This document shows, piece after piece, positions 1 through 64,000 of a stretch of 64,000 nt of DNA; the stretch's first letter is position 1; each line of letters opens with the position of its first letter. The DNA is from Trypanosoma brucei. Taxonomy: Eukaryota. The position numbers were made by a program, and so were the translations under genes. The notes below the pieces were generated by a model that saw only the letters and a program-made list of their open reading frames with translations, was not told the origin of the DNA and searched no databases. The stretch lies in assembly GCA_000002445.1 (NCBI GenBank), contig CP000071.1:1984001-2048000 (forward strand), given 5' to 3'.

Positions 1-1217
1 CGCTTCGCATATAATCTAAGGCCGACGATGTTTTGAAGATTGTGAACAATGTGCGTCGCTTCTTCCCTCGTCAAACAACGAAAAAAATCCCTTGCACCCT
101 GGGATACGGCGACACCCGATGCCGCACTGCCATCTTCCAACTGGTCACACTCACAGGAGGCTCCAGTGTTCCCAACTGGGGCACTGGGATAACAAATTAC
201 GGAGCTCAAGAACCGGGCGCTCATGAGGACCACATCCTCCTCCTCTCCAACCCAGTAACTCGTGTACGGAAGCAGACCATACGGCACATACGAAAGTAGA
301 GCATTCAGGGTTGACGCCACAAGCGGTTTCAGCAGCGACGCGTTCTCAGGGCTTAAAAGCACCTCTGTGAAGAAAACATCAGGGGTGTTGGGAGGAAGCA
401 ATAAAGGGTAAGACAACAGCACAGTTAGTGTACCAAGAAGTTCGTGACGGACAGCATGCGTTGTAGCTGTCACCGCTTTAGACTCTGCAGCCACCCGTTG
501 ACCAGCAACACCTGAGTACCACAGGAGTGACACGTCCGAATGGGTACACCCAGATGTTTCGGTGGGAGTGGTCCCCACACCTGCCCCCAAACCTTCAAGG
601 AAGCAGCAATCGAGTAGCAACCGGACGAGAAACTTCCCAAGGGGTTCGCTTTGTCCTGGAAGGGGGGGAAATGTCTCTTCCGGCTGCTCGTCGTTGCAGA
701 CACACCCACGTGCAAAAAATGACTGTACAAACATTTCGGTAAATGCTGTTCTCTTTCTTTTGTCGCGCAATGCTTTAGAGGAAGCTTGCATCGGCACTGC
801 GTCCCCACCATCTGCCTTGGAGTTGTCACTGCTGCCAGTGACCTCAGCTGATGAACCATCTACTTCCTCGCACGGGGTACCGCCGTCCTCCATGGCAATA
901 GGAAGAATCCGCCTCATCACCCGCAATGCATTTAGAAACGGTTGCACACCCACCACCTGCCCCTTTGAATTGGAACTACGACAGCTTGCGGCGGTGTTGG
1001 CGAGCACCTCAACGCACTTTAGCAGAAGCAACGCAAAGTTCCTTGTGTAACAGTGCCGCATAGTTCTTAGCGTGTGGAACGGTAAGGCGCGTTGCAACTC
1101 TTCATGGGAAAGTGGAGTATCAAGAAGAAGCTGAAGCACGCCGTCGCTGATTGGTACGTCAGATGTCATGGTGCGCAAAGCCCTTGCGACATCTATCGTA
1201 GAACCAGATGTACCCAT
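1..1217 (-). CDS. Hypothetical protein; partial, its 3' end runs off the window start
   Basis: I translated the minus strand by hand from the ATG at 1217 (an in-frame ATG also lies at 1169) down to position 1 and found no stop in at least 389 codons. It is absent from the ORF track because its stop codon lies outside the window. A polypyrimidine tract on the minus strand (plus-strand purine run 1261-1285) plus AG precedes the ATG. It is co-oriented with the minus-strand gene cluster. The N-terminus reads MGTSGST. I recognise no family. Confidence 0.4.
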   Translation of the reverse strand, partial: MGTSGSTIDVARALRTMTSDVPISDGVLQLLLDTPLSHEELQRALPFHTLRTMRHCYTRNFALLLLKCVEVLANTAASCRSSNSKGQVVGVQPFLNALRVMRRILPIAMEDGGTPCEEVDGSSAEVTGSSDNSKADGGDAVPMQASSKALRDKRKRTAFTEMFVQSFFARGCVCNDEQPEETFPPLPGQSEPLGKFLVRLLLDCCFLEGLGAGVGTTPTETSGCTHSDVSLLWYSGVAGQRVAAESKAVTATTHAVRHELLGTLTVLLSYPLLLPPNTPDVFFTEVLLSPENASLLKPLVASTLNALLSYVPYGLLPYTSYWVGEEEDVVLMSARFLSSVICYPSAPVGNTGASCECDQLEDGSAASGVAVSQGARDFFRCLTREEATHIVHNLQNIVGLRLYAK

Positions 1218-1820
1218 CTGATGGGGGTATGACCTTCCCTTGTCCACACATGAAGCATAAAGCAAAACCAAAAAAAGGAGCACGAAAGTGACAGCATAAA
1301 CCGCAACAAATAAGGGGCGAAAGCAAGGCAAAGGGAAAGCGGGCATCTGTGTCGAAAGAAAACATACATGGTTACGTGAGTTGTGACTGCAGGTGCAGCC
1401 GTGACGCACGTACAGACACAACAAATGCGGCATTGAGGGGAAAAAAAAGTCGCTGCATCCCATGAATGTATTCAACTAAAGGGGGAAAAAGGAAGACGAG
1501 GCCTAAAAAGTACAAACACGTAATTCGCGAAGTGCCGACAACGACAATCACGAAGCTCCCGAAAAGCAGACGTGCCACCAAACACCACAAATACAAAGGG
1601 GGAGAAATATCCACCAATTGGGCAGCCCCCGATACACTATAAACTACCAAAACACAACACTTCCGTCCACAGGATGCTAGGGTTTCAAAAGGAAATGTGT
1701 GCGCGGTTCCGTCCGACCTACCACGTGCGGAGCCACGGGATTTGACGCAATTAGGCGTATTTGGTCGACATCTTCGCTACCTATTACATCACCATTACGT
1801 CACCTCCATCCCCCCCCACG

Positions 1821-1857
1821 CACACACAAACACACAAACACACACAAACACACACAC
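1821..1857. repeat. CA-rich microsatellite of (CACACAAA)n type in an intergenic region
   Basis: Direct reading: cacacacaaacacacaaacacacacaaacacacacac, preceded by a C7 run at 1811-1817. Confidence 0.9.
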
Positions 1858-2192
1858 TTTCCTGCGTTCTTCTACCTCGGTCCTTTGCAAGAAGAAAAGT
1901 AATAATTAAGGGGCCACAAAGTATACACGTCTATGTCTATGCACGTGCACTCATTTAAATGCTACCCTTAGCACACATAACGACAAATGTAAACAGACGT
2001 ACTCAAACGAATACCACAGTACAATCTACACTAGTGCCTCCGCACATGTGATTTTCTGTCAGATATGTACAAACAAACAACGGTAAAACCAAATTACATG
2101 CATGTGCTCAAACTCGATTGCGTACGTGTCCGCAGACCGCATCTTCTTCTGGGACAGCCCGCACAATTTACATCTACTGACACATCTACGCC

Positions 2193-4703
2193 TCAATACA
2201 CTTGTTCCTCCAACCTAAATTCAGGGTACACCCTGTTGCGGCGAAGCAAGCGCTCCTTATCCCTTAGTGCTCGCAGCTCTACGGCCCTTCTCCTCGCAGC
2301 GTACACGCGGTAAGCACATTGTATGACCACCGCAGCACTGTGCCTGTGGGACTCCAAACGTCCTACTTCCTCGGCTAGAAGCTTCACTCGGTGGTGTTTT
2401 ACAGCTCTTTTCATGCGTTTGCGCACCAAGTAACCACGAAAAGCCGCTTGAATTCTTGTCGCGAGCTCCCTAAGCGCCGCAGCACGATAACAATTTCGAC
2501 CGTAGCAGCGCCTCACGTGCACCTCTCTACCGTGAACTCGGCGGACTAAAAACCCTCGAAAAGTCTTCTGAATTACAGTGGCACTGTGCTCTCTGGAATA
2601 CCTATAATGATGAAGCACGTACCGCTTGAATTGTCCTGTATCACGCCACTTGGCCAATAAAAAGGCATGCCGGCGATACGCAACTTGAATTTGTCGGGCA
2701 GCAAATTCACGTCTTTCATGCTCCGCTCGCTCCAACAACTCATTCCGCCTTTCCTCACGGTACTGGAGGAAGCTGGCACGCGCAACGCGTGCCCGGTACA
2801 TACCTTGCATCCTCGCTATCCGTTGTATATAAGCCTGTTTCTCAGCCCTCCGCCTCTGTAACTCCCTCTTCGCTAACCAAATCCGCGCATTTTTCTGCAA
2901 CGTAATAACCGCGGCCCCCTCGAAGTGCCTCGCTCGCATCAACGGGAGTGCTGAAACCTCGCTACACTTCTTAGCTGCAACAACCATACGAAGGAAGCGG
3001 ATGATTCGCTTCGCACACAATTTTTCCAATGTCTGCTGCACCAACCGCTTGGTTTTCATAGCCTCCTTCAGCTTGACAAAATCCTGTACGAAATTGAAGG
3101 CAATAAGCGCCTCCTTTATCATATGAGTTGCCCTCCATCGCTCCTCGAACGCGTTTTCGGCCTGTACAAGAGCCGAAAGTCGGCTGTTCAACACCTTCTT
3201 GAGGCCGGCAACATTCCGTAGCGCATCATTAATGGTCTTCTCTGACATAGGTGGCAATGGAACGATGGTCTTCACGATACCGGCCATCACTGGGGACGGA
3301 ACAAGATTGGGCTTCCCTTTGCCCTGTGGAATGATAAATCCCTGATTGTGGCGTGGAGCAAACGGTGACCATACAGACCTTTTGGCAAACGTGAGGCACC
3401 CCCTCTCAGCCTCATCGGCAATCTGCAGGGGTGTCTCCTTCAGCAATGACAGCATTGCAACACCCCTCAGGGAGTCAAATGTAACAAACGAAAAAGGCGA
3501 TTCATATGTTTCATCCTTTCCAAAAACGCGCTCTTGGGCCTCCCTTGGCCCCATGAGTGGGACGATTAAATTCTCTAAACCTTTGTTAAGTATTGCCCAT
3601 CGCACCTCGTCATTGATGGGAGGAGGTTCAAACAAATCGCTTTTGTCGTCACCTGTTGCTGAGGACGCCCCACTTTTAGCCTTTCCCCTCATGTTTAGAC
3701 TCCTGGAAGCCCTATGAGAGGCTCTCTTCCGACTCACACCCGACACCCTCTGGCGCATCGGGAAATCCAACCCCAAAATGGCATCCAGATCGAGCGCTGC
3801 CGCCGCTTGCCGGGCGATAGCTTCATTTCGTCGCTGCTGCACGATTTCCTGGAACCTTTTATGGGAATCTTCAATAATCTTGGACCATTGTTGGTATGGA
3901 TTCCCAACAATTGTGCACTCCGCATCCGTATAATACTTTTCTGCCTCCGGCAATGAGCTGTACTCACCAGCTATGCCCAAGTTGAAATATGCGCACGCAA
4001 TAAGGAGATCATCCAAATCTTTGTTCACACCGTCCCCACTACACAACGTAATGCCGTTATCTTCGGCGTTATCCTCTTGTTTGCAGACTTCTATAGCCGT
4101 TAGACGGGCCTCTTGGAAGGAACATTTGCTTATGTGCACGACACACATGTTAAGAAGCGCTATACGAGCTAACTGCTCAGTTAATGCCGAGTTCAACGCC
4201 AACTGTAGAAAGTAAAAGGCCCTATCGAGGTCTCCCCGTCGGATAAGTAGACAACCCCAGTTATTCAGGGTTACAGCCACAAGAAACGACATACCCTCAT
4301 CTTCAATAATACTGCTGTTGCTGCCGGATCCCATGCTGCACTTCGCTACATCCTCTATGCGTGCGGTTAAAAGACCCCCCCGTACATAACCTCTTTCTTC
4401 CAACTTCCTTAGGGAGTAAAGCAAAAAATCCTCCGCCTGCTTATCATTTGCAGAGGCCGCATTGGCACCGAACATGTTGCAGTACAGTATAAAATATCTG
4501 AACAAGACATCTTGTGGCACCGGATCACAAGACTCCAACGGTGTGTAGGGCGGGGCAACAAGCAACTCTTTTTGCGAGGTAGAGAGGGCGCGTTCATAGG
4601 CTTTCATCGCCAAGAGATACTTGGATCCGGTATACAACTGCACGGCCTTCTGCATGTAGTCCTCCTCCGTCGGTGCATCGCCCTCTGGTACGCTGCTTGC
4701 CAT
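2193..4703 (-). CDS. IQ calmodulin-binding-motif protein with TPR-like helical repeats in the N-terminal half; hypothetical
   Basis: 861-codon ORF in the track. The C-terminal third has several IQ-like motifs (ATVIQKTFRGFLVRR, ATRIQAAFRGYLVRKR, AVVIQCAYRVYAARRR). The track start at 4778 is a TTG codon. The first ATG is at 4703 (MASSVPEG...) and is preceded on the minus strand by a polypyrimidine tract and AG. The next upstream gene ends only 90 nt away at 4869. Confidence 0.6.
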   Translation of the reverse strand: MASSVPEGDAPTEEDYMQKAVQLYTGSKYLLAMKAYERALSTSQKELLVAPPYTPLESCDPVPQDVLFRYFILYCNMFGANAASANDKQAEDFLLYSLRKLEERGYVRGGLLTARIEDVAKCSMGSGSNSSIIEDEGMSFLVAVTLNNWGCLLIRRGDLDRAFYFLQLALNSALTEQLARIALLNMCVVHISKCSFQEARLTAIEVCKQEDNAEDNGITLCSGDGVNKDLDDLLIACAYFNLGIAGEYSSLPEAEKYYTDAECTIVGNPYQQWSKIIEDSHKRFQEIVQQRRNEAIARQAAAALDLDAILGLDFPMRQRVSGVSRKRASHRASRSLNMRGKAKSGASSATGDDKSDLFEPPPINDEVRWAILNKGLENLIVPLMGPREAQERVFGKDETYESPFSFVTFDSLRGVAMLSLLKETPLQIADEAERGCLTFAKRSVWSPFAPRHNQGFIIPQGKGKPNLVPSPVMAGIVKTIVPLPPMSEKTINDALRNVAGLKKVLNSRLSALVQAENAFEERWRATHMIKEALIAFNFVQDFVKLKEAMKTKRLVQQTLEKLCAKRIIRFLRMVVAAKKCSEVSALPLMRARHFEGAAVITLQKNARIWLAKRELQRRRAEKQAYIQRIARMQGMYRARVARASFLQYREERRNELLERAEHERREFAARQIQVAYRRHAFLLAKWRDTGQFKRYVLHHYRYSREHSATVIQKTFRGFLVRRVHGREVHVRRCYGRNCYRAAALRELATRIQAAFRGYLVRKRMKRAVKHHRVKLLAEEVGRLESHRHSAAVVIQCAYRVYAARRRAVELRALRDKERLLRRNRVYPEFRLEEQVY

Positions 4704-4868
4704 ATCTAAATTACTACGTTTACGAGTGCATGTGGGGAAGAAGAACAGAAAAAAATTAACGAGGAGGTGCAATAGCAAAAGCTCTTACATTCGCTTGAAT
4801 AAAATTCAAAAAAGAACATAAGCAAATCTCCGCCGAAAAAAAAAAATTCTCACCAAATGGCGAACAAT

Positions 4869-7550
4869 TTATGTGGAAGGTGTTAGTAGAAGTTGTCGAC
4901 GGCGCCTTCCTTCACCGTTAATCGTGTTGCGCCCCCCCTTAGAGGTATCTTTTGAAAGCAGCATGTAGCTGCTACCACTTGCTCCCCCCAAACTGCCGAA
5001 TTCATCCGCTGCATGCTCCTTGTGAAGTGCTACCGCACACCACTTGAGGAAGGAAACGATGTCCGATACGTCATCCGTTTGCAATACCCATGTGTCATTG
5101 GCCTCGATGTACTGATCAAGTTCGGCAGACGCACCGATAGGAGTTCGGTAACAAACCACAATCTTCATTGCGCGGCCAAAAAACAAAACGTCATCAACCA
5201 GCAGTTCCCCAAACCGCATTCCCACAACTTGGAATACAATCCTTCGAGTACCTAACTTCGAGGCTTCCCGATGAAGCATTCTTGCGCTGTGCCACGAATC
5301 AACCTTAAAGACAACACCCACTTGAATACAACTGTTAACGAACTCATCGTATGCTTCCTGAGACTGGGGTTGGGACTCCAGCTGTAATTGCGACCACATA
5401 CGCTCAACATGAAGCTTAGAACCAACGCTCATGACCCCAACATGGGATGCCGTCTGTGATGGCAACCTACCCTTATCACTCTCGCCCTCCGCATTTTTTT
5501 CCAACATATATTCAGCGATGCTCCTTACGCCGAGATGAGAAACAGATGGCAAGTGCTCTTTTGCATTTTCCGATACTTCTAATTGCGGTGAATGTGTCTT
5601 CGGCGCATGCCCATAAAGCAGTTGGTATTCCAAAGAAGTGGTATCTTTCAGTTGGCCATAATCACCCAAATGAGGAAAGGATACGTCCATTCCCCGGGGG
5701 CGAAGAAGATGTAATTTGCTGGGGAAACATTCCACAAACCATTGGAGTAAGCGTCGGTAACCGAATATACGGTCCCTCTCACCTACTGACGGAATTGAGA
5801 GGACGTGGGTTCCCGCCCCCGGACAACCACTGGTACTGTGCGCATCAACGAGGGTGACTGCCGTTCCTGGCAACGCTCGATCTACAAAATTGCCGTAGGC
5901 ATCCACCATATAGTCCACGTATCCCTTGGACTGATCGACAATAAAGGGCATCCCCTTTGTGATGCATCCCTCCCTGACGACAACAGTTAGCACAAGGCAA
6001 TTTGAACTGGTAGGGTTATTACTGTTCATTTTATTACGGACAGCATTGACGGAAGAGTTGATACGTACGGACACGCTGTTCCGCTCAAAGCGAGATTGCT
6101 GTTTTCTGGAAGTCATATCCTTCCTCTTTACGATATCCTGAACACCCTTTTTTGTTCTGAACCCTTCCTCGTCAAAGAGGTGTTTCGACGACTCTAAAAC
6201 AACACCTTGAATTGAACAGCAATGCGAAGTATAATCCGCCGCCCGGCTCATACATTTTGGCGGAAATGCGGATGTCATAAGCTCCACAACAGACCAAAAA
6301 AGATCGATATTCCTGTCGCCCTTGGCCGAAACGCACACCCCAACACAGCTACGGCTTAAGTCAACACAGGGATTTTTCCTACTACCTCGGTAAGTATGGT
6401 CAATAGTCTTCATGGGAGCAAATAATTGAAGAAGATTTGCAGCGCCATCGCACGCGTCAGTTAATACTTCGGTCGCGGATTGGTCAGCGCGAAGTCTCTC
6501 CAGGTCCCTGTGGCTTCGAACTAGCGTAACATTCAAACCAGCCCCTCGAAGATCGATAAGGGTCTTGGACACGGCTTCAGCAGCTTTCCGAGCGTTCGAA
6601 AATAAATCCATTTTATTGAGCACGACAACGACAGGGTTATCAACGTTTAACGCTACCTTAATGGTTTCGTAGGTCTGGCTTCCAACGCCATCAACCACCG
6701 ATACTACTAAAGCGATAAAATCGGCAACATTTTGCGCGTGTAGACGCGTTTCAGTAAATGTACGCTCACCCGGTGTATCCAGTAAAGTAACCGTCGGGCG
6801 GCGTCCCTCAATATACGGAACCGTAAAGGCCCTTAGACACTGGGTCGATCCCCTAGACTCTTCGCCGCGTAAGTTGGTCTCTTGTAAAGTATCAAGGAAG
6901 GTAGTTTTTCCATGCTGGGTGTGACCCATAACTGCGATTACCGGAACTCGAGTAAACGTACGTGGATGCAAACGTTTGAGATAATCAATACCGGTAGAGA
7001 CGTACACATCTTTTTCAACCCACTGAATGAATCGATTGCTCCCAAATCCAGTGGCGTCACGGGAAATTCGGAGCTCCTCTCTTTTCAGCTCCATTGCCGA
7101 TTCCCTTCGCACATAATCGGGAAGTCTCTTCAGTATAATGTTCGTAGCAATCTGGTATGGTACAATACACGTGGCAAGGCGTTCGTTCCGGAGACCATAC
7201 TCTTCCCAGACAGCGCGCTCAACTTCCTTTTCCCGCAAGTTAAGCAGTGGAGCCAAGTCTTCTCGAACTTTGCCACGAGTGTTGCAGTCAAAAGACTTGC
7301 AGCGGGCGGAACTGTTCCTCGCGAGAAAGTCTTCTTCGCAGAAATTTGCAAGCCTGTTTGTGCAAGAACGAACAAAACCAACAAAGGAGGTTACGTCCAT
7401 AACCGAAGGAAGTGAGTAAAATGCATTGCATGGCCTCTTCTGAAAAAAACGAGTGTGACGCATGCTTACACCATCGCTTTCTAGAAGGAGAAAGTGAGGA
7501 CAAACGACAGATATTGACAACATGATCAATAAGAGATCGGGCTTAAACAT
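4869..7550 (-). CDS. Translation initiation factor IF-2-like GTPase, probably mitochondrial, with a non-canonical switch II
   Basis: The G domain has the bacterial/organellar IF-2 motif order: G1 GHTQHGKTT, G3 DTPGERTF, G4 NKMD, with spacing that aligns to IF-2 (ITFLDTPGHAAFT...VVAADDGV...NKIDK). A long C-terminal extension is consistent with IF-2 domains. The N-terminus is hydrophobic and basic, presequence-like. Confidence 0.6.
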   Translation of the reverse strand: MFKPDLLLIMLSISVVCPHFLLLESDGVSMRHTRFFQKRPCNAFYSLPSVMDVTSFVGFVRSCTNRLANFCEEDFLARNSSARCKSFDCNTRGKVREDLAPLLNLREKEVERAVWEEYGLRNERLATCIVPYQIATNIILKRLPDYVRRESAMELKREELRISRDATGFGSNRFIQWVEKDVYVSTGIDYLKRLHPRTFTRVPVIAVMGHTQHGKTTFLDTLQETNLRGEESRGSTQCLRAFTVPYIEGRRPTVTLLDTPGERTFTETRLHAQNVADFIALVVSVVDGVGSQTYETIKVALNVDNPVVVVLNKMDLFSNARKAAEAVSKTLIDLRGAGLNVTLVRSHRDLERLRADQSATEVLTDACDGAANLLQLFAPMKTIDHTYRGSRKNPCVDLSRSCVGVCVSAKGDRNIDLFWSVVELMTSAFPPKCMSRAADYTSHCCSIQGVVLESSKHLFDEEGFRTKKGVQDIVKRKDMTSRKQQSRFERNSVSVRINSSVNAVRNKMNSNNPTSSNCLVLTVVVREGCITKGMPFIVDQSKGYVDYMVDAYGNFVDRALPGTAVTLVDAHSTSGCPGAGTHVLSIPSVGERDRIFGYRRLLQWFVECFPSKLHLLRPRGMDVSFPHLGDYGQLKDTTSLEYQLLYGHAPKTHSPQLEVSENAKEHLPSVSHLGVRSIAEYMLEKNAEGESDKGRLPSQTASHVGVMSVGSKLHVERMWSQLQLESQPQSQEAYDEFVNSCIQVGVVFKVDSWHSARMLHREASKLGTRRIVFQVVGMRFGELLVDDVLFFGRAMKIVVCYRTPIGASAELDQYIEANDTWVLQTDDVSDIVSFLKWCAVALHKEHAADEFGSLGGASGSSYMLLSKDTSKGGRNTINGEGRRRRQLLLTPST

Positions 7551-8260
7551 CGGTAGGTGTTCACATCAATATATGTATACAGCAAAAGTTTAATAAACAA
7601 TACCCCTGGACAGAATCAGCCAGTGAGAAAAGAAACGGAAACATTAAATAAAAAGGGGATGTAGTAGGGTACACTGATAACTACACCAAACATACCTAAT
7701 AAAAATAATACTAGTGATACTAATAAACAAACTTCTTTAAAAGATGCCCAGTCTTTTCCTTCGTTCCTCCACGAAGTGCAAGTTGTCCTGTACGGGAAAC
7801 TCTCTACGCCTTGAAGAATAAGGCAACACAGAAAAAGGGCAGCATTGCCCTCAATGAAAGCAAGAAGACTCCACTGTCAACCCATAGAGTATAAAGCATC
7901 TTCTCACGAGCCATGACATAGCTCGGATGGGTGTAAAAGACATTGGTTGCCCTCCCTCGTACTATCTTGTCCGCAAGCGTTGCACATGACTTTTCCACCT
8001 GAAGTGAAATTGAGCGAGCGTATCGCGTGACGACGGGATTTGAAAGGCGATATCCAAGTGAACGAATCATTATTTTTTTTTTGACAACCCCTAGTACAAT
8101 CAAATATGGTTGCAACAAGTGAACAGTTGAGGAAATGGAGGGGGGAAAATAGTGGCAAATGAGCAATAATAAAGCAGAACTTACCAAACAGTGGGTCAAA
8201 AATGTTCGATATATGATTCACAAGAAGGAGAAATTAGTATAGCACGTACAAGTCAAAAAA

Positions 8261-8896
8261 TCATGTGGCAACGGATCTGAAATCAAGAACAAATTGGGTT
8301 TCGCCTTTCTCATTCCGGCTTGCTTGAATTTTGATGGGCCCACTGGGGTACATTACTTGAACAAACCCCCGCAAGATACTAACCGCATACCTCAACACAT
8401 CACTGTCGGGGGGCAAAACACTCCCACTCTCCTTTCCTTGATCGGTGGGTCCATCACCCCCACAATACTTTTCTGAAGAGTCATACGGGTACCCATCAAC
8501 TGCAGAAACGATTTGGTCCGACTTTGCATCCGAAAATCCTTGAAGCCAGCGAAAATTGTTGTCGATTAAGCAAAAATAAATTTTGTCCATATGCTTCATT
8601 CTGTCAACCTTCTTTCCAAACACGGTCTTCCACAGGTGCTGACCCACAAAACGAGCTACGTCATTGGGGGTCGAACCCCCAAATGTTGCTTCTCGATATA
8701 ATAAACGCTCAGCCGAGCGTAAACCTACAAGGAGACCCAGTCTCTCGATGCCTTTGGAGCCAAATTCAGTATCAACCTCTTTGTTCCTACAAAAATTGAT
8801 CTCTTTCTTCTGACTGTTGCCTCTCAGCGCATATGAAACAAGTTCTAAACTCAGTTCTGACACCACACTCTCACTAACCAAGCCATGTTGACTCAT
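8261..8896 (-). CDS. TRAPP complex Bet3-family subunit, most like TRAPPC5/Trs31
   Basis: I recalled the human TRAPPC5 sequence and aligned it by eye. LWKTVFGKKVD corresponds to VWKALFGKEAD, and KIYFCLIDNNF to TFYIIEREP. The N-terminal SELSLELVSY corresponds to LSAFALLFSELV. Confidence 0.5.
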   Translation of the reverse strand: MSQHGLVSESVVSELSLELVSYALRGNSQKKEINFCRNKEVDTEFGSKGIERLGLLVGLRSAERLLYREATFGGSTPNDVARFVGQHLWKTVFGKKVDRMKHMDKIYFCLIDNNFRWLQGFSDAKSDQIVSAVDGYPYDSSEKYCGGDGPTDQGKESGSVLPPDSDVLRYAVSILRGFVQVMYPSGPIKIQASRNEKGETQFVLDFRSVAT

Positions 8897-9115
8897 CCTT
8901 TCCTCACTTCACTACATATATGTATATTTTAAAGAGCAAATGTAGTTGGATCGTCCCTTAGCAACCTTATGATAGAGTTTAGCGACTACTTCAGTTACCA
9001 TCACATATTATACTACCGCTTACAAATGAAATTGCGGTATCACAAACATCGTTGTATAAACACACTGAGAGCACCGTTTTGTTTGGAGTAGTCTTTACCT
9101 GAAAAGGGGGGGAAA

Positions 9116-9703
9116 TTATTGCTTCGCCTTGGGGACAACCTCAGACACAGCGTACGGACTACCAACAATGACACACCCCTCCTGTACGTACGGAACAAGT
9201 GCATCTCTCAACCCCATAAGTGCATCTAACCCACCGGTTACCCTTCCAAACGCCACGTGCCTCTTATCTAAAGAATCCAATTCCAGTCGATTGTCTGTTA
9301 AACAAAAGAAAAATGACTCGTCAAAGCTTGTGGATGAACGGCAAAGAGAGGCAATGCCCACCCCGTGGTTTACACGTCCGATTTCTGCTTCTAGCTCGGA
9401 AAGAGGAACGGCCCGAGGGCCTGAACCATCGGCAACCTGGAGTGCCTCTTTTGTCAACCTGACAAAACGGCACCCCTTGTAAGAGCCCCTCTTCGCGTTA
9501 CGCTTGTCACCCACAGTTGGGAAGGCACACGTTTGCAAGAAAAGATCACATGCTTTGGGGACTTTGTTTACGAATAATTCTACATCGATTCTTGTGAACG
9601 GTTCATCACCATCTTTCACAACAAACATCGAAACCACAGGCATGTTATCATCCCCGGTTCCCTCATGAAACTTGTGGACTTTGTTGGACCTCTTGACTGG
9701 CAT
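9116..9703 (-). CDS. Cyclophilin-type peptidyl-prolyl isomerase-like protein, divergent
   Basis: YKGCRFVRL corresponds to YKGSCFHRI, FFFCLTDN...LDKRHVAFGRVTGGLDAL to QFFICT...LDGKHVVFGKV.EGM.VV. The GGDF/NGTGG region is poorly conserved, so activity is uncertain. Confidence 0.55.
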   Translation of the reverse strand: MPVKRSNKVHKFHEGTGDDNMPVVSMFVVKDGDEPFTRIDVELFVNKVPKACDLFLQTCAFPTVGDKRNAKRGSYKGCRFVRLTKEALQVADGSGPRAVPLSELEAEIGRVNHGVGIASLCRSSTSFDESFFFCLTDNRLELDSLDKRHVAFGRVTGGLDALMGLRDALVPYVQEGCVIVGSPYAVSEVVPKAKQ

Positions 9704-9980
9704 CGCTACGTGACTTCACTTCAAACCCCACAACTCCAACACCAGTAGAAACGAGACAGACTAAATACGTCCAAATGTCACCAATGCAACGTCCTACGTG
9801 AAAGCAGAAGTCAAAAAGAGAGCAAAATAATTTTTACACCAGGGGTTTCAATTACATGAAAGGAATTCGCCTGTGAGAACTCGTGTGCACGCGATTTCCA
9901 TTTTTTTTTCCAGAAAAAAGAAAGCGAAGGACCAGGAAGTAAGTATAAATGAGTATGCCACGCCTGCTACACGTATGCAG

Positions 9981-10775
9981 TTAATACTTCAACGGCTGAT
10001 CAACAGGGTGGTTAACTTCAACATCCCTGACCAACTCGGGTAGTTTACCAAAAACACGATGGTATTCGTCCAGTGTCAAGAAAAGGTCACTCTTCACATA
10101 CATTTTCAGAGACGACGTGTTTGGAAAAAGAGTTGGGTGGCTCGTCCTCGCGTTGTCCAAAAAATTTTTTCTCTTAGAAACGCCTTCTGAAAGGACAAGC
10201 GAAAGTAACTTCGTAAGCTTACGTACGTCATCTGCGACCATCTCCGCAATAACATCTTCAGGTACGTCCACCTTTTCAGACTGGGCTACAACCCCAGGAA
10301 TCTTATCTACAAAACAAACGTATTGACCACCAAGTGGAACGACATCGTCATTTAAATATAGCACCCGCACGTCAGAGAAAATAGGTTCCTCCGTAGACTT
10401 GCATTCGGCGTCCATGAGTATCAAAAGTTCAGCCACATATCGATCAACCGCTTCAAAGAGCCCAACAAAGTGTGTCCCATAATCGAGAAAGATACCCGAC
10501 GGTGGTGAAGGGGGGCAACTCTGCTCGCTCAATGGGTTTCGACTCTTAACTGTAGCTGCATCGATCAGTTCCTGAAACACCTGGGAAAATGGACGCGAGG
10601 AGTCCTCCTTTAATTCGCCTGCAATTACTACCTTGGAAATAAAGGGATCCGTTCTATTTCTTTCCATCGTATGAAACTGCTTGAGCATTACATCCAGCAA
10701 TGTTTGCGCCTCCTCAAATGTATCTGCAGCCCGTAGTTGAGCATCCTCGGCTACACTCGACCCACCTTTTGTCAT
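9981..10775 (-). CDS. Hypothetical protein
   Basis: 264-codon ORF with an ATG at 10775. It is the first gene of the minus-strand cluster next to the strand-switch region. I recognise no domain. Confidence 0.45.
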   Translation of the reverse strand: MTKGGSSVAEDAQLRAADTFEEAQTLLDVMLKQFHTMERNRTDPFISKVVIAGELKEDSSRPFSQVFQELIDAATVKSRNPLSEQSCPPSPPSGIFLDYGTHFVGLFEAVDRYVAELLILMDAECKSTEEPIFSDVRVLYLNDDVVPLGGQYVCFVDKIPGVVAQSEKVDVPEDVIAEMVADDVRKLTKLLSLVLSEGVSKRKNFLDNARTSHPTLFPNTSSLKMYVKSDLFLTLDEYHRVFGKLPELVRDVEVNHPVDQPLKY

Positions 10776-13700
10776 ATTTCAATATCGACGGAAGCTAGTT
10801 GATGCGGTGGAAAGTGATAGGGTTAGCAATATCAGACGGAATTTGGCTCTCGAATAAGACACTGAAAGTAAGAAGACTAGGTGCGTCACTAGAAAAGAAT
10901 ACGGCATACGTCATGCCCACATAAACACAAAGGCAAACCGGGAACATATTGTATGCCCCTTCATACCATCCAAGGATATAACAGTAGGGTTAAAGCACCA
11001 TGTGATCAGTATGACTGGGTTCAAAAAAAAATACTTACATCACGTATTAATAGTCTTCCAGGATGCAAAACATAACAGACTGACTATGGTGAGATTTGCC
11101 CCCACAGATGCCATGAGACTTCTGACCGTCGCTACCGCTGGATGTAGGAACGGCGATTTAGTGATATGCATCGAAGTGAGCAGACTGGATGCTGCAACAT
11201 TTTCAAACGGCATCCGATTCCCAGAAAATGTCTCTGAAAGTTCCAACTCAAGTAAAGGTGGAAAACACGCTAATGCCAGTGAGCAGTAGCTGATGCAACC
11301 CACGTAACGGTCAGAAGTGTATCAGAAATGATTCACGATGTTTTCTATATCACAGGTGGAGAGTGATTGTAAAAAAGAGGCTCAGATATTCCCTCTGGCC
11401 GAGACTGCAGAATCTAGGTGGGAAGCGCCGCATCGTAAAACAAAAATAACGCCTTCGGAGTCCACCATGTCGCGCAGAGAGTTTTCGGTGATATATTAGT
11501 TAGTGCCACGAAAAAAGAACGCAGTAAAAAAAAACCACATGGTACAAAAAGGTTGAATCACCTAACAAAGGAAAAGGGGAAAAAGAGCGTCCAACAACAA
11601 CCATTACACAAAGAAAAAAGTAAAAGAAATGTAACGACACACCACCAAAGTGTGTAGCAATCCTTTGCGGCCGCATACCTCCGACAAAGCGTACCACATA
11701 AATGCACTTCTTGAAGATATGCAAGTTTGCACAAACCCACTTGCCCGAATGTATGCATTTTCCTAGACCGCACCCTGTCCCCTCTTTTTTTCCTTTTTAC
11801 AGGTGGCTGAGATGCTATGAAAACATGGAGACCCTCCCCATCTCACAAACACACCCCCTCGCGAGAACACAAACAACGCTCTCGTTATAAACGGCCTGTT
11901 CCACGGCAAAGCGTGGCGTTAGGAAAGCTCTTACATATTCCTCATTACGACTAGGCGCGTCGAACGAAGAGGAAGGGGTACACGGGAGAGCACTTCCACA
12001 TCCTACCTCTTTCAAGCTTGTGCAGAAAGCGGATCGGGTCCCCCGTGGGAAAGCAACCATCTTCATGCAGCACTTTTAGGGTAGGACACCGCAGTCCGTG
12101 TGGGGAAGTTCCCTTGAGGCATACCTCCAGAGTATTAAGCTGAGTAGCTACATTGTGTCCGTGTTTGTACCTGACGAAAACAACTCGTTCGACGCCTTTC
12201 GTTGGGAAGTCTGGGCACCGGAGGAGTTTTGGAGCCAGATTTGGCACCAGGGCGGTTCCGTCACCCACATCTCCTCTTGCTGTGTCTCCCGCCGGGTGCT
12301 CATGCCTAGCGACTCTGGCCACCCCTGACATGGACATATTGCTTACCCCACCAACCGCACCTGTGGCACCTTCCACTCCGACTTTCGATTAATGCTTTCT
12401 TTTTTTGCGTGTGTGTAGCAGTTCCCGACCCCTTGCTGAGGAAGAAGGATGTTGATGTTTTCGCTATCTTCCTGTTCGCCCCCATCCCTGCACTCCTTGC
12501 CATCTTGACCTTCATTTACTAGGCTAGCCCTCTCATTGCCTCACATATTCCGCCCCCTAATTCCGGCGTCAGTATTCCCCCGATCAACGGGGGTGTTGCC
12601 TCTTCATATATTTGGGCACGTAACCCCAGTGACAGTGCCTTGGACATGTAGGATGTCTCGGTTGTTCGACCACCATATGAACATGCCACCACTACTCCGT
12701 GGTGACTCCCGCATACAAAACCTGTGATCTGCCAACTGAACATTCCACCCGAACGTTTCGAGCGTACTCAGCGTCCAAACATTTCTCCGACTGCTTGTGT
12801 GTCGCTCCCTGTGGAGCGATACCCGTCCTTTCCGCTCTTGCGCAGTTGGGCCTGCGCCTGCCACCCTTCGACTGGCGGAAAGCTGTTCACCAAAAGCGCT
12901 GGATTCGCCACCGGTCATGGGTTTTGCATAGGAATCGCGCGATTTCACGCGCTTTGTTTTTTCGCAGACACCTGGGAGATGCTGTCCCTCCACCTGTTGA
13001 AAGTTTTCAAACACGGATATTGGCATCCGTCTGACGGGGTCATCCTCCATATATTTCCTCTGGAGTGCCCCTGGAACGTACCCCCCGGATCTCGCACTTC
13101 TCTGCTCCAGGTTGGAAATGCCACTCTCTTCTTCCTGGGAATAGGTTCCGTTTGAGCACGGTAGATTGCGGATGGCATTATCTCACTCGTGGTGCGCACA
13201 CCTTACAACTACTAGGGAGGCCGTTCCGTCATCTTGGATGCACGCTATCTCCTGGGATGTGGCCGATCTGATTTCTCAAAAGAAGAAAAAGAAAAACATC
13301 TTCGGTTGGTGGCTCGCGGTACTGATTCCGCTGGTAGCCTACCAGCGGCATCAGAGGTTACACAGCCGTAATCACTGCCAGAGTTGTTTTTGGTTAACCC
13401 GTTCTGCCGATGCACCGTATCCTTGGAAAGCGATAACTGGGCAGGCATCTGCTTCGCGGTTCTTTTTCTCCCATGTGGCCATATCCCTTTGGCTATTTTC
13501 ATTCGCGCGGTGGAGCCACAAACCAAAACTATTCCCCCGCCCGTTAACCCTCTGAGGCAAAGGGGAGCCACAAAAGTTGTTGGTGGTTCACGCTTACTAC
13601 CGCAACCGGTGGTGTTTCCACCACAGCCCAGCGGTTGCCGCTCAGTTGCGGCCACACTGGAACCCTCTTGAAAGCAGGCTGCTGTGACAGTAAGCGGGTT

Positions 13701-15222
13701 GGCAACAGCTACGCTGGGGCAAGGGTTATTGTTGAAGCATCCAAGCTAGGTGGGTCCCCTACATCTTTTGAGTGACGGTGGCTGAGAATGGATATCCCAC
13801 CTTGATTTGTCAGCAGCTCACACCAGCAAACTTCTAAAGTGCTGTTATTATCGTCATGCCGCGATGGTTCAGAGAAGAGAATGGTGTTGGCTGCTCGCCA
13901 TTTTCTTTTTTTTTTTTGGGGGGGGGTCTGGGTGGGGCACAGGCGTGTACGCCTCCCTCTCGAGAGTCAACGCCCAGTCGTTTATAAGACCGTGACGTGG
14001 CCAGAGTGGCCCATGGTAGGTATAATAGATTTCCCTCTGAACATTATGTTATAAAGCGGGGAAATTTGTGCTAACACTCAATTTTACGTTTGCCATACAC
14101 TGCCTTTTTGGCACTGTTAAACTGTCACTTGCTCAGGAATGCCAGTGCTGGTGGTTTGGATTCTCGTACACAGTGTTTACCCGGATGTTTACAGCGTTTC
14201 CGGCAGCGTTGGTTGACCGTTTACTGTAATCTCGAATGACTTCTGATCTTGGGTTGCAGGTGTTTGCTTACCCAACGTGGCTGTGACGGAGGTCCCAGTG
14301 ATGTGTTTTCTCCCCCGTCACTTGTAAACGCTGGAGGCTACTTAATATCTGTTGATAGGTTTTTAAAGTGGGGAAGGAAAAGTATCACCTCTGCAAGGAA
14401 ATTAACAACATCCCGCTTATCTCGTCTCGCAATGCGTCACTAGCGGGATGCTTCCCCCTTCGCACTGAAGTAGGAAACTCTGCCATTTTTAAAAAAAACC
14501 TGGCAAAAAGTAGATGCACAGTGACCTCTTGTAAAGCGGCGTTGTTAACTTAATCCGTGCGTTTTTGTTTAGTCGCTTTCAAGCGACATTTCTGTGTATA
14601 TCTAGGCATGTGTGAGGATCCTCTCCATATCCTCGCCGGTCTGATGTTTGCTTTGTTGCGCACCTGAGCGTTAACCGGGCATCCACGGGGTTATGTTGAA
14701 CACCTAACTGTGTGATTCTGACAGGTGAAATACTGTTTATCCTTGCCGAGTGATTTATGTTGATTAATGGCTGAGTGACAAACGTCCCTGATTATGCTAA
14801 CAGCACCGTCAGACAACTGACACTCGCTTGATGGTTCACATAGTGTCGTCACACTCTCTACATTCCATAGCCGGCGCTGTACTTAGATTTGTTTGTTTTG
14901 CAGTCTTACTTTCACAAGGAGTAACGACCTTACTTGAAGTATATATGTGTGTGCTGTGCTTGATTGACGGAGTTTCCCAAGGGAGCTGTTTCTCACCTCT
15001 TCCTTTGTGGTGCCGTATTTACGGTGGCAAGTGCGACCAGTCACGCTTCGTATTGGTGGTGGTGGTTCTTTGTCGGCCACTTTAACCGCCGCTTTTGGGC
15101 ACTAATAAATTTATCGGTACCATTTTATAAGGTGTGTATATTTTTTTGCCCGCAGTTGGCACGTATAAAACAGCTTCCGGCTCCTTTCCTTTTCTATTTG
15201 CTCATCATTACGTAGAGTTTCG
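10776..15222. promoter_or_regulatory. Divergent strand-switch region, a putative bidirectional RNA pol II transcription start zone
   Basis: All convincing CDS to the left are on the minus strand and all to the right are on the plus strand. This 4.4 kb gap has no convincing CDS. It contains a T12-G9 tract and AT-rich non-coding sequence at 13700-15200. In trypanosomatids, divergent strand-switch regions are where polycistronic transcription initiates; this is established knowledge, not visible in the sequence itself. Confidence 0.6.
13901..13937. repeat. Homopolymer junction T12 then G9 (ttttcT12G9tctgggtgggg) inside the strand-switch region
   Basis: Direct reading at 13906-13926. G-tracts and poly(dG:dC) are described at divergent strand-switch regions in trypanosomatids. 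Confidence 0.85.
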
Positions 15223-16518
15223 ATGGCCGAACCGTTCTCGACGATCCTTGGAACCGACGGCAGCGGTGGTCGGTGTAAATACCTGAACAAAGGGATTGTA
15301 GGATTGGGTTCCTATGGTGAAGCATATGTAGCGGAGAGCGTGGAGGATGGGTCTCTTTGTGTAGCAAAAGTCATGGATTTAAGCAAGATGTCTCAGCGGG
15401 ATAAGCGGTACGCGCAGAGCGAAATCAAGTGTCTGGCCAACTGTAATCATCCAAACATTATTCGTTACATTGAGGACCACGAGGAAAATGATCGGTTGCT
15501 TATTGTCATGGAATTCGCTGACTCAGGCAACCTTGATGAGCAAATAAAGCTTCGGGGCACAGGAGATGCGCGCTACTTTCAAGAACACGAGGCCTTGTTT
15601 CTCTTCTTACAACTGTGTCTTGCCCTTGACTACATCCACAGCCATAAGATGCTGCACCGCGATATCAAATCTGCCAATGTGCTGCTCACATCAACAGGAC
15701 TAGTTAAGCTGGGAGACTTTGGATTCAGTCATCAATATGAAGACACCGTATCAGGCGTCGTTGCAAGTACGTTCTGTGGCACACCGTACTACCTGGCACC
15801 AGAGCTGTGGAATAATAAAAGGTACAATAAGAAGGCTGATGTGTGGTCGTTGGGTGTTTTATTGTACGAAATTATGGGCATGAAGAAACCATTTTCAGCA
15901 AGTAATTTGAAAGGTTTGATGTCGAAGGTTCTTGCTGGCACATATGCTCCCTTGCCGGATAGCTTCTCGTCCGAATTTAAACGTGTTGTTGATGGTGTCC
16001 TTGTAGCGGACCCTAATGACAGACCAAGTGTAAGGGAAATTTTTCAGATACCGTACATCAATAAGGGTCTTAAATTATTTGTGCAAGCACTGAAGAAAAA
16101 CGAACGAATCTCGGACTCGGTGAAGGAGGTCCTCGTAACACAGGTCAGCGAAATCTTATCCTCGGAAGTGAGCCCTGATGCACATCGTTTCCTGGTATCA
16201 CAAATTAACTACGACGTTACACACCGAGGACATGTAAACAAACTGGGTGGTGGAAACGGGAAGTCGTGGAAACCGAGGTTTTTGCAGATTGTTCGCGGAC
16301 AGCTCATTTTAACAGATGATGAAGAAGGAAATAATCCAAAAGGCCTAAACCTTGAACAAGTGCAGGGTGCTTGCCCGGTGCCTCACAGTACTGCAAAGAG
16401 AGATTTTGTGTTTGCCCTCAATACGGTCGGCGGAAAGGGTATGTGGTTTCAGGCTGTATCACATGGGGACATGGAAATGTGGGTTCACGCGATTCAACGT
16501 GGTATAGGTGTCGCCTAA
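15223..16518 (+). CDS. NEK-family serine/threonine protein kinase with a C-terminal PH domain
   Basis: Kinase subdomains: VAKVMD, HRDIKSANVLL, DFGFS, GTPYYLAPE. The NEK-like N-terminus has an acidic-residue pattern. The C-terminal roughly 110 aa (WKPRFLQIVRGQLIL...FVFALNTVGGKGMWFQAVSHGDMEMWVHAIQ) fits the PH-domain pattern. ATG at 15223. Confidence 0.8.
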   Translation: MAEPFSTILGTDGSGGRCKYLNKGIVGLGSYGEAYVAESVEDGSLCVAKVMDLSKMSQRDKRYAQSEIKCLANCNHPNIIRYIEDHEENDRLLIVMEFADSGNLDEQIKLRGTGDARYFQEHEALFLFLQLCLALDYIHSHKMLHRDIKSANVLLTSTGLVKLGDFGFSHQYEDTVSGVVASTFCGTPYYLAPELWNNKRYNKKADVWSLGVLLYEIMGMKKPFSASNLKGLMSKVLAGTYAPLPDSFSSEFKRVVDGVLVADPNDRPSVREIFQIPYINKGLKLFVQALKKNERISDSVKEVLVTQVSEILSSEVSPDAHRFLVSQINYDVTHRGHVNKLGGGNGKSWKPRFLQIVRGQLILTDDEEGNNPKGLNLEQVQGACPVPHSTAKRDFVFALNTVGGKGMWFQAVSHGDMEMWVHAIQRGIGVA

Positions 16519-16855
16519 ATGTGCTTTCGCTTGCTTAACGATTGTTTTAATTATTTTTTTTTATTGCTGTGAATACATATTTTTATTCTTTCAATTATTA
16601 GAAGAGACATGGGACTGCGGGGGTAATCTATAGTTGTTCGTTTGCTTTTTTTGCTTGTTTGTTTGTGCGTATGTGTGTCCGGTATTAACGCTCTGTGTTG
16701 CTTTTGTGGCAGCTTGTGCTATATACGAGCCCAAAAGAAAACTGTTTTTGGTGGCGTCACTCCCTGTTCGGTTCATAAACTTTCGTTGTTGCTCCATCCG
16801 CGCGCTCCGTGCCAAACATTATAGGGTATTATTACGCAGTGTATTTTTATATTAG

Positions 16856-19800
16856 ATGGCAACCAACGCGCGCATTCTAGGGTTCAACTCTCCCTCTGCT
16901 CTCGTCGCTGCGGGTGACGACTTTCTCCTAGGAGCGGGGGGTGGCATCGTTATCCGACGCAAGGAAGAGTCGTCCCAGTGGATCCCTTGTGAAGGGCGCT
17001 ACGCGATCGGTGCGCTGGCGTTTTCACCCTCTGCAGGTTTGCTGTGCGTAACTGAGGTGAAGCTGGATGTGTCGCTGCACGTTTTCCGATTTCCAGAACG
17101 TCACCACCTGCAGTGTATTGATAATGTTGCGACCGTGGATGTGCAGCACATGTTATTCTCGAGTGATGGAGAAATGTTAGCCCTTCTAACATGTATACCA
17201 ACAACTTGTGTTACTTTTTATTCAGCCGCTCGCGGCAACAGATTGGTGAAATGTGCCTCGACCGAGCTAGGCGGTGTCTTCTGCAAGCACTTAACGTTTC
17301 CGTTGCATCGGCATGATTGTATAGCCGTTTTGGAACCACACGGTGTTCGAATTGCGTGCAACATGGATTCGGCCACATTTGTACCAAGTATTCTCACATT
17401 GAGTTCGAAGGGACACTATTTTCACTCTTGCGTATGGGGCACTGAGGGTCTGTACTGTGGTGCTGGTAGGGGTCAGGTAGTTCTCTTGGACGAGCTGAGA
17501 ACAGATATGAAGAATTGTATAAACTGCGAAACACCTCACAATGTTACTGCTCTACTGCAAAACGGGACTCTTTTATTCATTGGAACGGAGTGTGGTGATG
17601 TGTTTACTTACAATATTGATCAGAAGGCACAACGGCTGCTTGTGAGATTAGGTCGTTCGGTAGTTCGTTTACTGACGTTACCAGACGTAAATGATGTTTT
17701 AGTTGCAACCAGTACCGATGTAACAAAAATTTCTGTGGACACCGCGCAGTCTGTTTTTGTTCGACGCCGGAGCGCCTCCGACACTGTGAAGCTTCTGGTG
17801 TTGGGAGGTCTCGTCGTGATAGTGTGTTTAGATGGGAGTCTCGTTACTTATGATCAGGACACGAATACAGCGGTGCACAACCCTGTCAGATTTCCCGAGA
17901 AAGTTGTAGATGCGTGCGTCGTGGACTCCGTAGTGGTAGTCGTATATGACAGCGGGTTCGTCCGTTCCTTCACAGTGGAAAATACCGTTAGTGTTGTTTC
18001 CCAGATGAAGGTAAGTGACTGTCCCTTGACCGCTTGCACATCTGACGGAGTTTCACTCTTAGCTGTATGTGACAAAAATGTAGTCCATTTCATTGAGGTG
18101 GCAGATGGACTTCTTGAAACCGCAGCCTCCTCGGATATATTCGCTTGTGCCGTGACTAACTTGCGATGGGCAGTGAATGGTGGACAATCGGTGCTGGCAG
18201 CATGTAACAATGGCGAGGTGCACAACTTACGCTTCACTGGGAAGTGTGATTCCGCGTCAGCTGGTGTGACTGTTGATATGACTTGGCGCTTGGACTTCCC
18301 GGTTAACGACTTTCTGCCTCTCTACGGTGACGGCGATGTGATCAACGTCTTCGTCCACTCGGTGGACAAAGACACCAAGATGTACGCCCTGGAGCGGCAG
18401 CGAGTAAAGGAGAGTAAACCCCTGAGGCCTTACTTCCTTATGCGTGATCATGAATGCGGTGGCAATGTGCTGCAGCGTCTTGGAGGGGATAGCATCATTT
18501 CCGCAGGAGGAGATGGCAGAGTAGTTGTAAGGGATATCTCACACTACTTGATGAAATTACCTCCTGTGCCACCGACGAAAGAAAAGAAACACCCACTTAA
18601 GGAATTTTTGTTACGACCGTTTGGTAGGGGCGGTATTACGTGCCTCTCGGTGTGGAATGCTGCCGGAGGGTTTGTCTGTGGAGGAAACGATAGTGTTGTT
18701 CATTTAGTTCCCGTTGGGAAATCACCTATCCACTATTCATGGAGTGAACCCTTCTGGCACCAAAGAGCTATCTCAACATCACCGAGTCGTGCAAGTTCTC
18801 CAAGTGATGCTGAAACACTTTCAGCAGAACGGTCGCGCTGCCGTATAATATCGGCTCTGGCCGACCTGAGGATGGAAGTAGAGAAGCTGCTCCAGGAAAG
18901 AACCCCAACTGTGCGCGCAGAAGACTTCCTTTTGCCTGAACAACGACAAGCGTTTAACGAGGAATGTGAGGTGGAGATCCACAAGGCGAGGGAAGATGAC
19001 TACTACAGCCTGGTTCACAATGAGTTCGTGCAACACACGATCAAAACTGAATGTTGGGACGTCATGGAGGTGCAACGCTCGAAAATCGTGAGCATGACAG
19101 ATCCCGAAACGGAAGTTCACAACTTCCATCTGCGAAAACCTTGTGCCCAACGAGCAAAAATACAGAAAAAAATCAAACTGATGAGGGCTATACAGATAAA
19201 GACTGAGGAGTGCTTTACGTTGTCATCACTAGTTAAAAGGGCTAAGGAGGGGAACTTATGCACGGAGCAGCAGGTTTGCGGGCCCCCCAGTGATGTAGAC
19301 GAATTGCTTTATGACACTTTGGACGTCTACACCGGCCCTCGCGCGACCATACAGTTGATTTTGCTAGAATGTAAAATTCTTCACGAAAAAAAGTCATTCA
19401 ACATCCGGTTTGACACCTTGCGGGAGCGCAAGAGCCGAGAGCTGAATCTCATTGCGGAAAGGAACGGACGTTGCGTTCGCATCATGCAGCAGCTGGGAGA
19501 GCACACGTGCCCACCAAATGTTTTATTCACTCCTGTTTTTGATATAGAGGAAGACCCCCAAACTGTCTTTGAGGTTTTTGACTCTGAGATTGACCCTGAA
19601 CTCCTCAAACTAGCCGTCAAAAGTGACGATGGGGAGCTTGTAGTTTCCCCTTCCGATGAAGCTGCTTTAAAGACCTGGATGGATGGCCTCGAGAAAGTCA
19701 CCGAGGTTCTTCGCGTCAACGTGCCGATTCCCCCATTCGCTGACAACTCACTCGAGCAATATGTACCGCCTGAAGAGCGGAGTGATGAGCAACAGAGAAT

Positions 19801-21238
19801 ATTTGAGGAGTATGAAAAAGAGGTTGCAGAACAAACTGTGTTGATCAATGAGAAGAAAGAGTTACTGCGAGGGGAAGTTGCAGCATTGGTGAAAGCTAAC
19901 ATGACTTCTGCGAAAGCAATAGATGATGAGATTGACGTGCTAAGAACTGACCGTATGCTAGTCGCTCAACTCGTGGACGAGCTGGAGCTACACCAGGTGA
20001 ATGCGCTGTGTCTGTTTCTACTCAAGAAAACGATCCGCAATAAGTTTCTGGGTGTCAAGCGAGAGGAGGAGGACCTTCTGTGCCGGTTGAGGCAATTGGA
20101 TAGTCTTTACGAGTACCGCCTGAAATTGTATTTGGCCTCGGAGGCGAGGGTGCAGGACTGCATTGAAGAAGAAAAGAACATGATTACGGACATGCGCTGT
20201 TTGCCCCCATTCACCGATCCGGATTGGGGAGAGAGACTGAACAGGCGCTTCACGACTTGGCGTTCCAAGTACGAGGATGGCCTGGCTAAGGTCCCGGAAC
20301 CCACTCGCTCGGGTGTGGTTCCTATTCCACTATGGGAACAGTACTGCCAGTGCTGTAGGGCAGTCGTGGAGGCAAGGGATAAAATAATTCACCTTAGAGG
20401 CGAAGCAGACGCACTCAATGATGAAGTGGTAGAGGTTGAGACGGAAAAAAAGAAAGCACAGTTTGCACTTGACGACAAGGAAAAGGCCGAGGAGGCATGT
20501 AGAAAAGAAGTCATAGAGAAGGTACTCGACATACAAAACTTGTACACGCTGCAGCAAGGACAGGTGCAGGATGAGAACGCTATGGTGAGCGATGATTTCA
20601 CCGACTTCTCCATTCGATGGGTGAAGAACATTACAGATTACAACGACCTTATCTTCGCTAGCTTTGACGAAATACGATCCCTTATGAGTCGTTCATCACA
20701 ACTTCGGCAGTCTATGAAAACATGCTCTTGGGAAACAGAACGTCTGTTATACTGCATTGGAACGCTAGAAATGGAATTACGGCAGTTGCACACATTAAGA
20801 GTGACTCGGCAGATGCAGGAGACCATCCATACCGGCGCTGTAACGTCTCTCGAAAGGGAAATAAACAAGATGGATGCACGAATCGAGGCTGTTCGAAGTG
20901 TCATGTCAAAGAAGGTTGAGGAGCGTAACCGGGTCATATCAAAGCTAAAAATGCAAATTAACGACAGACGCGCGGAGAACCAGTACCTGAACAACCAAGT
21001 CCAAGCTCTGACAAACAGCGTTGAGGATAAGAAAGCTGTATGGGGTATGCTTGGGGAACACAACAATGATAAAGATCGTCTCCGTGAGAGGATGAGGGAA
21101 CTATACGAGAATAGCGAACTTGAGGAGTTGGCTCGCTGCCAGCAAGAGGAACTTGTTCGCCTTAAAAACGAGGTAGATCGCTTGCGTGAGGCCACATTTC
21201 CCTCATTTGCTGTTGTTACGAGGAGGACCGCCAGATGA
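16856..21238 (+). CDS. Large WD40-like then coiled-coil protein (1460 aa); hypothetical, possibly flagellar CFAP43/44-like
   Basis: The N-terminal roughly 650 aa are rich in beta-strand/WD-like segments. The C-terminal roughly 800 aa are heptad-rich and E/K/L/R-rich coiled coil. This architecture and size resemble CFAP43/CFAP44, but that link rests on inference alone. Confidence 0.6.
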   Translation: MATNARILGFNSPSALVAAGDDFLLGAGGGIVIRRKEESSQWIPCEGRYAIGALAFSPSAGLLCVTEVKLDVSLHVFRFPERHHLQCIDNVATVDVQHMLFSSDGEMLALLTCIPTTCVTFYSAARGNRLVKCASTELGGVFCKHLTFPLHRHDCIAVLEPHGVRIACNMDSATFVPSILTLSSKGHYFHSCVWGTEGLYCGAGRGQVVLLDELRTDMKNCINCETPHNVTALLQNGTLLFIGTECGDVFTYNIDQKAQRLLVRLGRSVVRLLTLPDVNDVLVATSTDVTKISVDTAQSVFVRRRSASDTVKLLVLGGLVVIVCLDGSLVTYDQDTNTAVHNPVRFPEKVVDACVVDSVVVVVYDSGFVRSFTVENTVSVVSQMKVSDCPLTACTSDGVSLLAVCDKNVVHFIEVADGLLETAASSDIFACAVTNLRWAVNGGQSVLAACNNGEVHNLRFTGKCDSASAGVTVDMTWRLDFPVNDFLPLYGDGDVINVFVHSVDKDTKMYALERQRVKESKPLRPYFLMRDHECGGNVLQRLGGDSIISAGGDGRVVVRDISHYLMKLPPVPPTKEKKHPLKEFLLRPFGRGGITCLSVWNAAGGFVCGGNDSVVHLVPVGKSPIHYSWSEPFWHQRAISTSPSRASSPSDAETLSAERSRCRIISALADLRMEVEKLLQERTPTVRAEDFLLPEQRQAFNEECEVEIHKAREDDYYSLVHNEFVQHTIKTECWDVMEVQRSKIVSMTDPETEVHNFHLRKPCAQRAKIQKKIKLMRAIQIKTEECFTLSSLVKRAKEGNLCTEQQVCGPPSDVDELLYDTLDVYTGPRATIQLILLECKILHEKKSFNIRFDTLRERKSRELNLIAERNGRCVRIMQQLGEHTCPPNVLFTPVFDIEEDPQTVFEVFDSEIDPELLKLAVKSDDGELVVSPSDEAALKTWMDGLEKVTEVLRVNVPIPPFADNSLEQYVPPEERSDEQQRIFEEYEKEVAEQTVLINEKKELLRGEVAALVKANMTSAKAIDDEIDVLRTDRMLVAQLVDELELHQVNALCLFLLKKTIRNKFLGVKREEEDLLCRLRQLDSLYEYRLKLYLASEARVQDCIEEEKNMITDMRCLPPFTDPDWGERLNRRFTTWRSKYEDGLAKVPEPTRSGVVPIPLWEQYCQCCRAVVEARDKIIHLRGEADALNDEVVEVETEKKKAQFALDDKEKAEEACRKEVIEKVLDIQNLYTLQQGQVQDENAMVSDDFTDFSIRWVKNITDYNDLIFASFDEIRSLMSRSSQLRQSMKTCSWETERLLYCIGTLEMELRQLHTLRVTRQMQETIHTGAVTSLEREINKMDARIEAVRSVMSKKVEERNRVISKLKMQINDRRAENQYLNNQVQALTNSVEDKKAVWGMLGEHNNDKDRLRERMRELYENSELEELARCQQEELVRLKNEVDRLREATFPSFAVVTRRTAR

Positions 21239-21480
21239 TGGCGGTGCCCTGCTGACACTGGCGAGGGGGGGCAAGTGAGGCAGAAGTCGGTGTTATTCGG
21301 ACAAGTGGCAGAAGGAAGTATTATGTAGCAAGTTGGAAACTAGAGAGTTGCGCTCCATTTCGTGACACGGTGGTTCATGTATTTTAGAGCATATACTATC
21401 AGTGAACTAACGTCATCAGAAAAATTTGCCCCACTAGGGCCTTGCAATTGTGGCCTGTGTGCTTACCCGTGTGCTACTAA

Positions 21481-21542
21481 CTTCTATCTTCTGCACAAGC
21501 GCTTTCTTTTTTTTTAAGTAATTGTTGTTGTTGTTGCTTTAG
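21481..21542 (+). promoter_or_regulatory. Polypyrimidine tract plus AG; candidate trans-splice acceptor for the downstream gene
   Basis: cttctatcttctgcac...gctttctttttttttaagtaattgttgttgttgttgctttAG lies immediately upstream of the 21570 ATG. Confidence 0.5.
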
Positions 21543-21569
21543 CTGGAAAGTAGTGGTGCTGTGAAGCGA

Positions 21570-21920
21570 ATGGAATTTAACGCATCAACTACCAACGAGC
21601 GTGAGCGGCGAATCAAATCTGTGGAGGAAGTACTGCTCCGCATCGCTAAGCATGAGGGTGTTGTTGGATATCTTGTGCTGAACCCTGCAGATGGGCGAGT
21701 TATGAGGTATTCAGGTTTTTCATCAGATGAACGGAAAGTCAAAAAGTATGCAGATAAAATAAATGGCTTCACAGCGTTGGCAGCCTCCACCATCCGTACT
21801 ATTGACTGGAAGGATGACCTAACCTTCCTTCGTATGGGTCTCGGGTTGACCGAAATACTGATAGCACCAGACGTAAACAAGCAGTATGTTTTGATTGTCG
21901 TGCAAGAGATCAGATCTTGA
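21570..21920 (+). CDS. Roadblock/LC7-family dynein light chain
   Basis: The 116-aa product has the roadblock pattern (VEEVLLRIAKHEGVVGYLVLNPADGRVMRYSGF...ALAASTIRTI...LTFLRMGLGLTEILIAPDVNKQYVLIVVQE). The track start at 21561 is GTG. The first ATG is at 21570. Confidence 0.7.
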   Translation: MEFNASTTNERERRIKSVEEVLLRIAKHEGVVGYLVLNPADGRVMRYSGFSSDERKVKKYADKINGFTALAASTIRTIDWKDDLTFLRMGLGLTEILIAPDVNKQYVLIVVQEIRS

Positions 21921-22212
21921 TAGAGGAGCTGTGGAAATTGCTATGGCAGATGATGCAGGCTGTGCGGTGGTAGCTGGCTGGGAGATGTTTCTTTTGCTTT
22001 AAATTTCTTTCTGAGCATTCGTTTTGCCTTGTGGAAATGGGAGACTTGGGGACGGCAGGATAATTGTGTTGTTGTCGTGTATCCTTTTCCGAAAAGAGGT
22101 GGCGCAAATACCTCCTGTTGCCTAATTCCGTTTGTTAATGTTCATGTGTGTGCATGTATGTGCGCGTGCTTATGTGTTGTCCCTTTCGTTCTTTTTGTCG
22201 TTACGGGTAGTG

Positions 22213-23370
22213 ATGTACGCTGTGAAACCGTGGGGTAAGGTCCTGCTCGTTGGCAGCGGTGTAGGCGCGTATGCGATGGGGATAGGCATGCGGTGGAGAG
22301 AGTCTAATGTCCAGTTAGTCGAGAAGCGGCGTGATCCCAGCCATGAGCTCAGCAACAGGAGACGTTGCGTGATTACAAGCCAAACACTGAAACTCCTAAG
22401 GGACCTCGGCTGCACTAATGCCAAGGTCGAGAGGATTCTTCAAAAGGCTAAGGGTTGGCGTTTTGTTAGGCCAGACTTGGAGACGATTAGGGAAGGCAGT
22501 ATTTTTCCTGGTTGTGCAGATGGTGAGTCGGTGTACCATTGCGCGGAGGGTGCACTGCAGCGCACACTGCGCACCGAGTACTTACGGTTCGGTGGTGACA
22601 TCAGTTGGGAGACGGAAGCTTTTGATGCATTTGAGACAGGTGATGGAAGTGGGGCTTGGAGCTTGCAGAAGATGTATGGCCTTGAAACAGAGGCTGAGGC
22701 CATCATCACGACCGCTAAAGGAACCTCACTTGCCTCGCTCGTGATTGCGGACGATCCCGACCGGCTGGCGGTGTTATTTGACGAAGAGACAGGCGTCTCC
22801 CCGGGGGGAAGGCAGACCACGGAAAGAATCTTTGGAGCAGCTGATGTAGTAATCGTTGTGGGATCAGGGTTGGTAATTCACATGTGGCATGCTGATAATG
22901 TCATTACATGGAGGCTCATTAGAAAAGCCCGGAGGGAAATTCAAGATCTCCACTCTATAGCACTACATCCAGCTATCCAAGAGGTGCTAGGGAGCAGTAC
23001 CAGCAAGTCCTCCCGCGTCTTGATCGTTCCAGCCACCACACCAGCAATAAAAGACTCTGCCCGCGATGTAAAAGTGAGCGTGTTGGGCGATGGCCTGCTC
23101 CCTGTTGATCCATTTGAGTGGCGGGGTGATCGGGCGCGATGTGGTGTGGAGGAGGCGTCGGCGCTCTGCCGGGCCTTTTACGGGAAAAAGTACCACCGCG
23201 GTAACGTTCCTCGCCTCTTGAGAGAGGTGGAACAGGACGCGCTAGCGAAGCGGGCGGCCATACTCGCGAGAGATCTAAGGGATGCTGAGCATTTTTTGGC
23301 TGTTCTTCCAATTATTGATGGGGAAGACCATGCTCATACAGAGAGCACGTTCTCTCAATTGCCAAAGTAA
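22213..23370 (+). CDS. FAD/NAD(P)-binding Rossmann-fold protein (putative flavin-dependent oxidoreductase); hypothetical
   Basis: After the ATG at 22213 the sequence is KVLLVGSGVGAYAMGIGM...VQLVEKR, a GxGxxG/A dinucleotide-binding fingerprint. The track start at 22132 is TTG. A polypyrimidine tract plus AG ends at 22210. Confidence 0.45.
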   Translation: MYAVKPWGKVLLVGSGVGAYAMGIGMRWRESNVQLVEKRRDPSHELSNRRRCVITSQTLKLLRDLGCTNAKVERILQKAKGWRFVRPDLETIREGSIFPGCADGESVYHCAEGALQRTLRTEYLRFGGDISWETEAFDAFETGDGSGAWSLQKMYGLETEAEAIITTAKGTSLASLVIADDPDRLAVLFDEETGVSPGGRQTTERIFGAADVVIVVGSGLVIHMWHADNVITWRLIRKARREIQDLHSIALHPAIQEVLGSSTSKSSRVLIVPATTPAIKDSARDVKVSVLGDGLLPVDPFEWRGDRARCGVEEASALCRAFYGKKYHRGNVPRLLREVEQDALAKRAAILARDLRDAEHFLAVLPIIDGEDHAHTESTFSQLPK

Positions 23371-23481
23371 GGAGTGAAATGAATGTGGTCGAGGAAGGAA
23401 ACAGCCAACTTCTGAAACAAGACGAGTGGTGTGAACCACTCCGCTTGAAGCATCATCGGGATAGTTGGGCTCAAGGGGGGT

Positions 23482-23559
23482 TCTCTTCGTGTGCTGTTCT
23501 GTACTTTTTTCTATCCTCCACATTGCATTCACTTGTTCTGGTCGTTATCACTCTTCTAG
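23482..23559 (+). promoter_or_regulatory. Polypyrimidine tract plus AG; candidate trans-splice acceptor
   Basis: ttctcttcgtgtgctgttctgtacttttttctatcctccacattgcattcacttgttctggtcgttatcactcttctAG, then gATG at 23562. Confidence 0.55.
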
Positions 23560-23561
23560 GG

Positions 23562-25598
23562 ATGCTCCGATACAACGTGTTCTACCATGGAGACTTTAAG
23601 AAAGTCCTGGTCGCCAACCGTGGAGAGATTGCATGCAGAGTATTCCGTACCTGTCGCGAAATGAACATCCGTACGGTAGCCGTTTGTTGTGAGGGTGAAC
23701 CCAACGCGAAGCACGTGTTGGAGGCCGATGAGGCATTCGTCTTGGGCCCACCCCCAGCGTCCACGTCCTATCTGCGAGGCGACCGCATCATATGCGCAGC
23801 GAAAAAACTTCAAGCTGACGCCGTGCACCCGGGCTACGGATTTCTTTCCGAAAACGCTGAGTTCGCTTCGGCGGTTTTGGCAGCGGGGCTGAAGTTTGTA
23901 GGACCACCGCCGGCCGCCATGTTGTCAATGGGCTCCAAGAGTGAGAGCAAGCGCATCATGGAAGCGGCTGGTGTGCCCATCGTGCCTGGCTACTACGGAG
24001 AAGATCAAAACCCCGATCGGCTGTTACATGAGGCCAAAACTATTGGCTTTCCGGTCCTGATCAAGGCTGTTTCCGGCGGTGGCGGAAAGGGGATGAAGAT
24101 TGTGATGGAAGAAACTGAGTTCCACCTCATGCTTGAGAGCGCCAAGCGTGAGGCCATTAACTTCTTTAAGGATGATCGCGTTATTTTGGAGCGATACGTA
24201 ATGCACCCCCGCCACATTGAATGCCAAATTTTTTTCGATAGTTTTGGCAATGGTGTTTTCTTCTTTGAGAGAGATTGCAGCGTCCAAAGGCGCCACCAGA
24301 AGGTGATTGAAGAGGCCCCGGCGCCAGGTCTCAGCGTGGACATGCGCCGCCGAATCGGCGACGTAGCTTTGACGGCAGCAAGGGCTGTCGGATACGTCGG
24401 AGCCGGTACGGTGGAGTTCATATTTGACACTGAGAAAGACGAATTTTTCTTCATGGAGATGAATACTCGCCTTCAGGTGGAACACCCGGTGACAGAGCAG
24501 GTGTGTCAGGTGAGGGGGAGGCCATTGGATCTCGTGCGGCTGCAGTTGCAAACGGCAATGGGCCTTCCTCTGGGATTCCGTCAGGAGGACATTTCTATGA
24601 GCGGAGCCAGCGTCGAGGCTCGTATTTACGCCGAATCGCCGAGGAATGGGTTCCTTCCCGTGGGTGGCCGCCTACGTTACCTTAAAGAGCCTCCCCAAGG
24701 CAACCGAGGTACTGTAAAGGTGCGCTTGGACACGGGTTTCCGTGCCGGTGACGACGTGTTAGTTCACTACGATCCTATGATCGCAAAATTGGTTGTGTGG
24801 GGTGACAACCGCGCCACCGCCCTCGAGGGTCTGCGGACGGCACTGGCTTCTTATCACATTGTGGGTGTGGAGACAAATATTGACTTTCTTCAGTGCTGCC
24901 TCTCGAACCCCGGCTTCGTCGAGGGGGGCGTGACAACTAGGTTTATTGAGGATAACAGCGTTAATTTGCTCCAACCAAGGGAAATCCCAAATAATGTTTT
25001 GGCACTAGCGGCTGTGTCGTATCTCTGCTCGCAAAGAGGCACGTCTACGTTGTTTTGGCCGAACCGCCAGATATCTCAGGGTGTCTGCTTTACTGTGGGT
25101 GGAAACCCTGTTGTCGTTCGTGTCACTGTCTCCACAAAGATGTGTTTCACCTGCGACTTTGACAGCAGTTCTGTGACAGTCTATGTTGAGAGCACGACCA
25201 ACATGCCGGATTCTTCTACCTTCATTAGGGTTACGGTGGACGGAGAAACACGGTTTGGTTTCACGTCATTTGTCACCGACAGCGAGGTAGCTGTAGCACT
25301 GCCGCAGGGTTTCTACACGTTGGCCCTGCAACCTCTGGCCACAGACTTTGGGAGTACTTCTGCTCAGGCCAACGGCTCCGCGTCCGTGCTCAGCCCTATG
25401 CCTGGGAAGGTCACAAAGCTGCTCGTTGCCGATGGTACGCTTGTGCAGCAGGGTCAGGCAATACTTATACTTGAGGCGATGAAAATGGAGCATGTTGTGA
25501 AGGCATCATGTGACGGAGAGGTGAAGTTTTGCGTTCATGCAGATGGCATAGTCGGAGGAAGCACTTTACTTGCCCATATTGCCTCTGCTGCAGTTTAA
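23562..25598 (+). CDS. Biotin-dependent carboxylase alpha subunit (3-methylcrotonoyl-CoA carboxylase alpha / propionyl-CoA carboxylase alpha type) with a biotin carboxylase domain and a C-terminal biotinyl domain
   Basis: Biotin carboxylase motifs: KVLVANRGEIACR, HPGYGFLSEN, GGGGKGM, ERDCSVQRRHQKVIEE, EMNTRLQVEHPVTE. The C-terminal biotin attachment motif is EAMKMEH. The 61 codons the track places upstream (from 23379) are hydrophobic and pyrimidine-rich and end in AG, so the start is more likely at 23562. Confidence 0.8.
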   Translation: MLRYNVFYHGDFKKVLVANRGEIACRVFRTCREMNIRTVAVCCEGEPNAKHVLEADEAFVLGPPPASTSYLRGDRIICAAKKLQADAVHPGYGFLSENAEFASAVLAAGLKFVGPPPAAMLSMGSKSESKRIMEAAGVPIVPGYYGEDQNPDRLLHEAKTIGFPVLIKAVSGGGGKGMKIVMEETEFHLMLESAKREAINFFKDDRVILERYVMHPRHIECQIFFDSFGNGVFFFERDCSVQRRHQKVIEEAPAPGLSVDMRRRIGDVALTAARAVGYVGAGTVEFIFDTEKDEFFFMEMNTRLQVEHPVTEQVCQVRGRPLDLVRLQLQTAMGLPLGFRQEDISMSGASVEARIYAESPRNGFLPVGGRLRYLKEPPQGNRGTVKVRLDTGFRAGDDVLVHYDPMIAKLVVWGDNRATALEGLRTALASYHIVGVETNIDFLQCCLSNPGFVEGGVTTRFIEDNSVNLLQPREIPNNVLALAAVSYLCSQRGTSTLFWPNRQISQGVCFTVGGNPVVVRVTVSTKMCFTCDFDSSSVTVYVESTTNMPDSSTFIRVTVDGETRFGFTSFVTDSEVAVALPQGFYTLALQPLATDFGSTSAQANGSASVLSPMPGKVTKLLVADGTLVQQGQAILILEAMKMEHVVKASCDGEVKFCVHADGIVGGSTLLAHIASAAV

Positions 25599-26422
25599 AG
25601 CTTAGAGGCGCTTCGACTGCAAGTTGTAGGGGCCTTCAACCGGTTTTGTTTTCCTTGCCCTGTGCAGCGCCATCCACATTGGCTCGTACAGCGCATCCAA
25701 CGAAGCTGTGAGTCTTGGTTTTGCAACTACTGTAGTTGGGGACTTGTGTTGTATTTAAAGGTTTATTTGTTTATGTGGTTGTGAGTGTGAGCAACTTAAC
25801 GAGCGGACGGATAACTCAACGATGCTAGCGGGTTGTAGTAGCCTTACCAGTGTAGTGAAGAAAAAGATGCTTGGGGGCTCGAGGGTTGCCGTGCAAAATG
25901 TGCCGCGTTATTTTCCTTCTTTTTCACTGTCGTCGCTCACCGGAAAAACTGGCAGATTGGAGGTTCCTTCGCTTGCCTCGGAGTGTGGACCCTTTATTCA
26001 TCTCTCGTTTGTAGCTTCAGATCCATTATTTTCTTTATACCTGCCTTTTTTTTTTAGTACTTGGGGGGGACGCTTATCGTATGATGGGAAGGGGGATAGC
26101 CTGCCGAGGGTTCCCGCCTTGTTAAAGCGTGTCACCATTGCTGCCTAAGGGCCAGCCGCGCAAAGCTGAATAAATGATGTTGGTCAGCTGCAGAGCGTTG
26201 AAGTGTAAGATATTTTCTGCCGGAAAGACATCCACGCGTTTCCTTCTTTCCTACTCTTTCACAAACTAGCGCTAGATCGTCACGGCCGCGGTACAGGAGG
26301 TGATTCCTTCCAGTAGTCACGTTAATTGTTGTACAGGGCCAAAGTGACGTAAAACGGTGGTAAAGGATTTAGAACATTTAAACTAGATTATTGAGGGACC
26401 GGTTTTGACTTTACGAGGGAAT

Positions 26423-28924
26423 ATGGAGGTTGACTACTCCGTGGTTGTAAGTCCGTCAACAATGGCCGATCTTAACGCCTCCCCACGGAGCTCCACAGGT
26501 GCCGCGAGCCGCTCCCGCCGTCAGAGTGTGGGGTTTAATGAGCGTACAAGTAGCCACAACTCCCGCCACAGTGGCCGTATAAGCGGGCGTTCGAGCGTTC
26601 GTGATGAGGCGCAGACTTCGCACGAGTTGCTTCGGAAGCAGCGGGTCGTCCGTTGTATGCAAATCGAACGTGAGCGCGCGGCCCGGTCGAAGATGGAAAG
26701 GGCTGAACATGATGACTGGCTGCGGTTGCGTTCTATGGAGCGGTCCGAGGTTGTTCACCGCATGACAGATGAACAGATAGTCGAGATGCTCCAGCGCGAG
26801 GCCAGGGAGATCGAGAGGGAACGACTGGAGGCGGAGGAAGCTATTCGGCGCGGGGCGGAAGAGGCTGCCGCCCGCCAGCGACTGAGAACAAGACAAAACG
26901 TGAACAACCGCAACAGCGCCAAGGTTTCACAATACGCCAAGCAGAACTCGAAGGCGTGCGAACGACTTGATCAGGCAGCAACGGAAGGCGCCGCGTCAAG
27001 CGATTGCCGACTGGAAGTTTCGGGGGAGACCAAATCAGAACCGGGACAATCGCTGATGCCACAAATGACAGAAACGGAATCATGTCGAGAGGGAGCAAGT
27101 GAATCACTATTTGCTATGGTGAAAGGGACACCAGAGTCACTGAGGATGTCAGTTGAAGCGCGCTCAACTCCGGGAGGCAAATTTACCCCCAAAGGGAGCA
27201 GGACATACGCTCAAAGGATTGGGTCTTCCGAGGCAACCAGCCCTGCGGTCACTGCAATGGCATCAGTAATTGACTCGCCGATTTCAGTAGCAGACCGTTC
27301 AAACGATATTATGGCGAGGCTTCGCCGTGCGCAGGAGGACATTGTTGCGCTGAGGGATGAAGTAAGGAACGCCAAACAGTCACAGCAGGAGGCAGAGGCA
27401 AAACTTCGAATGGAAGCCGAACGGGCAGACAATGAGGCTCAGGCGAAGCGGATGTTTGCCAAACGAGCAGACACGTACAAAGCAAGTGTGGAGGAGTTGC
27501 AGAGAAGGACAGCTGAAGTGGAGGAAGAACTGCAAACGCTGAGGCAGAGGGAGAAAAACGACCAGACGGTGCAGAAAGTAAAGGATGAACTAAAGATGGC
27601 AACGGAGCAAATTAGAGCACTTGAAGAAGAGAACAAAGATTTGAAAGACAGACAGCAGGAACTGTACAATGAGAATGCGAGGCTTTCGGCCAACGCGAGA
27701 CGGAGGGCATCTGGTATTTCGCAAAGTGAGTTACTCCCGGAATTTGACGCCGTTTCCGAGGGCGGATCAGGCGATATGAACGCTTCTGACACGGAAATGA
27801 GGAACAGAGGACAAGACAGAGAGGCTCTTGGCTCCTTTGTTGTAAAATACAACATGTTGGTCGATCAGTTCGAAGAACTTCAGAGGCAATCTGCCGAGCA
27901 GCAACTGGAACTACAGCGCATTATCTCTGAGAACAAAGAACTTAAGAACCGATCTCACGGGCAGCCCCCTGCGGCATCGAAACGCCAGCCGGTGTCCGAA
28001 GCAACCGTGAGGTCGGAAGGAACGTCCGGCGACGGAAAGGAAATCGAGCATCTGAGGTGGGAGGCGAAGAAGTACAAACAAGAGGCGATTGAAACCCGCA
28101 AGGAGCTAAAGGCGCTAAAAGAGTCTTCCGAAAACGAGATTTCATCTCTGAAGGAATGGTGTGAACGGCTGAAGGTGAAGTGCAAACGGCAGACGGATGA
28201 CATCAAGAAGTATATGTCACAAAATAAGGCTGTGGATGCAACCAAGGGTGAAACAAAAAAGAAGAGCCCAGACACCGCTGAAGATGTCGATGGAGCAAAG
28301 GCGGCATGTGCCGCGGAGGTCGGTCGGCTTCAGGATGAGATTTTGCAACTGCGTTCGCGTCTAAGCGAAAGCACAAAGAAGGAGCAGGCCGCCATTTCCC
28401 TTGCTGAGTCACTAAAAAGGGAAAAAGTCGACCCTTACAATCGTGACAAAAGGAAGGAGGAGGAACTCCAGAGGCAAGTTGATACACTTACTAGGACGGT
28501 GAAAGAGCGGCGAGAAGCGGAAGCTCGGTGGAAAGAGTCACAGCAAGCCACTGAGAATGAATTGAAGAGTCTTCTGGCGGAACTTACGGCCAGCCGCAAG
28601 ACAATAGAAAATTTAAAGCACGAAGTGAGCTCGCTGCGAGAGGAACAAGAGGCATGTACCCCTTTGAAGCAGGAGCACAGTGACGAAAATGCTGAGTTGC
28701 GGTTGACTGTCACAGCTATCAATACAGAAAATGAGGAGCTACGTGAGAAAATAGCAACTCTCCAGAAGGAGCTTGAAGAGTTGAGGCGAAGGTATATTGA
28801 TTTGGAGAGGGAAGCTGAGGAACGCAACGCCAAAGCCCAGAAGGAAATTAACGAACTCAGGCGTGAGAATGAAAACTTAAGACGTCCCCCTGCAACCAAG
28901 GTTAACAGTAAGAAATGTTGCTAG
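26423..28924 (+). CDS. Coiled-coil protein (833 aa); hypothetical
   Basis: The ORF is long and heptad-rich with E/K/R/L/Q bias from about residue 100 to the end. The track start at 26405 is TTG. The first ATG is at 26423 (MEVDYSVV). Confidence 0.55.
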   Translation: MEVDYSVVVSPSTMADLNASPRSSTGAASRSRRQSVGFNERTSSHNSRHSGRISGRSSVRDEAQTSHELLRKQRVVRCMQIERERAARSKMERAEHDDWLRLRSMERSEVVHRMTDEQIVEMLQREAREIERERLEAEEAIRRGAEEAAARQRLRTRQNVNNRNSAKVSQYAKQNSKACERLDQAATEGAASSDCRLEVSGETKSEPGQSLMPQMTETESCREGASESLFAMVKGTPESLRMSVEARSTPGGKFTPKGSRTYAQRIGSSEATSPAVTAMASVIDSPISVADRSNDIMARLRRAQEDIVALRDEVRNAKQSQQEAEAKLRMEAERADNEAQAKRMFAKRADTYKASVEELQRRTAEVEEELQTLRQREKNDQTVQKVKDELKMATEQIRALEEENKDLKDRQQELYNENARLSANARRRASGISQSELLPEFDAVSEGGSGDMNASDTEMRNRGQDREALGSFVVKYNMLVDQFEELQRQSAEQQLELQRIISENKELKNRSHGQPPAASKRQPVSEATVRSEGTSGDGKEIEHLRWEAKKYKQEAIETRKELKALKESSENEISSLKEWCERLKVKCKRQTDDIKKYMSQNKAVDATKGETKKKSPDTAEDVDGAKAACAAEVGRLQDEILQLRSRLSESTKKEQAAISLAESLKREKVDPYNRDKRKEEELQRQVDTLTRTVKERREAEARWKESQQATENELKSLLAELTASRKTIENLKHEVSSLREEQEACTPLKQEHSDENAELRLTVTAINTENEELREKIATLQKELEELRRRYIDLEREAEERNAKAQKEINELRRENENLRRPPATKVNSKKCC

Positions 28925-31900
28925 TGATAGCACGCGGCCCTCGCTTTTGTGCGTCGGCGCGGAGATGCGATTTGGATGGCAACCGTCGGTTTATCATTTT
29001 CTATATAATCGAAGAATGGGGAACTACAGGAGTCACTTTCGCAGAGACTCCAATATATCAATAGATGCTTCAACGGGAATGAAGTGCCTCTCTACCACTA
29101 ATTTCTAACGCCATACGCGTATATTTTTTCCGCAAGAGGAGCTGGATTATGTATTACATTTTGTGGATGCGCTTCTGCGTGCAAGTGCTCACAACTTCCT
29201 TTCTTTCCGTAAGGTTGGCTGCCGCTACCATCATTAATCTGTCAATTGTTTATCAACTTCGCTAACGAGATACGTAGCCTTTTCTCCGTTCTCTCTCTAT
29301 TGCTTGTCACATGTGTTTGTCTGCTTCGACGAATATCGGTTGCAGCAGCAAAGCGCATAGACCGGCGTAGGCAAGATTAAATGCAGGGTTCAACAGAGAA
29401 AACTACGTTGGAGGAGCGAATGATACAAAGGCGCTCGAGTCTCCCCAGTTTGCAGTTGCCGAGTAACTCAAGCATCCCCCCTTTGTCTAAAAACAGTTCG
29501 TTTGCAGAGGGCAGAGTTGTCTCGGACCCGAAGTTGTGGACTGAACGTTTTAACGACGTCTTCCACGTACCACCTGCTCATACATCCCCGGAGGCTAACT
29601 GTCCGAGGGGGCCAAACAAGTCTGAGGAAAAGTCACCCACACCCGAGGTGACGTGCTGCGGTCTTTTTTTTTAGACCAAAGGTTGAGCGGGTATCTTACC
29701 AGTTGTTTTTGTCTATATGCTCCTGTTTATATGCATGTGTTGTTATTCTTTGCCTCTCCATCCATCTCTCTCCCGTAGATCGTTAAGCGCGTGCGGTGGT
29801 AGAGCATTTCAGCTGAGGAAATGGTTTGTCTTATTTGTGATGTTGGCCCAGCAAATGAGAGCCGGCTGTTTTGTGTGTATGTGTGTGTTCGTTTCTTCGC
29901 TAACTTCCATCACTTATCACCTCTATATTTCTATGGAAATTTGAAGAATTTTTTTAATTCATCAGTGAGGAGTTACCCGTTGGCAGGGGTCGACAGACAT
30001 TTCTTCAGGCAATTTGATTCTCACCCTTTCACTACTTGCAGACGTTTAACTTGTATTCGGATAAAGGTAAGCAACGATAGTAAAGGGCATGGTTAGCACC
30101 CACAGAGTTGTGCAGCGGCCGCGTGTAAGGGTTTCCGAATGGTCGCCTTGCAATTAGGGCTCGTAACGGCAAGTGTTGCCTAAAAAGAGGCATTCAGTTT
30201 CAATCATTAGATAAATCAGCAGAGCATGGGAGCGGCAAGGGGTGCGCACAAGTCTCTTACACCTTCTGAACGTTGTTATCTAGTGAACCAGGCAAACAAT
30301 ATTACGTCAGTGTAACGTTGGAGTATGTTGAGGGCCGGTGGGTCGTAACAAACAAAACAAAAGGCGGGGAGCTCCTCACTCTCCTCACCTCTTTGTCACA
30401 CCTGTAAGCTCGAACAAATGCAAGGAATTGTGCTTGATGCCATAGTTCAGGGCTGTTTACTCTTCCTTGCTATTACACGTGTAACTGACTTAGACGCTGC
30501 GCTTCGTTTCGCAAAGAGTTATCCCTCACCTCAGGAAGTTATTGATCGGAATGTCTTCATGTGCCTCCTCAGTGGAACGATGTGATGACAACACCTCAGC
30601 CTCGTGCACCGCGAATTTAGGGTCAGGGACTGCATTTCATTCGAGAGTCATTTGCCAGCAGCCCCCTTCCAGTGGGGTGGCAACCGTTTTGATTGCTTTT
30701 TTGTGTGCGCGTCGCTGATTATCAGTAGGTACCATTAGCTGAATCATTCCCAGCGGCGGCTGAGCGCTACTTCGAGATCCATGAGGATCAGGTGATGTCG
30801 TCTCTTCCCCCTTGAAGTGTCGCGAGATTTCCCATTTAACGTCGCGATAAGGGACATGTGAATACCTGCCGCATGTAAAGTGAGGGAGACCGTGGCACTG
30901 TCGTCACCCCGCCGTGGGGAGAGGGAAGTGCGATATGTGCATATATGTGACAGTGCAGGGAAATCGTGAGTGTTAAATGAACGGGTCCTACGCAGTCCGC
31001 GGGAAGCTGCCGAGGTTCTCCACATGTCGGCGACTTGTTGCAAATGGTATGAAAGAGCTTGTAACCGTAGTTCGCGAGCTATCCGAAGTTTTCCGCGCCC
31101 CACCACACTTGTCGTGGACATTCAGTTGCTTCCTCGCTGTGGCTCCAAACCACGTTCAATGCAAATTCACTTTAACAAGAGGTGGTGGAATGATGGATAT
31201 GGTGTACCCTTTAATTCCGTTTCCCCCTTCTCTTTTAAAACCGACTGAGCCGGTGGACGGGTTTTTAAAAAGAGAAGGAAGGGACAAAATGCCGATCTGG
31301 TGCGCCCGACAATACAATCCGGGGGTCACCACTTCCCTAGGAAAGATTACGAATGGAAGCATAGAAAAGCGGAGCGTGGCAATGAAAGGTGGCTAATACG
31401 TGAAGCGCACGGGGTAATTCGTCAGAAAATCTGGTCTGACGCATCACCAAAAGTAGTGCATGGTCGGCAGAGGAGGGAAGCTCGCAGCGTACTAGAGGTA
31501 AACAGCCAGCAAGTAGGCAGACACTTACTCCGGTACCCAAGGCTAAAAGGAATGAGGGCAGAAACAGAATTAATTGGTGCAGTGGAAAAACAAAAGGGGT
31601 CCGATGGCTGAAGCTGGCACAGTCCCTCATGAAGCTGTCCTCGCTTTTGAATCACAAAAAGAATGACCTTATCACAAACGACAATCACGTAGCCGCAGGA
31701 GGGAAGCACTGAAGCCCAGATGGTGGCAACAGGTCCCGTGACCCAAGTACTGGGCCAATGAAGGTTTACCAAGTCCGACAGCACATTCACAAACAAACGA
31801 GAGTTTGCGTGGGCACGCACGTGTAATGCGGGGGGAACCCCTAGTCACCTTCTCAGACCTTCTGTGAACAATTTGAAGGAGGCAGGTGATGGCAACACGG

Positions 31901-32395
31901 CTCATGCAGGTTCAATGCGTAAGCAAGCAAAAAAATTGTTTGCTATGAACCCTCTCCCTTCTGTCTGTGATAGTCTGTTATCAGCGATCTGTTTGAACAG
32001 GCTACAACAGTTCTGAACTGGTCTCCATTCTGTGTTCCAATGATTTTTTCAGTCCTTTAGTAATAATATCGGCCTCTTTTGTATAATTTCCTCATTTCTT
32101 CGTATTGTTGGTACTCGTAGTTTTTTGTTAACTTTCATGCGCCGGTCCTATTACTTGTTTTAAATTGGATTGCGGTGTCCATTCCTGATTTATTGCGTTT
32201 GTTTGTCCATTAGCCCATTTGGCCCTCTATTTTTGGGAGAGGCGAAGGCACACACCGGCAAAATTCTTTTTTTTTTCCTTTCATCTCTTGCTTGTGTCCC
32301 TCTTTGCTGAAGGGGAGAACGTGGGATCAGGTCAGTATTGGTGCCGTGGTGCGCACACACTGATTTATGAATTGTCATAAAGCAAACCTTACACT

Positions 32396-32959
32396 ATGAA
32401 CACGCCCTCTGTTCAATGCACACGGGACGAGTTTGACGAAATGGCTGCCACTCTCGTTCGGTCCAACGGACTCTGGCGGCTCCATCGCAAGAAGGACAGT
32501 TTTGAAAGAAGTGTTGTGTGGCTGGAGGCTGTGCACATCATGGAACGGATGGGTTCGGTTGGAAATGTGGAGCGTTTGTTGGTGACTTTCTTTGTAAGTT
32601 ACAGTGAATGCTACAGCCAACCCCAGCTTCACCTAGCGCCAGAGCATCCTCTGGATGCAGAGAGGTTGTCAACATATGTGGCTGGCGCTTGTTTTCATCC
32701 ACGCGAAAGCTGCGGCTGCTATGAAGCGCCCCTCGTCACCTTGGGGTTTTGCGAAGAGTTGGAAATGACGCTTTGGGGCCTCCATCCGTGTGATACCGCG
32801 CAGCTAGCACTCATGGCGTCAGAGAACGGGGTAAGAGGTAATTGCCTGGAACTCTTTTTGCTGAGCGTAGCGCCGTTTGTCAGTATGACTGAGGATTTGC
32901 TCCCTACACACGCCACAGGCATGGCGAACCACAGCGGTTGTCCATGCGACAGCGGATAG
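32396..32959 (+). CDS. Hypothetical protein (187 aa)
   Basis: ATG-initiated ORF co-oriented with the cluster. A strong polypyrimidine tract (32265-32312) and AG lie upstream. It is the only convincing ORF in the 28925-33026 gap. I recognise no domain. Confidence 0.35.
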
Positions 32960-33065
32960 TTTTTTCGAGGCTGTTACCTCCTCGCTAGCGAGCTGCAAGT
33001 GCGGATGGTTACCAGAGAATTACGATGTGCTATGCATGTATGTGTGCGTGTTAGCATCTGGATCC

Positions 33066-33107
33066 CAATTTCCCCTCACTTTTCTCCTCCTTTCTTTAAC
33101 CACAAAG
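33066..33107 (+). promoter_or_regulatory. Polypyrimidine tract plus AG; candidate trans-splice acceptor
   Basis: caatttcccctcacttttctcctcctttctttaaccacaaAG, upstream of the ATG ATG at 33120. Confidence 0.5.
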
Positions 33108-33119
33108 GAACTCTTGACC

Positions 33120-33728
33120 ATGATGCGCCGTGCCTGTAGGCTCTTGCAATGTGCAGAGCGGGGGCCATTTGACCCCTACCGCATTCTCGGCCTTCAACAT
33201 ACCGCAAGCAAAGATGACATCAAGAAGGCTTACCGTCGCCTCGCGCTTCGCTTTCATCCCGATGGCGGCCCAGAGGGTAACAAAGAACGATTTCAGGCGG
33301 TGCAGGAGGCCTACGAGGCGCTGAAGGACGGGAAGTGGAGCCCACCGGCATCTGCCAAAAGCGCGGAAGGGGGGAATGGAACAGGCGCGTGGGATGCGAA
33401 GGTGGGGATGTACGTGTACGAGCGGCCAGGCTCCACGACAGAAAACTATGTGAATGGTAGGACACAGACATTGTTGCGCATGTGTGTGGTATGGACAACA
33501 GCATTTATATTGGTTCGTTCGTTTCTTCTCTGGGTGTTTCCATATCGTAGAACATCACCAACTGTGGACTGGATTGACGGTGTGCTCGACGGTAAGGAAT
33601 ACGGGGACGTTGGCGCTGTTTCAGCGTTGAACATGCATGGGGGGAGGGTCCCTCCCCAGTCCCACTCCGTCCACGCTGATGGTGATGAAAGAATAGGATC
33701 TTTTTATAGTTATGGTTCGTCGTCTTAG
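33120..33728 (+). CDS. DnaJ (J-domain) protein with a predicted C-terminal transmembrane segment
   Basis: J domain: [33 protein letters not shown]...[13 protein letters not shown], with the HPD tripeptide present. A hydrophobic stretch, [23 protein letters not shown], lies near the C-terminus. The track start at 33027 is GTG. The first ATG is at 33120. Confidence 0.7.
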
Positions 33729-34033
33729 CTCCACCCCCTCTACAGCGAAGGCCCAGTGCATTGTAGCCAATAGCAGCTGCTAAGAGAAGAGTTGCTATTA
33801 ACCATCTCATTAGGGGGGCGCTGTAAGTACCGGCACGCATAATTTACCCTCCTTTGCCGCATTATTGCATACTTCTAATGCATTACCGTTGTAACCACAC
33901 TTTTTACTCCCTTTTTTCGTCACTGCGTGGTTGACTACTAAATCTCTTATTGTTTATTTCCCCTTTTGTCAAAACATGAACACATGCACGCGCACCAGCA
34001 TATCGCGTATTTAACAACAGTGACCACGAGCAG

Positions 34034-37000
34034 ATGACGCGGGAGGAAGTCCGCATCGTCACCCCTTCAGTTCTTCGCGTCCAGCACTTTGGCTATATTT
34101 TCAAAAATGGAGTAAAGTGCATTGTGGTGCAGGACCCCAATGCACGCGTGCCAGCCGCAGCGATGAACATACGCGCCGGTCAGCTCAACGACCCGGAGGT
34201 GCTCCCCGGACTGGCGCATTTCTGTGAGCACATGCTGTTCATGGGGACGGAGAAGTACCCAAGTGAAGGTGAATACAGCGACTACATCACAAAGAACGGT
34301 GGCTACTGCAACGCTTGGACAGCAGATCGTGGCACAACGTACTACTTTACCGTGGCACAGGATGCACTCCAAGGAGCACTGGAGCGGTTTGTTGAGTTTT
34401 TCATCGCCCCAAGTTTCGATGCGAGCTCCATATCCCGTGAGGTGAAGGCGGTTCATAGTGAAGATGAGAAAAACCATAGTGTGGATTTCTGGCGTCAGGA
34501 CGAGTTACTCCGCTCTCTTTGTGATCCGCGGCACCCAAGAAGCCGCTATGGCAATGGCAATATGACAACACTTTGGGATGAACCACTGCAAAAACAGGTT
34601 GACATCCGTGAGCAGCTGCTGAAGTTCTTTGAAGCGCATTACGTTTCGGGAGCTGCATGCATAGCGGTATACAGCGCGTTTCCTCCCGAATGGGTGCTAA
34701 GCATTATTGAGGAGCCTCTTTCAAAAATGCGTGTGGGGGAGCCATCACCGTTTCGTTTCATGCAGCCCAGTGACCCGCTTTTGCGCTCGACAGCCTCGGG
34801 AGGATTGTGGTTGAATGTTCGAACGGTGAGGAAGACGCGAAGCATTGCCATGATTTGGCCCGTGAAATCACATTCATCTCTGTGGCGGTCGAGTCCCTCG
34901 GGCTATGTCTCTTATATCTTGGGTCATGAGTGTGACTCCTCCGTGTTTGGTATCCTGCGGCAGCAGGGGCTCGCAGTTGCAATGAGTGTTGGTCCTCGAA
35001 GAATTGATGACGACAATGAGCTCTTTTGCGTTGATATATCACTTACACTTGACGGCGTACGGTGCATTCCGGACGTCATCGACATGGTTTATCAGGGCAT
35101 TGGACAGACCGCCCACGTAGACACTTCAGTGTATGAGCATATGAAATCAGAGGAGTTGCTTTCATTTGAATCGTGTGATATTAGTGGGTATGCGGATCAC
35201 TGCGTTGAGTTGGCCTATTCGGCTAACGAGACCGACCTGCCAAACTGTTGGGTTTCTGGAAATAGAGTACTGGAGGATGATATTCATGCAACCGAGGAAT
35301 ACGTCGCCCAACTAACACCCGAGAAATGTGTTATAACGTTCATGTGGGGAGATATGCCTTGCAGTACGGACGACGACACACCACGTGAGGAGGGCCCGGA
35401 GTCAGCTATAGAGGAGGAGGAGGAAGATGCCGAGGAATCCGAGGAGGAGCAATGTGCCTCAAGTGTGTTTCACACTCTGCCCAATTTCGCGCAGATACCA
35501 TGCAACTGCGCAACGCGCTTCCACAAAACAAAGTTTTCCCTTTGTCGAGTCCCTGATGACCTTCTTCGGCGTTGGGCGGCTAGCCTTCACAAACCGACCC
35601 AAGCTGGTTTGTCGCTTCCACCCCCCAACCCATTCCTCGCTACGGACTTCACGCTTTATAATGAGGGGAGCTCTGACGGTCATTGTGAGCCGGCGGTTGA
35701 AACGTTCAATACTATGTACGGTGTCACACTCATGCGGAAAAATGTATGGCACTACCAAACTTTCAAGTCGTCGATCCATTGGTGCGCGTTGTCACCGTGT
35801 GTGTATGCCACGCCAAAGAACCGTTTCTACGCGCGTGTCATGCGGAGCATATTGAAGGATGCCCTCGCTGAAGTCAGTTATTTTGGTGTACTTGCCTCTC
35901 TGGAAAACAGTGTTGAATTGAGCACTGGGGGGATTTCACTTAGCGTCACGGGACCTCAGCAGAGAATAGTGGATTTTTTTTTCTCACTGTTCGAGAAGTT
36001 CTTTAGCCCAAATGTCCTCCGTGGCACGGCTGAAAAGTACAATACTTACTCGGAGGTAGCACTGCGACACCTGGTCGGCAGCGCTGCTAAACAGCCGTAC
36101 GAGCTGGTGAATGACGCGTTCGTGAAGGTGGGGAAGGTGGTTATGTATACCTTTGATGAAATACTCAATGCAGCCTCATCGATCTCCTACAAGGAATACC
36201 TATCCTTCGTTGATGAGTATCTCAGAAGCGGAATATACTTTGAGTGCTTCATAGCAGGCAACATACCTTCCGCTTCCTACATGCGTGAATGTTTGCTGGA
36301 TACGATGGAAAAGAAACTATCTTGCATGAACGTGCCTCCTGCCCCTAAGGAGTCTATTCCCCGATTTCGTGATGCGTATGCCTTCAGCCGCGACTCCTCC
36401 AAACTTGGCACTCCGGTCGTCAGCGTCATGAGTTATCCCCCTTTCAACCCGGAAAACCCCAACGTGGCAGTGCTGCTTGACATTTATGTTGGTGAGGAAA
36501 CTGCCATGGTGCGGGCGCTTTGTGACTGCATGAATAAGTTACTCTCATCCAGTTTTTTCAATGAACTTCGAACAAAGGAAGCACTTGGCTACATTGTTTT
36601 CTCAAGGTCCCTTCGCTTGCAAGGCACTGCTCACTTGCAATTCGGTGTGCAGAGTGCTGTTGAGGGTGTTGATGGACTGTATCTCTTTTCCCGCATCATC
36701 GCATTCTTAGCTGCTGTCGAGGAAAAGCTTGTCGCGGTATGCAGCGAGACTGATGTGCAGACTGTTGTGAGTGGTCTTATCGAAGCGAGGAAGAAACTAC
36801 CGGATTCAGCCGATCACGACTGCGATGACTTAAGCGGACGCTATCTGAACCCCTTGGGTATTCAGGGGAAGGAGGCAGTAGTAGCTGCACTCGAACAGGT
36901 GAGTCCCCAAATGGTAAGGGAGTTCTTTCAGACATATGTTGCGAACTCCAACCCTCACAGAAAGGCAGTGTTGACTATTGTCAACAGTTCTGCATCCGCA

Positions 37001-37228
37001 GCAACGGATGCGTTTAATACAGACCAGGAGGAGGTGGCGTTGCCGTCACGGCGACCGTGTGAAGGAGCGCAGCCCATCGATGGAGACGATGTAGCTGCCG
37101 CCAACCGGGGCTGCGTGTTGAATCTTCCCGATTTCACAGCGGTACCGATGCGCATCGCCATTAAGAGGTACGGTTCGCCCCAAGAGTTTCAGGCAAACCT
37201 CCCTGTCATTCGTTGCAGGACCTTCTAG
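34034..37228 (+). CDS. Peptidase M16 (insulinase/pitrilysin-family) zinc metalloprotease
   Basis: Inverted zinc motif HFCEHMLFMGTEKYP (HxxEH) near the N-terminus with a downstream E-rich region. At 1064 aa it fits the M16A architecture. It contains an acidic insert, EEEEEDAEESEEEQ. Confidence 0.8.
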   Translation: MTREEVRIVTPSVLRVQHFGYIFKNGVKCIVVQDPNARVPAAAMNIRAGQLNDPEVLPGLAHFCEHMLFMGTEKYPSEGEYSDYITKNGGYCNAWTADRGTTYYFTVAQDALQGALERFVEFFIAPSFDASSISREVKAVHSEDEKNHSVDFWRQDELLRSLCDPRHPRSRYGNGNMTTLWDEPLQKQVDIREQLLKFFEAHYVSGAACIAVYSAFPPEWVLSIIEEPLSKMRVGEPSPFRFMQPSDPLLRSTASGGLWLNVRTVRKTRSIAMIWPVKSHSSLWRSSPSGYVSYILGHECDSSVFGILRQQGLAVAMSVGPRRIDDDNELFCVDISLTLDGVRCIPDVIDMVYQGIGQTAHVDTSVYEHMKSEELLSFESCDISGYADHCVELAYSANETDLPNCWVSGNRVLEDDIHATEEYVAQLTPEKCVITFMWGDMPCSTDDDTPREEGPESAIEEEEEDAEESEEEQCASSVFHTLPNFAQIPCNCATRFHKTKFSLCRVPDDLLRRWAASLHKPTQAGLSLPPPNPFLATDFTLYNEGSSDGHCEPAVETFNTMYGVTLMRKNVWHYQTFKSSIHWCALSPCVYATPKNRFYARVMRSILKDALAEVSYFGVLASLENSVELSTGGISLSVTGPQQRIVDFFFSLFEKFFSPNVLRGTAEKYNTYSEVALRHLVGSAAKQPYELVNDAFVKVGKVVMYTFDEILNAASSISYKEYLSFVDEYLRSGIYFECFIAGNIPSASYMRECLLDTMEKKLSCMNVPPAPKESIPRFRDAYAFSRDSSKLGTPVVSVMSYPPFNPENPNVAVLLDIYVGEETAMVRALCDCMNKLLSSSFFNELRTKEALGYIVFSRSLRLQGTAHLQFGVQSAVEGVDGLYLFSRIIAFLAAVEEKLVAVCSETDVQTVVSGLIEARKKLPDSADHDCDDLSGRYLNPLGIQGKEAVVAALEQVSPQMVREFFQTYVANSNPHRKAVLTIVNSSASAATDAFNTDQEEVALPSRRPCEGAQPIDGDDVAAANRGCVLNLPDFTAVPMRIAIKRYGSPQEFQANLPVIRCRTF

Positions 37229-37606
37229 GTGTATTGAACGTGGTGGGTAGGTTTGTTTGTTGTTTTTTTTGTGACAGCGTTGCGGATACCAAACTTCAGT
37301 GGAAAGGGTGCTTCGTGTAGGCGAATGTTTTTTTTTTCATTTTCGAGAGGGGAGTGGTGTATCCGTGCCCGGTGTATACGGGTCGTCCAGGGAACCGCTT
37401 CATTTATCTAATGATCTAATTCTTCTCGGGATGTGTTGAACATACCACCTTGGCCACTACATCTTCTGTCATTTGTGCATTTGCGTGCCGAGGCGCTGTC
37501 TCAAAGTACTGCGCTTTTGACCATCAGCGGCTCAGTAAGTAGTGTAAGAGAAGGTAAGCATTGTTAGGTTGCACCTCATTATTCTGGTGCGTGATTCTTT
37601 TGCCTC

Positions 37607-38518
37607 ATGTATGTCGATTCCGATGAGGAGGCCGCTGCCGTAAGCACGGTAGTGGAGCAGGTGGCTCCTTATGCCGCCGCCGTTACACCGACCTCTAACG
37701 CCTGGTCCGAGCGAGTAGTCGCAAGGCTGAGATCATTGCAACGCGAGCTTTGCAACTTTAACGTAGCACTCCCTGATGTTGTTAGTTTTCGTGTGGACGG
37801 AAAGGATTTTTGTGTGCGGCGCGAGTTGCTACTGAAGGATCCACAGTCGGTGCTCTTCCTCATGGCCGTGAAGCATTTCCAACAGCACACTGCTGACCGA
37901 GGCGTTGAAAATGCCATCGAGGTTCCGTGTAGGAACCCTATGCTCTTCGGAATGTTGCTGAATTTGCTGCGCGGATATAAAAATCCCATTCCGGAGGCCT
38001 ACCGCGATGCCTGCTATGCAGAGGCACGTTTCTACGGCCTTCTACGCTCCTGGTCCTCACGTTATGCCGTTGTAGTGGAAGGCCCTTTCTGCCCGCTACC
38101 CTGCAGCGGTCGCCTCTTCTCTGATGTTGTGTGCGCCACGGCTGGGTCTTATTGCCGCAGGGGAAAGTACCGCATCACGTTCAATGTGCTTCGATGTGAT
38201 ACGATGGCAGTCGGAGTTATTTCGCGTGACAAAGAGAAAATGTGGGCAGACAGCGTAGACCAGTGGGAGGGGTTTGCACTTTGCTGGAACGACGGTCGAA
38301 CGGTGCATAACTTCGGCGAGGCCGTGATGGAAAGAACGGGTGTCACATACGCGGCTAACGCACGCATTCGAGTCGAGCTGGATTGTGACGAGGGTATTTT
38401 AAGTTGGTGTTTTTTAGAGCGGCAGCAGATGTCTGTAGTACGCTTACCACCGATGAGTTTCGCTTTCGTTGTGGTGTTGGCGCGGTCTTCTGAGGTGCAA
38501 ATAGTGGGAAGCGACTAA
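37607..38518 (+). CDS. Hypothetical protein with a BTB/POZ (K+-channel-tetramerisation-like) domain
   Basis: VVSFRVDGKDFCVRRELLLKDPQSVLFLMAV matches the BTB/T1 pattern V.L.VGG..F...R.TL...P.S.L..M. ATG at 37607. Confidence 0.45.
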   Translation: MYVDSDEEAAAVSTVVEQVAPYAAAVTPTSNAWSERVVARLRSLQRELCNFNVALPDVVSFRVDGKDFCVRRELLLKDPQSVLFLMAVKHFQQHTADRGVENAIEVPCRNPMLFGMLLNLLRGYKNPIPEAYRDACYAEARFYGLLRSWSSRYAVVVEGPFCPLPCSGRLFSDVVCATAGSYCRRGKYRITFNVLRCDTMAVGVISRDKEKMWADSVDQWEGFALCWNDGRTVHNFGEAVMERTGVTYAANARIRVELDCDEGILSWCFLERQQMSVVRLPPMSFAFVVVLARSSEVQIVGSD

Positions 38519-38924
38519 GTGGTGCTACAGCGTCTATTTTTACAACTCTTCTAGCTTCGTCTCTTCTATATAGTGCCGGCGGATATGTGTCTCAGTTCTT
38601 CCCTTCCTTCCTCACAACACCTTTCCCCTTTTTATATTTGCCTCTACACTGTTGCCATATGGCGAGTCTGTGGAGCTTACCGGGTTACTCTTGCTTATCT
38701 ACGAAAAGTGGCATTTAGCTCTTTAACGTAAGTACCGCGCTTCCATGTAGTTGATTAAAGGCACATCGCGCCTAGAGGTGACATTGCTGATTGTCGATGA
38801 AGTATCTGTTCGTTTTTATTCCTCTATTTATTTATTTTCCTCACCACCTTCCACTTTCTTTTTGTGGGTTGTAGAGAAGGTGGACATATCCAATAAAGGA
38901 AGCAGAAGAGTATTCGTGTGAGCG

Positions 38925-39494
38925 ATGCGTAAGTCATTTCTTGGAGCAAGGTTTTCCCCTTTAGTTGTGTGGAACACCTCATATCGCTTTACTTCAAGTA
39001 CTAACCCTGGGCCCAACCAGCCTGTCACTGGCAGTGCCAATCCGACCGCAACAACACCCAAAGCCGTTGGGAAGGATGAAGAAAAAGAGGAATATAGCAT
39101 TCCCACGGCAGAAATACTTGACGCGGTGAGACGGCGGGACTTCAGTGCTGTCCAATCGCACGCCGTTGGTATCGCACAGCACAAGTGGAAGGAAGAGCAT
39201 AACATCCCAGCAGCTTGTGTTGTTTTAACACTGTTCACGTGGTTTTTTGCATCTGGCTCTAGGCGGCGGGCCGAGCGGGCCTGCAGGGCGACAGAGGCAC
39301 GTGTGGAGGAGGAAGCTGAGCAGACGCTGGAGTTGGTAAATACACTCATTCGAAAGTGGAGGCAAAATGTTCAGCGTGCTGAGCAGCAGTTGCAGTTGAT
39401 TCTGGACAAAAATGGCGAGCTGACGAAAGATATTGATCGCATGACAAGCGGCCTGCGCCAGTGTTATGTTGACACGCGAGCAGCAGCGAAATGA
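38925..39494 (+). CDS. Hypothetical small protein (189 aa) with an internal hydrophobic segment
   Basis: ATG ORF co-oriented in the cluster. The central stretch ACVVLTLFTWFFASG is hydrophobic. The C-terminus looks coiled-coil-like. No family recognised. Confidence 0.35.
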   Translation: MRKSFLGARFSPLVVWNTSYRFTSSTNPGPNQPVTGSANPTATTPKAVGKDEEKEEYSIPTAEILDAVRRRDFSAVQSHAVGIAQHKWKEEHNIPAACVVLTLFTWFFASGSRRRAERACRATEARVEEEAEQTLELVNTLIRKWRQNVQRAEQQLQLILDKNGELTKDIDRMTSGLRQCYVDTRAAAK

Positions 39495-39843
39495 CAGAAA
39501 AATAGATGAAGAGAGGGGGGACACTACGGCTGCTTCCCCCTGAGTTGCTCGTTATATATATATATAGTTCTCCAGTACGTAGTAGGGGGGCACTAGCGAT
39601 GTATGTAGGTCACCATTTTTTGTTTGTTTGTTTAAATCCCCCTAGCTACTTTTTGTGAATGTGTCCTCCTCATGGCATCTGGGCAAACACATAAAAGGTG
39701 CTCTGTCTGCACTTCCCACTCGTGACGCCGTGTCGTCCGGCACTTATGTGTGGTCTAGTGACGACATTGCTTTCTGCTCTCCGGACTCTTTGTCTCTTGC
39801 CGGCGGGAGGCACACCCCTCATCCGTGTCAGCCAGCGTAAAAG

Positions 39844-41208
39844 ATGCCCATTTCGCAAGTGTTCATCCTTTCTCCTCGTGGTGAGAGAATTGTCTTTAAG
39901 GACTACAAACGAGATGCCCCTTCCAACACCGATGAGACTTTCTTTCGCACTTACAAATTCTGGGATGGAACCCACAGGAGGCTCATTCGGCACTCAGCGC
40001 CTGAGGGCGACTGCCCTCCATTCTTCACGGAAAAGGGTGTACACTTTTGCTTCGTCAAGCGTAACGAACTTCTTTTTGTTTGCACATCGCTGACAAACAC
40101 GTCGCCGAGTCTGACGCTGGACATGCTCCTTCGCATTTTGGAGGTCATCAGGGACTACTTGGGTTCCATCTCAGAAAAAGCAGTGCGACAAAACTTCACG
40201 TTAGTGTACGAGTTGTTGGATGAAGTGCTTGACCTCGGCATACCTCAGGAACTGAGCACGAAACGGCTGCGGCCGTATATTTTTAACGACATCGTTCCTG
40301 TAATGCGGGATAACTTCATATCCATGGATTACCTTGTCGATAGCTTAGGCATCGGGGATATTTTGGAACAGACACGGTGCAGTGATGCAACAGAAACGTC
40401 CGTTATGAAGGCATCTGCGGAGCAGAGAAACGAGATTTATGTGGATTTAATTGAGCGCCTTCATGCCGTATTTGACGCTGCTGGACAGGTGGTGGTGGTA
40501 GGTGTTGATGGCTCAATCGTCATGAAAAGTTTTCTTGTGGGTACCCCAGTTCTTAACCTGTTCTTGAGCGGTGGATTTGGCGTTAGGGGGTATGAGCTTT
40601 CTTCTTCCTTACTTGATTACGTCAACTTCCACGACGAGGCTGACTACAACAAATTCGAGTCTGAGCGACTGCTCTCAATCCACCCACCGGAGGGAGAGTT
40701 CACGCTCATGAGTTATCACTGTAGTATTTCAGCGACCACGATGCCGCTCCATCTCGCACATTCGCTGGTCGAGTTGTCAGAGCATCAGTTAGAACTGGAA
40801 TTGCGCGTGCGGGCGGCTATTCCCGCCGGCCGTTACGCCATAAACGTCACCGTCACTGTTCCTACACCACCGTTCTGTACCGCTGCGGCAGCGGAGCTTA
40901 AGGCGGACGTCTCAGGACAAGCATTTGAGCACAGGAAAGAAGAGTGTTGTGCCGTGTGGAGCATTGAGAAGCTCTTGGGGACGGCCGAAGAGGTCTGCAG
41001 CATTCGTCTCAGTACGGGTACAGCGGTGAAACCGGATGTTCACCGCAAATTAGGCCCCATCTCGGTGGAGTTTGAGGTCCCGCAGTACAGTCTGACAGGT
41101 CTCAGCGTCAAGGCACTGGATATCACAGAGCGTAGCGATGCTTACAACCCGTCACGTTGGATTAGAAACATTGTGTTAGCTGATTCCTACGTATTCCGAA
41201 CACATTGA
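39844..41208 (+). CDS. Adaptor protein complex mu subunit, most similar to AP-4 mu
   Basis: The N-terminal longin-like domain, MPISQVFILSPRGERIVFKDYKRD...VYELLDEVLDLGIPQ, aligns by eye with human AP4M1 ([23 protein letters not shown]...VYELLDEVLDYGYVQ). At 454 aa it fits mu-adaptins. Confidence 0.7.
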   Translation: MPISQVFILSPRGERIVFKDYKRDAPSNTDETFFRTYKFWDGTHRRLIRHSAPEGDCPPFFTEKGVHFCFVKRNELLFVCTSLTNTSPSLTLDMLLRILEVIRDYLGSISEKAVRQNFTLVYELLDEVLDLGIPQELSTKRLRPYIFNDIVPVMRDNFISMDYLVDSLGIGDILEQTRCSDATETSVMKASAEQRNEIYVDLIERLHAVFDAAGQVVVVGVDGSIVMKSFLVGTPVLNLFLSGGFGVRGYELSSSLLDYVNFHDEADYNKFESERLLSIHPPEGEFTLMSYHCSISATTMPLHLAHSLVELSEHQLELELRVRAAIPAGRYAINVTVTVPTPPFCTAAAAELKADVSGQAFEHRKEECCAVWSIEKLLGTAEEVCSIRLSTGTAVKPDVHRKLGPISVEFEVPQYSLTGLSVKALDITERSDAYNPSRWIRNIVLADSYVFRTH

Positions 41209-41468
41209 AGTGTTTTGTCACTTTTATGGAGTTCTGCACGTCGCAGTGAACGCCGCGATTGGCGGCAAGCTTGTTGAGATTGCTGCTGTCACCACTGTTT
41301 CCTGTGGTTTTCGAGCTTTTATCGTCTCATACTGCTTTATTTGAAATGTATATACGCATATTAGTGTCACCGTCTTATGGCATCCTTTGCTTCCCATTTT
41401 AGTTGTTTCCTCCCCCCTCGTCCAATAAACGAAATAGGTCTCCAACTCAGTTGTCTGGATCGAATACG

Positions 41469-44400
41469 ATGAAGGGCTCGACTTCCAACTCAGCTCTGTG
41501 GGTTACCGCCGACCAGCGCTCGTCCGAGCGGTTAGAAGAGAAAGACGTAGACTATAGTAAGGAGCCGCTTTTCTTCGACATCCCTCCCATACAGCAGGCG
41601 GACGCGGCGGTAAGGCCGGTAAAGTCCACAAGAGGAATTCCATGGAGGCGGATTAGGGAGTCGGGTGTGATTGCCCCAGACCTGGACCTTAAACCGCCGT
41701 CACCCATAAGAGTCGTGATTGATATCAGAGATAAAAGGGAGAGGAAGGGAAGTAAGGACGATGGGGTTTTTGCAGCACTTCCACCACGTAGTGGCTCTTT
41801 CTCCTTGAAAAGCTCACGTGACGTGCCAGGTCCACCGAAAACGGTGGAGGAGTTGTTAGGTGCCCAATGGGGTCCGCAGTGCACAGGGCGGGCATCTTCT
41901 GACAGCGAAACAGGATATGTCAGCCCAAGCCTCGTTGAGGTCGCTACCACTGCGGTGACCACCGCCGCCGGCAACAAACATGTCAACCCGCGCTTTACTG
42001 GAGACGCCTTAATTCTGAGGTCACCTCGGCAGACACGGGCGGCGCTACTTCGGCGGGAGTTCAACGCCAGAACTGCCAGAGAAAAGGTTTTGAGTGCATT
42101 TGCGCAATCGACGCCTCGCTCTTTGCCTACTAGCAAACGTCCATCCATAGACCTTAGCGAAGAATATAACGCTGTGGCCAGGAGAAGGGGCGCCTGGGTA
42201 GGGGTAAAGGGCTTTCCAGCCGCTGCAGCTACGTGTGTAGGCTCAGCGTCGTGCCTGGGGTGGCCGACGGGTCTGCCTCCCCGTGGTAAATCATCCGCGT
42301 CCCCACGAACCATGAAAAGTGCAACGTCCCTTCCCTTTGACCCACACTCTGTCATCGAAAGAAATAGAGAGTGTGATGACAAGAGGAAGGTGCAGGGCAG
42401 CTCCCCGTACTTATCAGCTGTACCATCCCCTGCTCTACGTGGCAACTGCTCGTCGAAAAAGAACACCGGCACCGCCACCAATGAGCATGTTGGCGGTCCG
42501 GCGCCACGCATTGCCAGTTGCAGTATTGCTTCATTTGATGATCATTTTTCAAGCACAAGCCCGAGAAAAGGGACGGTGAACAACGAAAACACAGGGAAGA
42601 GCCTCACTGATTGGCCAATGACGTCGGTGGCACGGCGGACCAATGTTCCATACGAACTTACCTCGTCTGTCGATAGCATTGATACGGAAGAATTCGATTA
42701 TGAAAAGTGCCTGCTGCAAAAAAACGACCACTATGCAACTCAGTCCCACGGCCACCCTGGAAAAAACCGTTGCAAACATTCCTTAGGACACGACAACGAC
42801 TCCTGTCAGCTTAATATTGTTGAAGTCTCTGATGTCACTGAAGTTGATGGGCCAACGAAGGCGGGTCAAGCAGGTCACTGCAGACATAAAATGAATCTGT
42901 CCACGGGTTCGTGTGTGCCTTTTTTTCGGGAACTGCTAGACGGGCGTGGGAAACTGCAGGATGACACCTCCAGTATTGCATTCGAGACGCTGTTAGAACC
43001 AAATGCCATTGTTGGAGCTACTCTTTCTGGTTTACAAACAGCGCGGAGGGCGGAACCGCAAACCACTAATGAGAGGCTGCGCGATGACACCTCCAGTATT
43101 GCATTCGAGACGCTGTTAGAACCAAATGCCATTGTTGGAGCTACTCCTTCTGGTTTACAAACAGCGCGGAGGGCGGAACCGCAAACCACTAATGAGAGGC
43201 TGCGCGATGACACCTCCAGTATTGCATTCGAGACGCTGTTAGAACCAAATGCCATTGTTGGAGCTACTCCTTCTGGTTTACAAACAGCCCGGAGGGCGGA
43301 ACCGCAAACCACTAATGAGAGGCTGCGCGATGACACCTCCAGTATTGCATTCGAGACACTGTTAGAACCAAATGCCATTGTTGGAGCTACTCCTTCTGGT
43401 TTACAAACAGCCCGGAGGGCGGAACCGCAAACCACTAATGAGAGGCTGCGCGATGACACCTCCAGTATTGCATTCGAGACGCTGTTAGAACCAAATGCCA
43501 TTGTTGGAGCTACTCTTTCTGGTTTACAAACAGCGCGGAGGGCGGAACCGCAAACCACTAATGAGAGGCTGCGCGATGACACCTCCAGTATTGCATTCGA
43601 GACGCTGTTAGAACCAAATGCCATTGTTGGAGCTACTCCTTCTGGTTTACAAACAGCGCGGAGGGCGGAACCGCAAACCACTAATGAGAGGCTGCGCGAT
43701 GACACCTCCAGTATTGCATTCGAGACGCTGTTAGAACCAAATGCCATTGTTGGAGCTACTCTTTCTGGTTTACAAACAGCGCGGAGGGCGGAACCGCAAA
43801 CCACTAATGAGAGGCTGCGCGATGACACCTCCAGTATTGCATTCGAGACGCTGTTAGAACCAAATGCCATTGTTGGAGCTACTCTTTCTGGTTTACAAAC
43901 AGCGCGGAGGGCGGAACCGCAAACCACTAATGAGAGGCTGCGCGATGACACCTCCAGTATTGCATTCGAGACACTGTTAGAACCAAATGCCATTGTTGGA
44001 GCTACTCCTTCTGGTTTACAAACAGCGCGGAGGGCGGAACCGCAAACCACTAATGAGAGGCTGCGCGATGACACCTCCAGTATTGCATTCGAGACGCTGT
44101 TAGAACCAAATGCCATTGTTGGAGCTACTCCTTCTGGTTTACAAACAGCGCGGAGGGCGGAACCGCAAACCACTAATGAGAGGCTGCGCGATGACACCTC
44201 CAGTATTGCATTCGAGACGCTGTTAGAACCAAATGCCATTGTTGGAGCTACTCTTTCTGGTTTACAAACAGCGCGGAGGGCGGAACCGCAAACCACTAAT
44301 GAGAGGCTGCGCGATGACACCTCCAGTATTGCATTCGAGACGCTGTTAGAACCAAATGCCATTGTTGGAGCTACTCCTTCTGGTTTACAAACAGCGCGGA

Positions 44401-46205
44401 GGGCGGAACCGCAAACCACTAATGAGAGGCTGCGCGATGACACCTCCAGTATTGCATTCGAGACACTGTTAGAACCAAATGCCATTGTTGGAGCTACTCC
44501 TTCTGGTTTACAAACAGCGCGGAGGGCGGAACCGCAAACCACTAATGAGAGGCTGCGCGATGACACCTCCAGTATTGCATTCGAGACGCTGTTAGAACCA
44601 AATGCCATTGTTGGAGCTACTCTTTCTGGTTTACAAACAGCGCGGAGGGCGGAACCGCAAACCACTAATGAGAGGCTGCGCGATGACACCTCCAGTATTG
44701 CATTCGAGACGCTGTTAGAACCAAATGCCATTGTTGGAGCTACTCCTTCTGGTTTACAAACAGCGCGGAGGGCGGAACCGCAAACCACTAATGAGAGGCT
44801 GCGCGATGACACCTCCAGTATTGCATTCGAGACACTGTTAGAACCAAATGCCATTGTTGGAGCTACTCCTTCTGGTTTACAAACAGCGCGGAGGGCGGAA
44901 CCGCAAACCACTAATGAGAGGCTGCGCGATGACACCTCCAGTATTGCATTCGAGACACTGTTAGAACCAAATGCCATTGTTGGAGCTACTCCTTCTGGTT
45001 TACAAACAGCGCGGAGGGCGGAACCGCAAACCACTAATGAGAGGCTGCGCGATGACACCTCCAGTATTGCATTCGAGACGCTGTTAGAACCAAATGCCAT
45101 TGTTGGAGCTACTCCTTCTGGTTTACAAACAGCGCGGATTATAACTGCTGATATTTCTGAAGATAGGTGCTCGTGGGTCAACTCCACTGTTTCTCTGGAG
45201 TCGCTATCGGACGCTGGCTTGGGAACGAACAACATCGTAGGGGACTTTATGACGTCCGATGTTATTGTGGACTCTTTGGGGGAGAGCCCGCAAGGAAATA
45301 GTGGTGTCAGAGATGAGGTACAGAGTGAATCGCGTGATACCTTTACTGGTGAATCAAGTCTAACACCGCGCAGTCTGAAAAGCTGCTTTGATAACGGAGA
45401 GACTGATTCGCTGCCGCCCATTTTACGCTCCGGAGCACGCTCGGTGATTGTGCCAAACTCTTCTCGCGTGAGTTTTTCTGGAGCAGGCACTAGGAAAACA
45501 TTATCCGAGGTCAGGCGTCCATCATCGGATAATGGGGACGGTTGCGTCATCTCCACTCGTTCCTCCTCCCCTCGACTGTGGACTCCATCGAAGATACGAA
45601 TTAGGGGAGAGGATATACTGGTTCCGAGGCATCATCGCACAGAAAACAAGGGGGTTAGAGTCGACTCCCCGGCGGGTCGTTCCGTTTTGTCAACATACGC
45701 TACGCTCCGCAATAGAAATTATCTGGGGCTTATGCGACGGTACTTTCTCACCTGGAAAGGGTTGGCAAAGCATTGTACGACACGAACTGCATCCACTATA
45801 GGACAATCACCCACTACCTGTGGAAGTTGTGTGGATGACTCGTCATGTGGCTTTGTTCCCACCACCGCCGTGGTAGCTTCACTTGCCGCAGCCGCAGCCG
45901 CAGCCGCCCCCACCTCCTCCAGAGCACATGGCGTCAACAACCCACACAGTGATCCCTCTAAGATACGTAATCTCACTGCGAGGAGTCTTAAGTTGCTTTT
46001 AGGTGACAACTATCACTCGGCAGATTACGTCTACAATCATTTGCGTAGGAAGCGACTTGGGCAACCAAGGTCCCACTATAGAATGGTGCCACCGGATGAA
46101 GATGATTATGTGTCATCGGGCAGCCGCCACAGGAGCATATGTTCAGCAGAAACAAGCTTTTCGTACCCGTCTGACGATGTGACCACGCCGATATCGATGG
46201 CGTGA
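41469..46205 (+). CDS. Repeat-containing protein (1579 aa) with about 17.7 tandem copies of a 41-aa unit; hypothetical
   Basis: Continuous ORF from the ATG at 41469 through the repeat array to 46205. The track start at 41403 is TTG. Repeat unit: DDTSSIAFETLLEPNAIVGAT[P/L]SGLQTARRAEPQTTNERLR. The flanks are unique and S/T/P-rich. Confidence 0.7.
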   Translation: MKGSTSNSALWVTADQRSSERLEEKDVDYSKEPLFFDIPPIQQADAAVRPVKSTRGIPWRRIRESGVIAPDLDLKPPSPIRVVIDIRDKRERKGSKDDGVFAALPPRSGSFSLKSSRDVPGPPKTVEELLGAQWGPQCTGRASSDSETGYVSPSLVEVATTAVTTAAGNKHVNPRFTGDALILRSPRQTRAALLRREFNARTAREKVLSAFAQSTPRSLPTSKRPSIDLSEEYNAVARRRGAWVGVKGFPAAAATCVGSASCLGWPTGLPPRGKSSASPRTMKSATSLPFDPHSVIERNRECDDKRKVQGSSPYLSAVPSPALRGNCSSKKNTGTATNEHVGGPAPRIASCSIASFDDHFSSTSPRKGTVNNENTGKSLTDWPMTSVARRTNVPYELTSSVDSIDTEEFDYEKCLLQKNDHYATQSHGHPGKNRCKHSLGHDNDSCQLNIVEVSDVTEVDGPTKAGQAGHCRHKMNLSTGSCVPFFRELLDGRGKLQDDTSSIAFETLLEPNAIVGATLSGLQTARRAEPQTTNERLRDDTSSIAFETLLEPNAIVGATPSGLQTARRAEPQTTNERLRDDTSSIAFETLLEPNAIVGATPSGLQTARRAEPQTTNERLRDDTSSIAFETLLEPNAIVGATPSGLQTARRAEPQTTNERLRDDTSSIAFETLLEPNAIVGATLSGLQTARRAEPQTTNERLRDDTSSIAFETLLEPNAIVGATPSGLQTARRAEPQTTNERLRDDTSSIAFETLLEPNAIVGATLSGLQTARRAEPQTTNERLRDDTSSIAFETLLEPNAIVGATLSGLQTARRAEPQTTNERLRDDTSSIAFETLLEPNAIVGATPSGLQTARRAEPQTTNERLRDDTSSIAFETLLEPNAIVGATPSGLQTARRAEPQTTNERLRDDTSSIAFETLLEPNAIVGATLSGLQTARRAEPQTTNERLRDDTSSIAFETLLEPNAIVGATPSGLQTARRAEPQTTNERLRDDTSSIAFETLLEPNAIVGATPSGLQTARRAEPQTTNERLRDDTSSIAFETLLEPNAIVGATLSGLQTARRAEPQTTNERLRDDTSSIAFETLLEPNAIVGATPSGLQTARRAEPQTTNERLRDDTSSIAFETLLEPNAIVGATPSGLQTARRAEPQTTNERLRDDTSSIAFETLLEPNAIVGATPSGLQTARRAEPQTTNERLRDDTSSIAFETLLEPNAIVGATPSGLQTARIITADISEDRCSWVNSTVSLESLSDAGLGTNNIVGDFMTSDVIVDSLGESPQGNSGVRDEVQSESRDTFTGESSLTPRSLKSCFDNGETDSLPPILRSGARSVIVPNSSRVSFSGAGTRKTLSEVRRPSSDNGDGCVISTRSSSPRLWTPSKIRIRGEDILVPRHHRTENKGVRVDSPAGRSVLSTYATLRNRNYLGLMRRYFLTWKGLAKHCTTRTASTIGQSPTTCGSCVDDSSCGFVPTTAVVASLAAAAAAAAPTSSRAHGVNNPHSDPSKIRNLTARSLKLLLGDNYHSADYVYNHLRRKRLGQPRSHYRMVPPDEDDYVSSGSRHRSICSAETSFSYPSDDVTTPISMA
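42960..45138. repeat. Tandem array of about 17.7 copies of a 123-nt unit at above 98% identity, lying within the CDS
   Basis: The period is 123 nt (a unit starts at 42960 and the next at 43083). The variants are ctc/cct (Leu/Pro), acg/aca and gcg/gcc, arranged in an irregular higher-order pattern. The array ends at 45138, where the sequence diverges into attataactg. Confidence 0.9.
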
Positions 46206-46734
46206 TGTGAGTTGACAGTGATGTTGGGGCGGGTATATGGAACGGAGAGTTTATCCGGTCCTAATTATTTATAATGTATACTGTGCGACTCTGTTTCCAC
46301 CGGAAGAGTTATTGTGAGTGTCAGTTGGATGCGCCGCGGTGCAGGACCTAGTCAAGGCCGTATGTGCGTCAGCTTGCTCATTCTTTCACGTGGCGAGAAA
46401 AATTGGTGGAAAAAAATTGCTCCTGATAGATGGTTTAGAAATGCCATTTTCTCTTTGTTGTTTTCTCACTGTTGCTTTGATTCCTACTTCACGCCTACCT
46501 TCATATTCATTTTGTGTACACCGCATTTGTCCTTCGATTTTGGGGTTTGTTGCTTTCCCTATCCTTTGTAGCATTCTGTCTGTTTCCTATCTCTTGTTGG
46601 GGCCAGTGGAAGACGCGAAGCATAGAAATCGAGCCAAACATCGTCCACCCGCCCACCCACATAAGCGCATAGAGATACAGGTGGCGTGTGCTAAAGGATA
46701 GATCAACTGCACTGAACGTGTGACAGCGTGCCAT

Positions 46735-46763
46735 AACTCTCCCTCCCCTCCCCCCCTCCCCAG
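46735..46763 (+). promoter_or_regulatory. C/T-rich polypyrimidine tract plus AG; candidate trans-splice acceptor
   Basis: ctctccctcccctccccccctccccAG lies 28 nt upstream of the ATG at 46791. Confidence 0.5.
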
Positions 46764-46790
46764 GTAGATATCTCCGTGGGATAGGAAAAC

Positions 46791-47741
46791 ATGTGGGAAG
46801 CCGCTTGCTTGGATGGGTCTCTCAAAGGCGTTCAACAGGAGACACTACGGTTCGAAGAAGACAGCGGTCTACATGAGCGTGATTCTCCGACCATTTGGAG
46901 CAAGAACAGCTTAAGATACCACGACACGACACAGCCATACGTGAGGGACGGAGAAGAGAAGCAACGGCAACACACCAATGTGCATTCTATTGTCCTTTCC
47001 GACTTGGACAACAGCGGCGAAGATGCTCCGCAGATGCAGCTAAATGAACATAGCGTAAACACTTCTAGGGTGTTGTTCACCTCGAGGGCAGATTTCACGT
47101 CGTTCTGTTCCGTGGAAGAGAAAAATCCAGAGAATGCAGAAGTGGCTACGAGGCGCGCGCTCACAATTCACAACAATGCCCGCCAAATTCTTCAGGCTTA
47201 CCGCGCTTTGAAGTTCACCATTGAGCAACAGGTGTACAGGCGCTACTTTTTGAAGTGGCTGCAACTCCACTGGTCGAGAGGCCCAGTTGGTGGACCCATA
47301 CAGACATCAGCAGCACTACCCTTGTGCTCCACGCCGCAGGTGGTGAAGAGACAATTGGAAGATGGTATGGAAGGTCTCCTGTGGGACACGGCATCTAAAT
47401 CAACGCCGTTGTCAGTTCCCAGTAGTATTAAATACGGATTGAGCAGCACAGGGCACAGTGGATCAAACAGGCGACAGGAGCTGCAGAGCGACGGCCAACC
47501 ATACGAAAGCACGCCACGCAACTCGCCATGGAGTGCGACAAAGGAACCTTCATGTAAGCTTGCTTATGGCGAGAAGCACAACACGCCATCTACGTCAGCC
47601 ACTCCGTCCAATAAGGACTCTTCCCTTTACTCGTGCAACGTGTCATCCATCCACCCGGACAGAGGAACACCCCAACGCGAAGAATTCCCGTGCCTTCGCC
47701 TCCCGGCGCTAGGCACGCCGCGGTCGCAGAGTGTGAACTGA
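46791..47741 (+). CDS. Hypothetical protein (316 aa), S/T-rich
   Basis: ATG ORF with a textbook polypyrimidine-AG upstream, co-oriented in the cluster. No domain recognised. Confidence 0.4.
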   Translation: MWEAACLDGSLKGVQQETLRFEEDSGLHERDSPTIWSKNSLRYHDTTQPYVRDGEEKQRQHTNVHSIVLSDLDNSGEDAPQMQLNEHSVNTSRVLFTSRADFTSFCSVEEKNPENAEVATRRALTIHNNARQILQAYRALKFTIEQQVYRRYFLKWLQLHWSRGPVGGPIQTSAALPLCSTPQVVKRQLEDGMEGLLWDTASKSTPLSVPSSIKYGLSSTGHSGSNRRQELQSDGQPYESTPRNSPWSATKEPSCKLAYGEKHNTPSTSATPSNKDSSLYSCNVSSIHPDRGTPQREEFPCLRLPALGTPRSQSVN

Positions 47742-48598
47742 CTATAAAGAAACTCGGCACACTCTCGTACACAATAGATGGTAAATGAAAACACCATTCT
47801 GGTCTTCATAGACGGTTAGAAGCTCGCTTTTGCAAGATACCATTGACTGACGCTAGTAACGGTAAACACTGATGCCGTACTGGGTTCCGTGCGTAGATCG
47901 TAATTGAATATGTTAATCGGCTAGGACATAGATCCAAACCAACAGTGTCTTCTGATGGGTTCCTCGCTCGTTCTCTTTCCCTCACCTTATCTCCTTATAT
48001 TGCCTTTAGGTTTACAGTAGGTTGCTCATATGTTCCCGCACATAGTTAGAGTTATTTGAAATTTCGACCATTTCATTACAGTGGCGACTGATAGTGGGAA
48101 TGGCGTTACCGTTGGTGAAGCCACCGGAGATGCGGTAATAAAACTCAGGAGCCTGTATTTCTGCTTTTTTTGCGGAGAAGTATCATCACATTCCAGCCGA
48201 TGTGTATGATTCTGCTGTAGCGGGGCCTGTGGTTGGTACCTTCGTTGTGATAAGATGGCTGATGGCGGATTTTTTTTTTCTTCGGGCTGTGGTGTCGCCA
48301 CCCTACGGTGTGTAACAAGATCAAATAAAATGACGCTATAGATTTGTAGAACGTTGGTTGCGGAACTTTCGGCCCTTCATTTACCCTTGGTTGCCGCAGG
48401 CGGGAGGCAAAGGGAATCTTCGCGTCCACAGACTTCATTCGCTTACCCGCGTAGCCGACGTCATCAGCTCTCACATCCTTTAATAACAGACTTCAGCACA
48501 TCGTTCTCTTCGTTGCTCCCCCTCCTCTACCGTGCTTTTGCTCCCATTTTTTTTTTGAAAAAAAAAAACTCGTGGTGTAACAATTGAAAGCAAGTGCA

Positions 48599-51500
48599 AT
48601 GGAAGAGTTGGTGGACGTACTCAAGCGGGCACAGTCCGCTGTGCTCCATGCGCAGTACGACTTGATCCAACTCCGCCACCTGCAGGACGAGGGCAAAGAG
48701 GCTATCAAAACCTCAGCAGACTATGTGAATAACGATGCGTTGCTGCATCAACTGAGGGCGCAGAGTAAACAAGAAGATGCAGTGCAGCATCTAGAAAGGG
48801 GCGTGCGGCTGATGCGAAACCTACTAAAGGACCCAATACAACAAAAACCGAACAACAACGCGGTGCCGCAGGAGGCACCTCAACAACAACAACAAACGGA
48901 AAGGAGCGAGCAGGAGTTGAAAATAAATGCGGTGAAGCAGGCAATGCAGCGCTACATCGAGGGCCAGCGCAACCTCAAACAACAGTGGGAGTGGGAATTA
49001 CATGCCAAACTCACAGCTAAGGACGACTGCATCGACGAAGTGCGCCACAACGCAGCAGATTTAGTGAGACGGGTAACGGAGCGGCGGGTGCTTGCGCGCG
49101 CGCTGCATAAGTGGCGTAGGCGCACGGCAAGTCTGGTCGCTGGTTGCGAAAGAAACATTGTAGCGCAGGAGCTAGGAAGAATGAGGACGACACTTGCCAA
49201 GAGCTTTGCAGCAGCTCGGGCTGTAGTTGTTTTGCGGCAGCGCTGTTTCCACCGATGGCACTTGCAGATGATGCGCTCGTTGATGCGAAAGGAACAGCAA
49301 AAGCATGAGGAGCTGAGTATGAAGCTACAACACGCGGAAGAGGAGCTGCAACGGCAACACGATGTACTTATAGAAGCTTTAGATGCCAAAAGACCTGACG
49401 CGGGACTGAAGCTGCAACGACAGCAGCATGAGGAAATATTGCGGCTTAGGTCAGTGGTAGACGGGATGGTGCGTGAGTTCAAGGAGCGGACCGACACTTA
49501 CATTCGACAGCAGGAGGAACTATCGCAGTACTATGAGGAGCGCCAGGCGATGCTCATGGAGGAAGTAGTCATCGCTGAAGTACGTCGACAACAGCAGGAT
49601 GAAGTGTTGCGGTGTAGGGTATTTGAAACTTCGAAGCATAAGCAGTGGACCGAGGCGCTTTGTGGTCTTGTTGCTGATTGTGTCAAGGAGAAAGCACTTG
49701 CACTGTATAACGAGGCGCTGGCAGCGAACAACGATTCGAATCAGTATTGTAACGAATTGGAAGCCCTGTTGTTGCAGCAGCGGCACGAGGTAATAGAGTC
49801 GCTGAAAGCTCGCGTTCAAGAACTTGAGCGCCGCTGCGCGGAGGCGGGGGAACTCTTAGATGGGTGCAATAATGAGTTGCATGAGCGAAACATCGTCATT
49901 CGTAGCCTGAAGGAGACCTTCTCACAACGGTTACTTCGTGTCACTACCACGCAACGTATGCATGGCTACTGGGTCCTGTGGCAGAGACATGCGGAGGTTC
50001 GTCGCCAAAATAGGCGGCTACACGATGAAAGAATAGTGGCCCAGCAGCAGCGGCTAGTAGTAATGGAGGAGATGGACCGACGGTGTATTATTCAGTTGGA
50101 AGATTCGGCTCTGAAGTTGGTCGGGTCGTGGAGGAGCTGCTCGCAAGCGGAGGTGTTGTCGGAGGAGACGCTTGCTGAGCTTTCGGAGACGAGTACGCTT
50201 TGCGCTTCACTTCAAGAGGAAGTGGGGCAGCTTAGGTCGTACAACGCTGAGTTACTAGATACACAAAATGCTCAAGTGTCGGCCTGGTTTGCTTCAAAAC
50301 TAGAGTGCTTGCTCGAAGCAGAGCATGCACGGCGCATGGAGCTACGCTACAGCGAGCTGCGTACTCGCAAGGCTCTTGATAGAATGACAGCGGATCACAA
50401 CACCGCGGTGATGAGACAGAAATGTGCTGCAATGCAGGTCCAGCTCGACAACTCGCTGAAGCAGCTTCATCATGTTGGTGCTCTCGTTGCTGAGTATTGT
50501 GCGCGGAGTGCATTCAATTGTTGGTTGTTGAGCACTGAGCGAAGGCGACACAAGCGAGTGGCAGACAAAACGAGGTCGTGTATCACTATTGGCTCCGTCA
50601 GGAGCCTGGACGAGTCGACGCAGCACACCATTAGTGCACCAAGCAAGGAATCAGGGTCACTTCAGATGCAACCACACCATTCGGGGTGGGACAACGCGAG
50701 TGAAGTATTACTGCAGCGAGGGCAAGGTGTGGATCAGCAAAGTAACGTCACAAACATGGAGCGCTTGCGGTATAGTACCACCAGTGGGGTCAGCTCGTCT
50801 CCCACGGAAACGTGTGTGCGGGTGGGGGACGTAGAGCAATTGATGGGGGTGTGTCACCCGCCATGGACACCCTTAGTTGCTGTCAGTGGGGATCCCCATA
50901 AAAGTCCCGGTGGTATACAGTTGAACAGTGTCATGCATTTCATTTTAGCTGAACGGGACACGGTTATAGAGTACACTCACAACGTCGCGAGTGCGGTGTG
51001 GAGCGCCGCTGCGGATGCTATTGTTGCACAGCAGTGTGCGCACAAAGCGATAGTGGAGGAACTACAGCAGTACCAGTCTTTTCTGGAAAAGCGCATAGCC
51101 GTTTCTGGAGCCGCAGATGCAGAGGCGCCTTACCAGCAGCAGGAGGCAGCTGATCGCATCAAGTTCTTGCAGGAGCAGTGGGAGAAGTCGGAATCAAACA
51201 CCAACAACTTGAGACTGCAGCTGGAGCAGCTGCAGGCACAACAGGAAAAGGAAAGGGCAACTCAGAAGCGAATAGAATCTCAACTTGCGTCAGTAAGAGA
51301 AAGTAGGGACCGCTACGAGAAGGAGGTGGAGGTGTTGCAGCGGCGTGTAGGGGAGCAGTGGGAGCATAATGAGCTTGTTAAAGAGAAACTTTTGGCCTCC
51401 CAGCAAGACATCAAATCACTTCAGGCCAAAATAGAGGAAGAAAAGAACCGGTATAAGGAGGATGTTGGTGCATTGCGGAGACGGATAGACGAATACAAGG

Positions 51501-53164
51501 TCCAGGATGAGAAGGCACACCAAAAGCTGCTCGATGCACAAAAACAAATAGAGTCGCTACTTGCCACCTTGGAGGAGGAGAGGTATCATCATCAGGTGGA
51601 AGTAATGAAGTTAGAGGAGCAAGTGGAGGATCAAAAGTTACAAGAGGAAAAGGCGCAGAGAGCCGTTGATATTGCTAGTGCAAGCCAAAGTCGAGAGATC
51701 TGCATGCTCAGGGCGGAGACGGCGCGCCTGTCTGCACAGTTAGAGGAGGCCCAGAAGGAGAACGAACTAAACAGTGCTCTACGTGACACCATAAGGCAGT
51801 ATGAACGGACGCTCGCTTCGTTGGAGAAAGATGTAGTTGTACGTACAGGTGAATTCAGTGCCTCCCTGCAAACGCTGGCGGACTTGGACGGTTTTTCCAA
51901 TACACTGCTCCTACGCCACAAGCAAGATGTGGAGCAGTTGTTCGAGTTATCGAAAGTGGTGGGAGGAAGCGGTGGCGGATATCTTATAGAGTCAGCAAAG
52001 GCTGCGTCAGAAGGACAGCAGGCCGAGGAAGTAGACGCGAGTACTGCAGAGGGGACTGTGAAGAAGCAAGAGCAGCAAAACAGTGGGGAGCTGCAGCAGC
52101 GGCTGAGCGAATCGCAACAGCTTGTGGACTCGCTGCTCTCTACGCTGGAGAAGATCAACGAACAACACAAGAAGGAGGTGACTGAGCTGCAGCAGCACTT
52201 GAAGGAGCATCGGCGACGGGAGGAGAAAATGCAGAAAGCAGCCGCTGCCGCGCGTGCAAACTATGAGCGAGAAATGTGTGTGCTACGGGCGGAAGGAAAG
52301 CGACTCACTGCCCAGGTTGAGGAGCTCATGGCGAGTACCAGTACTGCTGAGCAGAAGCGGGAGTTAGTGGGGCTGGAAACACAGAAGCAACTGGAAGAGG
52401 CACACAACGAGGTGAAAGGGCTTAAAACGGAGCTGAAGACAATGGCGATGCATCATGCCATTGAGTGTGACCGCCTCCGCACAACGGTCGACGAGCAACG
52501 AACCACTATTGAATCACTAAAGAAGGGGATATGCGGTAGCCACAAGGATGGTACCGGCTATGGACTTGCAACCGGCGATTTGCTGCAGCTTATGGAGGAG
52601 ATGGTTGGCTTGGCCTGTGAGCATACGAACGAAAAGGCGCAGTTGTATTTAACGTGCTGCGCAGGGGAGTGGTTCAGGCAAGAGTGCATAGAGGGCGAGA
52701 GGAGGTACAGCAGGGGCGCATCGGAGTTACGTGAGTGCATGGAACTGTTGTTAACGACACTCGGCCGAACCAATGCCCAATACCAAAAGGAAAAAGATGA
52801 CAATGAAAAACAAATGGAGGCATTGCAGCAACTGATTCGGCAGCAGCAGCAGCAAAATGATGCCGAACAAGAAGCAGGGGCAGAGGAAGGGTGCAAACGG
52901 CCCACAGAGTGTCCGCTGCGTTCTTCTGCAGGCGCAGAGGGTGGAGTTACATCATCTCAGCCATGGCTTTGCTGTCGTTGCGATTCGCCACTGCAGCGTG
53001 AAAGGAGCAAAGCGGAGGTAGTTCAATCTATTGCCCGTTACTCCGATATGTTACAACAACAACACGACAAAAATCGCAGCCGGCTTGAGCAACTCAACAA
53101 ACTCGTGGCCCAGGTCGATGAGCTTATGGAGTATGGCCGCTCTCTTTCCCTCCCCGAGCAATAA
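48599..53164 (+). CDS. Large coiled-coil protein (1521 aa); hypothetical
   Basis: Heptad periodicity and E/Q/K/R/L richness run almost the whole length. The track start at 48584 is TTG. The first ATG is at 48599 (MEELVDVLKRAQ) and is preceded by a T10/A11 run and AG. Confidence 0.6.
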   Translation: MEELVDVLKRAQSAVLHAQYDLIQLRHLQDEGKEAIKTSADYVNNDALLHQLRAQSKQEDAVQHLERGVRLMRNLLKDPIQQKPNNNAVPQEAPQQQQQTERSEQELKINAVKQAMQRYIEGQRNLKQQWEWELHAKLTAKDDCIDEVRHNAADLVRRVTERRVLARALHKWRRRTASLVAGCERNIVAQELGRMRTTLAKSFAAARAVVVLRQRCFHRWHLQMMRSLMRKEQQKHEELSMKLQHAEEELQRQHDVLIEALDAKRPDAGLKLQRQQHEEILRLRSVVDGMVREFKERTDTYIRQQEELSQYYEERQAMLMEEVVIAEVRRQQQDEVLRCRVFETSKHKQWTEALCGLVADCVKEKALALYNEALAANNDSNQYCNELEALLLQQRHEVIESLKARVQELERRCAEAGELLDGCNNELHERNIVIRSLKETFSQRLLRVTTTQRMHGYWVLWQRHAEVRRQNRRLHDERIVAQQQRLVVMEEMDRRCIIQLEDSALKLVGSWRSCSQAEVLSEETLAELSETSTLCASLQEEVGQLRSYNAELLDTQNAQVSAWFASKLECLLEAEHARRMELRYSELRTRKALDRMTADHNTAVMRQKCAAMQVQLDNSLKQLHHVGALVAEYCARSAFNCWLLSTERRRHKRVADKTRSCITIGSVRSLDESTQHTISAPSKESGSLQMQPHHSGWDNASEVLLQRGQGVDQQSNVTNMERLRYSTTSGVSSSPTETCVRVGDVEQLMGVCHPPWTPLVAVSGDPHKSPGGIQLNSVMHFILAERDTVIEYTHNVASAVWSAAADAIVAQQCAHKAIVEELQQYQSFLEKRIAVSGAADAEAPYQQQEAADRIKFLQEQWEKSESNTNNLRLQLEQLQAQQEKERATQKRIESQLASVRESRDRYEKEVEVLQRRVGEQWEHNELVKEKLLASQQDIKSLQAKIEEEKNRYKEDVGALRRRIDEYKVQDEKAHQKLLDAQKQIESLLATLEEERYHHQVEVMKLEEQVEDQKLQEEKAQRAVDIASASQSREICMLRAETARLSAQLEEAQKENELNSALRDTIRQYERTLASLEKDVVVRTGEFSASLQTLADLDGFSNTLLLRHKQDVEQLFELSKVVGGSGGGYLIESAKAASEGQQAEEVDASTAEGTVKKQEQQNSGELQQRLSESQQLVDSLLSTLEKINEQHKKEVTELQQHLKEHRRREEKMQKAAAAARANYEREMCVLRAEGKRLTAQVEELMASTSTAEQKRELVGLETQKQLEEAHNEVKGLKTELKTMAMHHAIECDRLRTTVDEQRTTIESLKKGICGSHKDGTGYGLATGDLLQLMEEMVGLACEHTNEKAQLYLTCCAGEWFRQECIEGERRYSRGASELRECMELLLTTLGRTNAQYQKEKDDNEKQMEALQQLIRQQQQQNDAEQEAGAEEGCKRPTECPLRSSAGAEGGVTSSQPWLCCRCDSPLQRERSKAEVVQSIARYSDMLQQQHDKNRSRLEQLNKLVAQVDELMEYGRSLSLPEQ

Positions 53165-53963
53165 CCCTCCAGTTGACGGGAAAAGTCATTTTACGCACAT
53201 TCGGCACTCTTCTTTCTGTGCTTACTTCTGGATGCTGCTCTTCCTTTTTGTGAACATCACCCCCATCCCCGGGGTTGTTTCTCCGGCTTTTGGGCGCAAA
53301 GTGTTTTCAAAAGATGAGAGTTTTGGATTAGATACAACTTTGATAGAACCGTTACTTTTATGGGGAATGTTCATGTTGCTATAGTCACGGCGTGGGAACG
53401 TGTGATCTGTATTCTCCATTTATATATGACTCCTATACACTTCTTCATATATACCCCTTTCCCCATCCGTTATATACATACATCCGCATGTCAGTGACTG
53501 TTCGGCTTTGAAGCATGGCTTCGCTTCCATACACCACGGCCATCTACCGTGTGGCCCCGTGCAAGTTCATTCACTCTGCTTATTCTAAAAATGCTTAACC
53601 TTCGTCATTTTACTTATCGTTATTTTTTTTCTTCGTTTCTTTTTTTGTTGTTTCCTTGCATCCGACATTCTTGTAGGAAACACTGCTGCCAGGTACACTG
53701 TGCGGCAGGAAGGAATTGGGGTGTCACTGTACAGTGAAGACCATAACGCACCCAGGAAGCACGCGTACCACCTAGGGTGAGGTGTGAAGGATAGTTCAAT
53801 AGATCGAGAACACGAGGGAGTCAAGTACAGTCCCGCTTAAATTTACTAAAGTGTGGCTCGCACACAAGTTTATACTAGGCACACATAAATACTTATTGTT
53901 TATAAGGATTTCTCTCGCTCAAGCTGGGATTTACCCACGCACAACGATTGTTGCGGCACAGAG

Positions 53964-56594
53964 ATGGATGATGGACCTGACCCTCTCACCAAGGCGAAGT
54001 TGTACACAGCCATGTCGGACGAGGAATCGTGGGCGGAAATGGGCGTCGGCATTGTGTTTATTGTAATGCGCACCGTGGCCAACGAAGCAGAAGATAGCTA
54101 CGAAGGGGGATGTGGCGATAGGGCGGAGCAAACAGTTGGGTGTCTGGAAATGGTTGATATTGGTAACCCGCGAGAGCTGTTAATCAGTACGCCCATTAGC
54201 CTCGAGGATATCTACGTTGTTCAGCAGGAAACCATTCTCTTGTGGTCAGATGTGGCGCTTGGTCGCCTTCTCTCTTGCAGCTTCAACACAAAAGAGGGAT
54301 GCGATAAGATCTATTCGGAAATATTAGATTACCAGCGCTCACGTCGGCCTCCAACCGAAGTCGGGGGGATGAACAATGGTGGTGACGACGGAGGAGGTCT
54401 TGTAGTCGCTGGGAGTGAGGCTGAGGGCTACATTGATGGGTGTGGAGGACCTCTGGCACTCTGCAGAAACTGGTTGGTATGCCGTGAAAATCTTCCAACT
54501 ATTATTTCTGTGATGCAGACGAACCCACAGCGCTTCGGACTATTCGTTCGGAGTCATGAGACGTACATTAAGGAGTTGGTAGGCCTATTTGAATATTGCA
54601 AAGACGACAACGACCAGCGGGGCATGAACCTCATAGGGACAATCACAACTACACTCTTACATCAACCGTTCTGTACAGACGGGAAAATTATCTCACAATT
54701 TATTGACAGGGAGGTTATTGACAGGGTTCTCCATGTTGTGCAGTTTGCTATTGGAAGGTGTGATAGTCAATCGGGTTTCGTTGACATTGCCCAACGGCGT
54801 GCGACATTTCGTAATCCGCTTATGCTTCCAGAGAGCACTGTGTTGAAGATTCACGAACTGCATGCGTGTAGTTGCCTGAAAGACATGCTTCCAGTCTCCC
54901 TTGATGAGGCGGACGCCAGCCCTTCTTCTCTGCTCAACAATTACATAATGACTAACAAGGGCCAGCTGGTGGACGACATTTGTAGGTCGCGCCGCTTTCT
55001 ACCGGAAGCTTTTGGGCGTGCTTATGACGACGTTAAACTTGCCTTTGAAGTTGTCGCCTTTCTGCATGACATGTGCAGGACAGTGCGAATGGCTGCAATG
55101 CCTATGGAATACAAATTTTCCATATTCGAGTCTATAGTCACTTCCTCGCTCATGCCCTTTCTTCGTTTCGTTGTTTCTGAGGCGGTGGCCTTGTACGGTA
55201 CAACGACATGGGAAGAAAGGCAGCAACAGAGACCAATACCAGCTGACATATCACCAGGAATGGCGCTGTCGATGGTGTGTGATATCATTAGCAACTGCCT
55301 CATATTCTACCCTCCAGGTCGTGCCGCGCTCATCGAAGAAAGTCGCTCTGAGCCTGAAGGCTGCTTACTTGAGTTGTTGCTGCAATGTGTTGTGGTAAGC
55401 TGTAATAATGCTGAGTTGCAGGCGGCGGTGGACGTTGTGGTTTCTTGCGTCACTTGTGCGTATCCGCAATCGGCGGTTAACGTGACGATGAGCACATCGT
55501 CCAAGTGCGACATCATACGATTTTGGTTAGGGGGAGAAGATGGGAAACGTCGGGCGCCGCTACTATTGCTTACGGATTGGCTCATGGACGCCTTACACTC
55601 AATAGACCATGTGGCACGAGGTTCGCAACTGGAGGCACGCATCCTTCACATACTGCGAGTGTTGACAGCACTTGTTGGTGCCGTTGATGGCCCCCTCAGC
55701 CGCTCACTTGCCACCGTGCTACAGCGGTGCGGTCTCCTGCAACGTCTGAATGTCGCACTACAGTCTTCCGTCCGTTCGGCCGCCAACGTGCAGGCGTCTG
55801 TTGCGTCGTTTATTGCTTCGCTGTTGCAGTGTGGCAAACAGTGGATCGTTTCGTTGCTGTTGCTCGACGATGGTGGAGCGCTGCTTGACGCAATCATGGT
55901 TCGCTATTTAGCGTGCAGTCCTAGAAGTAACAGCGTTCTCAGTTCATCGCTTGCCCACATTATTGAATGCGTGTGCCGAGCAATACGTTCTGAAAAGGGG
56001 GACATGCTGCGCCACCCACCATTTCACGGAGGGGTCAATAATCCTTTCGTGCATTTGTTGGGATCCGGCGAAGATGGAAGTTTTCCCATTACTAATGTAA
56101 GTGAGGAGGTTTCTGACACTTACGCGAACAGCAAGAGTATCTGTCAAGACACTGGAAACCGATTGTGGCAAACATACGGCAAGCGCATGAGGCAGCGCTG
56201 CCCTGCTCTTGCAGCCCGTTTGGAGCACTCACTGCTGGAGACACCCGAAGAAGCCGCTTCTGTCGACGCCGATACCTCAAGTGTGGCGAGTACGCTGGAC
56301 CGTGGTCTTTGGGGTGGTAAGGACACCGAGTTTGAGTCGTTGATGGCTGAGTTTGGTGTTGATATTCCGCAGATGAGCCAACAGACGCCACCGGTGGTTT
56401 TTGGAGCGTTTGCCGACCAGTCTCCACCCGAGACTCATAGCACAGCTACTGCACAGCAAAATACGAGCAGAAATGGGTTTCAGTCAAATGACCGTTGTGA
56501 TCAAGAAAATGATAATGAAGAAGGTGACCCATCGAGTGAACCTCCCTCAAAACGGTCTCGATCTGAGTCACCATCTGCAACTGCCGTTGAATGA
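53964..56594 (+). CDS. Serine/threonine protein phosphatase 4 regulatory subunit 3 (SMEK/Psy2-family) homologue
   Basis: The N-terminal EVH1/RanBD-like domain aligns by eye with human SMEK1. YVVQQETILLWSD corresponds to YQKQQDTLIVWSE. LSCSFNTKEGCDKIYSEILDYQ corresponds to [21 protein letters not shown]. The following SMEK/DUF625-like block is FGLFVRSHETYIKELVGLFEYCKD. The rest is armadillo-like helical sequence. The C-terminal tail is acidic and S-rich. Confidence 0.65.
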   Translation: MDDGPDPLTKAKLYTAMSDEESWAEMGVGIVFIVMRTVANEAEDSYEGGCGDRAEQTVGCLEMVDIGNPRELLISTPISLEDIYVVQQETILLWSDVALGRLLSCSFNTKEGCDKIYSEILDYQRSRRPPTEVGGMNNGGDDGGGLVVAGSEAEGYIDGCGGPLALCRNWLVCRENLPTIISVMQTNPQRFGLFVRSHETYIKELVGLFEYCKDDNDQRGMNLIGTITTTLLHQPFCTDGKIISQFIDREVIDRVLHVVQFAIGRCDSQSGFVDIAQRRATFRNPLMLPESTVLKIHELHACSCLKDMLPVSLDEADASPSSLLNNYIMTNKGQLVDDICRSRRFLPEAFGRAYDDVKLAFEVVAFLHDMCRTVRMAAMPMEYKFSIFESIVTSSLMPFLRFVVSEAVALYGTTTWEERQQQRPIPADISPGMALSMVCDIISNCLIFYPPGRAALIEESRSEPEGCLLELLLQCVVVSCNNAELQAAVDVVVSCVTCAYPQSAVNVTMSTSSKCDIIRFWLGGEDGKRRAPLLLLTDWLMDALHSIDHVARGSQLEARILHILRVLTALVGAVDGPLSRSLATVLQRCGLLQRLNVALQSSVRSAANVQASVASFIASLLQCGKQWIVSLLLLDDGGALLDAIMVRYLACSPRSNSVLSSSLAHIIECVCRAIRSEKGDMLRHPPFHGGVNNPFVHLLGSGEDGSFPITNVSEEVSDTYANSKSICQDTGNRLWQTYGKRMRQRCPALAARLEHSLLETPEEAASVDADTSSVASTLDRGLWGGKDTEFESLMAEFGVDIPQMSQQTPPVVFGAFADQSPPETHSTATAQQNTSRNGFQSNDRCDQENDNEEGDPSSEPPSKRSRSESPSATAVE

Positions 56595-57099
56595 ACGTGT
56601 AAACACCTGATGACGTAGGGGGTGACGGTCCGTCTGCATATCTTTGGGGAAACCGTTTCGGGCTTTCCCAACCGCTTTAACAAGTAGTAGCACGCTGCGG
56701 GCTGAGACCGCTTCGTTAAGAAAATTAACCCAACTGGCACCTACTTGGGCCACGCAATGTACGTGCGAAGGTGTTCACCAGTGTTTTCTCGGTGCTTATC
56801 CCTTGCTTTCTTCTCTCTACGTGCTCGCCATTATTTCCGCACCTCTCTTAATATCGTCGGGAACGCGCGCGCAACCAAACACGCCAATGTATCTGTGTTA
56901 GTTCCGTGCTGCCACTTCAAATCGCACTGACTTGGGAGAGCGCAAAGTCTCACATACTCGGTGACCCTTAACGTAGACAAACTGTCGGGAGTCCGAGCTC
57001 GCAAAGTGGATTTCACACACAGGAGGGTGCCACGCCGAGACAGTGTACTTTGTAGGGAAGGGGTAGTCATTTAATTAATTAGGACCTTAAATATAGTAA

Positions 57100-60000
57100 A
57101 TGTCTCTCAGTAGTCCGGTAACGACCATGCGCCCACAGCTGCATGGTATGAAGGAACTTTGCAGGTTCCTTGGTGGGAAGAGGCCAATTGAGAGATTGCT
57201 TATCGCTAACAACGGATTGGCTGCAGTAAAGGGAATCGACTCTGTTCGCTCCTGGTTATACGTGCACACTGGCAATACAGAGGCGGTGGAGTTTACTGTG
57301 ATGGCGACGCCGGAGGACCTTCACGCGAATGCAGAGTTTATTTCTCTCTCAGACAGACACGTTGCAGTCCCTGGAGGCCCCAACAGAAACAACTACGCCA
57401 ACGTTGACATCATTATGCAGACAGCCGTACAGAACTCCTGCAATGCCATCTACCCGGGCTGGGGTCATGCCTCGGAGAATCCGGCGTTGCCCCGCGAATG
57501 TGTGAAAACTGGTGAGAGGGTTATATTTCTCGGCCCCTCTGCAAAAGCGATGTTTGCTTTGGGCGACAAAATTGCGTCGACCATTGTGGCGCAGTCGAAC
57601 GGCGTGCCAACAGTGCCCTGGAGTGGTGATGAGATCCTATTACCACCGGGTGTGTTTGAGGTGGATCCGTTGGTGTATGAAAAAGCGTATATAAGTACTG
57701 CAGAGGAATGTGAAGAACTGTGTGGCCGCCTTGGTTTCCCTGTCATGATTAAAGCCTCGGAGGGCGGTGGTGGCAAAGGTATTCGCCGCTGTCTCCGCAA
57801 GGAGGATGTGCGGGACATGTTTTTTGCCGTCGCAGAAGAGGTAAAGGGCTGCCATATTTTCGTCATGCGTATGTTAGAGAACGTGCGGCATCTCGAAGTT
57901 CAGTTGCTGGCAGATGACTACGGCGACTGTATTGCCGTGCACACACGTGACTGCTCGGTGCAGCGACGACACCAAAAGATCATTGAGGAGGGGCCTGTGT
58001 TTGGTGTGGATGCCTCAATTATCAACGACATGGAGGCAGCAGCCGTGCGTCTCGCCAAGGCTGTAAAATACCGCGGTCTTGGTACGGTGGAGTACATGTA
58101 CGACAAATCCACGCAGAAGTTTTTCTTCTTGGAGCTCAACCCGCGTATACAGGTTGAACACCCCGTTTCAGAGCTTGTGTCTGGTGTGAACCTTCCGGCT
58201 GCGCTGCTGTGTGTTGGCATGGGAGTTCCGCTTCACAGAATCCCGGAGGTACGAACTTTCTTCGGAGAGCAACCGTACGATACCTCGCCGATAGATTTCA
58301 CCCGGCGCCGCTGTCTTGCGGCGAAAGGTCACACCATCGCCGTACGCGTTACGGCAGAGGACACAGATGAAGGCTTCCGTCCAACGTCGGGCCGTGTGGA
58401 AGAGATTGCTTTCAAAAACAGCAAGGAATGCTGGGGTTATTTTTCCGTTGGTGCGGGTGGGGAGATACACCAGTTTGCAGATTCACAATTTGGACACATT
58501 TTTTCTTCTGCGGAAACGCGTGAGGAAGCGCGACGTGGGATGGTGATGGCCCTGCGTAACCTTGTTATTCGTGGTGAAATACATACGTCCGTGTCATACG
58601 TCTTGGGGCTTCTTGAGAGGCCCGAATTTTGCAACTGTGACGTCAGTACGGATTGGCTAGACCGCCTTATATCCGCGCGAATTCTGCAGAGTGCGCAGCA
58701 TAACCAGCAAGATGTATACATCGCTCTTACTGCAGCGTGCACACTGCGGATGCTATCGAAGCGAGATGAAAACCACGGCAGGTACGTTTCATTTCTCAGT
58801 GCGGGGCACGTTCCCACAACTGAATTCTTGAGCAACTACGAATCGGAGTCGTACGTCAATAGATCCACAAACTTTAACGTCACCATGGGTCTAACAAGCC
58901 CAACCGAGATATCTATTTCTCTTAACGGCAGTGTGATCTCTGTTCCGTTTCGTAAGTTGAAGTCTGGTGCGCTGCAGCTCCGTGTGGGAGGAAAAACAGC
59001 AATTGCGTACGCAGAGAAAGAACCATCAAGTCTGCGCATTTCTATTGGTGGAAAGGAAACAACATTCACAGGTGACATTGATCCGACTAAGTTGTTTGCT
59101 GCGGTTCCCGGTCGGTTTGTTCGGTACCTTGTGTGTGATGGGGGTCATGTGGAAGAAGGAACTATTGTGGCAGAGGTGGAAGTGATGAAGATGATTTTGC
59201 CACTGAGGGCGTCAACAGTGGGTGCGCTGCACCACAAAGTAGCCCCTGGTAGCACCATTGCCTTGGGTACGCTGGTTGCGGAAATAACCCCGGACGACCC
59301 AAGTAAGGTTGCACGACCGAGGGAAGCGACAGAGCCGTGGCCGCCAGAACTGCTTGATGCTGCAGATAAGGAAGACCAGATGGAGCGCCTCGACAGCTTA
59401 GCCCGAGCGCGGCGTGGAGCAGAGGCGTTGTGGAATATGTTACGTGGGTATCACTTTAGCGGTATCCCACTGGACCGACGGCTTAAGTCGGCTTTCTCAG
59501 ACCTTGGAGCGCTCAGCCTTTCCTCAGTGTCGCTCACTGCGCTTAACTTACCATTTATTTCGGAGAGGGTTGTCGGTTCTGACCACGCAACGCCGAACTA
59601 TAAACTCCGCGTCGTTTTGGAGACGCTCATTTCCGAGTATGTGGAGGTCGAGCGCTCATTTGTGAGGTGCAACCGGCAGGAAGCTATTCATCAAGTGCGT
59701 GAAACTACAGGAGATACGCGGAAGGTATTTGAGATTGACTTTGCTCATAATCAGCCCTCTCACCACGGTGTCATTAAGGCCGTGCTGAATACCTTGGAGA
59801 ACAATATGGTACTGTTAAAGTCTCTCATGCCCTCACTTTCCACCCTGGTAAATTTGCGCTCCACTGGCGATGGGACACTTCAGATGCAAGCTCGTTACTT
59901 ACTCCGACAGTGCAGTCTTCCTTCCTTCGTGGAGCGCAAGATCGCCTTCACAAGGGAACTAGAGGAGGGTTCCATGATGGACCTCATCCAGGGAAGCTAT

Positions 60001-63000
60001 GGTACTGATTTGCTTTGCGCTACTATGTTTGACCGGCAGGTGCCACACCTTATACAGTTGTGCCTCGAGTTCCATGTGCAGCGTGAGTACTTTGGTCAGA
60101 GTCGGATCACGAACCTTGACGTCTGTACGAGGGATGGATGCTGGTATTGCTATTATGAATATGAACCACTCGAAGAGCATGACCCGCTGCTGGCTGGTGT
60201 ACTTCACTGCCACGCCCCGGATGCAACGGCCGGTAGTGCTGAGAACCAGGGTGCCGGTGTTGTTCTGATGCTTCCCGACGTGAAGGTGCTTCAGAAAACG
60301 TGGGCGGAGACGCTCAACTTAAACTTGCAGCAGACGTCTCGGTGCCCTTCTGTGTGCACAGTCTTTGTTTCGGTCTGCAGGCAATTTACGGAAGAGGAGG
60401 TCGCGCGTTTGTGCGAGGGTGCGCTGAGGGACAATGCGGAAGCACTCAGGCAGCATGTGAAGCTGGAGCGCGTCACATTTATTGTGCATGGTGTTGACCG
60501 TGGCCCCCGTACATTCACTTATCGTAGTGCCCATGACTGGCGCGAGGACACACTGATCCGAAACGTGGCACCGCTCTCCGCACGCCGGTTAGAGCTGCAA
60601 CGTCTTGAAAACTATGATGTGGTTATGTACCCGACACCCTTCAAGGAGATTCACGTGTTCCACGCCACACCCAAAAAGAAAAGTGTTTCATTTCTTGAGC
60701 ACCGCATCTTTGCGCGCGCATGCGTGACTCCCCGCGACTTGGGTGTTGCACCATGGACAGTGATGAATGAAATTGACGCAGGGCATATGTTTGACATATG
60801 CCTCGATGCACTTGATGTCATACGTAGTGACAGCACTATCAAGTACCCGAAGCACAATCATCTTTTCATAAAAATGGTTGAACTAACTTTTGACCTGAGC
60901 AGCTTGAGAAAGGTGTTGTCGCAGGTGGGAAAATCGTACAAGTGGCGGACGATGCATCTTGGTGTGGCCGAAGTGGAGCTGTCCTTCCTTCTTCCCGTTT
61001 CCAGTGGATACGTTCCGTTCCGTGTCATCGTGTCATCTTCTTCGGGGGCCAGCGCGGCTATGCGCATCTACCACGAGTGGAATGAGGGTGGAAAGCCATG
61101 CCTACGTCGAGCGCAGAACTCTGAGGACATTCTCATGAACTCTCTTTACACGTCGTCTGACAGCGTGCAGGAACAGGCAGCTGACGCGCAAAAGGTAGAG
61201 CCCCCTTCAGGGTGCCCTGCCGGCGCCGTCGGGGGTACTTTAACTCGTGCCCTGGCAAAACTAGAAGCGCTGCGGAGCCTGCTTCCTTCACGGGGTGATG
61301 AAGGAGACGCGATTGATGACGGTGAAGAGTGCATTCCATTACAACCGTACCCATTGTTGAATGCAAAGCAGCTTAAACGGCTACAAGCCTGGATGATCCA
61401 CACGGTGTACGTGCACGATTGGCCAGAACTTCTTCAGTATGCTTTGCGTGAAGAATGGAAGCAGCATGCACGTGGCCGCAGATTTCCGCTCTCGCGTATT
61501 CCCCCTTCTGTTCTTAAGGCCACAGAACTCTATCTCGATCCAGCGGACAAGAAGACCCTTCTTGAAGAAAAACCACAGGGTCACGTTCCATGTGGAGTCA
61601 TCGTGTGGTTGGTTGACATAAACCCGCCTTCATATTATGACAGTGAATCTAACATTGCGGGAAGCCGTCGGTTTGTGATGGTTGCCAATGACATTACTTT
61701 TCAGTCGGGTTCCTTTGCTGTGCCAGAGGACGATGTCTTCTCCGCGGCCTCTGTTTTAGCCCGGCAGTTGCGCATCCCGTTTGTGTATATTAGTGCAAAC
61801 AGTGGTGCGCGTATCGGCCTAAGCGCCGAGGTGAAGAAAAGGTTCCGTGTTGCCTTTAACGATGCGGAGGAAGCGGAGTATTTATACCTCGTGCAATCTG
61901 ATTACGATGAACTGGTGAGCCGTGGCGTGCGGCTTGCGGTGGAGAAGTTGGAACCACGACAAGTGGAAGGTGACGAGGGGGGCGAAGTGAGGTATGTCAT
62001 ACGTGGTGTCGTTGGTGGGACAGAGGAGTACTTGGGTGTCGAAAACCTTCGTGGGTCGGGGCTCATTGCTGGCCACATGTCAAAGAACTACAGCAATGTA
62101 CCGACGATCAGCATTGTGACCGGCAGAAGTGTTGGAATTGGCGCGTACCTCAACCGTATCGGACGTCGAGTTATTCAGACCGGTGATGCCCCCCTCATAT
62201 TGACAGGCGCGGCTGCACTCAACAGACTTCTCGGAAAGGAGGTGTACAGTGACAACAGTCAACTTGGCGGGCGGCAAGTGATGGTTCCTAACGGTGTAAC
62301 ACACTGGTATGCGAAGAACAACCGCCTGGCAGCTGAGACACTCCTGCGCTGGCTCGATTATGTCCCACCCGTCGTACATCCACTGCGTTGTTCTCCACGT
62401 ATCCTTGCGCTGCGACAGCCAGATCCTATTGACCGAGACGTGACTTATGAACCCAGTGGTGTGGAGTCTTACGACCCACGGGGGTTGGTCCGAGGTGTGG
62501 GTGACAAATTGGGGCTGTTCGATCGCGATTCCTGGGTTGAGTCACTGGAAGGTTGGGCCAAGACCGTTGTTACGGGCCGAGCAACACTTGGTGGTATTCC
62601 ATGCGGTATTGTTCTCGTCGAAACGCGGCCAACGCGCAAATGCAAACCAGCAGACCCCGCGGACCCAACGTCGTCAGAGGCCTTTGTCGCACAGGCAGGG
62701 CAGGTTTGGTTCCCGGATTCAGCACGAAAGACGGCGGACGCGCTGGACGACTTCCACCGGGAGCGGCTGCCATGTTTCATCTTCGCGAACTGGCGAGGTT
62801 TTTCAGGTGGCATGCGGGACATGTTTGAAGAGGTGCTAAAGTTTGGCGCCTCCATCGTTGACAACCTCCGCGTGTACAACTGCCCGGTATTTATTTACAT
62901 CCCACCGCGCGGTGAGCTACGCGGTGGAGCTTGGGTTGTTGTCGATCCATCCATCAACCACTGTGGTGCAGTGGAGATGTACTGTGATGGTAGTGCCCGT

Positions 63001-63645
63001 GGCGGGGTACTCGAAGCTGCAGGTATTGCAGAGATCAAGTTCCGTGAGGCTGACGTACGGGAGCTGATCCGACGAAACGAACCGCGGTTGAGGTCATTAA
63101 GCCCTGACCACCGCCATGCGGAAGAGAATCGGCTGCTACCGCGTTACAACGACGTGGCGCTTCGATTTGCGGACCTTCATGACACACATGTCCGCATGGA
63201 AGCGACTGGCGTCGTGCGTGGGGTCATTCCCTGGAAGGACAGTCGACGTCGCTTCTACGAAAAGCTCCAGAGGAAACTGAAGGAATTGTCACTTGCGGCG
63301 ACGCTGGTGGAGCGTCGGATGGCAGGTGACCTCGCGGACGGTGTACGGTACCTCGAGCAAGCCTTCGCACAAAAGCACCCAGGAGTTTTGTGGGGAAGTG
63401 ATGATGCCCTGCAGTTGCAGTGGCTGATAGAGTATGAAAGCGAGCTCAACGTTTCCACACACAACATTGTGTCACCCACTTCAGCATCCGCAGAAATACT
63501 GGAAGCGCTCCGGCGTCATGTGCCCTTACATGGAGAACAAAACGAAGCAGGTGAAGGGTTGGAAGGGTGTTTTGAGGAGCTTTTCAAAGACGAAAGGATG
63601 CGGCGTGCGGCCATGCAGGCGCTGGAACGTACAACCGCGAAGTAA
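57100..63645 (+). CDS. ACC: Acetyl-CoA carboxylase; single-chain, with biotin carboxylase, BCCP and carboxyltransferase domains
   Basis: Biotin carboxylase motifs: LIANNGLAAVK, YPGWGHASENP, KASEGGGGKGIR, TRDCSVQRRHQKIIEEGP, ELNPRIQVEHPVSE. The biotinyl site is EVEVMKMILPL. The C-terminal roughly 1000 aa have carboxyltransferase motifs (FVMVANDITFQSGSF, GRSVGIGAYL, GGAWVVVDPSIN). At 2181 aa it fits eukaryotic ACC. Confidence 0.9.
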   Translation: MSLSSPVTTMRPQLHGMKELCRFLGGKRPIERLLIANNGLAAVKGIDSVRSWLYVHTGNTEAVEFTVMATPEDLHANAEFISLSDRHVAVPGGPNRNNYANVDIIMQTAVQNSCNAIYPGWGHASENPALPRECVKTGERVIFLGPSAKAMFALGDKIASTIVAQSNGVPTVPWSGDEILLPPGVFEVDPLVYEKAYISTAEECEELCGRLGFPVMIKASEGGGGKGIRRCLRKEDVRDMFFAVAEEVKGCHIFVMRMLENVRHLEVQLLADDYGDCIAVHTRDCSVQRRHQKIIEEGPVFGVDASIINDMEAAAVRLAKAVKYRGLGTVEYMYDKSTQKFFFLELNPRIQVEHPVSELVSGVNLPAALLCVGMGVPLHRIPEVRTFFGEQPYDTSPIDFTRRRCLAAKGHTIAVRVTAEDTDEGFRPTSGRVEEIAFKNSKECWGYFSVGAGGEIHQFADSQFGHIFSSAETREEARRGMVMALRNLVIRGEIHTSVSYVLGLLERPEFCNCDVSTDWLDRLISARILQSAQHNQQDVYIALTAACTLRMLSKRDENHGRYVSFLSAGHVPTTEFLSNYESESYVNRSTNFNVTMGLTSPTEISISLNGSVISVPFRKLKSGALQLRVGGKTAIAYAEKEPSSLRISIGGKETTFTGDIDPTKLFAAVPGRFVRYLVCDGGHVEEGTIVAEVEVMKMILPLRASTVGALHHKVAPGSTIALGTLVAEITPDDPSKVARPREATEPWPPELLDAADKEDQMERLDSLARARRGAEALWNMLRGYHFSGIPLDRRLKSAFSDLGALSLSSVSLTALNLPFISERVVGSDHATPNYKLRVVLETLISEYVEVERSFVRCNRQEAIHQVRETTGDTRKVFEIDFAHNQPSHHGVIKAVLNTLENNMVLLKSLMPSLSTLVNLRSTGDGTLQMQARYLLRQCSLPSFVERKIAFTRELEEGSMMDLIQGSYGTDLLCATMFDRQVPHLIQLCLEFHVQREYFGQSRITNLDVCTRDGCWYCYYEYEPLEEHDPLLAGVLHCHAPDATAGSAENQGAGVVLMLPDVKVLQKTWAETLNLNLQQTSRCPSVCTVFVSVCRQFTEEEVARLCEGALRDNAEALRQHVKLERVTFIVHGVDRGPRTFTYRSAHDWREDTLIRNVAPLSARRLELQRLENYDVVMYPTPFKEIHVFHATPKKKSVSFLEHRIFARACVTPRDLGVAPWTVMNEIDAGHMFDICLDALDVIRSDSTIKYPKHNHLFIKMVELTFDLSSLRKVLSQVGKSYKWRTMHLGVAEVELSFLLPVSSGYVPFRVIVSSSSGASAAMRIYHEWNEGGKPCLRRAQNSEDILMNSLYTSSDSVQEQAADAQKVEPPSGCPAGAVGGTLTRALAKLEALRSLLPSRGDEGDAIDDGEECIPLQPYPLLNAKQLKRLQAWMIHTVYVHDWPELLQYALREEWKQHARGRRFPLSRIPPSVLKATELYLDPADKKTLLEEKPQGHVPCGVIVWLVDINPPSYYDSESNIAGSRRFVMVANDITFQSGSFAVPEDDVFSAASVLARQLRIPFVYISANSGARIGLSAEVKKRFRVAFNDAEEAEYLYLVQSDYDELVSRGVRLAVEKLEPRQVEGDEGGEVRYVIRGVVGGTEEYLGVENLRGSGLIAGHMSKNYSNVPTISIVTGRSVGIGAYLNRIGRRVIQTGDAPLILTGAAALNRLLGKEVYSDNSQLGGRQVMVPNGVTHWYAKNNRLAAETLLRWLDYVPPVVHPLRCSPRILALRQPDPIDRDVTYEPSGVESYDPRGLVRGVGDKLGLFDRDSWVESLEGWAKTVVTGRATLGGIPCGIVLVETRPTRKCKPADPADPTSSEAFVAQAGQVWFPDSARKTADALDDFHRERLPCFIFANWRGFSGGMRDMFEEVLKFGASIVDNLRVYNCPVFIYIPPRGELRGGAWVVVDPSINHCGAVEMYCDGSARGGVLEAAGIAEIKFREADVRELIRRNEPRLRSLSPDHRHAEENRLLPRYNDVALRFADLHDTHVRMEATGVVRGVIPWKDSRRRFYEKLQRKLKELSLAATLVERRMAGDLADGVRYLEQAFAQKHPGVLWGSDDALQLQWLIEYESELNVSTHNIVSPTSASAEILEALRRHVPLHGEQNEAGEGLEGCFEELFKDERMRRAAMQALERTTAK

Positions 63646-64000
63646 CATGGCGTGGGATGCGGCGCCACTGGAGGCAAGGAATGAGAATTACAAATAACTG
63701 ATTGAAGGGGCCGTATGCGGCACATAACGGGGCTTCCACAATATAAGTGAATGGGAATTCTTTTTTTTTGTTTGTTTGTTTGCGCCTTAATGATTGTTGC
63801 AGGGCGTATAATGGGAGTATAAGTGACAGCTAAGTGAACGTGTGTGATATTAGTGGAACTCTACCCATATTCTACCTCTCTATCGCCACCAAAAGAAGCA
63901 AAAAAGGAAATTGATTTTGTGGTTCCATTTTTGTTTCGCTCCATTCCGCTTTCCCCGTGCCAAACATAAGAATCGGGGAATGAATCATTTTCAAGACGAC

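What the first reader, a model, noticed from the sequence alone, without database searches (positions are those of the whole stretch)
10776..15222. 4.4 kb divergent strand-switch region: probable polycistronic transcription start zone
Gene orientation flips here, from minus-strand genes at 1..10775 to plus-strand genes at 15223..63645. The interval has no credible CDS, which is unusual in an otherwise compact cluster. It holds a purine-rich block (11500-11660), a GC-rich block of mutually overlapping ORFs (11880-13700), a T12-G9 junction (13906-13926) and an AT-rich tail. In trypanosomatids such regions carry pol II initiation sites marked by histone variants and acetylation. The exact start sites for this locus cannot be read from the sequence and would be new information.
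Basis: partly seen in the sequence, partly recalled or inferred. Interest (0 to 1): 0.55.

Follow-up and report, generated by a model that had tools for sequence, protein, structure and literature searches.

The report
Known trypanosome divergent transcription-start region
This gene-free 4.4 kb gap is the already catalogued divergent strand-switch region between genes Tb927.8.6920 and Tb927.8.6930 on Trypanosoma brucei chromosome 8, where RNA polymerase II starts two opposite gene arrays; it is real but ordinary.

Summary
Genes run on the minus strand up to 10775 and on the plus strand from 15223. The A-rich block, the T12-G9 junction and the T-rich tail are at the stated coordinates. The "GC-rich" block is only 53.6% GC against a window mean of 50.2%.

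The window is T. b. brucei TREU927 chromosome 8 (Tb927_08_v4:1,984,001-2,048,000). The interval separates Tb927.8.6920 (TEX47-like) from Tb927.8.6930 (NrkA kinase). Kolev et al. 2010, Table S14, already lists both flanking units as "Divergent" Pol II transcription units.

No gene is hidden in the interval. There is no tRNA, Rfam or Pfam hit. ORF codon usage looks like wrong-frame decoys. Substitutions between TREU927 and DAL972 are neutral in every ORF tested, and some ORFs gain stop codons, whereas the flanking genes show strong purifying selection.

The sequence carries the published T. brucei promoter-region signature. Strand-biased GT-rich 10-mers fall only on the minus strand left of about 12.07 kb, and with one exception only on the plus strand to the right. 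The T-run/G-run is kept in four strains.

Side result: chr 4/chr 8 duplicon homology ends 20 nt upstream of the NrkA ATG.

The parts
9981..10775 (-). Tb927.8.6920 (TEX47-like protein, 264 aa), first gene of the minus-strand polycistron Tb927.8.6920->6570
   Evidence: Pfam TEX47. Gene ID from the coordinate anchor (poly(A) site 1,993,910, 3' UTR 71 nt) and Table S14. RNA-seq contig L005 covers it and reaches window 10944.
10776..12073 (-). Left arm: G+T-rich on the minus (sense) strand; inferred 5' part of the minus-strand transcription start region
   Evidence: Cumulative keto skew falls to its global minimum at 12073. Wedel 10-mers: 0 hits on +, 7 on -; 0 of 300 shuffles reach this.
11500..11660 (-). 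A-rich 'purine block'; on the minus strand a T/C-rich tract (CTCTTTTTCCCCTTTTCCTTT at 11587-11567, next AG at 11563), a candidate first polypyrimidine/splice-acceptor signal
   Evidence: 69.6% purine, 51.6% A. Polypyrimidine/AG scan. Function is inferred, not shown.
11951..12328 (-). ORF annotated in T. b. gambiense DAL972 as 'hypothetical protein, unlikely' (CBH13769.1, 126 aa); judged non-coding
   Evidence: Codon score 0.026 for the enclosing open frame 11954-12388, in the decoy range. That frame has 1 synonymous and 5 non-synonymous changes against DAL972. Singleton cluster.
12074..13750 (.). Strand-neutral core (about 54% GC, pyrimidine-rich on +) between the two arms; inferred to be the largely non-transcribed spacer between divergent start regions
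   Evidence: Plateau of the cumulative keto skew. ORFs here evolve neutrally and several gain stops in DAL972. No Pfam, Rfam or repeat hits. Wedel 2017 describes a non-transcribed region between divergent TSRs.
13906..13937 (+). T12-G9 junction followed by TCTGGGTGGGG: GT homopolymer element and potential G-quadruplex at the start of the plus-strand arm
   Evidence: Exact coordinates. Contains four Wedel 10-mers. One of only three G4 motifs in 64 kb. Kept with length variation in four strains: T12G9, T12G10, T9G10, T8G13AGGAG.
13751..15222 (+). Right arm: G+T-rich on the plus (sense) strand; inferred 5' part of the plus-strand transcription start region
   Evidence: GT 55-59% in 400-nt windows. 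Rising keto skew. Wedel 10-mers over 12074-15222: 12 on +, 1 on -; 0 of 300 shuffles reach this.
15181..15215 (+). Polypyrimidine tract (15181-15203) and AG (15214-15215), candidate spliced-leader acceptor of NrkA; homology with the chr 4 paralogous locus begins at 15203
   Evidence: Polypyrimidine/AG scan. BLAST boundary and junction sequences.
15223..16518 (+). Tb927.8.6930, Ser/Thr kinase NrkA (kinase + PH domain), first gene of the plus-strand polycistron Tb927.8.6930->7290
   Evidence: Pfam. 100% identical to AAZ13457.1 of TREU927 chr 8. Table S14.

Best explanation
The interval is the divergent strand-switch region of T. brucei chromosome 8 between Tb927.8.6920 and Tb927.8.6930. It holds no gene. 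Proposed mechanism, by analogy with published work on this genome: RNA polymerase II starts transcription at many dispersed sites in two oppositely oriented start regions. These correspond to the left arm (about 10.8-12.07 kb, minus strand) and the right arm (about 13.75-15.2 kb, plus strand), and they probably extend into the first genes. A roughly 1.7 kb strand-neutral core lies between them. Direction would be set by G+T-rich tracts on each sense strand. The T12-G9/G-quadruplex-capable tract at 13906-13937 would mark the upstream edge of the plus-strand start region and help exclude or destabilise nucleosomes, favouring H2A.Z/H2B.V chromatin. The first polypyrimidine-AG signals downstream then define the first spliced-leader-capped mRNAs. 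Shown here: identity of the locus, absence of genes, the strand-partitioned GT signature, and retention of the T/G tract. Taken from the literature: the locus's classification as divergent Pol II units. Inferred: the arm/core boundaries and the role of the T/G tract.
For: Locus identity: CFAP43 and NrkA are 100% identical to TREU927 chr 8 proteins, and two independent poly(A)-site anchors give the same offset of 1,984,000. Catalogued: Table S14 of Kolev 2010 lists Tb927.8.6920->6570 (-) and Tb927.8.6930->7290 (+) as 'Divergent', with 5'-PPP enrichment reported at every divergent unit. No gene: no tRNA (5), no Rfam hit, no Pfam hit in six frames. Codon scores run from -0.20 to 0.06, against 0.064-0.26 for real genes. 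Between TREU927 and DAL972 every tested ORF has non-synonymous >= synonymous changes, and four gain stops, against 10S/3N for NrkA and 35S/12N for CFAP43. Divergence is 3.2% against 1.15% in the coding flank. The longest ORF has only repeat-motif artefact hits among 1.84 billion representatives. No novel transcript of Kolev 2010 lies inside. Signature: the global minimum of the keto skew is at 12073 with a plateau to about 13750. Wedel 10-mers are 0+/7- on the left and 12+/1- on the right, about ten-fold over shuffles. G-runs are the top 10-mer in region 1 (the 5'-most fifth) of TSRs (132 vs 17), and the T/G tract is kept in four strains. The unrelated chr 4 upstream region of the NrkA paralogue, also 'Divergent' in Table S14, shows the same bias (19 sense, 0 antisense).
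Against: No transcript 5' ends or chromatin data for this locus were seen directly. The only RNA evidence here is contig L005, which reaches 10944 on the minus strand. GT-rich/G-run elements are not specific: a (TG)n-G8 element lies at 1810-1857 (minus strand) inside a polycistron with no start site listed by Kolev, and coding strands are G+T-skewed throughout the window. The minus-strand arm has no G-run. The arm and core boundaries come from composition only. Wedel 2017 found that all TSR fragments drive some transcription and that context matters, so a single element such as T12-G9 may be dispensable.
Confidence: 0.9

Rival explanations
1. A missed protein-coding gene lies in the interval, for example the DAL972-annotated 126-aa ORF (11951-12328, minus strand) or the 192-codon open frame (12607-13182, minus strand).
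For: DAL972 annotates one ORF here. There is a mild excess of long open frames in 11880-13700 (top-five sum p about 0.01). The 192-codon frame scores 0.062, at the edge of the weakest real gene at 0.064.
Against: The annotators themselves flag the ORF as 'unlikely', and it is a singleton cluster. Substitutions are neutral: the open frame 11954-12388 that contains the DAL972 ORF has 1S/5N, and the 192-codon frame has 5S/19N plus a new stop in DAL972, with no third-position bias. No Pfam domain. The only hits for the 192-aa frame are a 22-residue match to a repeated bacterial motif. No novel transcript in Kolev 2010.
Confidence: 0.02
2. The central block (about 11.9-13.7 kb) is the decayed remnant of a former gene or retroelement. 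This would explain its coding-like GC content and its excess of open frames. It is compatible with the region also acting as the spacer of a start region.
For: GC 53.6%, like the coding parts of the window. Marginal ORF excess. Pyrimidine skew on the + strand.
Against: No Pfam match in any frame, including reverse transcriptase or endonuclease. No repeat copies in the window. No similarity to the chr 4 paralogous locus. No homologue for the longest frame. Non-coding RIME/SIDER-type elements were not tested, for lack of reference sequences.
Confidence: 0.08
3. The main role of the interval is in DNA replication, as an ORC1/CDC6 binding site or origin, rather than or in addition to transcription initiation.
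For: Tiengwe 2012: 70% of divergent SSRs carry at least one ORC1/CDC6 site, and 19 of 42 early origins centre on divergent SSRs.
Against: The chr 8 origins named in the text are at 0.86, 1.45 and 1.89-1.9 Mb, not at about 1.995 Mb. About 80% of ORC1/CDC6 sites are not active early origins. Nothing in the sequence can test binding. This role would add to the start region, not replace it.
Confidence: 0.25
4. The interval encodes a structured or long non-coding RNA gene, as at strand-switch regions that hold tRNA, snRNA or snoRNA genes.
For: Kolev 2010 describes SL-lacking polyadenylated RNAs at suspected start sites, so unstable non-coding transcripts from the arms are expected.
Against: No tRNA (5). 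No Rfam family at gathering score, and at E<=1 only a chance-level hit. No novel or non-coding transcript of Kolev 2010 maps here. Sequence diverges faster than coding DNA (70).
Confidence: 0.07

Closest known systems
T. brucei divergent strand-switch regions / Pol II transcription start regions (Siegel 2009; Kolev 2010; Wedel 2017)
   Same: Divergent polycistrons, a gene-free gap of a few kb, G+T-rich sense strands, a G-run at the 5' edge, and listing of both flanking units as 'Divergent' in Kolev's Table S14.
   Different: Nothing substantive. Only the plus-strand arm has a G-run. Chromatin marks and 5'-PPP reads were not viewed here.
Synthetic GT-rich promoters GT_210_nt and GT_416_nt (Wedel 2017)
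   Same: T12-G9 and the neighbouring GT tracts consist of the same class of coding-strand-biased 10-mers (TTTTTTTTGG, TTTTTTTGGG, TTTTGGGGGG, TTTGGGGGGG) that were assembled into those promoters.
   Different: The natural element is short (about 30 nt) and sparse compared with 210-416 nt of concatenated 10-mers. Its promoter activity is untested.
Leishmania major chromosome 1 strand-switch region (Martinez-Calvillo 2003, cited)
   Same: Divergent Pol II initiation in a gene-free gap between two polycistrons. From my own knowledge, not checked here: that region contains homopolymer G/C tracts.
   Different: The L. major region is much shorter (under 1 kb, from memory) than this 4.4 kb interval.
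Mammalian CpG-island / dispersed bidirectional promoters
   Same: Broad, bidirectional initiation without a TATA-type core motif, and H2A.Z-marked unstable nucleosomes; both Kolev 2010 and Wedel 2017 draw this analogy.
   Different: There is no CpG-island logic and no gene-specific regulation, and each side drives tens of genes that are processed by trans-splicing.

Membership tests
T. brucei divergent strand-switch region with Pol II transcription start regions | Two polycistronic gene arrays diverging from a common gap | tested here: met
   Minus-strand genes to 10775, plus-strand genes from 15223. Flanking genes identified as Tb927.8.6920 and Tb927.8.6930.
T. brucei divergent strand-switch region with Pol II transcription start regions | Listed as a start of Pol II units in a published genome-wide 5'-triphosphate RNA / histone-mark catalogue | tested here: met
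   Kolev 2010 Table S14 lists both units as 'Divergent'. The text states enrichment at every divergent unit.
T. brucei divergent strand-switch region with Pol II transcription start regions | Coding-strand-biased GT-rich 10-mers and G-runs concentrated at the 5' end of each start region | tested here: met
   0+/7- hits left of 12073 and 12+/1- hits to the right, with 0 of 300 shuffles reaching the observed counts. T12-G9 holds four listed 10-mers. Caveat: a similar element occurs inside a polycistron at 1810-1857.
T. brucei divergent strand-switch region with Pol II transcription start regions | Enrichment of H2A.Z/H2B.V, H4K10ac and BDF3 over 5-10 kb | not testable with these tools
   ChIP-seq tracks (Siegel 2009; GSE98061 of Wedel 2017) cannot be read here.
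T. brucei divergent strand-switch region with Pol II transcription start regions | Sense-biased 5'-triphosphate RNA ends on both strands at this locus | not testable with these tools
   Only the summary table is held. Per-base data are not available.
Sequence-specific Pol II promoters (Cordon-Obras 2022) | Defined promoter sequence elements driving orientation-dependent initiation | not tested
   The paper is not held, so its motifs could not be obtained. Only citing statements were read.
Protein-coding gene | Gene-like codon usage, purifying selection between strains, homologues | tested here: not met
RNA gene cluster (tRNA/snRNA/snoRNA) at a strand-switch region | tRNA or Rfam family match | tested here: not met
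Retroelement (ingi/DIRE/SLACS-type) insertion or relic | Reverse transcriptase or endonuclease domain remnants; repeated copies | tested here: not met
   No Pfam hit in six frames and no repeats in the window. Non-coding RIME/SIDER relics were not testable.
Replication origin / ORC1-CDC6 site | ORC1/CDC6 ChIP signal or MFA-seq peak | not testable with these tools
   Prior of about 70% for divergent SSRs. No origin is named near 1.995 Mb in the text.
Chr 4 / chr 8 segmental duplicon (Jackson 2007) | Sequence homology with the chr 4 paralogous locus | tested here: not met
   Homology with DAL972 chr 4 starts at window 15203, so the interval lies outside the duplicon.

The most novel reading that the evidence does not exclude
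The two NrkA paralogues (chr 8 here, chr 4 in L013) both head 'Divergent' Pol II units. Yet their upstream DNA is unrelated from 17-20 nt before the ATG, and the two regions share only the sense-strand G+T/10-mer bias. This pair could serve as a natural experiment showing that Pol II start-region function in trypanosomes is specified by strand-biased composition and position next to the first gene, not by conserved sequence. It might also suggest that start regions act as preferred breakpoints or conversion boundaries of segmental duplications.
Probability: 0.3. Interest if true: 0.3.

Novelty: already known. Interest (0 to 1): 0.12.

Why it matters
It matters little as a discovery. Divergent strand-switch regions are the textbook Pol II start zones of trypanosomatids, and this one is already in the published catalogue for the reference strain. 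The useful outputs are practical:

- Exact reference coordinates for the interval (Tb927_08_v4:1,994,776-1,999,222).
- Evidence that the 'unlikely' ORF annotated in DAL972 is not a gene.
- A base-level description of how the published GT-rich signature splits between the two strands at about 12.07 kb.
- The observation that the chr 4/chr 8 duplicon homology stops 20 nt upstream of the first gene. This leaves two unrelated upstream regions with the same compositional signature.

Tried and rejected
1. I searched the 5.8-billion-cluster protein collection with 28 interval ORFs joined by X spacers and got no hits. This was later shown to be a false negative: P0003 is in the collection and is 97% identical to one of those ORFs. 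One search is therefore not used as evidence.
Only the 192-codon frame was searched.
3. The three weak hits to that frame (E 5e-5 to 8e-4) were rejected as artefacts. About 22 residues match a motif repeated 5-6 times in bacterial BamE-like and adhesin proteins.
4. An orthologue of the TEX47-like gene was found only in T. congolense (52% identity), and its locus could not be fetched. No cross-species alignment of the interval was possible.
5. TREU927 itself is not in the contig index.
6. P0011/L014, hoped to show the NrkA 5' end at this locus, turned out to come from the chr 4 copy.
7. The bacterial promoter/terminator scan showed no enrichment and does not apply to this organism.
8. The hypothesis that the duplicon breakpoint lies inside the interval was rejected. 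The boundary is at its right edge, at 15203.
9. Siegel 2009 and Cordon-Obras 2022 are not held, so their G-run statement and promoter motifs are not cited as read.
Full report
**Observation.** The ORF map shows every long, domain-bearing ORF on the minus strand up to 10775 and on the plus strand from 15223. On the minus side these are an IQ-motif protein, a GTPase, a TRAPP subunit, a cyclophilin and a TEX47-like protein. On the plus side they are a kinase with a PH domain, CFAP43, 3-methylcrotonyl-CoA carboxylase and others. The 4447-nt gap is the largest ORF-free stretch in the window.
- 11500-11660 is 69.6% purine (51.6% A).
- T12-G9 is exactly at 13906-13926, and it is the only G-run of 8 or more in 64 kb.
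- 13927-15222 is 46% GC and 32% T.
- The "GC-rich" block 11880-13700 is only 53.6% GC against a window mean of 50.2%.

The overlapping ORFs in that block are a marginal excess over dinucleotide shuffles: longest frame p about 0.09, sum of the five longest p about 0.01.

**Where the window comes from.** The window is colinear and 99.6-99.7% identical to T. equiperdum assemblies. Its CFAP43 and kinase proteins are 100% identical to TREU927 chromosome 8 proteins AAZ13458.1 and AAZ13457.1, the latter being NrkA. Gene order matches the chr 8 side of the chr 4/chr 8 duplicon described by Jackson 2007: NrkA Tb927.8.6930, Tb927.8.6940 (the chr 8 paralogue of TbCFAP43, Tb927.4.5380), dynein LC2B 6950, 6960, MCC 6970. 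Two independent poly(A)-site anchors from Kolev 2010 Table S13 both give window position = chr 8 v4 coordinate minus 1,984,000. They are Tb927.8.6920 at 1,993,910 with a 71-nt 3' UTR, and Tb927.8.6950 at 2,006,091 with a 171-nt 3' UTR. The interval is therefore Tb927_08_v4:1,994,776-1,999,222, between Tb927.8.6920 and Tb927.8.6930.

**Already catalogued.** Kolev 2010 Table S14 lists "Tb927.8.6920 -> Tb927.8.6570, -, Divergent" and "Tb927.8.6930 -> Tb927.8.7290, +, Divergent" among putative Pol II transcription units. The paper states that 5'-triphosphate RNA reads were enriched at every divergent transcription unit and at all sites marked by modified and variant histones, with both sense and antisense reads. 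Wedel 2017 produced improved start-site, H2A.Z, RPB9 and nucleosome maps. Later work uses H4K10ac footprints in TriTrypDB to place start sites. I could not view the per-base tracks.

**No hidden gene.** The evidence is as follows.
- ARAGORN finds no tRNA.
- Rfam finds nothing at gathering score, and at E<=1 only one chance-level hit.
- There are no tandem or dispersed repeats.
- No Pfam family matches any of the six frames, even at E<=1.
- A codon log-odds score trained on the window's 19 genes gives 0.064-0.26 bits per codon for real genes (leave-one-out) and -0.066 +/- 0.068 for wrong-frame decoys. All 28 interval frames of 70 or more codons score between -0.20 and 0.062.
- The strongest test is evolutionary. 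Between TREU927 and T. b. gambiense DAL972 (L010), NrkA has 10 synonymous and 3 non-synonymous changes and CFAP43 has 35 and 12, mostly at third codon positions. Every interval frame tested has non-synonymous >= synonymous changes with no third-position bias, and four frames acquire stop codons in DAL972. The 192-codon frame, for example, has 5S/19N plus one stop.
- Overall divergence is 3.2% in the interval against 1.15% in NrkA+CFAP43.
- DAL972 annotates a 126-aa ORF here, but as "hypothetical protein, unlikely", and it is a singleton cluster.
- An exhaustive HMMER search of the 192-codon frame against 1.84 billion representatives gave three weak hits. Each is a 22-residue match to a motif repeated in bacterial proteins.
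- None of Kolev's novel or non-coding transcripts maps inside the interval. The nearest are Tb8.NT.103 and 104 at window 30042-32191.

My composite-query search is discarded. It missed P0003, a sequence shown to be in the collection.

**Sequence anatomy.** The cumulative G+T (keto) skew of the whole 64 kb window has its global minimum at 12073. It falls steadily to that point, is flat to about 13750, and then rises. I scored the 157 coding-strand-biased 10-mers of Wedel 2017 Dataset EV1 against the window.
- Within the interval, the seven minus-strand hits left of 12073 lie at 11024-11845.
- Plus-strand hits lie at 12406-15190.
- One exception is a purine-rich 10-mer on the minus strand at 12395.
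- Counts are 0+/7- left of 12073 and 12+/1- to the right. Expectations from shuffles are about 0.7 and 1.1, and none of 300 shuffles reached the observed values.
- T12-G9 alone contains four listed 10-mers. G-runs head the list, at 132 coding-strand against 17 non-coding-strand occurrences in region 1, the 5'-most fifth of start regions.
- G9-TCT-GGG-T-GGGG is one of only three canonical G-quadruplex motifs in the window.
- The T-run/G-run is kept in all four strains, with slippage-type length variation: T12G9, T12G10, T9G10, T8G13AGGAG.
- The "purine block" reads on the minus strand as a polypyrimidine tract followed by AG at 11563. That makes it a candidate first splice-acceptor signal of the minus-strand unit, but this is inference only.
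- RNA-seq-derived Logan contigs carry the spliced leader joined at 9794 for the cyclophilin mRNA. One contig (L005) extends to 10944 on the minus strand.

**Mechanism.** The best-supported reading is the published model for this genome. Two dispersed, direction-biased Pol II start regions are marked by H2A.Z/H2B.V and acetylated histones, and a largely non-transcribed spacer separates them. I assign the left arm (10776 to about 12073) to the minus-strand unit and the right arm (about 13750 to 15222, opening with the T/G tract) to the plus-strand unit. The strand-neutral, roughly 54% GC core would be the spacer. These boundaries are compositional inferences.

There are caveats. Coding strands are G+T-skewed throughout the window. 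A (TG)n-G8 element of the same class sits at 1810-1857 (minus strand) inside a polycistron with no listed start site. Such elements are therefore not diagnostic on their own. Wedel 2017 also found that every start-region fragment has some activity and that genomic context matters.

**Relation to the chr 4/chr 8 duplication.** Jackson 2007 noted that the 0.5 Mb duplicon on chr 8 begins with NrkA and is preceded by a strand-switch region. I fetched the DAL972 chr 4 locus (L013).
- Homology with the window runs from 15203 to 26931 at 98% identity, then at 88% to 30541.
- The two copies are identical from CATTACGTAGAGTTTCG-ATG onward and unrelated upstream.
- The interval is therefore chr 8-specific, and the homology boundary lies 17-20 nt before the NrkA start codon.
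- The unrelated chr 4 upstream DNA shows the same bias, with 19 sense-strand and 0 antisense 10-mer hits and a rising keto skew over more than 6 kb.
- The chr 4 unit (Tb927.4.5390->5100) is also listed as "Divergent".

This fits the idea of low-information, composition-defined start regions, but it remains an observation, not a test.

**Other roles.** ORC1/CDC6 binds 70% of divergent strand-switch regions, and 19 of 42 early origins centre on such regions. The chr 8 origins named in the text (0.86, 1.45, 1.89-1.9 Mb) do not include about 1.995 Mb. An added replication role can be neither shown nor excluded here.

**Verdict.** The feature is real, correctly described and correctly interpreted. 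It is an ordinary, already catalogued divergent strand-switch region of the T. brucei reference genome. Novelty: already known. Interest: low.

Noticed in passing
window 1810-1857 (minus strand), intergenic between the IQ-protein gene (2193-4778) and the Dymeclin-like gene (starts about 1217): A (TG)n-like run of about 40 nt ending in G8 (GTGTGTGTGTTTGTGTGTGTTTGTGTGTTTGTGTGTGCGTGGGGGGGG). It probably accounts for most of the 27 hits to Wedel's TSR-biased 10-mers in window 1-2000. It lies inside a polycistron for which Kolev 2010 lists no internal start site. It is either an unrecognised internal start element or evidence that such elements are not specific.
   Followed up: partly
window 15203 (boundary); 15203-26931 and 27135-30541: Homology with the chr 4 paralogous locus (DAL972 FN554967.1) starts abruptly 20 nt upstream of the NrkA ATG. 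It is 98% identical over 11.7 kb and then drops to 88%. This suggests a recent gene-conversion tract covering the first five duplicon genes.
   Followed up: partly
L013 8369-8992 (DAL972 chr 4): The chr 4 NrkA copy is called as only 207 aa in DAL972, whereas TREU927 chr 4 NrkA (P0006) is 431 aa. This could be pseudogenisation or an assembly error.
   Followed up: no
window 42824-45214, inside ORF 41403-46205 (+): About 18 tandem copies of a 123-nt (41-aa) unit at 97-98% identity inside a 1600-aa ORF. Long antisense ORFs (42875-45556, minus strand) are probably a by-product of the repeat.
   Followed up: no
window 28925-32395: The second-largest ORF-poor gap in the window. Kolev 2010's novel transcripts Tb8.NT.103 and Tb8.NT.104 map to window 30042-31146 and 31248-32191.
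   Followed up: partly
window 11574-21238 compared with L010 (DAL972 chr 8): TREU927-DAL972 divergence is high: 3.2% in the interval and 1.15% in NrkA+CFAP43. Against the two T. equiperdum assemblies it is 0.1-0.4%. This may reflect exchange with the chr 4 copy in one lineage.
   Followed up: no
GCA_003543875.1 record CM010675.1 (2.37 Mb): Both CFAP43 paralogues (RHW73111.1 and RHW73082.1, locus tags DPX39_0400...) are reported on this single record. In that assembly the chr 4-type and chr 8-type copies therefore sit on one scaffold. The kinase was not among the genes listed for L001.
   Followed up: no
L005 (Logan ERR7929164 contig) = window 8366-10944, minus strand: A 2.6 kb RNA-seq contig spans three genes (TEX47-like, cyclophilin, TRAPP) with no spliced leader at its 5' end. 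It may be an unprocessed polycistronic precursor or an assembly that merged overlapping mRNAs.
   Followed up: partly
tool behaviour: the search for homologous proteins, given a 2908-aa query of X-joined ORFs, missed a cluster representative that is 97% identical to one segment. Long composite queries to that tool give unreliable negatives.
   Followed up: yes
window 42187-42211 (+) and 46741-46761 (minus-strand G4, C-rich on +): The only other canonical G-quadruplex motifs in the window besides the one at 13918-13937.
   Followed up: no

What the first reader, a model, noticed from the sequence alone, without database searches (positions are those of the whole stretch)
42960..45138. About 17.7 near-identical tandem 123-nt (41-aa) repeats inside a 1579-aa ORF
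The unit DDTSSIAFETLLEPNAIVGAT[P/L]SGLQTARRAEPQTTNERLR repeats with above 98% nucleotide identity. Copies differ only at three or four sites (ctc/cct giving L/P, acg/aca, gcg/gcc), which implies recent expansion or concerted evolution. The array has no stop codon in the sense frame or in one antisense frame. Proteins with long, perfect, tandem amino-acid repeats are the classic immunodominant repetitive antigens of trypanosomes, but I do not recognise this particular unit. Copy number in an assembly of this kind is often collapsed or inflated.
Basis: seen in the sequence. Interest (0 to 1): 0.65.

Follow-up and report, generated by a model that had tools for sequence, protein, structure and literature searches.

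The report
Variable tandem repeat in trypanosome protein
A real, near-perfect 18-copy repeat makes up almost half of an uncharacterised Trypanosoma brucei protein (the chromosome-8 gene Tb927.8.7060); it arose only in this species, its copy number differs between assemblies, and it is an ordinary example of trypanosome repeat-bearing proteins with no evidence yet that it is an antigen.

Summary
Window 42960-45138 carries 17.7 head-to-tail copies of a 123-nt unit, 99% identical, in frame in a 1578-codon gene (ATG 41469, stop 46203-46205). Only three nucleotide sites vary between units.

The window is Trypanosoma brucei chromosome 8. The gene is the counterpart of Tb927.8.7060, placed by its paralogue, by synteny, and by peptide matches for neighbours FAZ14 and FAZ15.

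The same array, with identical boundaries, has 8.7 copies in T. b. gambiense DAL972 and 3.7 in a T. equiperdum assembly. A short-read T. equiperdum contig breaks inside it.

The chromosome-4 paralogue Tb927.4.5330 and the T. congolense orthologue keep both flanks at about 30% identity but have no repeat. The array is therefore a T. brucei-lineage gain in a fast-evolving gene (published omega 0.6).

No Pfam domain or solved relative was found. The full-length AlphaFold model is disordered (pLDDT 29). A confident beta-helix model of the repeats alone, and HMMER hits to beta-helix proteins, are most likely repeat artefacts.

The paralogue has a strongly cell-cycle-regulated Ser-Pro phosphosite in the most conserved block, and the window protein keeps that site.

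The antigen idea is untested. This is a new member of a known kind, of modest interest.

The parts
41469..46205 (+). Coding sequence of the repeat protein: 1578 aa, about 170 kDa. It is the counterpart of T. brucei Tb927.8.7060.
   Evidence: ORF and translation. It is 99% identical in the flanks to the T. b. gambiense and T. equiperdum proteins P0001 and P0002. It is paralogous to Tb927.4.5330 (P0003), whose chromosome-8 partner is Tb927.8.7060 in Jackson 2007.
41386..41437 (+). Polypyrimidine tract followed by AG, the likely trans-splice acceptor region upstream of the ATG.
   Evidence: Read directly from the sequence. Its function is inferred from the general organisation of trypanosome genes.
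41469..42959 (+). Unique N-terminal region: 497 aa, basic (pI 9.3), 34% S+T+P+G, no recognised domain.
   Evidence: No Pfam hit. Composition. It is 32% identical to Tb927.4.5330 and 31% to the T. congolense orthologue. AlphaFold pLDDT is below 50 throughout.
41970..42062 (+). Most conserved block, GNKHVNPRFTGDALILRSPRQTRAALLRREF (aa 168-198). It contains a Ser-Pro site (Ser185, nt 42021-42023).
   Evidence: Nearly invariant between the two T. brucei paralogues. The equivalent Ser187 of Tb927.4.5330 is a cell-cycle-regulated phosphosite. The serine is not conserved in T. congolense.
42960..45138 (+). In-frame array of 17.7 copies of a 123-nt (41-aa) unit: 726 aa, acidic (pI 4.6), 78 kDa, 46% of the protein.
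   Evidence: The same array with the same boundaries is found in L001 (8.7 copies) and L002 (3.7 copies).
45139..46205 (+). Unique C-terminal region: 355 aa, basic (pI 8.9), no recognised domain.
   Evidence: It is 30% identical to Tb927.4.5330 and 29% to the T. congolense orthologue.
45678..45773 (+). Conserved predicted-helical motif RSVLSTYATLRNRNYLGLMRRYFLTWKGLAKH. The RRYFxTW core is invariant in the paralogue and in T. congolense.
   Evidence: Alignments. A low-confidence helix is modelled here. There is a 30-residue similarity to the neighbouring FAZ15 protein.
46119..46181 (+). Conserved C-terminal block GSRHRSICSAETSFSYPSDDV.
   Evidence: Alignments.
42875..45556 (-). Antisense 893-aa ORF across the array. 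It is a by-product of a stop-free unit, not a gene.
   Evidence: All genes in this part of the window lie on the + strand.

Best explanation
The array is an in-frame coding minisatellite inside the T. brucei chromosome-8 gene Tb927.8.7060. That gene encodes a fast-evolving, largely disordered, non-secreted protein found only in African trypanosomes.

Shown: the gene is one of two copies left by the T. brucei-specific duplication of chromosomes 4 and 8. Only the chromosome-8 copy carries the array. The T. congolense orthologue lacks it. Array length differs between T. brucei-group assemblies while its boundaries stay fixed.

Inferred: a single 123-nt segment was amplified after the duplication. 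The array now grows, shrinks and homogenises by unequal homologous recombination or replication slippage. It inserts a variable acidic, flexible spacer of about 15-80 kDa between two basic flanks.

Inferred: the flanks carry the conserved short motifs. These are the Ser-Pro phospho-site block, the RRYFxTW helix and the C-terminal SAETSFSYPSD block. The protein's activity most likely resides in these motifs, as a cell-cycle-phosphorylated cytoplasmic adaptor, rather than in the repeats.

Inferred: the repeats are tolerated, dispensable for the ancestral function, and may add multivalent binding or epitopes.
For: Array. It is real, and all 18 copies share one reading frame.

Identity of the locus:
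- P0003 is named Tb927.4.5330 and matches both flanks, but only at about 30% identity and only at this locus.
- Jackson 2007 pairs Tb927.4.5330 with Tb927.8.7060.
- Published FAZ14 (Tb927.8.6980) and FAZ15 (Tb927.8.7070) peptides are encoded at 26480 and at 46881/47670.
- The 3-methylcrotonyl-CoA carboxylase gene lies at 23379-25598.

Lineage-specific gain:
- There is no repeat in Tb927.4.5330 or in the T. congolense IL3000 orthologue P0004.
- The duplication is specific to T. brucei.
- An exhaustive profile search of 1.84 billion proteins found no further true relatives.

Turnover:
- Copy numbers are 17.7, 8.7 and 3.7, with identical start and an identical 88-nt end unit.
- Polymorphic sites 30, 65 and 84 are shared across assemblies but occur in different mixes, and site 116 is seen only in the other two assemblies.
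- Units 11-13 and 14-16 repeat the same three-unit variant pattern.
- Flanks are 99.2% identical between assemblies.

Fast evolution: omega is 0.6 for this pair against a mean of 0.219.

Disorder and lack of domains: there is no Pfam family and no solved relative. The full-length AlphaFold model has mean pLDDT 29, with only short low-confidence helices over the conserved blocks.

Cell-cycle phosphorylation: pS187 of Tb927.4.5330 rises by log2 3.2-3.8 from early S to early G2/M, and that protein is annotated as cytoplasmic. The window protein keeps the site as RSPRQTR.
Against: - I found no direct evidence that the Tb927.8.7060 protein is expressed, and none for its location. It is absent from every supplement I could search, though several of those files were truncated.
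- Copy-number differences come from assemblies made with different technologies, so part of the spread may be collapse rather than biology.
- A charge-hydropathy calculation is borderline, not clearly disordered.
- The phospho-serine is not conserved in T. congolense.
- I could not trace the unit to any sequence in the repeat-less relatives.
Confidence: 0.7

Rival explanations
1. Repetitive B-cell antigen. On this view the array mainly matters because its many identical 41-residue epitopes draw a strong, non-protective antibody response in the infected mammal. The models are T. cruzi and Leishmania tandem-repeat antigens and T. brucei GM6, MARP, I2 and I17. This is compatible with the main explanation rather than exclusive of it.
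For: The array is large and near-perfect, with a very high Tandem Repeats Finder score. This is the feature used in published screens for trypanosomatid tandem-repeat antigens. High antigenicity of such proteins in Leishmania and Trypanosoma is reported (PMC13309793). The known T. brucei repetitive antigens are intracellular (my own knowledge), so an intracellular location does not rule this out.
Against: - There are no serological data for this protein.
- The unit string appears in no paper.
- The gene is not in the sleeping-sickness antigen-selection supplement, although only 13 kb of that text is held.
- There is no evidence of expression in bloodstream forms.
- Copy number varies between subspecies, so any diagnostic signal would vary as well.
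Confidence: 0.25
2. Folded beta-solenoid rod. On this view each 41-residue unit forms about two coils of a right-handed parallel beta-helix. The array would then be a rigid rod whose length is set by copy number, about 17 nm at 18 units if each coil rises 4.8 Å.
For: - AlphaFold2 on nine repeats gives an all-beta model with mean pLDDT 75.6 and pTM 0.77.
- The best non-orthologous hits in 1.84 billion proteins are two proteins with 46-residue double PbH1 repeats, at E 6e-8 and 6e-7.
- The unit aligns with their N-x-I...G-[IL]...P pattern well above shuffled units.
Against: - The five AlphaFold models range from pLDDT 28 to 76.
- In the full-length model with 3.7 repeats, the repeats are coil at pLDDT about 25-28.
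- Foldseek finds nothing at E<=0.001, and TM-scores are 0.06-0.2.
- Pfam Beta_helix is not matched. Meanwhile the same repeat region 'hits' unrelated families (DUF1490 at 3.8e-15, TcA_TcB_BD, Neurensin) with no individually significant stretch. This shows that whole-sequence E-values are inflated for repeats.
- The third hit is a different fold, an LVIVD propeller.
- The shuffle distribution has a heavy tail (maximum 63 against observed 62-74), and the targets were picked after the fact from the whole library.
Confidence: 0.1
3. Cytoskeleton- or flagellum-attachment-zone-associated repetitive protein. On this view the protein belongs functionally with MARP, GM6 and FAZ1. It would be targeted through the RRYFxTW helix it shares with FAZ15, with the repeats acting as a lattice-binding or spacing module.
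For: - The gene lies directly upstream of FAZ15, and FAZ14 is in the same cluster.
- There is a 30-residue similarity to FAZ15 centred on RRYFLxW: BLASTP E 6e-4 and hhalign E 5e-4.
- That pattern occurs nowhere else in the six-frame translation of the window.
- Near-perfect long repeats are typical of T. brucei cytoskeletal proteins (my own knowledge; MARP1 is listed as 'CORSET' in PMC4551316).
Against: - Gene neighbourhood carries little functional meaning in polycistronic trypanosome units.
- The hhalign probability is only 31%.
- The paralogue is annotated as cytoplasm, not FAZ.
- Tb927.8.7060 and Tb927.4.5330 are not in the TrypTag lists that I could search, whereas Tb927.8.7070 is.
- There is no sequence similarity to FAZ1, MARP or GM6 repeats. 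The Pfam FAZ1_C match has E 0.086.
Confidence: 0.12
4. Assembly artefact: the array, or its length, was created by mis-assembly.
For: Copy number differs 5-fold between assemblies. A short-read contig ends 127 nt inside the array. The exact 1578-aa product is in no public record searched.
Against: The array occurs in four independent assemblies at the same position, in the same frame and with the same partial last unit. The units within the window carry an irregular pattern of three variants, which a simple collapse or inflation of identical reads would not produce. The existence of the array is therefore secure. Only the exact number 17.7 is uncertain.
Confidence: 0.03

Closest known systems
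Tb927.4.5330 (T. brucei chromosome-4 paralogue, pair 7 of the chromosome 4/8 duplicons in Jackson 2007) and the T. congolense IL3000 orthologue (P0004)
   Same: The N- and C-terminal regions are collinear at about 30% identity. Shared blocks are PRFTGDALIL-SPRQTR-LLRRE, IERNRECDDK, EFxYEKC, NIVxVSD, RRYFxTW and HRSxCSAETSFxxPSD. None has a recognised domain. The gene sits in the duplicated chromosome segment.
   Different: Neither relative has the 41-residue repeat. The stretch that takes its place shows no significant similarity to the unit. They are 883 and 909 aa long against 1578 aa.
T. brucei repetitive cytoskeletal antigens (MARP-1/2 with 38-residue repeats, GM6 with 68-residue repeats, FAZ1, I2, I17); comparison from my own knowledge
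   Same: These are long arrays of near-identical units a few tens of residues long. They sit inside large intracellular proteins, are restricted to trypanosomes, and vary in copy number.
   Different: There is no sequence similarity. No cytoskeletal location is shown. The paralogue is annotated as cytoplasmic. No antigenicity data exist.
Trypanosomatid tandem-repeat B-cell antigens found by Tandem Repeats Finder screens (Goto and colleagues, cited in PMC13309793)
   Same: It meets the sequence criterion of a high-scoring, in-frame, near-perfect array.
   Different: The defining property, reactivity with infection sera, is untested.
Right-handed parallel beta-helix (PbH1) repeat proteins, Pfam PF13229
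   Different: The Pfam model is not matched. The period is 41 rather than 46 residues. Foldseek TM-scores are below 0.2. Both signals are of kinds known to be unreliable for perfect repeats.

Membership tests
Tb927.8.7060 / Tb927.4.5330 gene pair (T. brucei chromosome 4/8 duplicon pair 7) | Collinear similarity of both unique flanks to the named paralogue | tested here: met
   BLASTP gives N flank 32% identity (E 2e-60) and C flank 30% (E 1e-31) to P0003, which is Tb927.4.5330. tblastn places P0003 only at this locus in the window.
Tb927.8.7060 / Tb927.4.5330 gene pair (T. brucei chromosome 4/8 duplicon pair 7) | Position on chromosome 8 between Tb927.8.6970/6980 and Tb927.8.7070 | tested here: met
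   A biotin carboxylase gene (3-methylcrotonyl-CoA carboxylase) lies at 23379-25598. The FAZ14 peptide is encoded at 26480 and the FAZ15 peptides at 46881 and 47670.
Trypanosomatid tandem-repeat B-cell antigens | Large in-frame near-perfect tandem repeat | tested here: met
   Tandem Repeats Finder score 4267, 17.7 copies, 99% identity.
Trypanosomatid tandem-repeat B-cell antigens | Recognised by antibodies of infected hosts | not testable with these tools
   No serology is available. The gene is not listed in the one immunoproteomics supplement searched, and the unit string is in no paper.
Trypanosomatid tandem-repeat B-cell antigens | Protein expressed in the mammalian-stage parasite | not tested
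   Tb927.8.7060 was not found in the proteomic supplements I could search. Several of those files were truncated.
T. brucei repetitive cytoskeletal proteins (MARP, GM6, FAZ1) | Sequence relationship to their repeats or domains | tested here: not met
   Pfam FAZ1_C scores only E 0.086, below its cut-off. No such protein appears among the homology hits.
T. brucei repetitive cytoskeletal proteins (MARP, GM6, FAZ1) | Localisation to the subpellicular corset or flagellum attachment zone | not testable with these tools
   There is only indirect information. The paralogue carries the GO term cytoplasm. The neighbour FAZ15 localises to the FAZ.
Right-handed beta-helix (PbH1, Pfam PF13229) | Match to the family profile above its threshold | tested here: not met
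   There is no Beta_helix hit for the 726-aa array at E<=0.1, while P0005 and P0006 score 7.6e-153 and 1.4e-96 against that family.
Right-handed beta-helix (PbH1, Pfam PF13229) | Beta-helix three-dimensional fold | tested here: inconclusive
Sfi1-type centrin-binding repeat (consensus A-x7-L-L-x3-F/L-x2-W-K/R, recalled from memory) | Match to the consensus or to the Pfam Sfi1 model | tested here: inconclusive
   LGLMRRYFLTWK fits the L-L-x3-F-x2-W-K core by eye, and the core is conserved in the relatives. It is a single copy, and no Pfam Sfi1 hit appears at E<=1.

The most novel reading that the evidence does not exclude
The 41-residue units might truly fold into a beta-helical rod, or another regular structure, whose length is set by copy number. 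The protein, anchored through its conserved RRYFxTW helix (shared with the adjacent FAZ15) and switched by S-to-G2/M Ser-Pro phosphorylation, would then act as a strain-variable spacer or ruler in the trypanosome division or flagellum-attachment machinery. That would be a newly evolved structural protein, born after a species-specific chromosome duplication.
Probability: 0.08. Interest if true: 0.55.

Novelty: new member of a known kind. Interest (0 to 1): 0.3.

Why it matters
In itself the finding is modest. Trypanosome genomes hold many proteins with long, near-perfect repeats, and this one sits in an annotated but unstudied gene. It still has three uses.

First, it is a clean, dated case of a coding minisatellite gained by one copy of a duplicated gene. 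The chromosome-4 copy and T. congolense serve as repeat-less controls. This makes it a good system for asking what repeat gain does to a protein.

Second, the copy number differs between T. brucei subspecies assemblies. The array is a candidate strain-typing marker, and a warning for anyone using the reference gene model.

Third, if the 41-mer is antigenic it would be a T. brucei-group-specific serological target, because T. congolense lacks it.

The side observations give the first functional leads for an orphan family. These are the cell-cycle-regulated phosphosite in the paralogue and the motif shared with FAZ15.

Tried and rejected
1. Origin of the unit. Smith-Waterman alignment of the unit against the chromosome-4 paralogue and the T. 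congolense orthologue scored no better than shuffled units. This held for the whole proteins and for the homologous central segment alone: 589/1000, 1579/2000 and 1055/5000 shuffles reached the observed score. The suggestive 'DSTVAFEN' in T. congolense cannot be claimed.

2. Beta-helix homology. HMMER hits P0005-P0007 were set aside. They touch only the repeat part and belong to two different folds. The same array also gives 'significant' whole-sequence E-values to unrelated Pfam families, with no significant single stretch.

3. AlphaFold2 beta-helix model. It is not trusted, because of the documented artefact, the spread between the five models, and the disordered full-length model.

4. More distant orthologues in T. 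cruzi or Leishmania. None was found by the word-indexed searches with the collapsed protein, the three-species profile or the C-terminal profile, nor by the exhaustive profile search.

5. Pfam and PDB sequence searches of the flanks found nothing.

6. Literature and supplement searches for Tb927.8.7060 found only Jackson 2007.

7. The charge-hydropathy plot was borderline and uninformative.

8. Antisense ORF 42875-45556. Rejected as a gene, because it follows automatically from a unit that is stop-free in that frame.

9. No tRNA or Rfam family was found in the window.
Full report
**1. The observation**

Tandem Repeats Finder reports one array at 42960-45138. It has period 123, 17.7 copies, 99% matches, no indels and score 4267. 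It is the only sizeable tandem array in the 64-kb window.

Cut into units, it has 17 full copies and an 88-nt final partial copy. Only three positions vary:
- position 30 G/A (ACG/ACA, synonymous)
- position 65 C/T (CCT/CTT, Pro/Leu)
- position 84 G/C (GCG/GCC, synonymous)

No unit differs from the consensus at more than two bases.

The array is in frame with an ORF whose first ATG is at 41469 and whose stop is at 46203-46205. That gives 1578 residues. The ATG follows a polypyrimidine tract and an AG, as expected for a trans-spliced trypanosome gene.

The unit is stop-free in the sense frame and in one antisense frame. This alone explains the 893-aa antisense ORF.

The array encodes 726 acidic residues (pI 4.6, 78 kDa), which is 46% of the protein. 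It lies between two basic flanks with pI 9.3 and 8.9.

**2. Organism and gene**

I searched with a copy of the protein collapsed to one unit. It found three proteins, all from the T. brucei group:
- a T. b. gambiense DAL972 protein of 1209 aa
- a T. equiperdum protein of 1004 aa
- Tb927.4.5330 of T. b. brucei TREU927, 883 aa

The first two are 99% identical in both flanks and carry the same repeat. Tb927.4.5330 is about 30% identical across both flanks and has no repeat. In the window it maps only to this locus.

Jackson 2007 (PMC2212663) lists Tb927.4.5330 and Tb927.8.7060 as pair 7 of the 0.5-Mb chromosome 4/8 duplicons. The paper singles the pair out as extremely diverged.

The neighbours fit chromosome 8:
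- a biotin carboxylase (Tb927.8.6970) lies at 23379-25598
- the published FAZ14 (Tb927.8.6980) phosphopeptide is encoded at 26480
- both published FAZ15 (Tb927.8.7070) phosphopeptides are encoded in the 316-aa ORF just downstream, at 46881 and 47670

The gene layout is typical of a trypanosome. It shows a strand switch near 11-15 kb, followed by a long + strand gene run. The exact 1578-aa product is in no record I could query, so I cannot name the strain.

**3. Evolution of the array**

The same array starts at the same codon and ends with the same 88-nt partial unit in two other assemblies. It has 8.7 copies in DAL972 and 3.7 in T. equiperdum GCA_003543875.1.

The variable sites 30, 65 and 84 recur there in different proportions. 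A fourth site (116, Arg/Lys) is common in those two arrays and absent from the window. Each array has therefore been homogenised towards a different mix of shared variants. That is concerted evolution with copy-number change.

Within the window, units 11-13 and 14-16 show the same three-unit variant pattern. This suggests a 369-nt multi-unit duplication.

A T. equiperdum OVI contig begins 127 nt before the end of the array. It is 100% identical to the window for the next 1.5 kb. That short-read assembly therefore broke at the array. The flanks differ by only about 0.8% between the window and DAL972.

An exhaustive profile search of 1.84 billion representative proteins added one true relative. 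It is a 909-aa T. congolense IL3000 protein. It keeps the conserved blocks of both flanks and has no repeat.

The duplication is specific to T. brucei. It follows that the array was gained in the chromosome-8 copy after the T. brucei/T. congolense split, before the diversification of the T. brucei group. Less simply, it could have been lost from the chromosome-4 copy.

I could not trace the unit to the corresponding segment of either repeat-less relative. The pair evolves fast, with omega 0.6 against a duplicon mean of 0.219.

**4. What the protein looks like**

The flanks, the paralogue and the T. congolense protein match no Pfam family. The family profile matches no solved structure.

AlphaFold2 on the full T. 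equiperdum protein, using the four-sequence alignment, gives mean pLDDT 29. It shows only a few low-confidence helices, and these coincide with the conserved blocks.

The blocks conserved between paralogues are:
- GNxHxxPRFTGDALILxSPRQTRAxLLRRE
- IERNRECDDK
- EFxYEKC
- NIVxVSD
- RRYFxTWK
- GSxHRSxCSAETSFSxPSD at the C-terminus

A simple charge-hydropathy calculation is borderline. I read the protein as mostly disordered, with short linear motifs. This is an inference from low pLDDT and composition.

**5. The beta-helix question**

I do not accept this as evidence of a fold, for these reasons:
- The five models range from pLDDT 28 to 76.
- In the full-length model the repeats are coil.
- Foldseek finds nothing significant, and TM-scores are below 0.2.
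- Pfam's Beta_helix model is not matched. The same array nonetheless gives E 3.8e-15 to DUF1490, and small E-values to other unrelated families, with no individually significant stretch. This shows how repeats inflate whole-sequence scores.
- The third HMMER hit is a propeller repeat, which is a different fold.
- The shuffle test has a heavy tail, and its targets were selected after the fact.

A folded rod remains possible at roughly one chance in ten.

**6. Functional leads**

The supplementary tables of Benz and Urbaniak 2019 (PMC6907760) report phospho-Ser187 of Tb927.4.5330. The site lies in the peptide NHITPRFTGDALILGSPRQTRAALLRREYTA. Relative to early G1, its log2 values are -0.42 in late G1, 3.16 in early S, 3.69 in late S, 3.76 in early G2/M and 0.59 in late G2/M. 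The protein carries the GO term cytoplasm.

This Ser-Pro site sits in the most conserved block. The window protein keeps it as ALILRSPRQTR, with Ser185. The Gly-to-Arg change puts the serine in the tryptic tripeptide SPR. That could explain why it is not seen by standard phosphoproteomics, which is an inference. T. congolense lacks the serine.

Separately, the RRYFLTWK helix region shows a 30-residue similarity to FAZ15, the next gene. BLASTP gives E 6e-4, and hhalign gives E 5e-4 with probability 31%. The pattern RR[YFC]F..W occurs only at these two places in all six frames of the window. FAZ15 is a polo-like-kinase-dependent phosphoprotein of the flagellum attachment zone. This is a lead, not a demonstrated relationship.

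I found no statement about Tb927.8.7060 itself in any paper or supplement other than Jackson 2007.

**7. Interpretation**

The best-supported account is a coding minisatellite. It was gained by one duplicate of an orphan, fast-evolving, disordered cytoplasmic phosphoprotein. It is maintained and resized by unequal recombination or slippage. It is tolerated as a variable acidic spacer, while the conserved flank motifs carry the ancestral function.

The antigen reading is plausible by analogy but untested. It is not exclusive of the above. A cytoskeletal or FAZ role and a folded solenoid are minority readings. Mis-assembly cannot explain the existence of the array, but the figure 17.7 needs long-read confirmation.

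**8. Comparison and verdict**

The feature belongs to a well-known kind, the near-perfect long tandem repeats in trypanosomatid proteins. Its unit is not related to any described one. The gene is annotated in public genomes, but I found no description of the repeat. I rate it a new member of a known kind, of modest interest (0.3). The main open points are expression, location, antigenicity and whether the repeats fold.

Noticed in passing
window 46791-47741 (+) and 45678-45773 (+): The 316-aa ORF just downstream is FAZ15 (Tb927.8.7070); published phosphopeptides match exactly. It shares a 30-residue motif centred on RRYFLxW with the C-terminal region of the repeat protein. That pattern occurs nowhere else in the six-frame translation of the window. 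The core loosely fits the Sfi1-type centrin-binding consensus, which I recall from memory.
   Followed up: partly
window 26405-28924 (+): This ORF encodes the published FAZ14 (Tb927.8.6980) phosphopeptide SPRSSTGAASRSRRQSVGFNERTSSHNSRHS at nt 26480, and its predicted mass is 95.7 kDa. Two flagellum-attachment-zone genes, FAZ14 and FAZ15, therefore lie within 21 kb of each other and flank the repeat gene's neighbourhood.
   Followed up: partly
window 41970-42062 (+), Ser185 at 42021-42023: The equivalent serine of the paralogue Tb927.4.5330 (pS187) is one of the more strongly cell-cycle-regulated phosphosites in procyclic T. brucei, at about 18-fold, high from early S to early G2/M. In the chromosome-8 protein a Gly-to-Arg change places the site in the tryptic tripeptide SPR, which is probably invisible to standard phosphoproteomics.
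   Followed up: partly
L003 1-127 (T. equiperdum OVI contig CZPT02000954.1): The contig starts 127 nt before the end of the array, and the gene model there is a 318-aa C-terminal fragment. The short-read assembly broke at the repeat. The next 1.5 kb are 100% identical to the window.
   Followed up: yes
window 44190-44927 (units 11-16): Units 11-13 and 14-16 carry the same ordered variant pattern at sites 30/65/84 (GTG, GCG, ACG). This suggests a recent 369-nt three-unit duplication inside the array.
   Followed up: no
window about 10800-15200: This is a divergent strand-switch region. ORFs over 250 aa lie on the - strand before it and on the + strand after it, and the GC-skew sign flips there. 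It is probably a polycistron transcription start region.
   Followed up: no
window 45867-45914 (+): A poly-alanine tract (AVVASLAAAAAAAAPT) in the C-terminal region is shared with the T. congolense orthologue (AAAAAAAC) but is reduced in the chromosome-4 paralogue. In the three-way alignment the chromosome-8 copy is closer to T. congolense (31% identity) than the chromosome-4 copy is (23%), although it is the copy that gained the repeat.
   Followed up: no
window 16856-21238 (+), 15223-16518 (+), 2193-4778 (-): Other recognisable genes in the window are a CFAP43 flagellar protein (1460 aa), a protein kinase with a C-terminal PH domain (431 aa), and an 861-aa protein with IQ calmodulin-binding motifs.
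   Followed up: no
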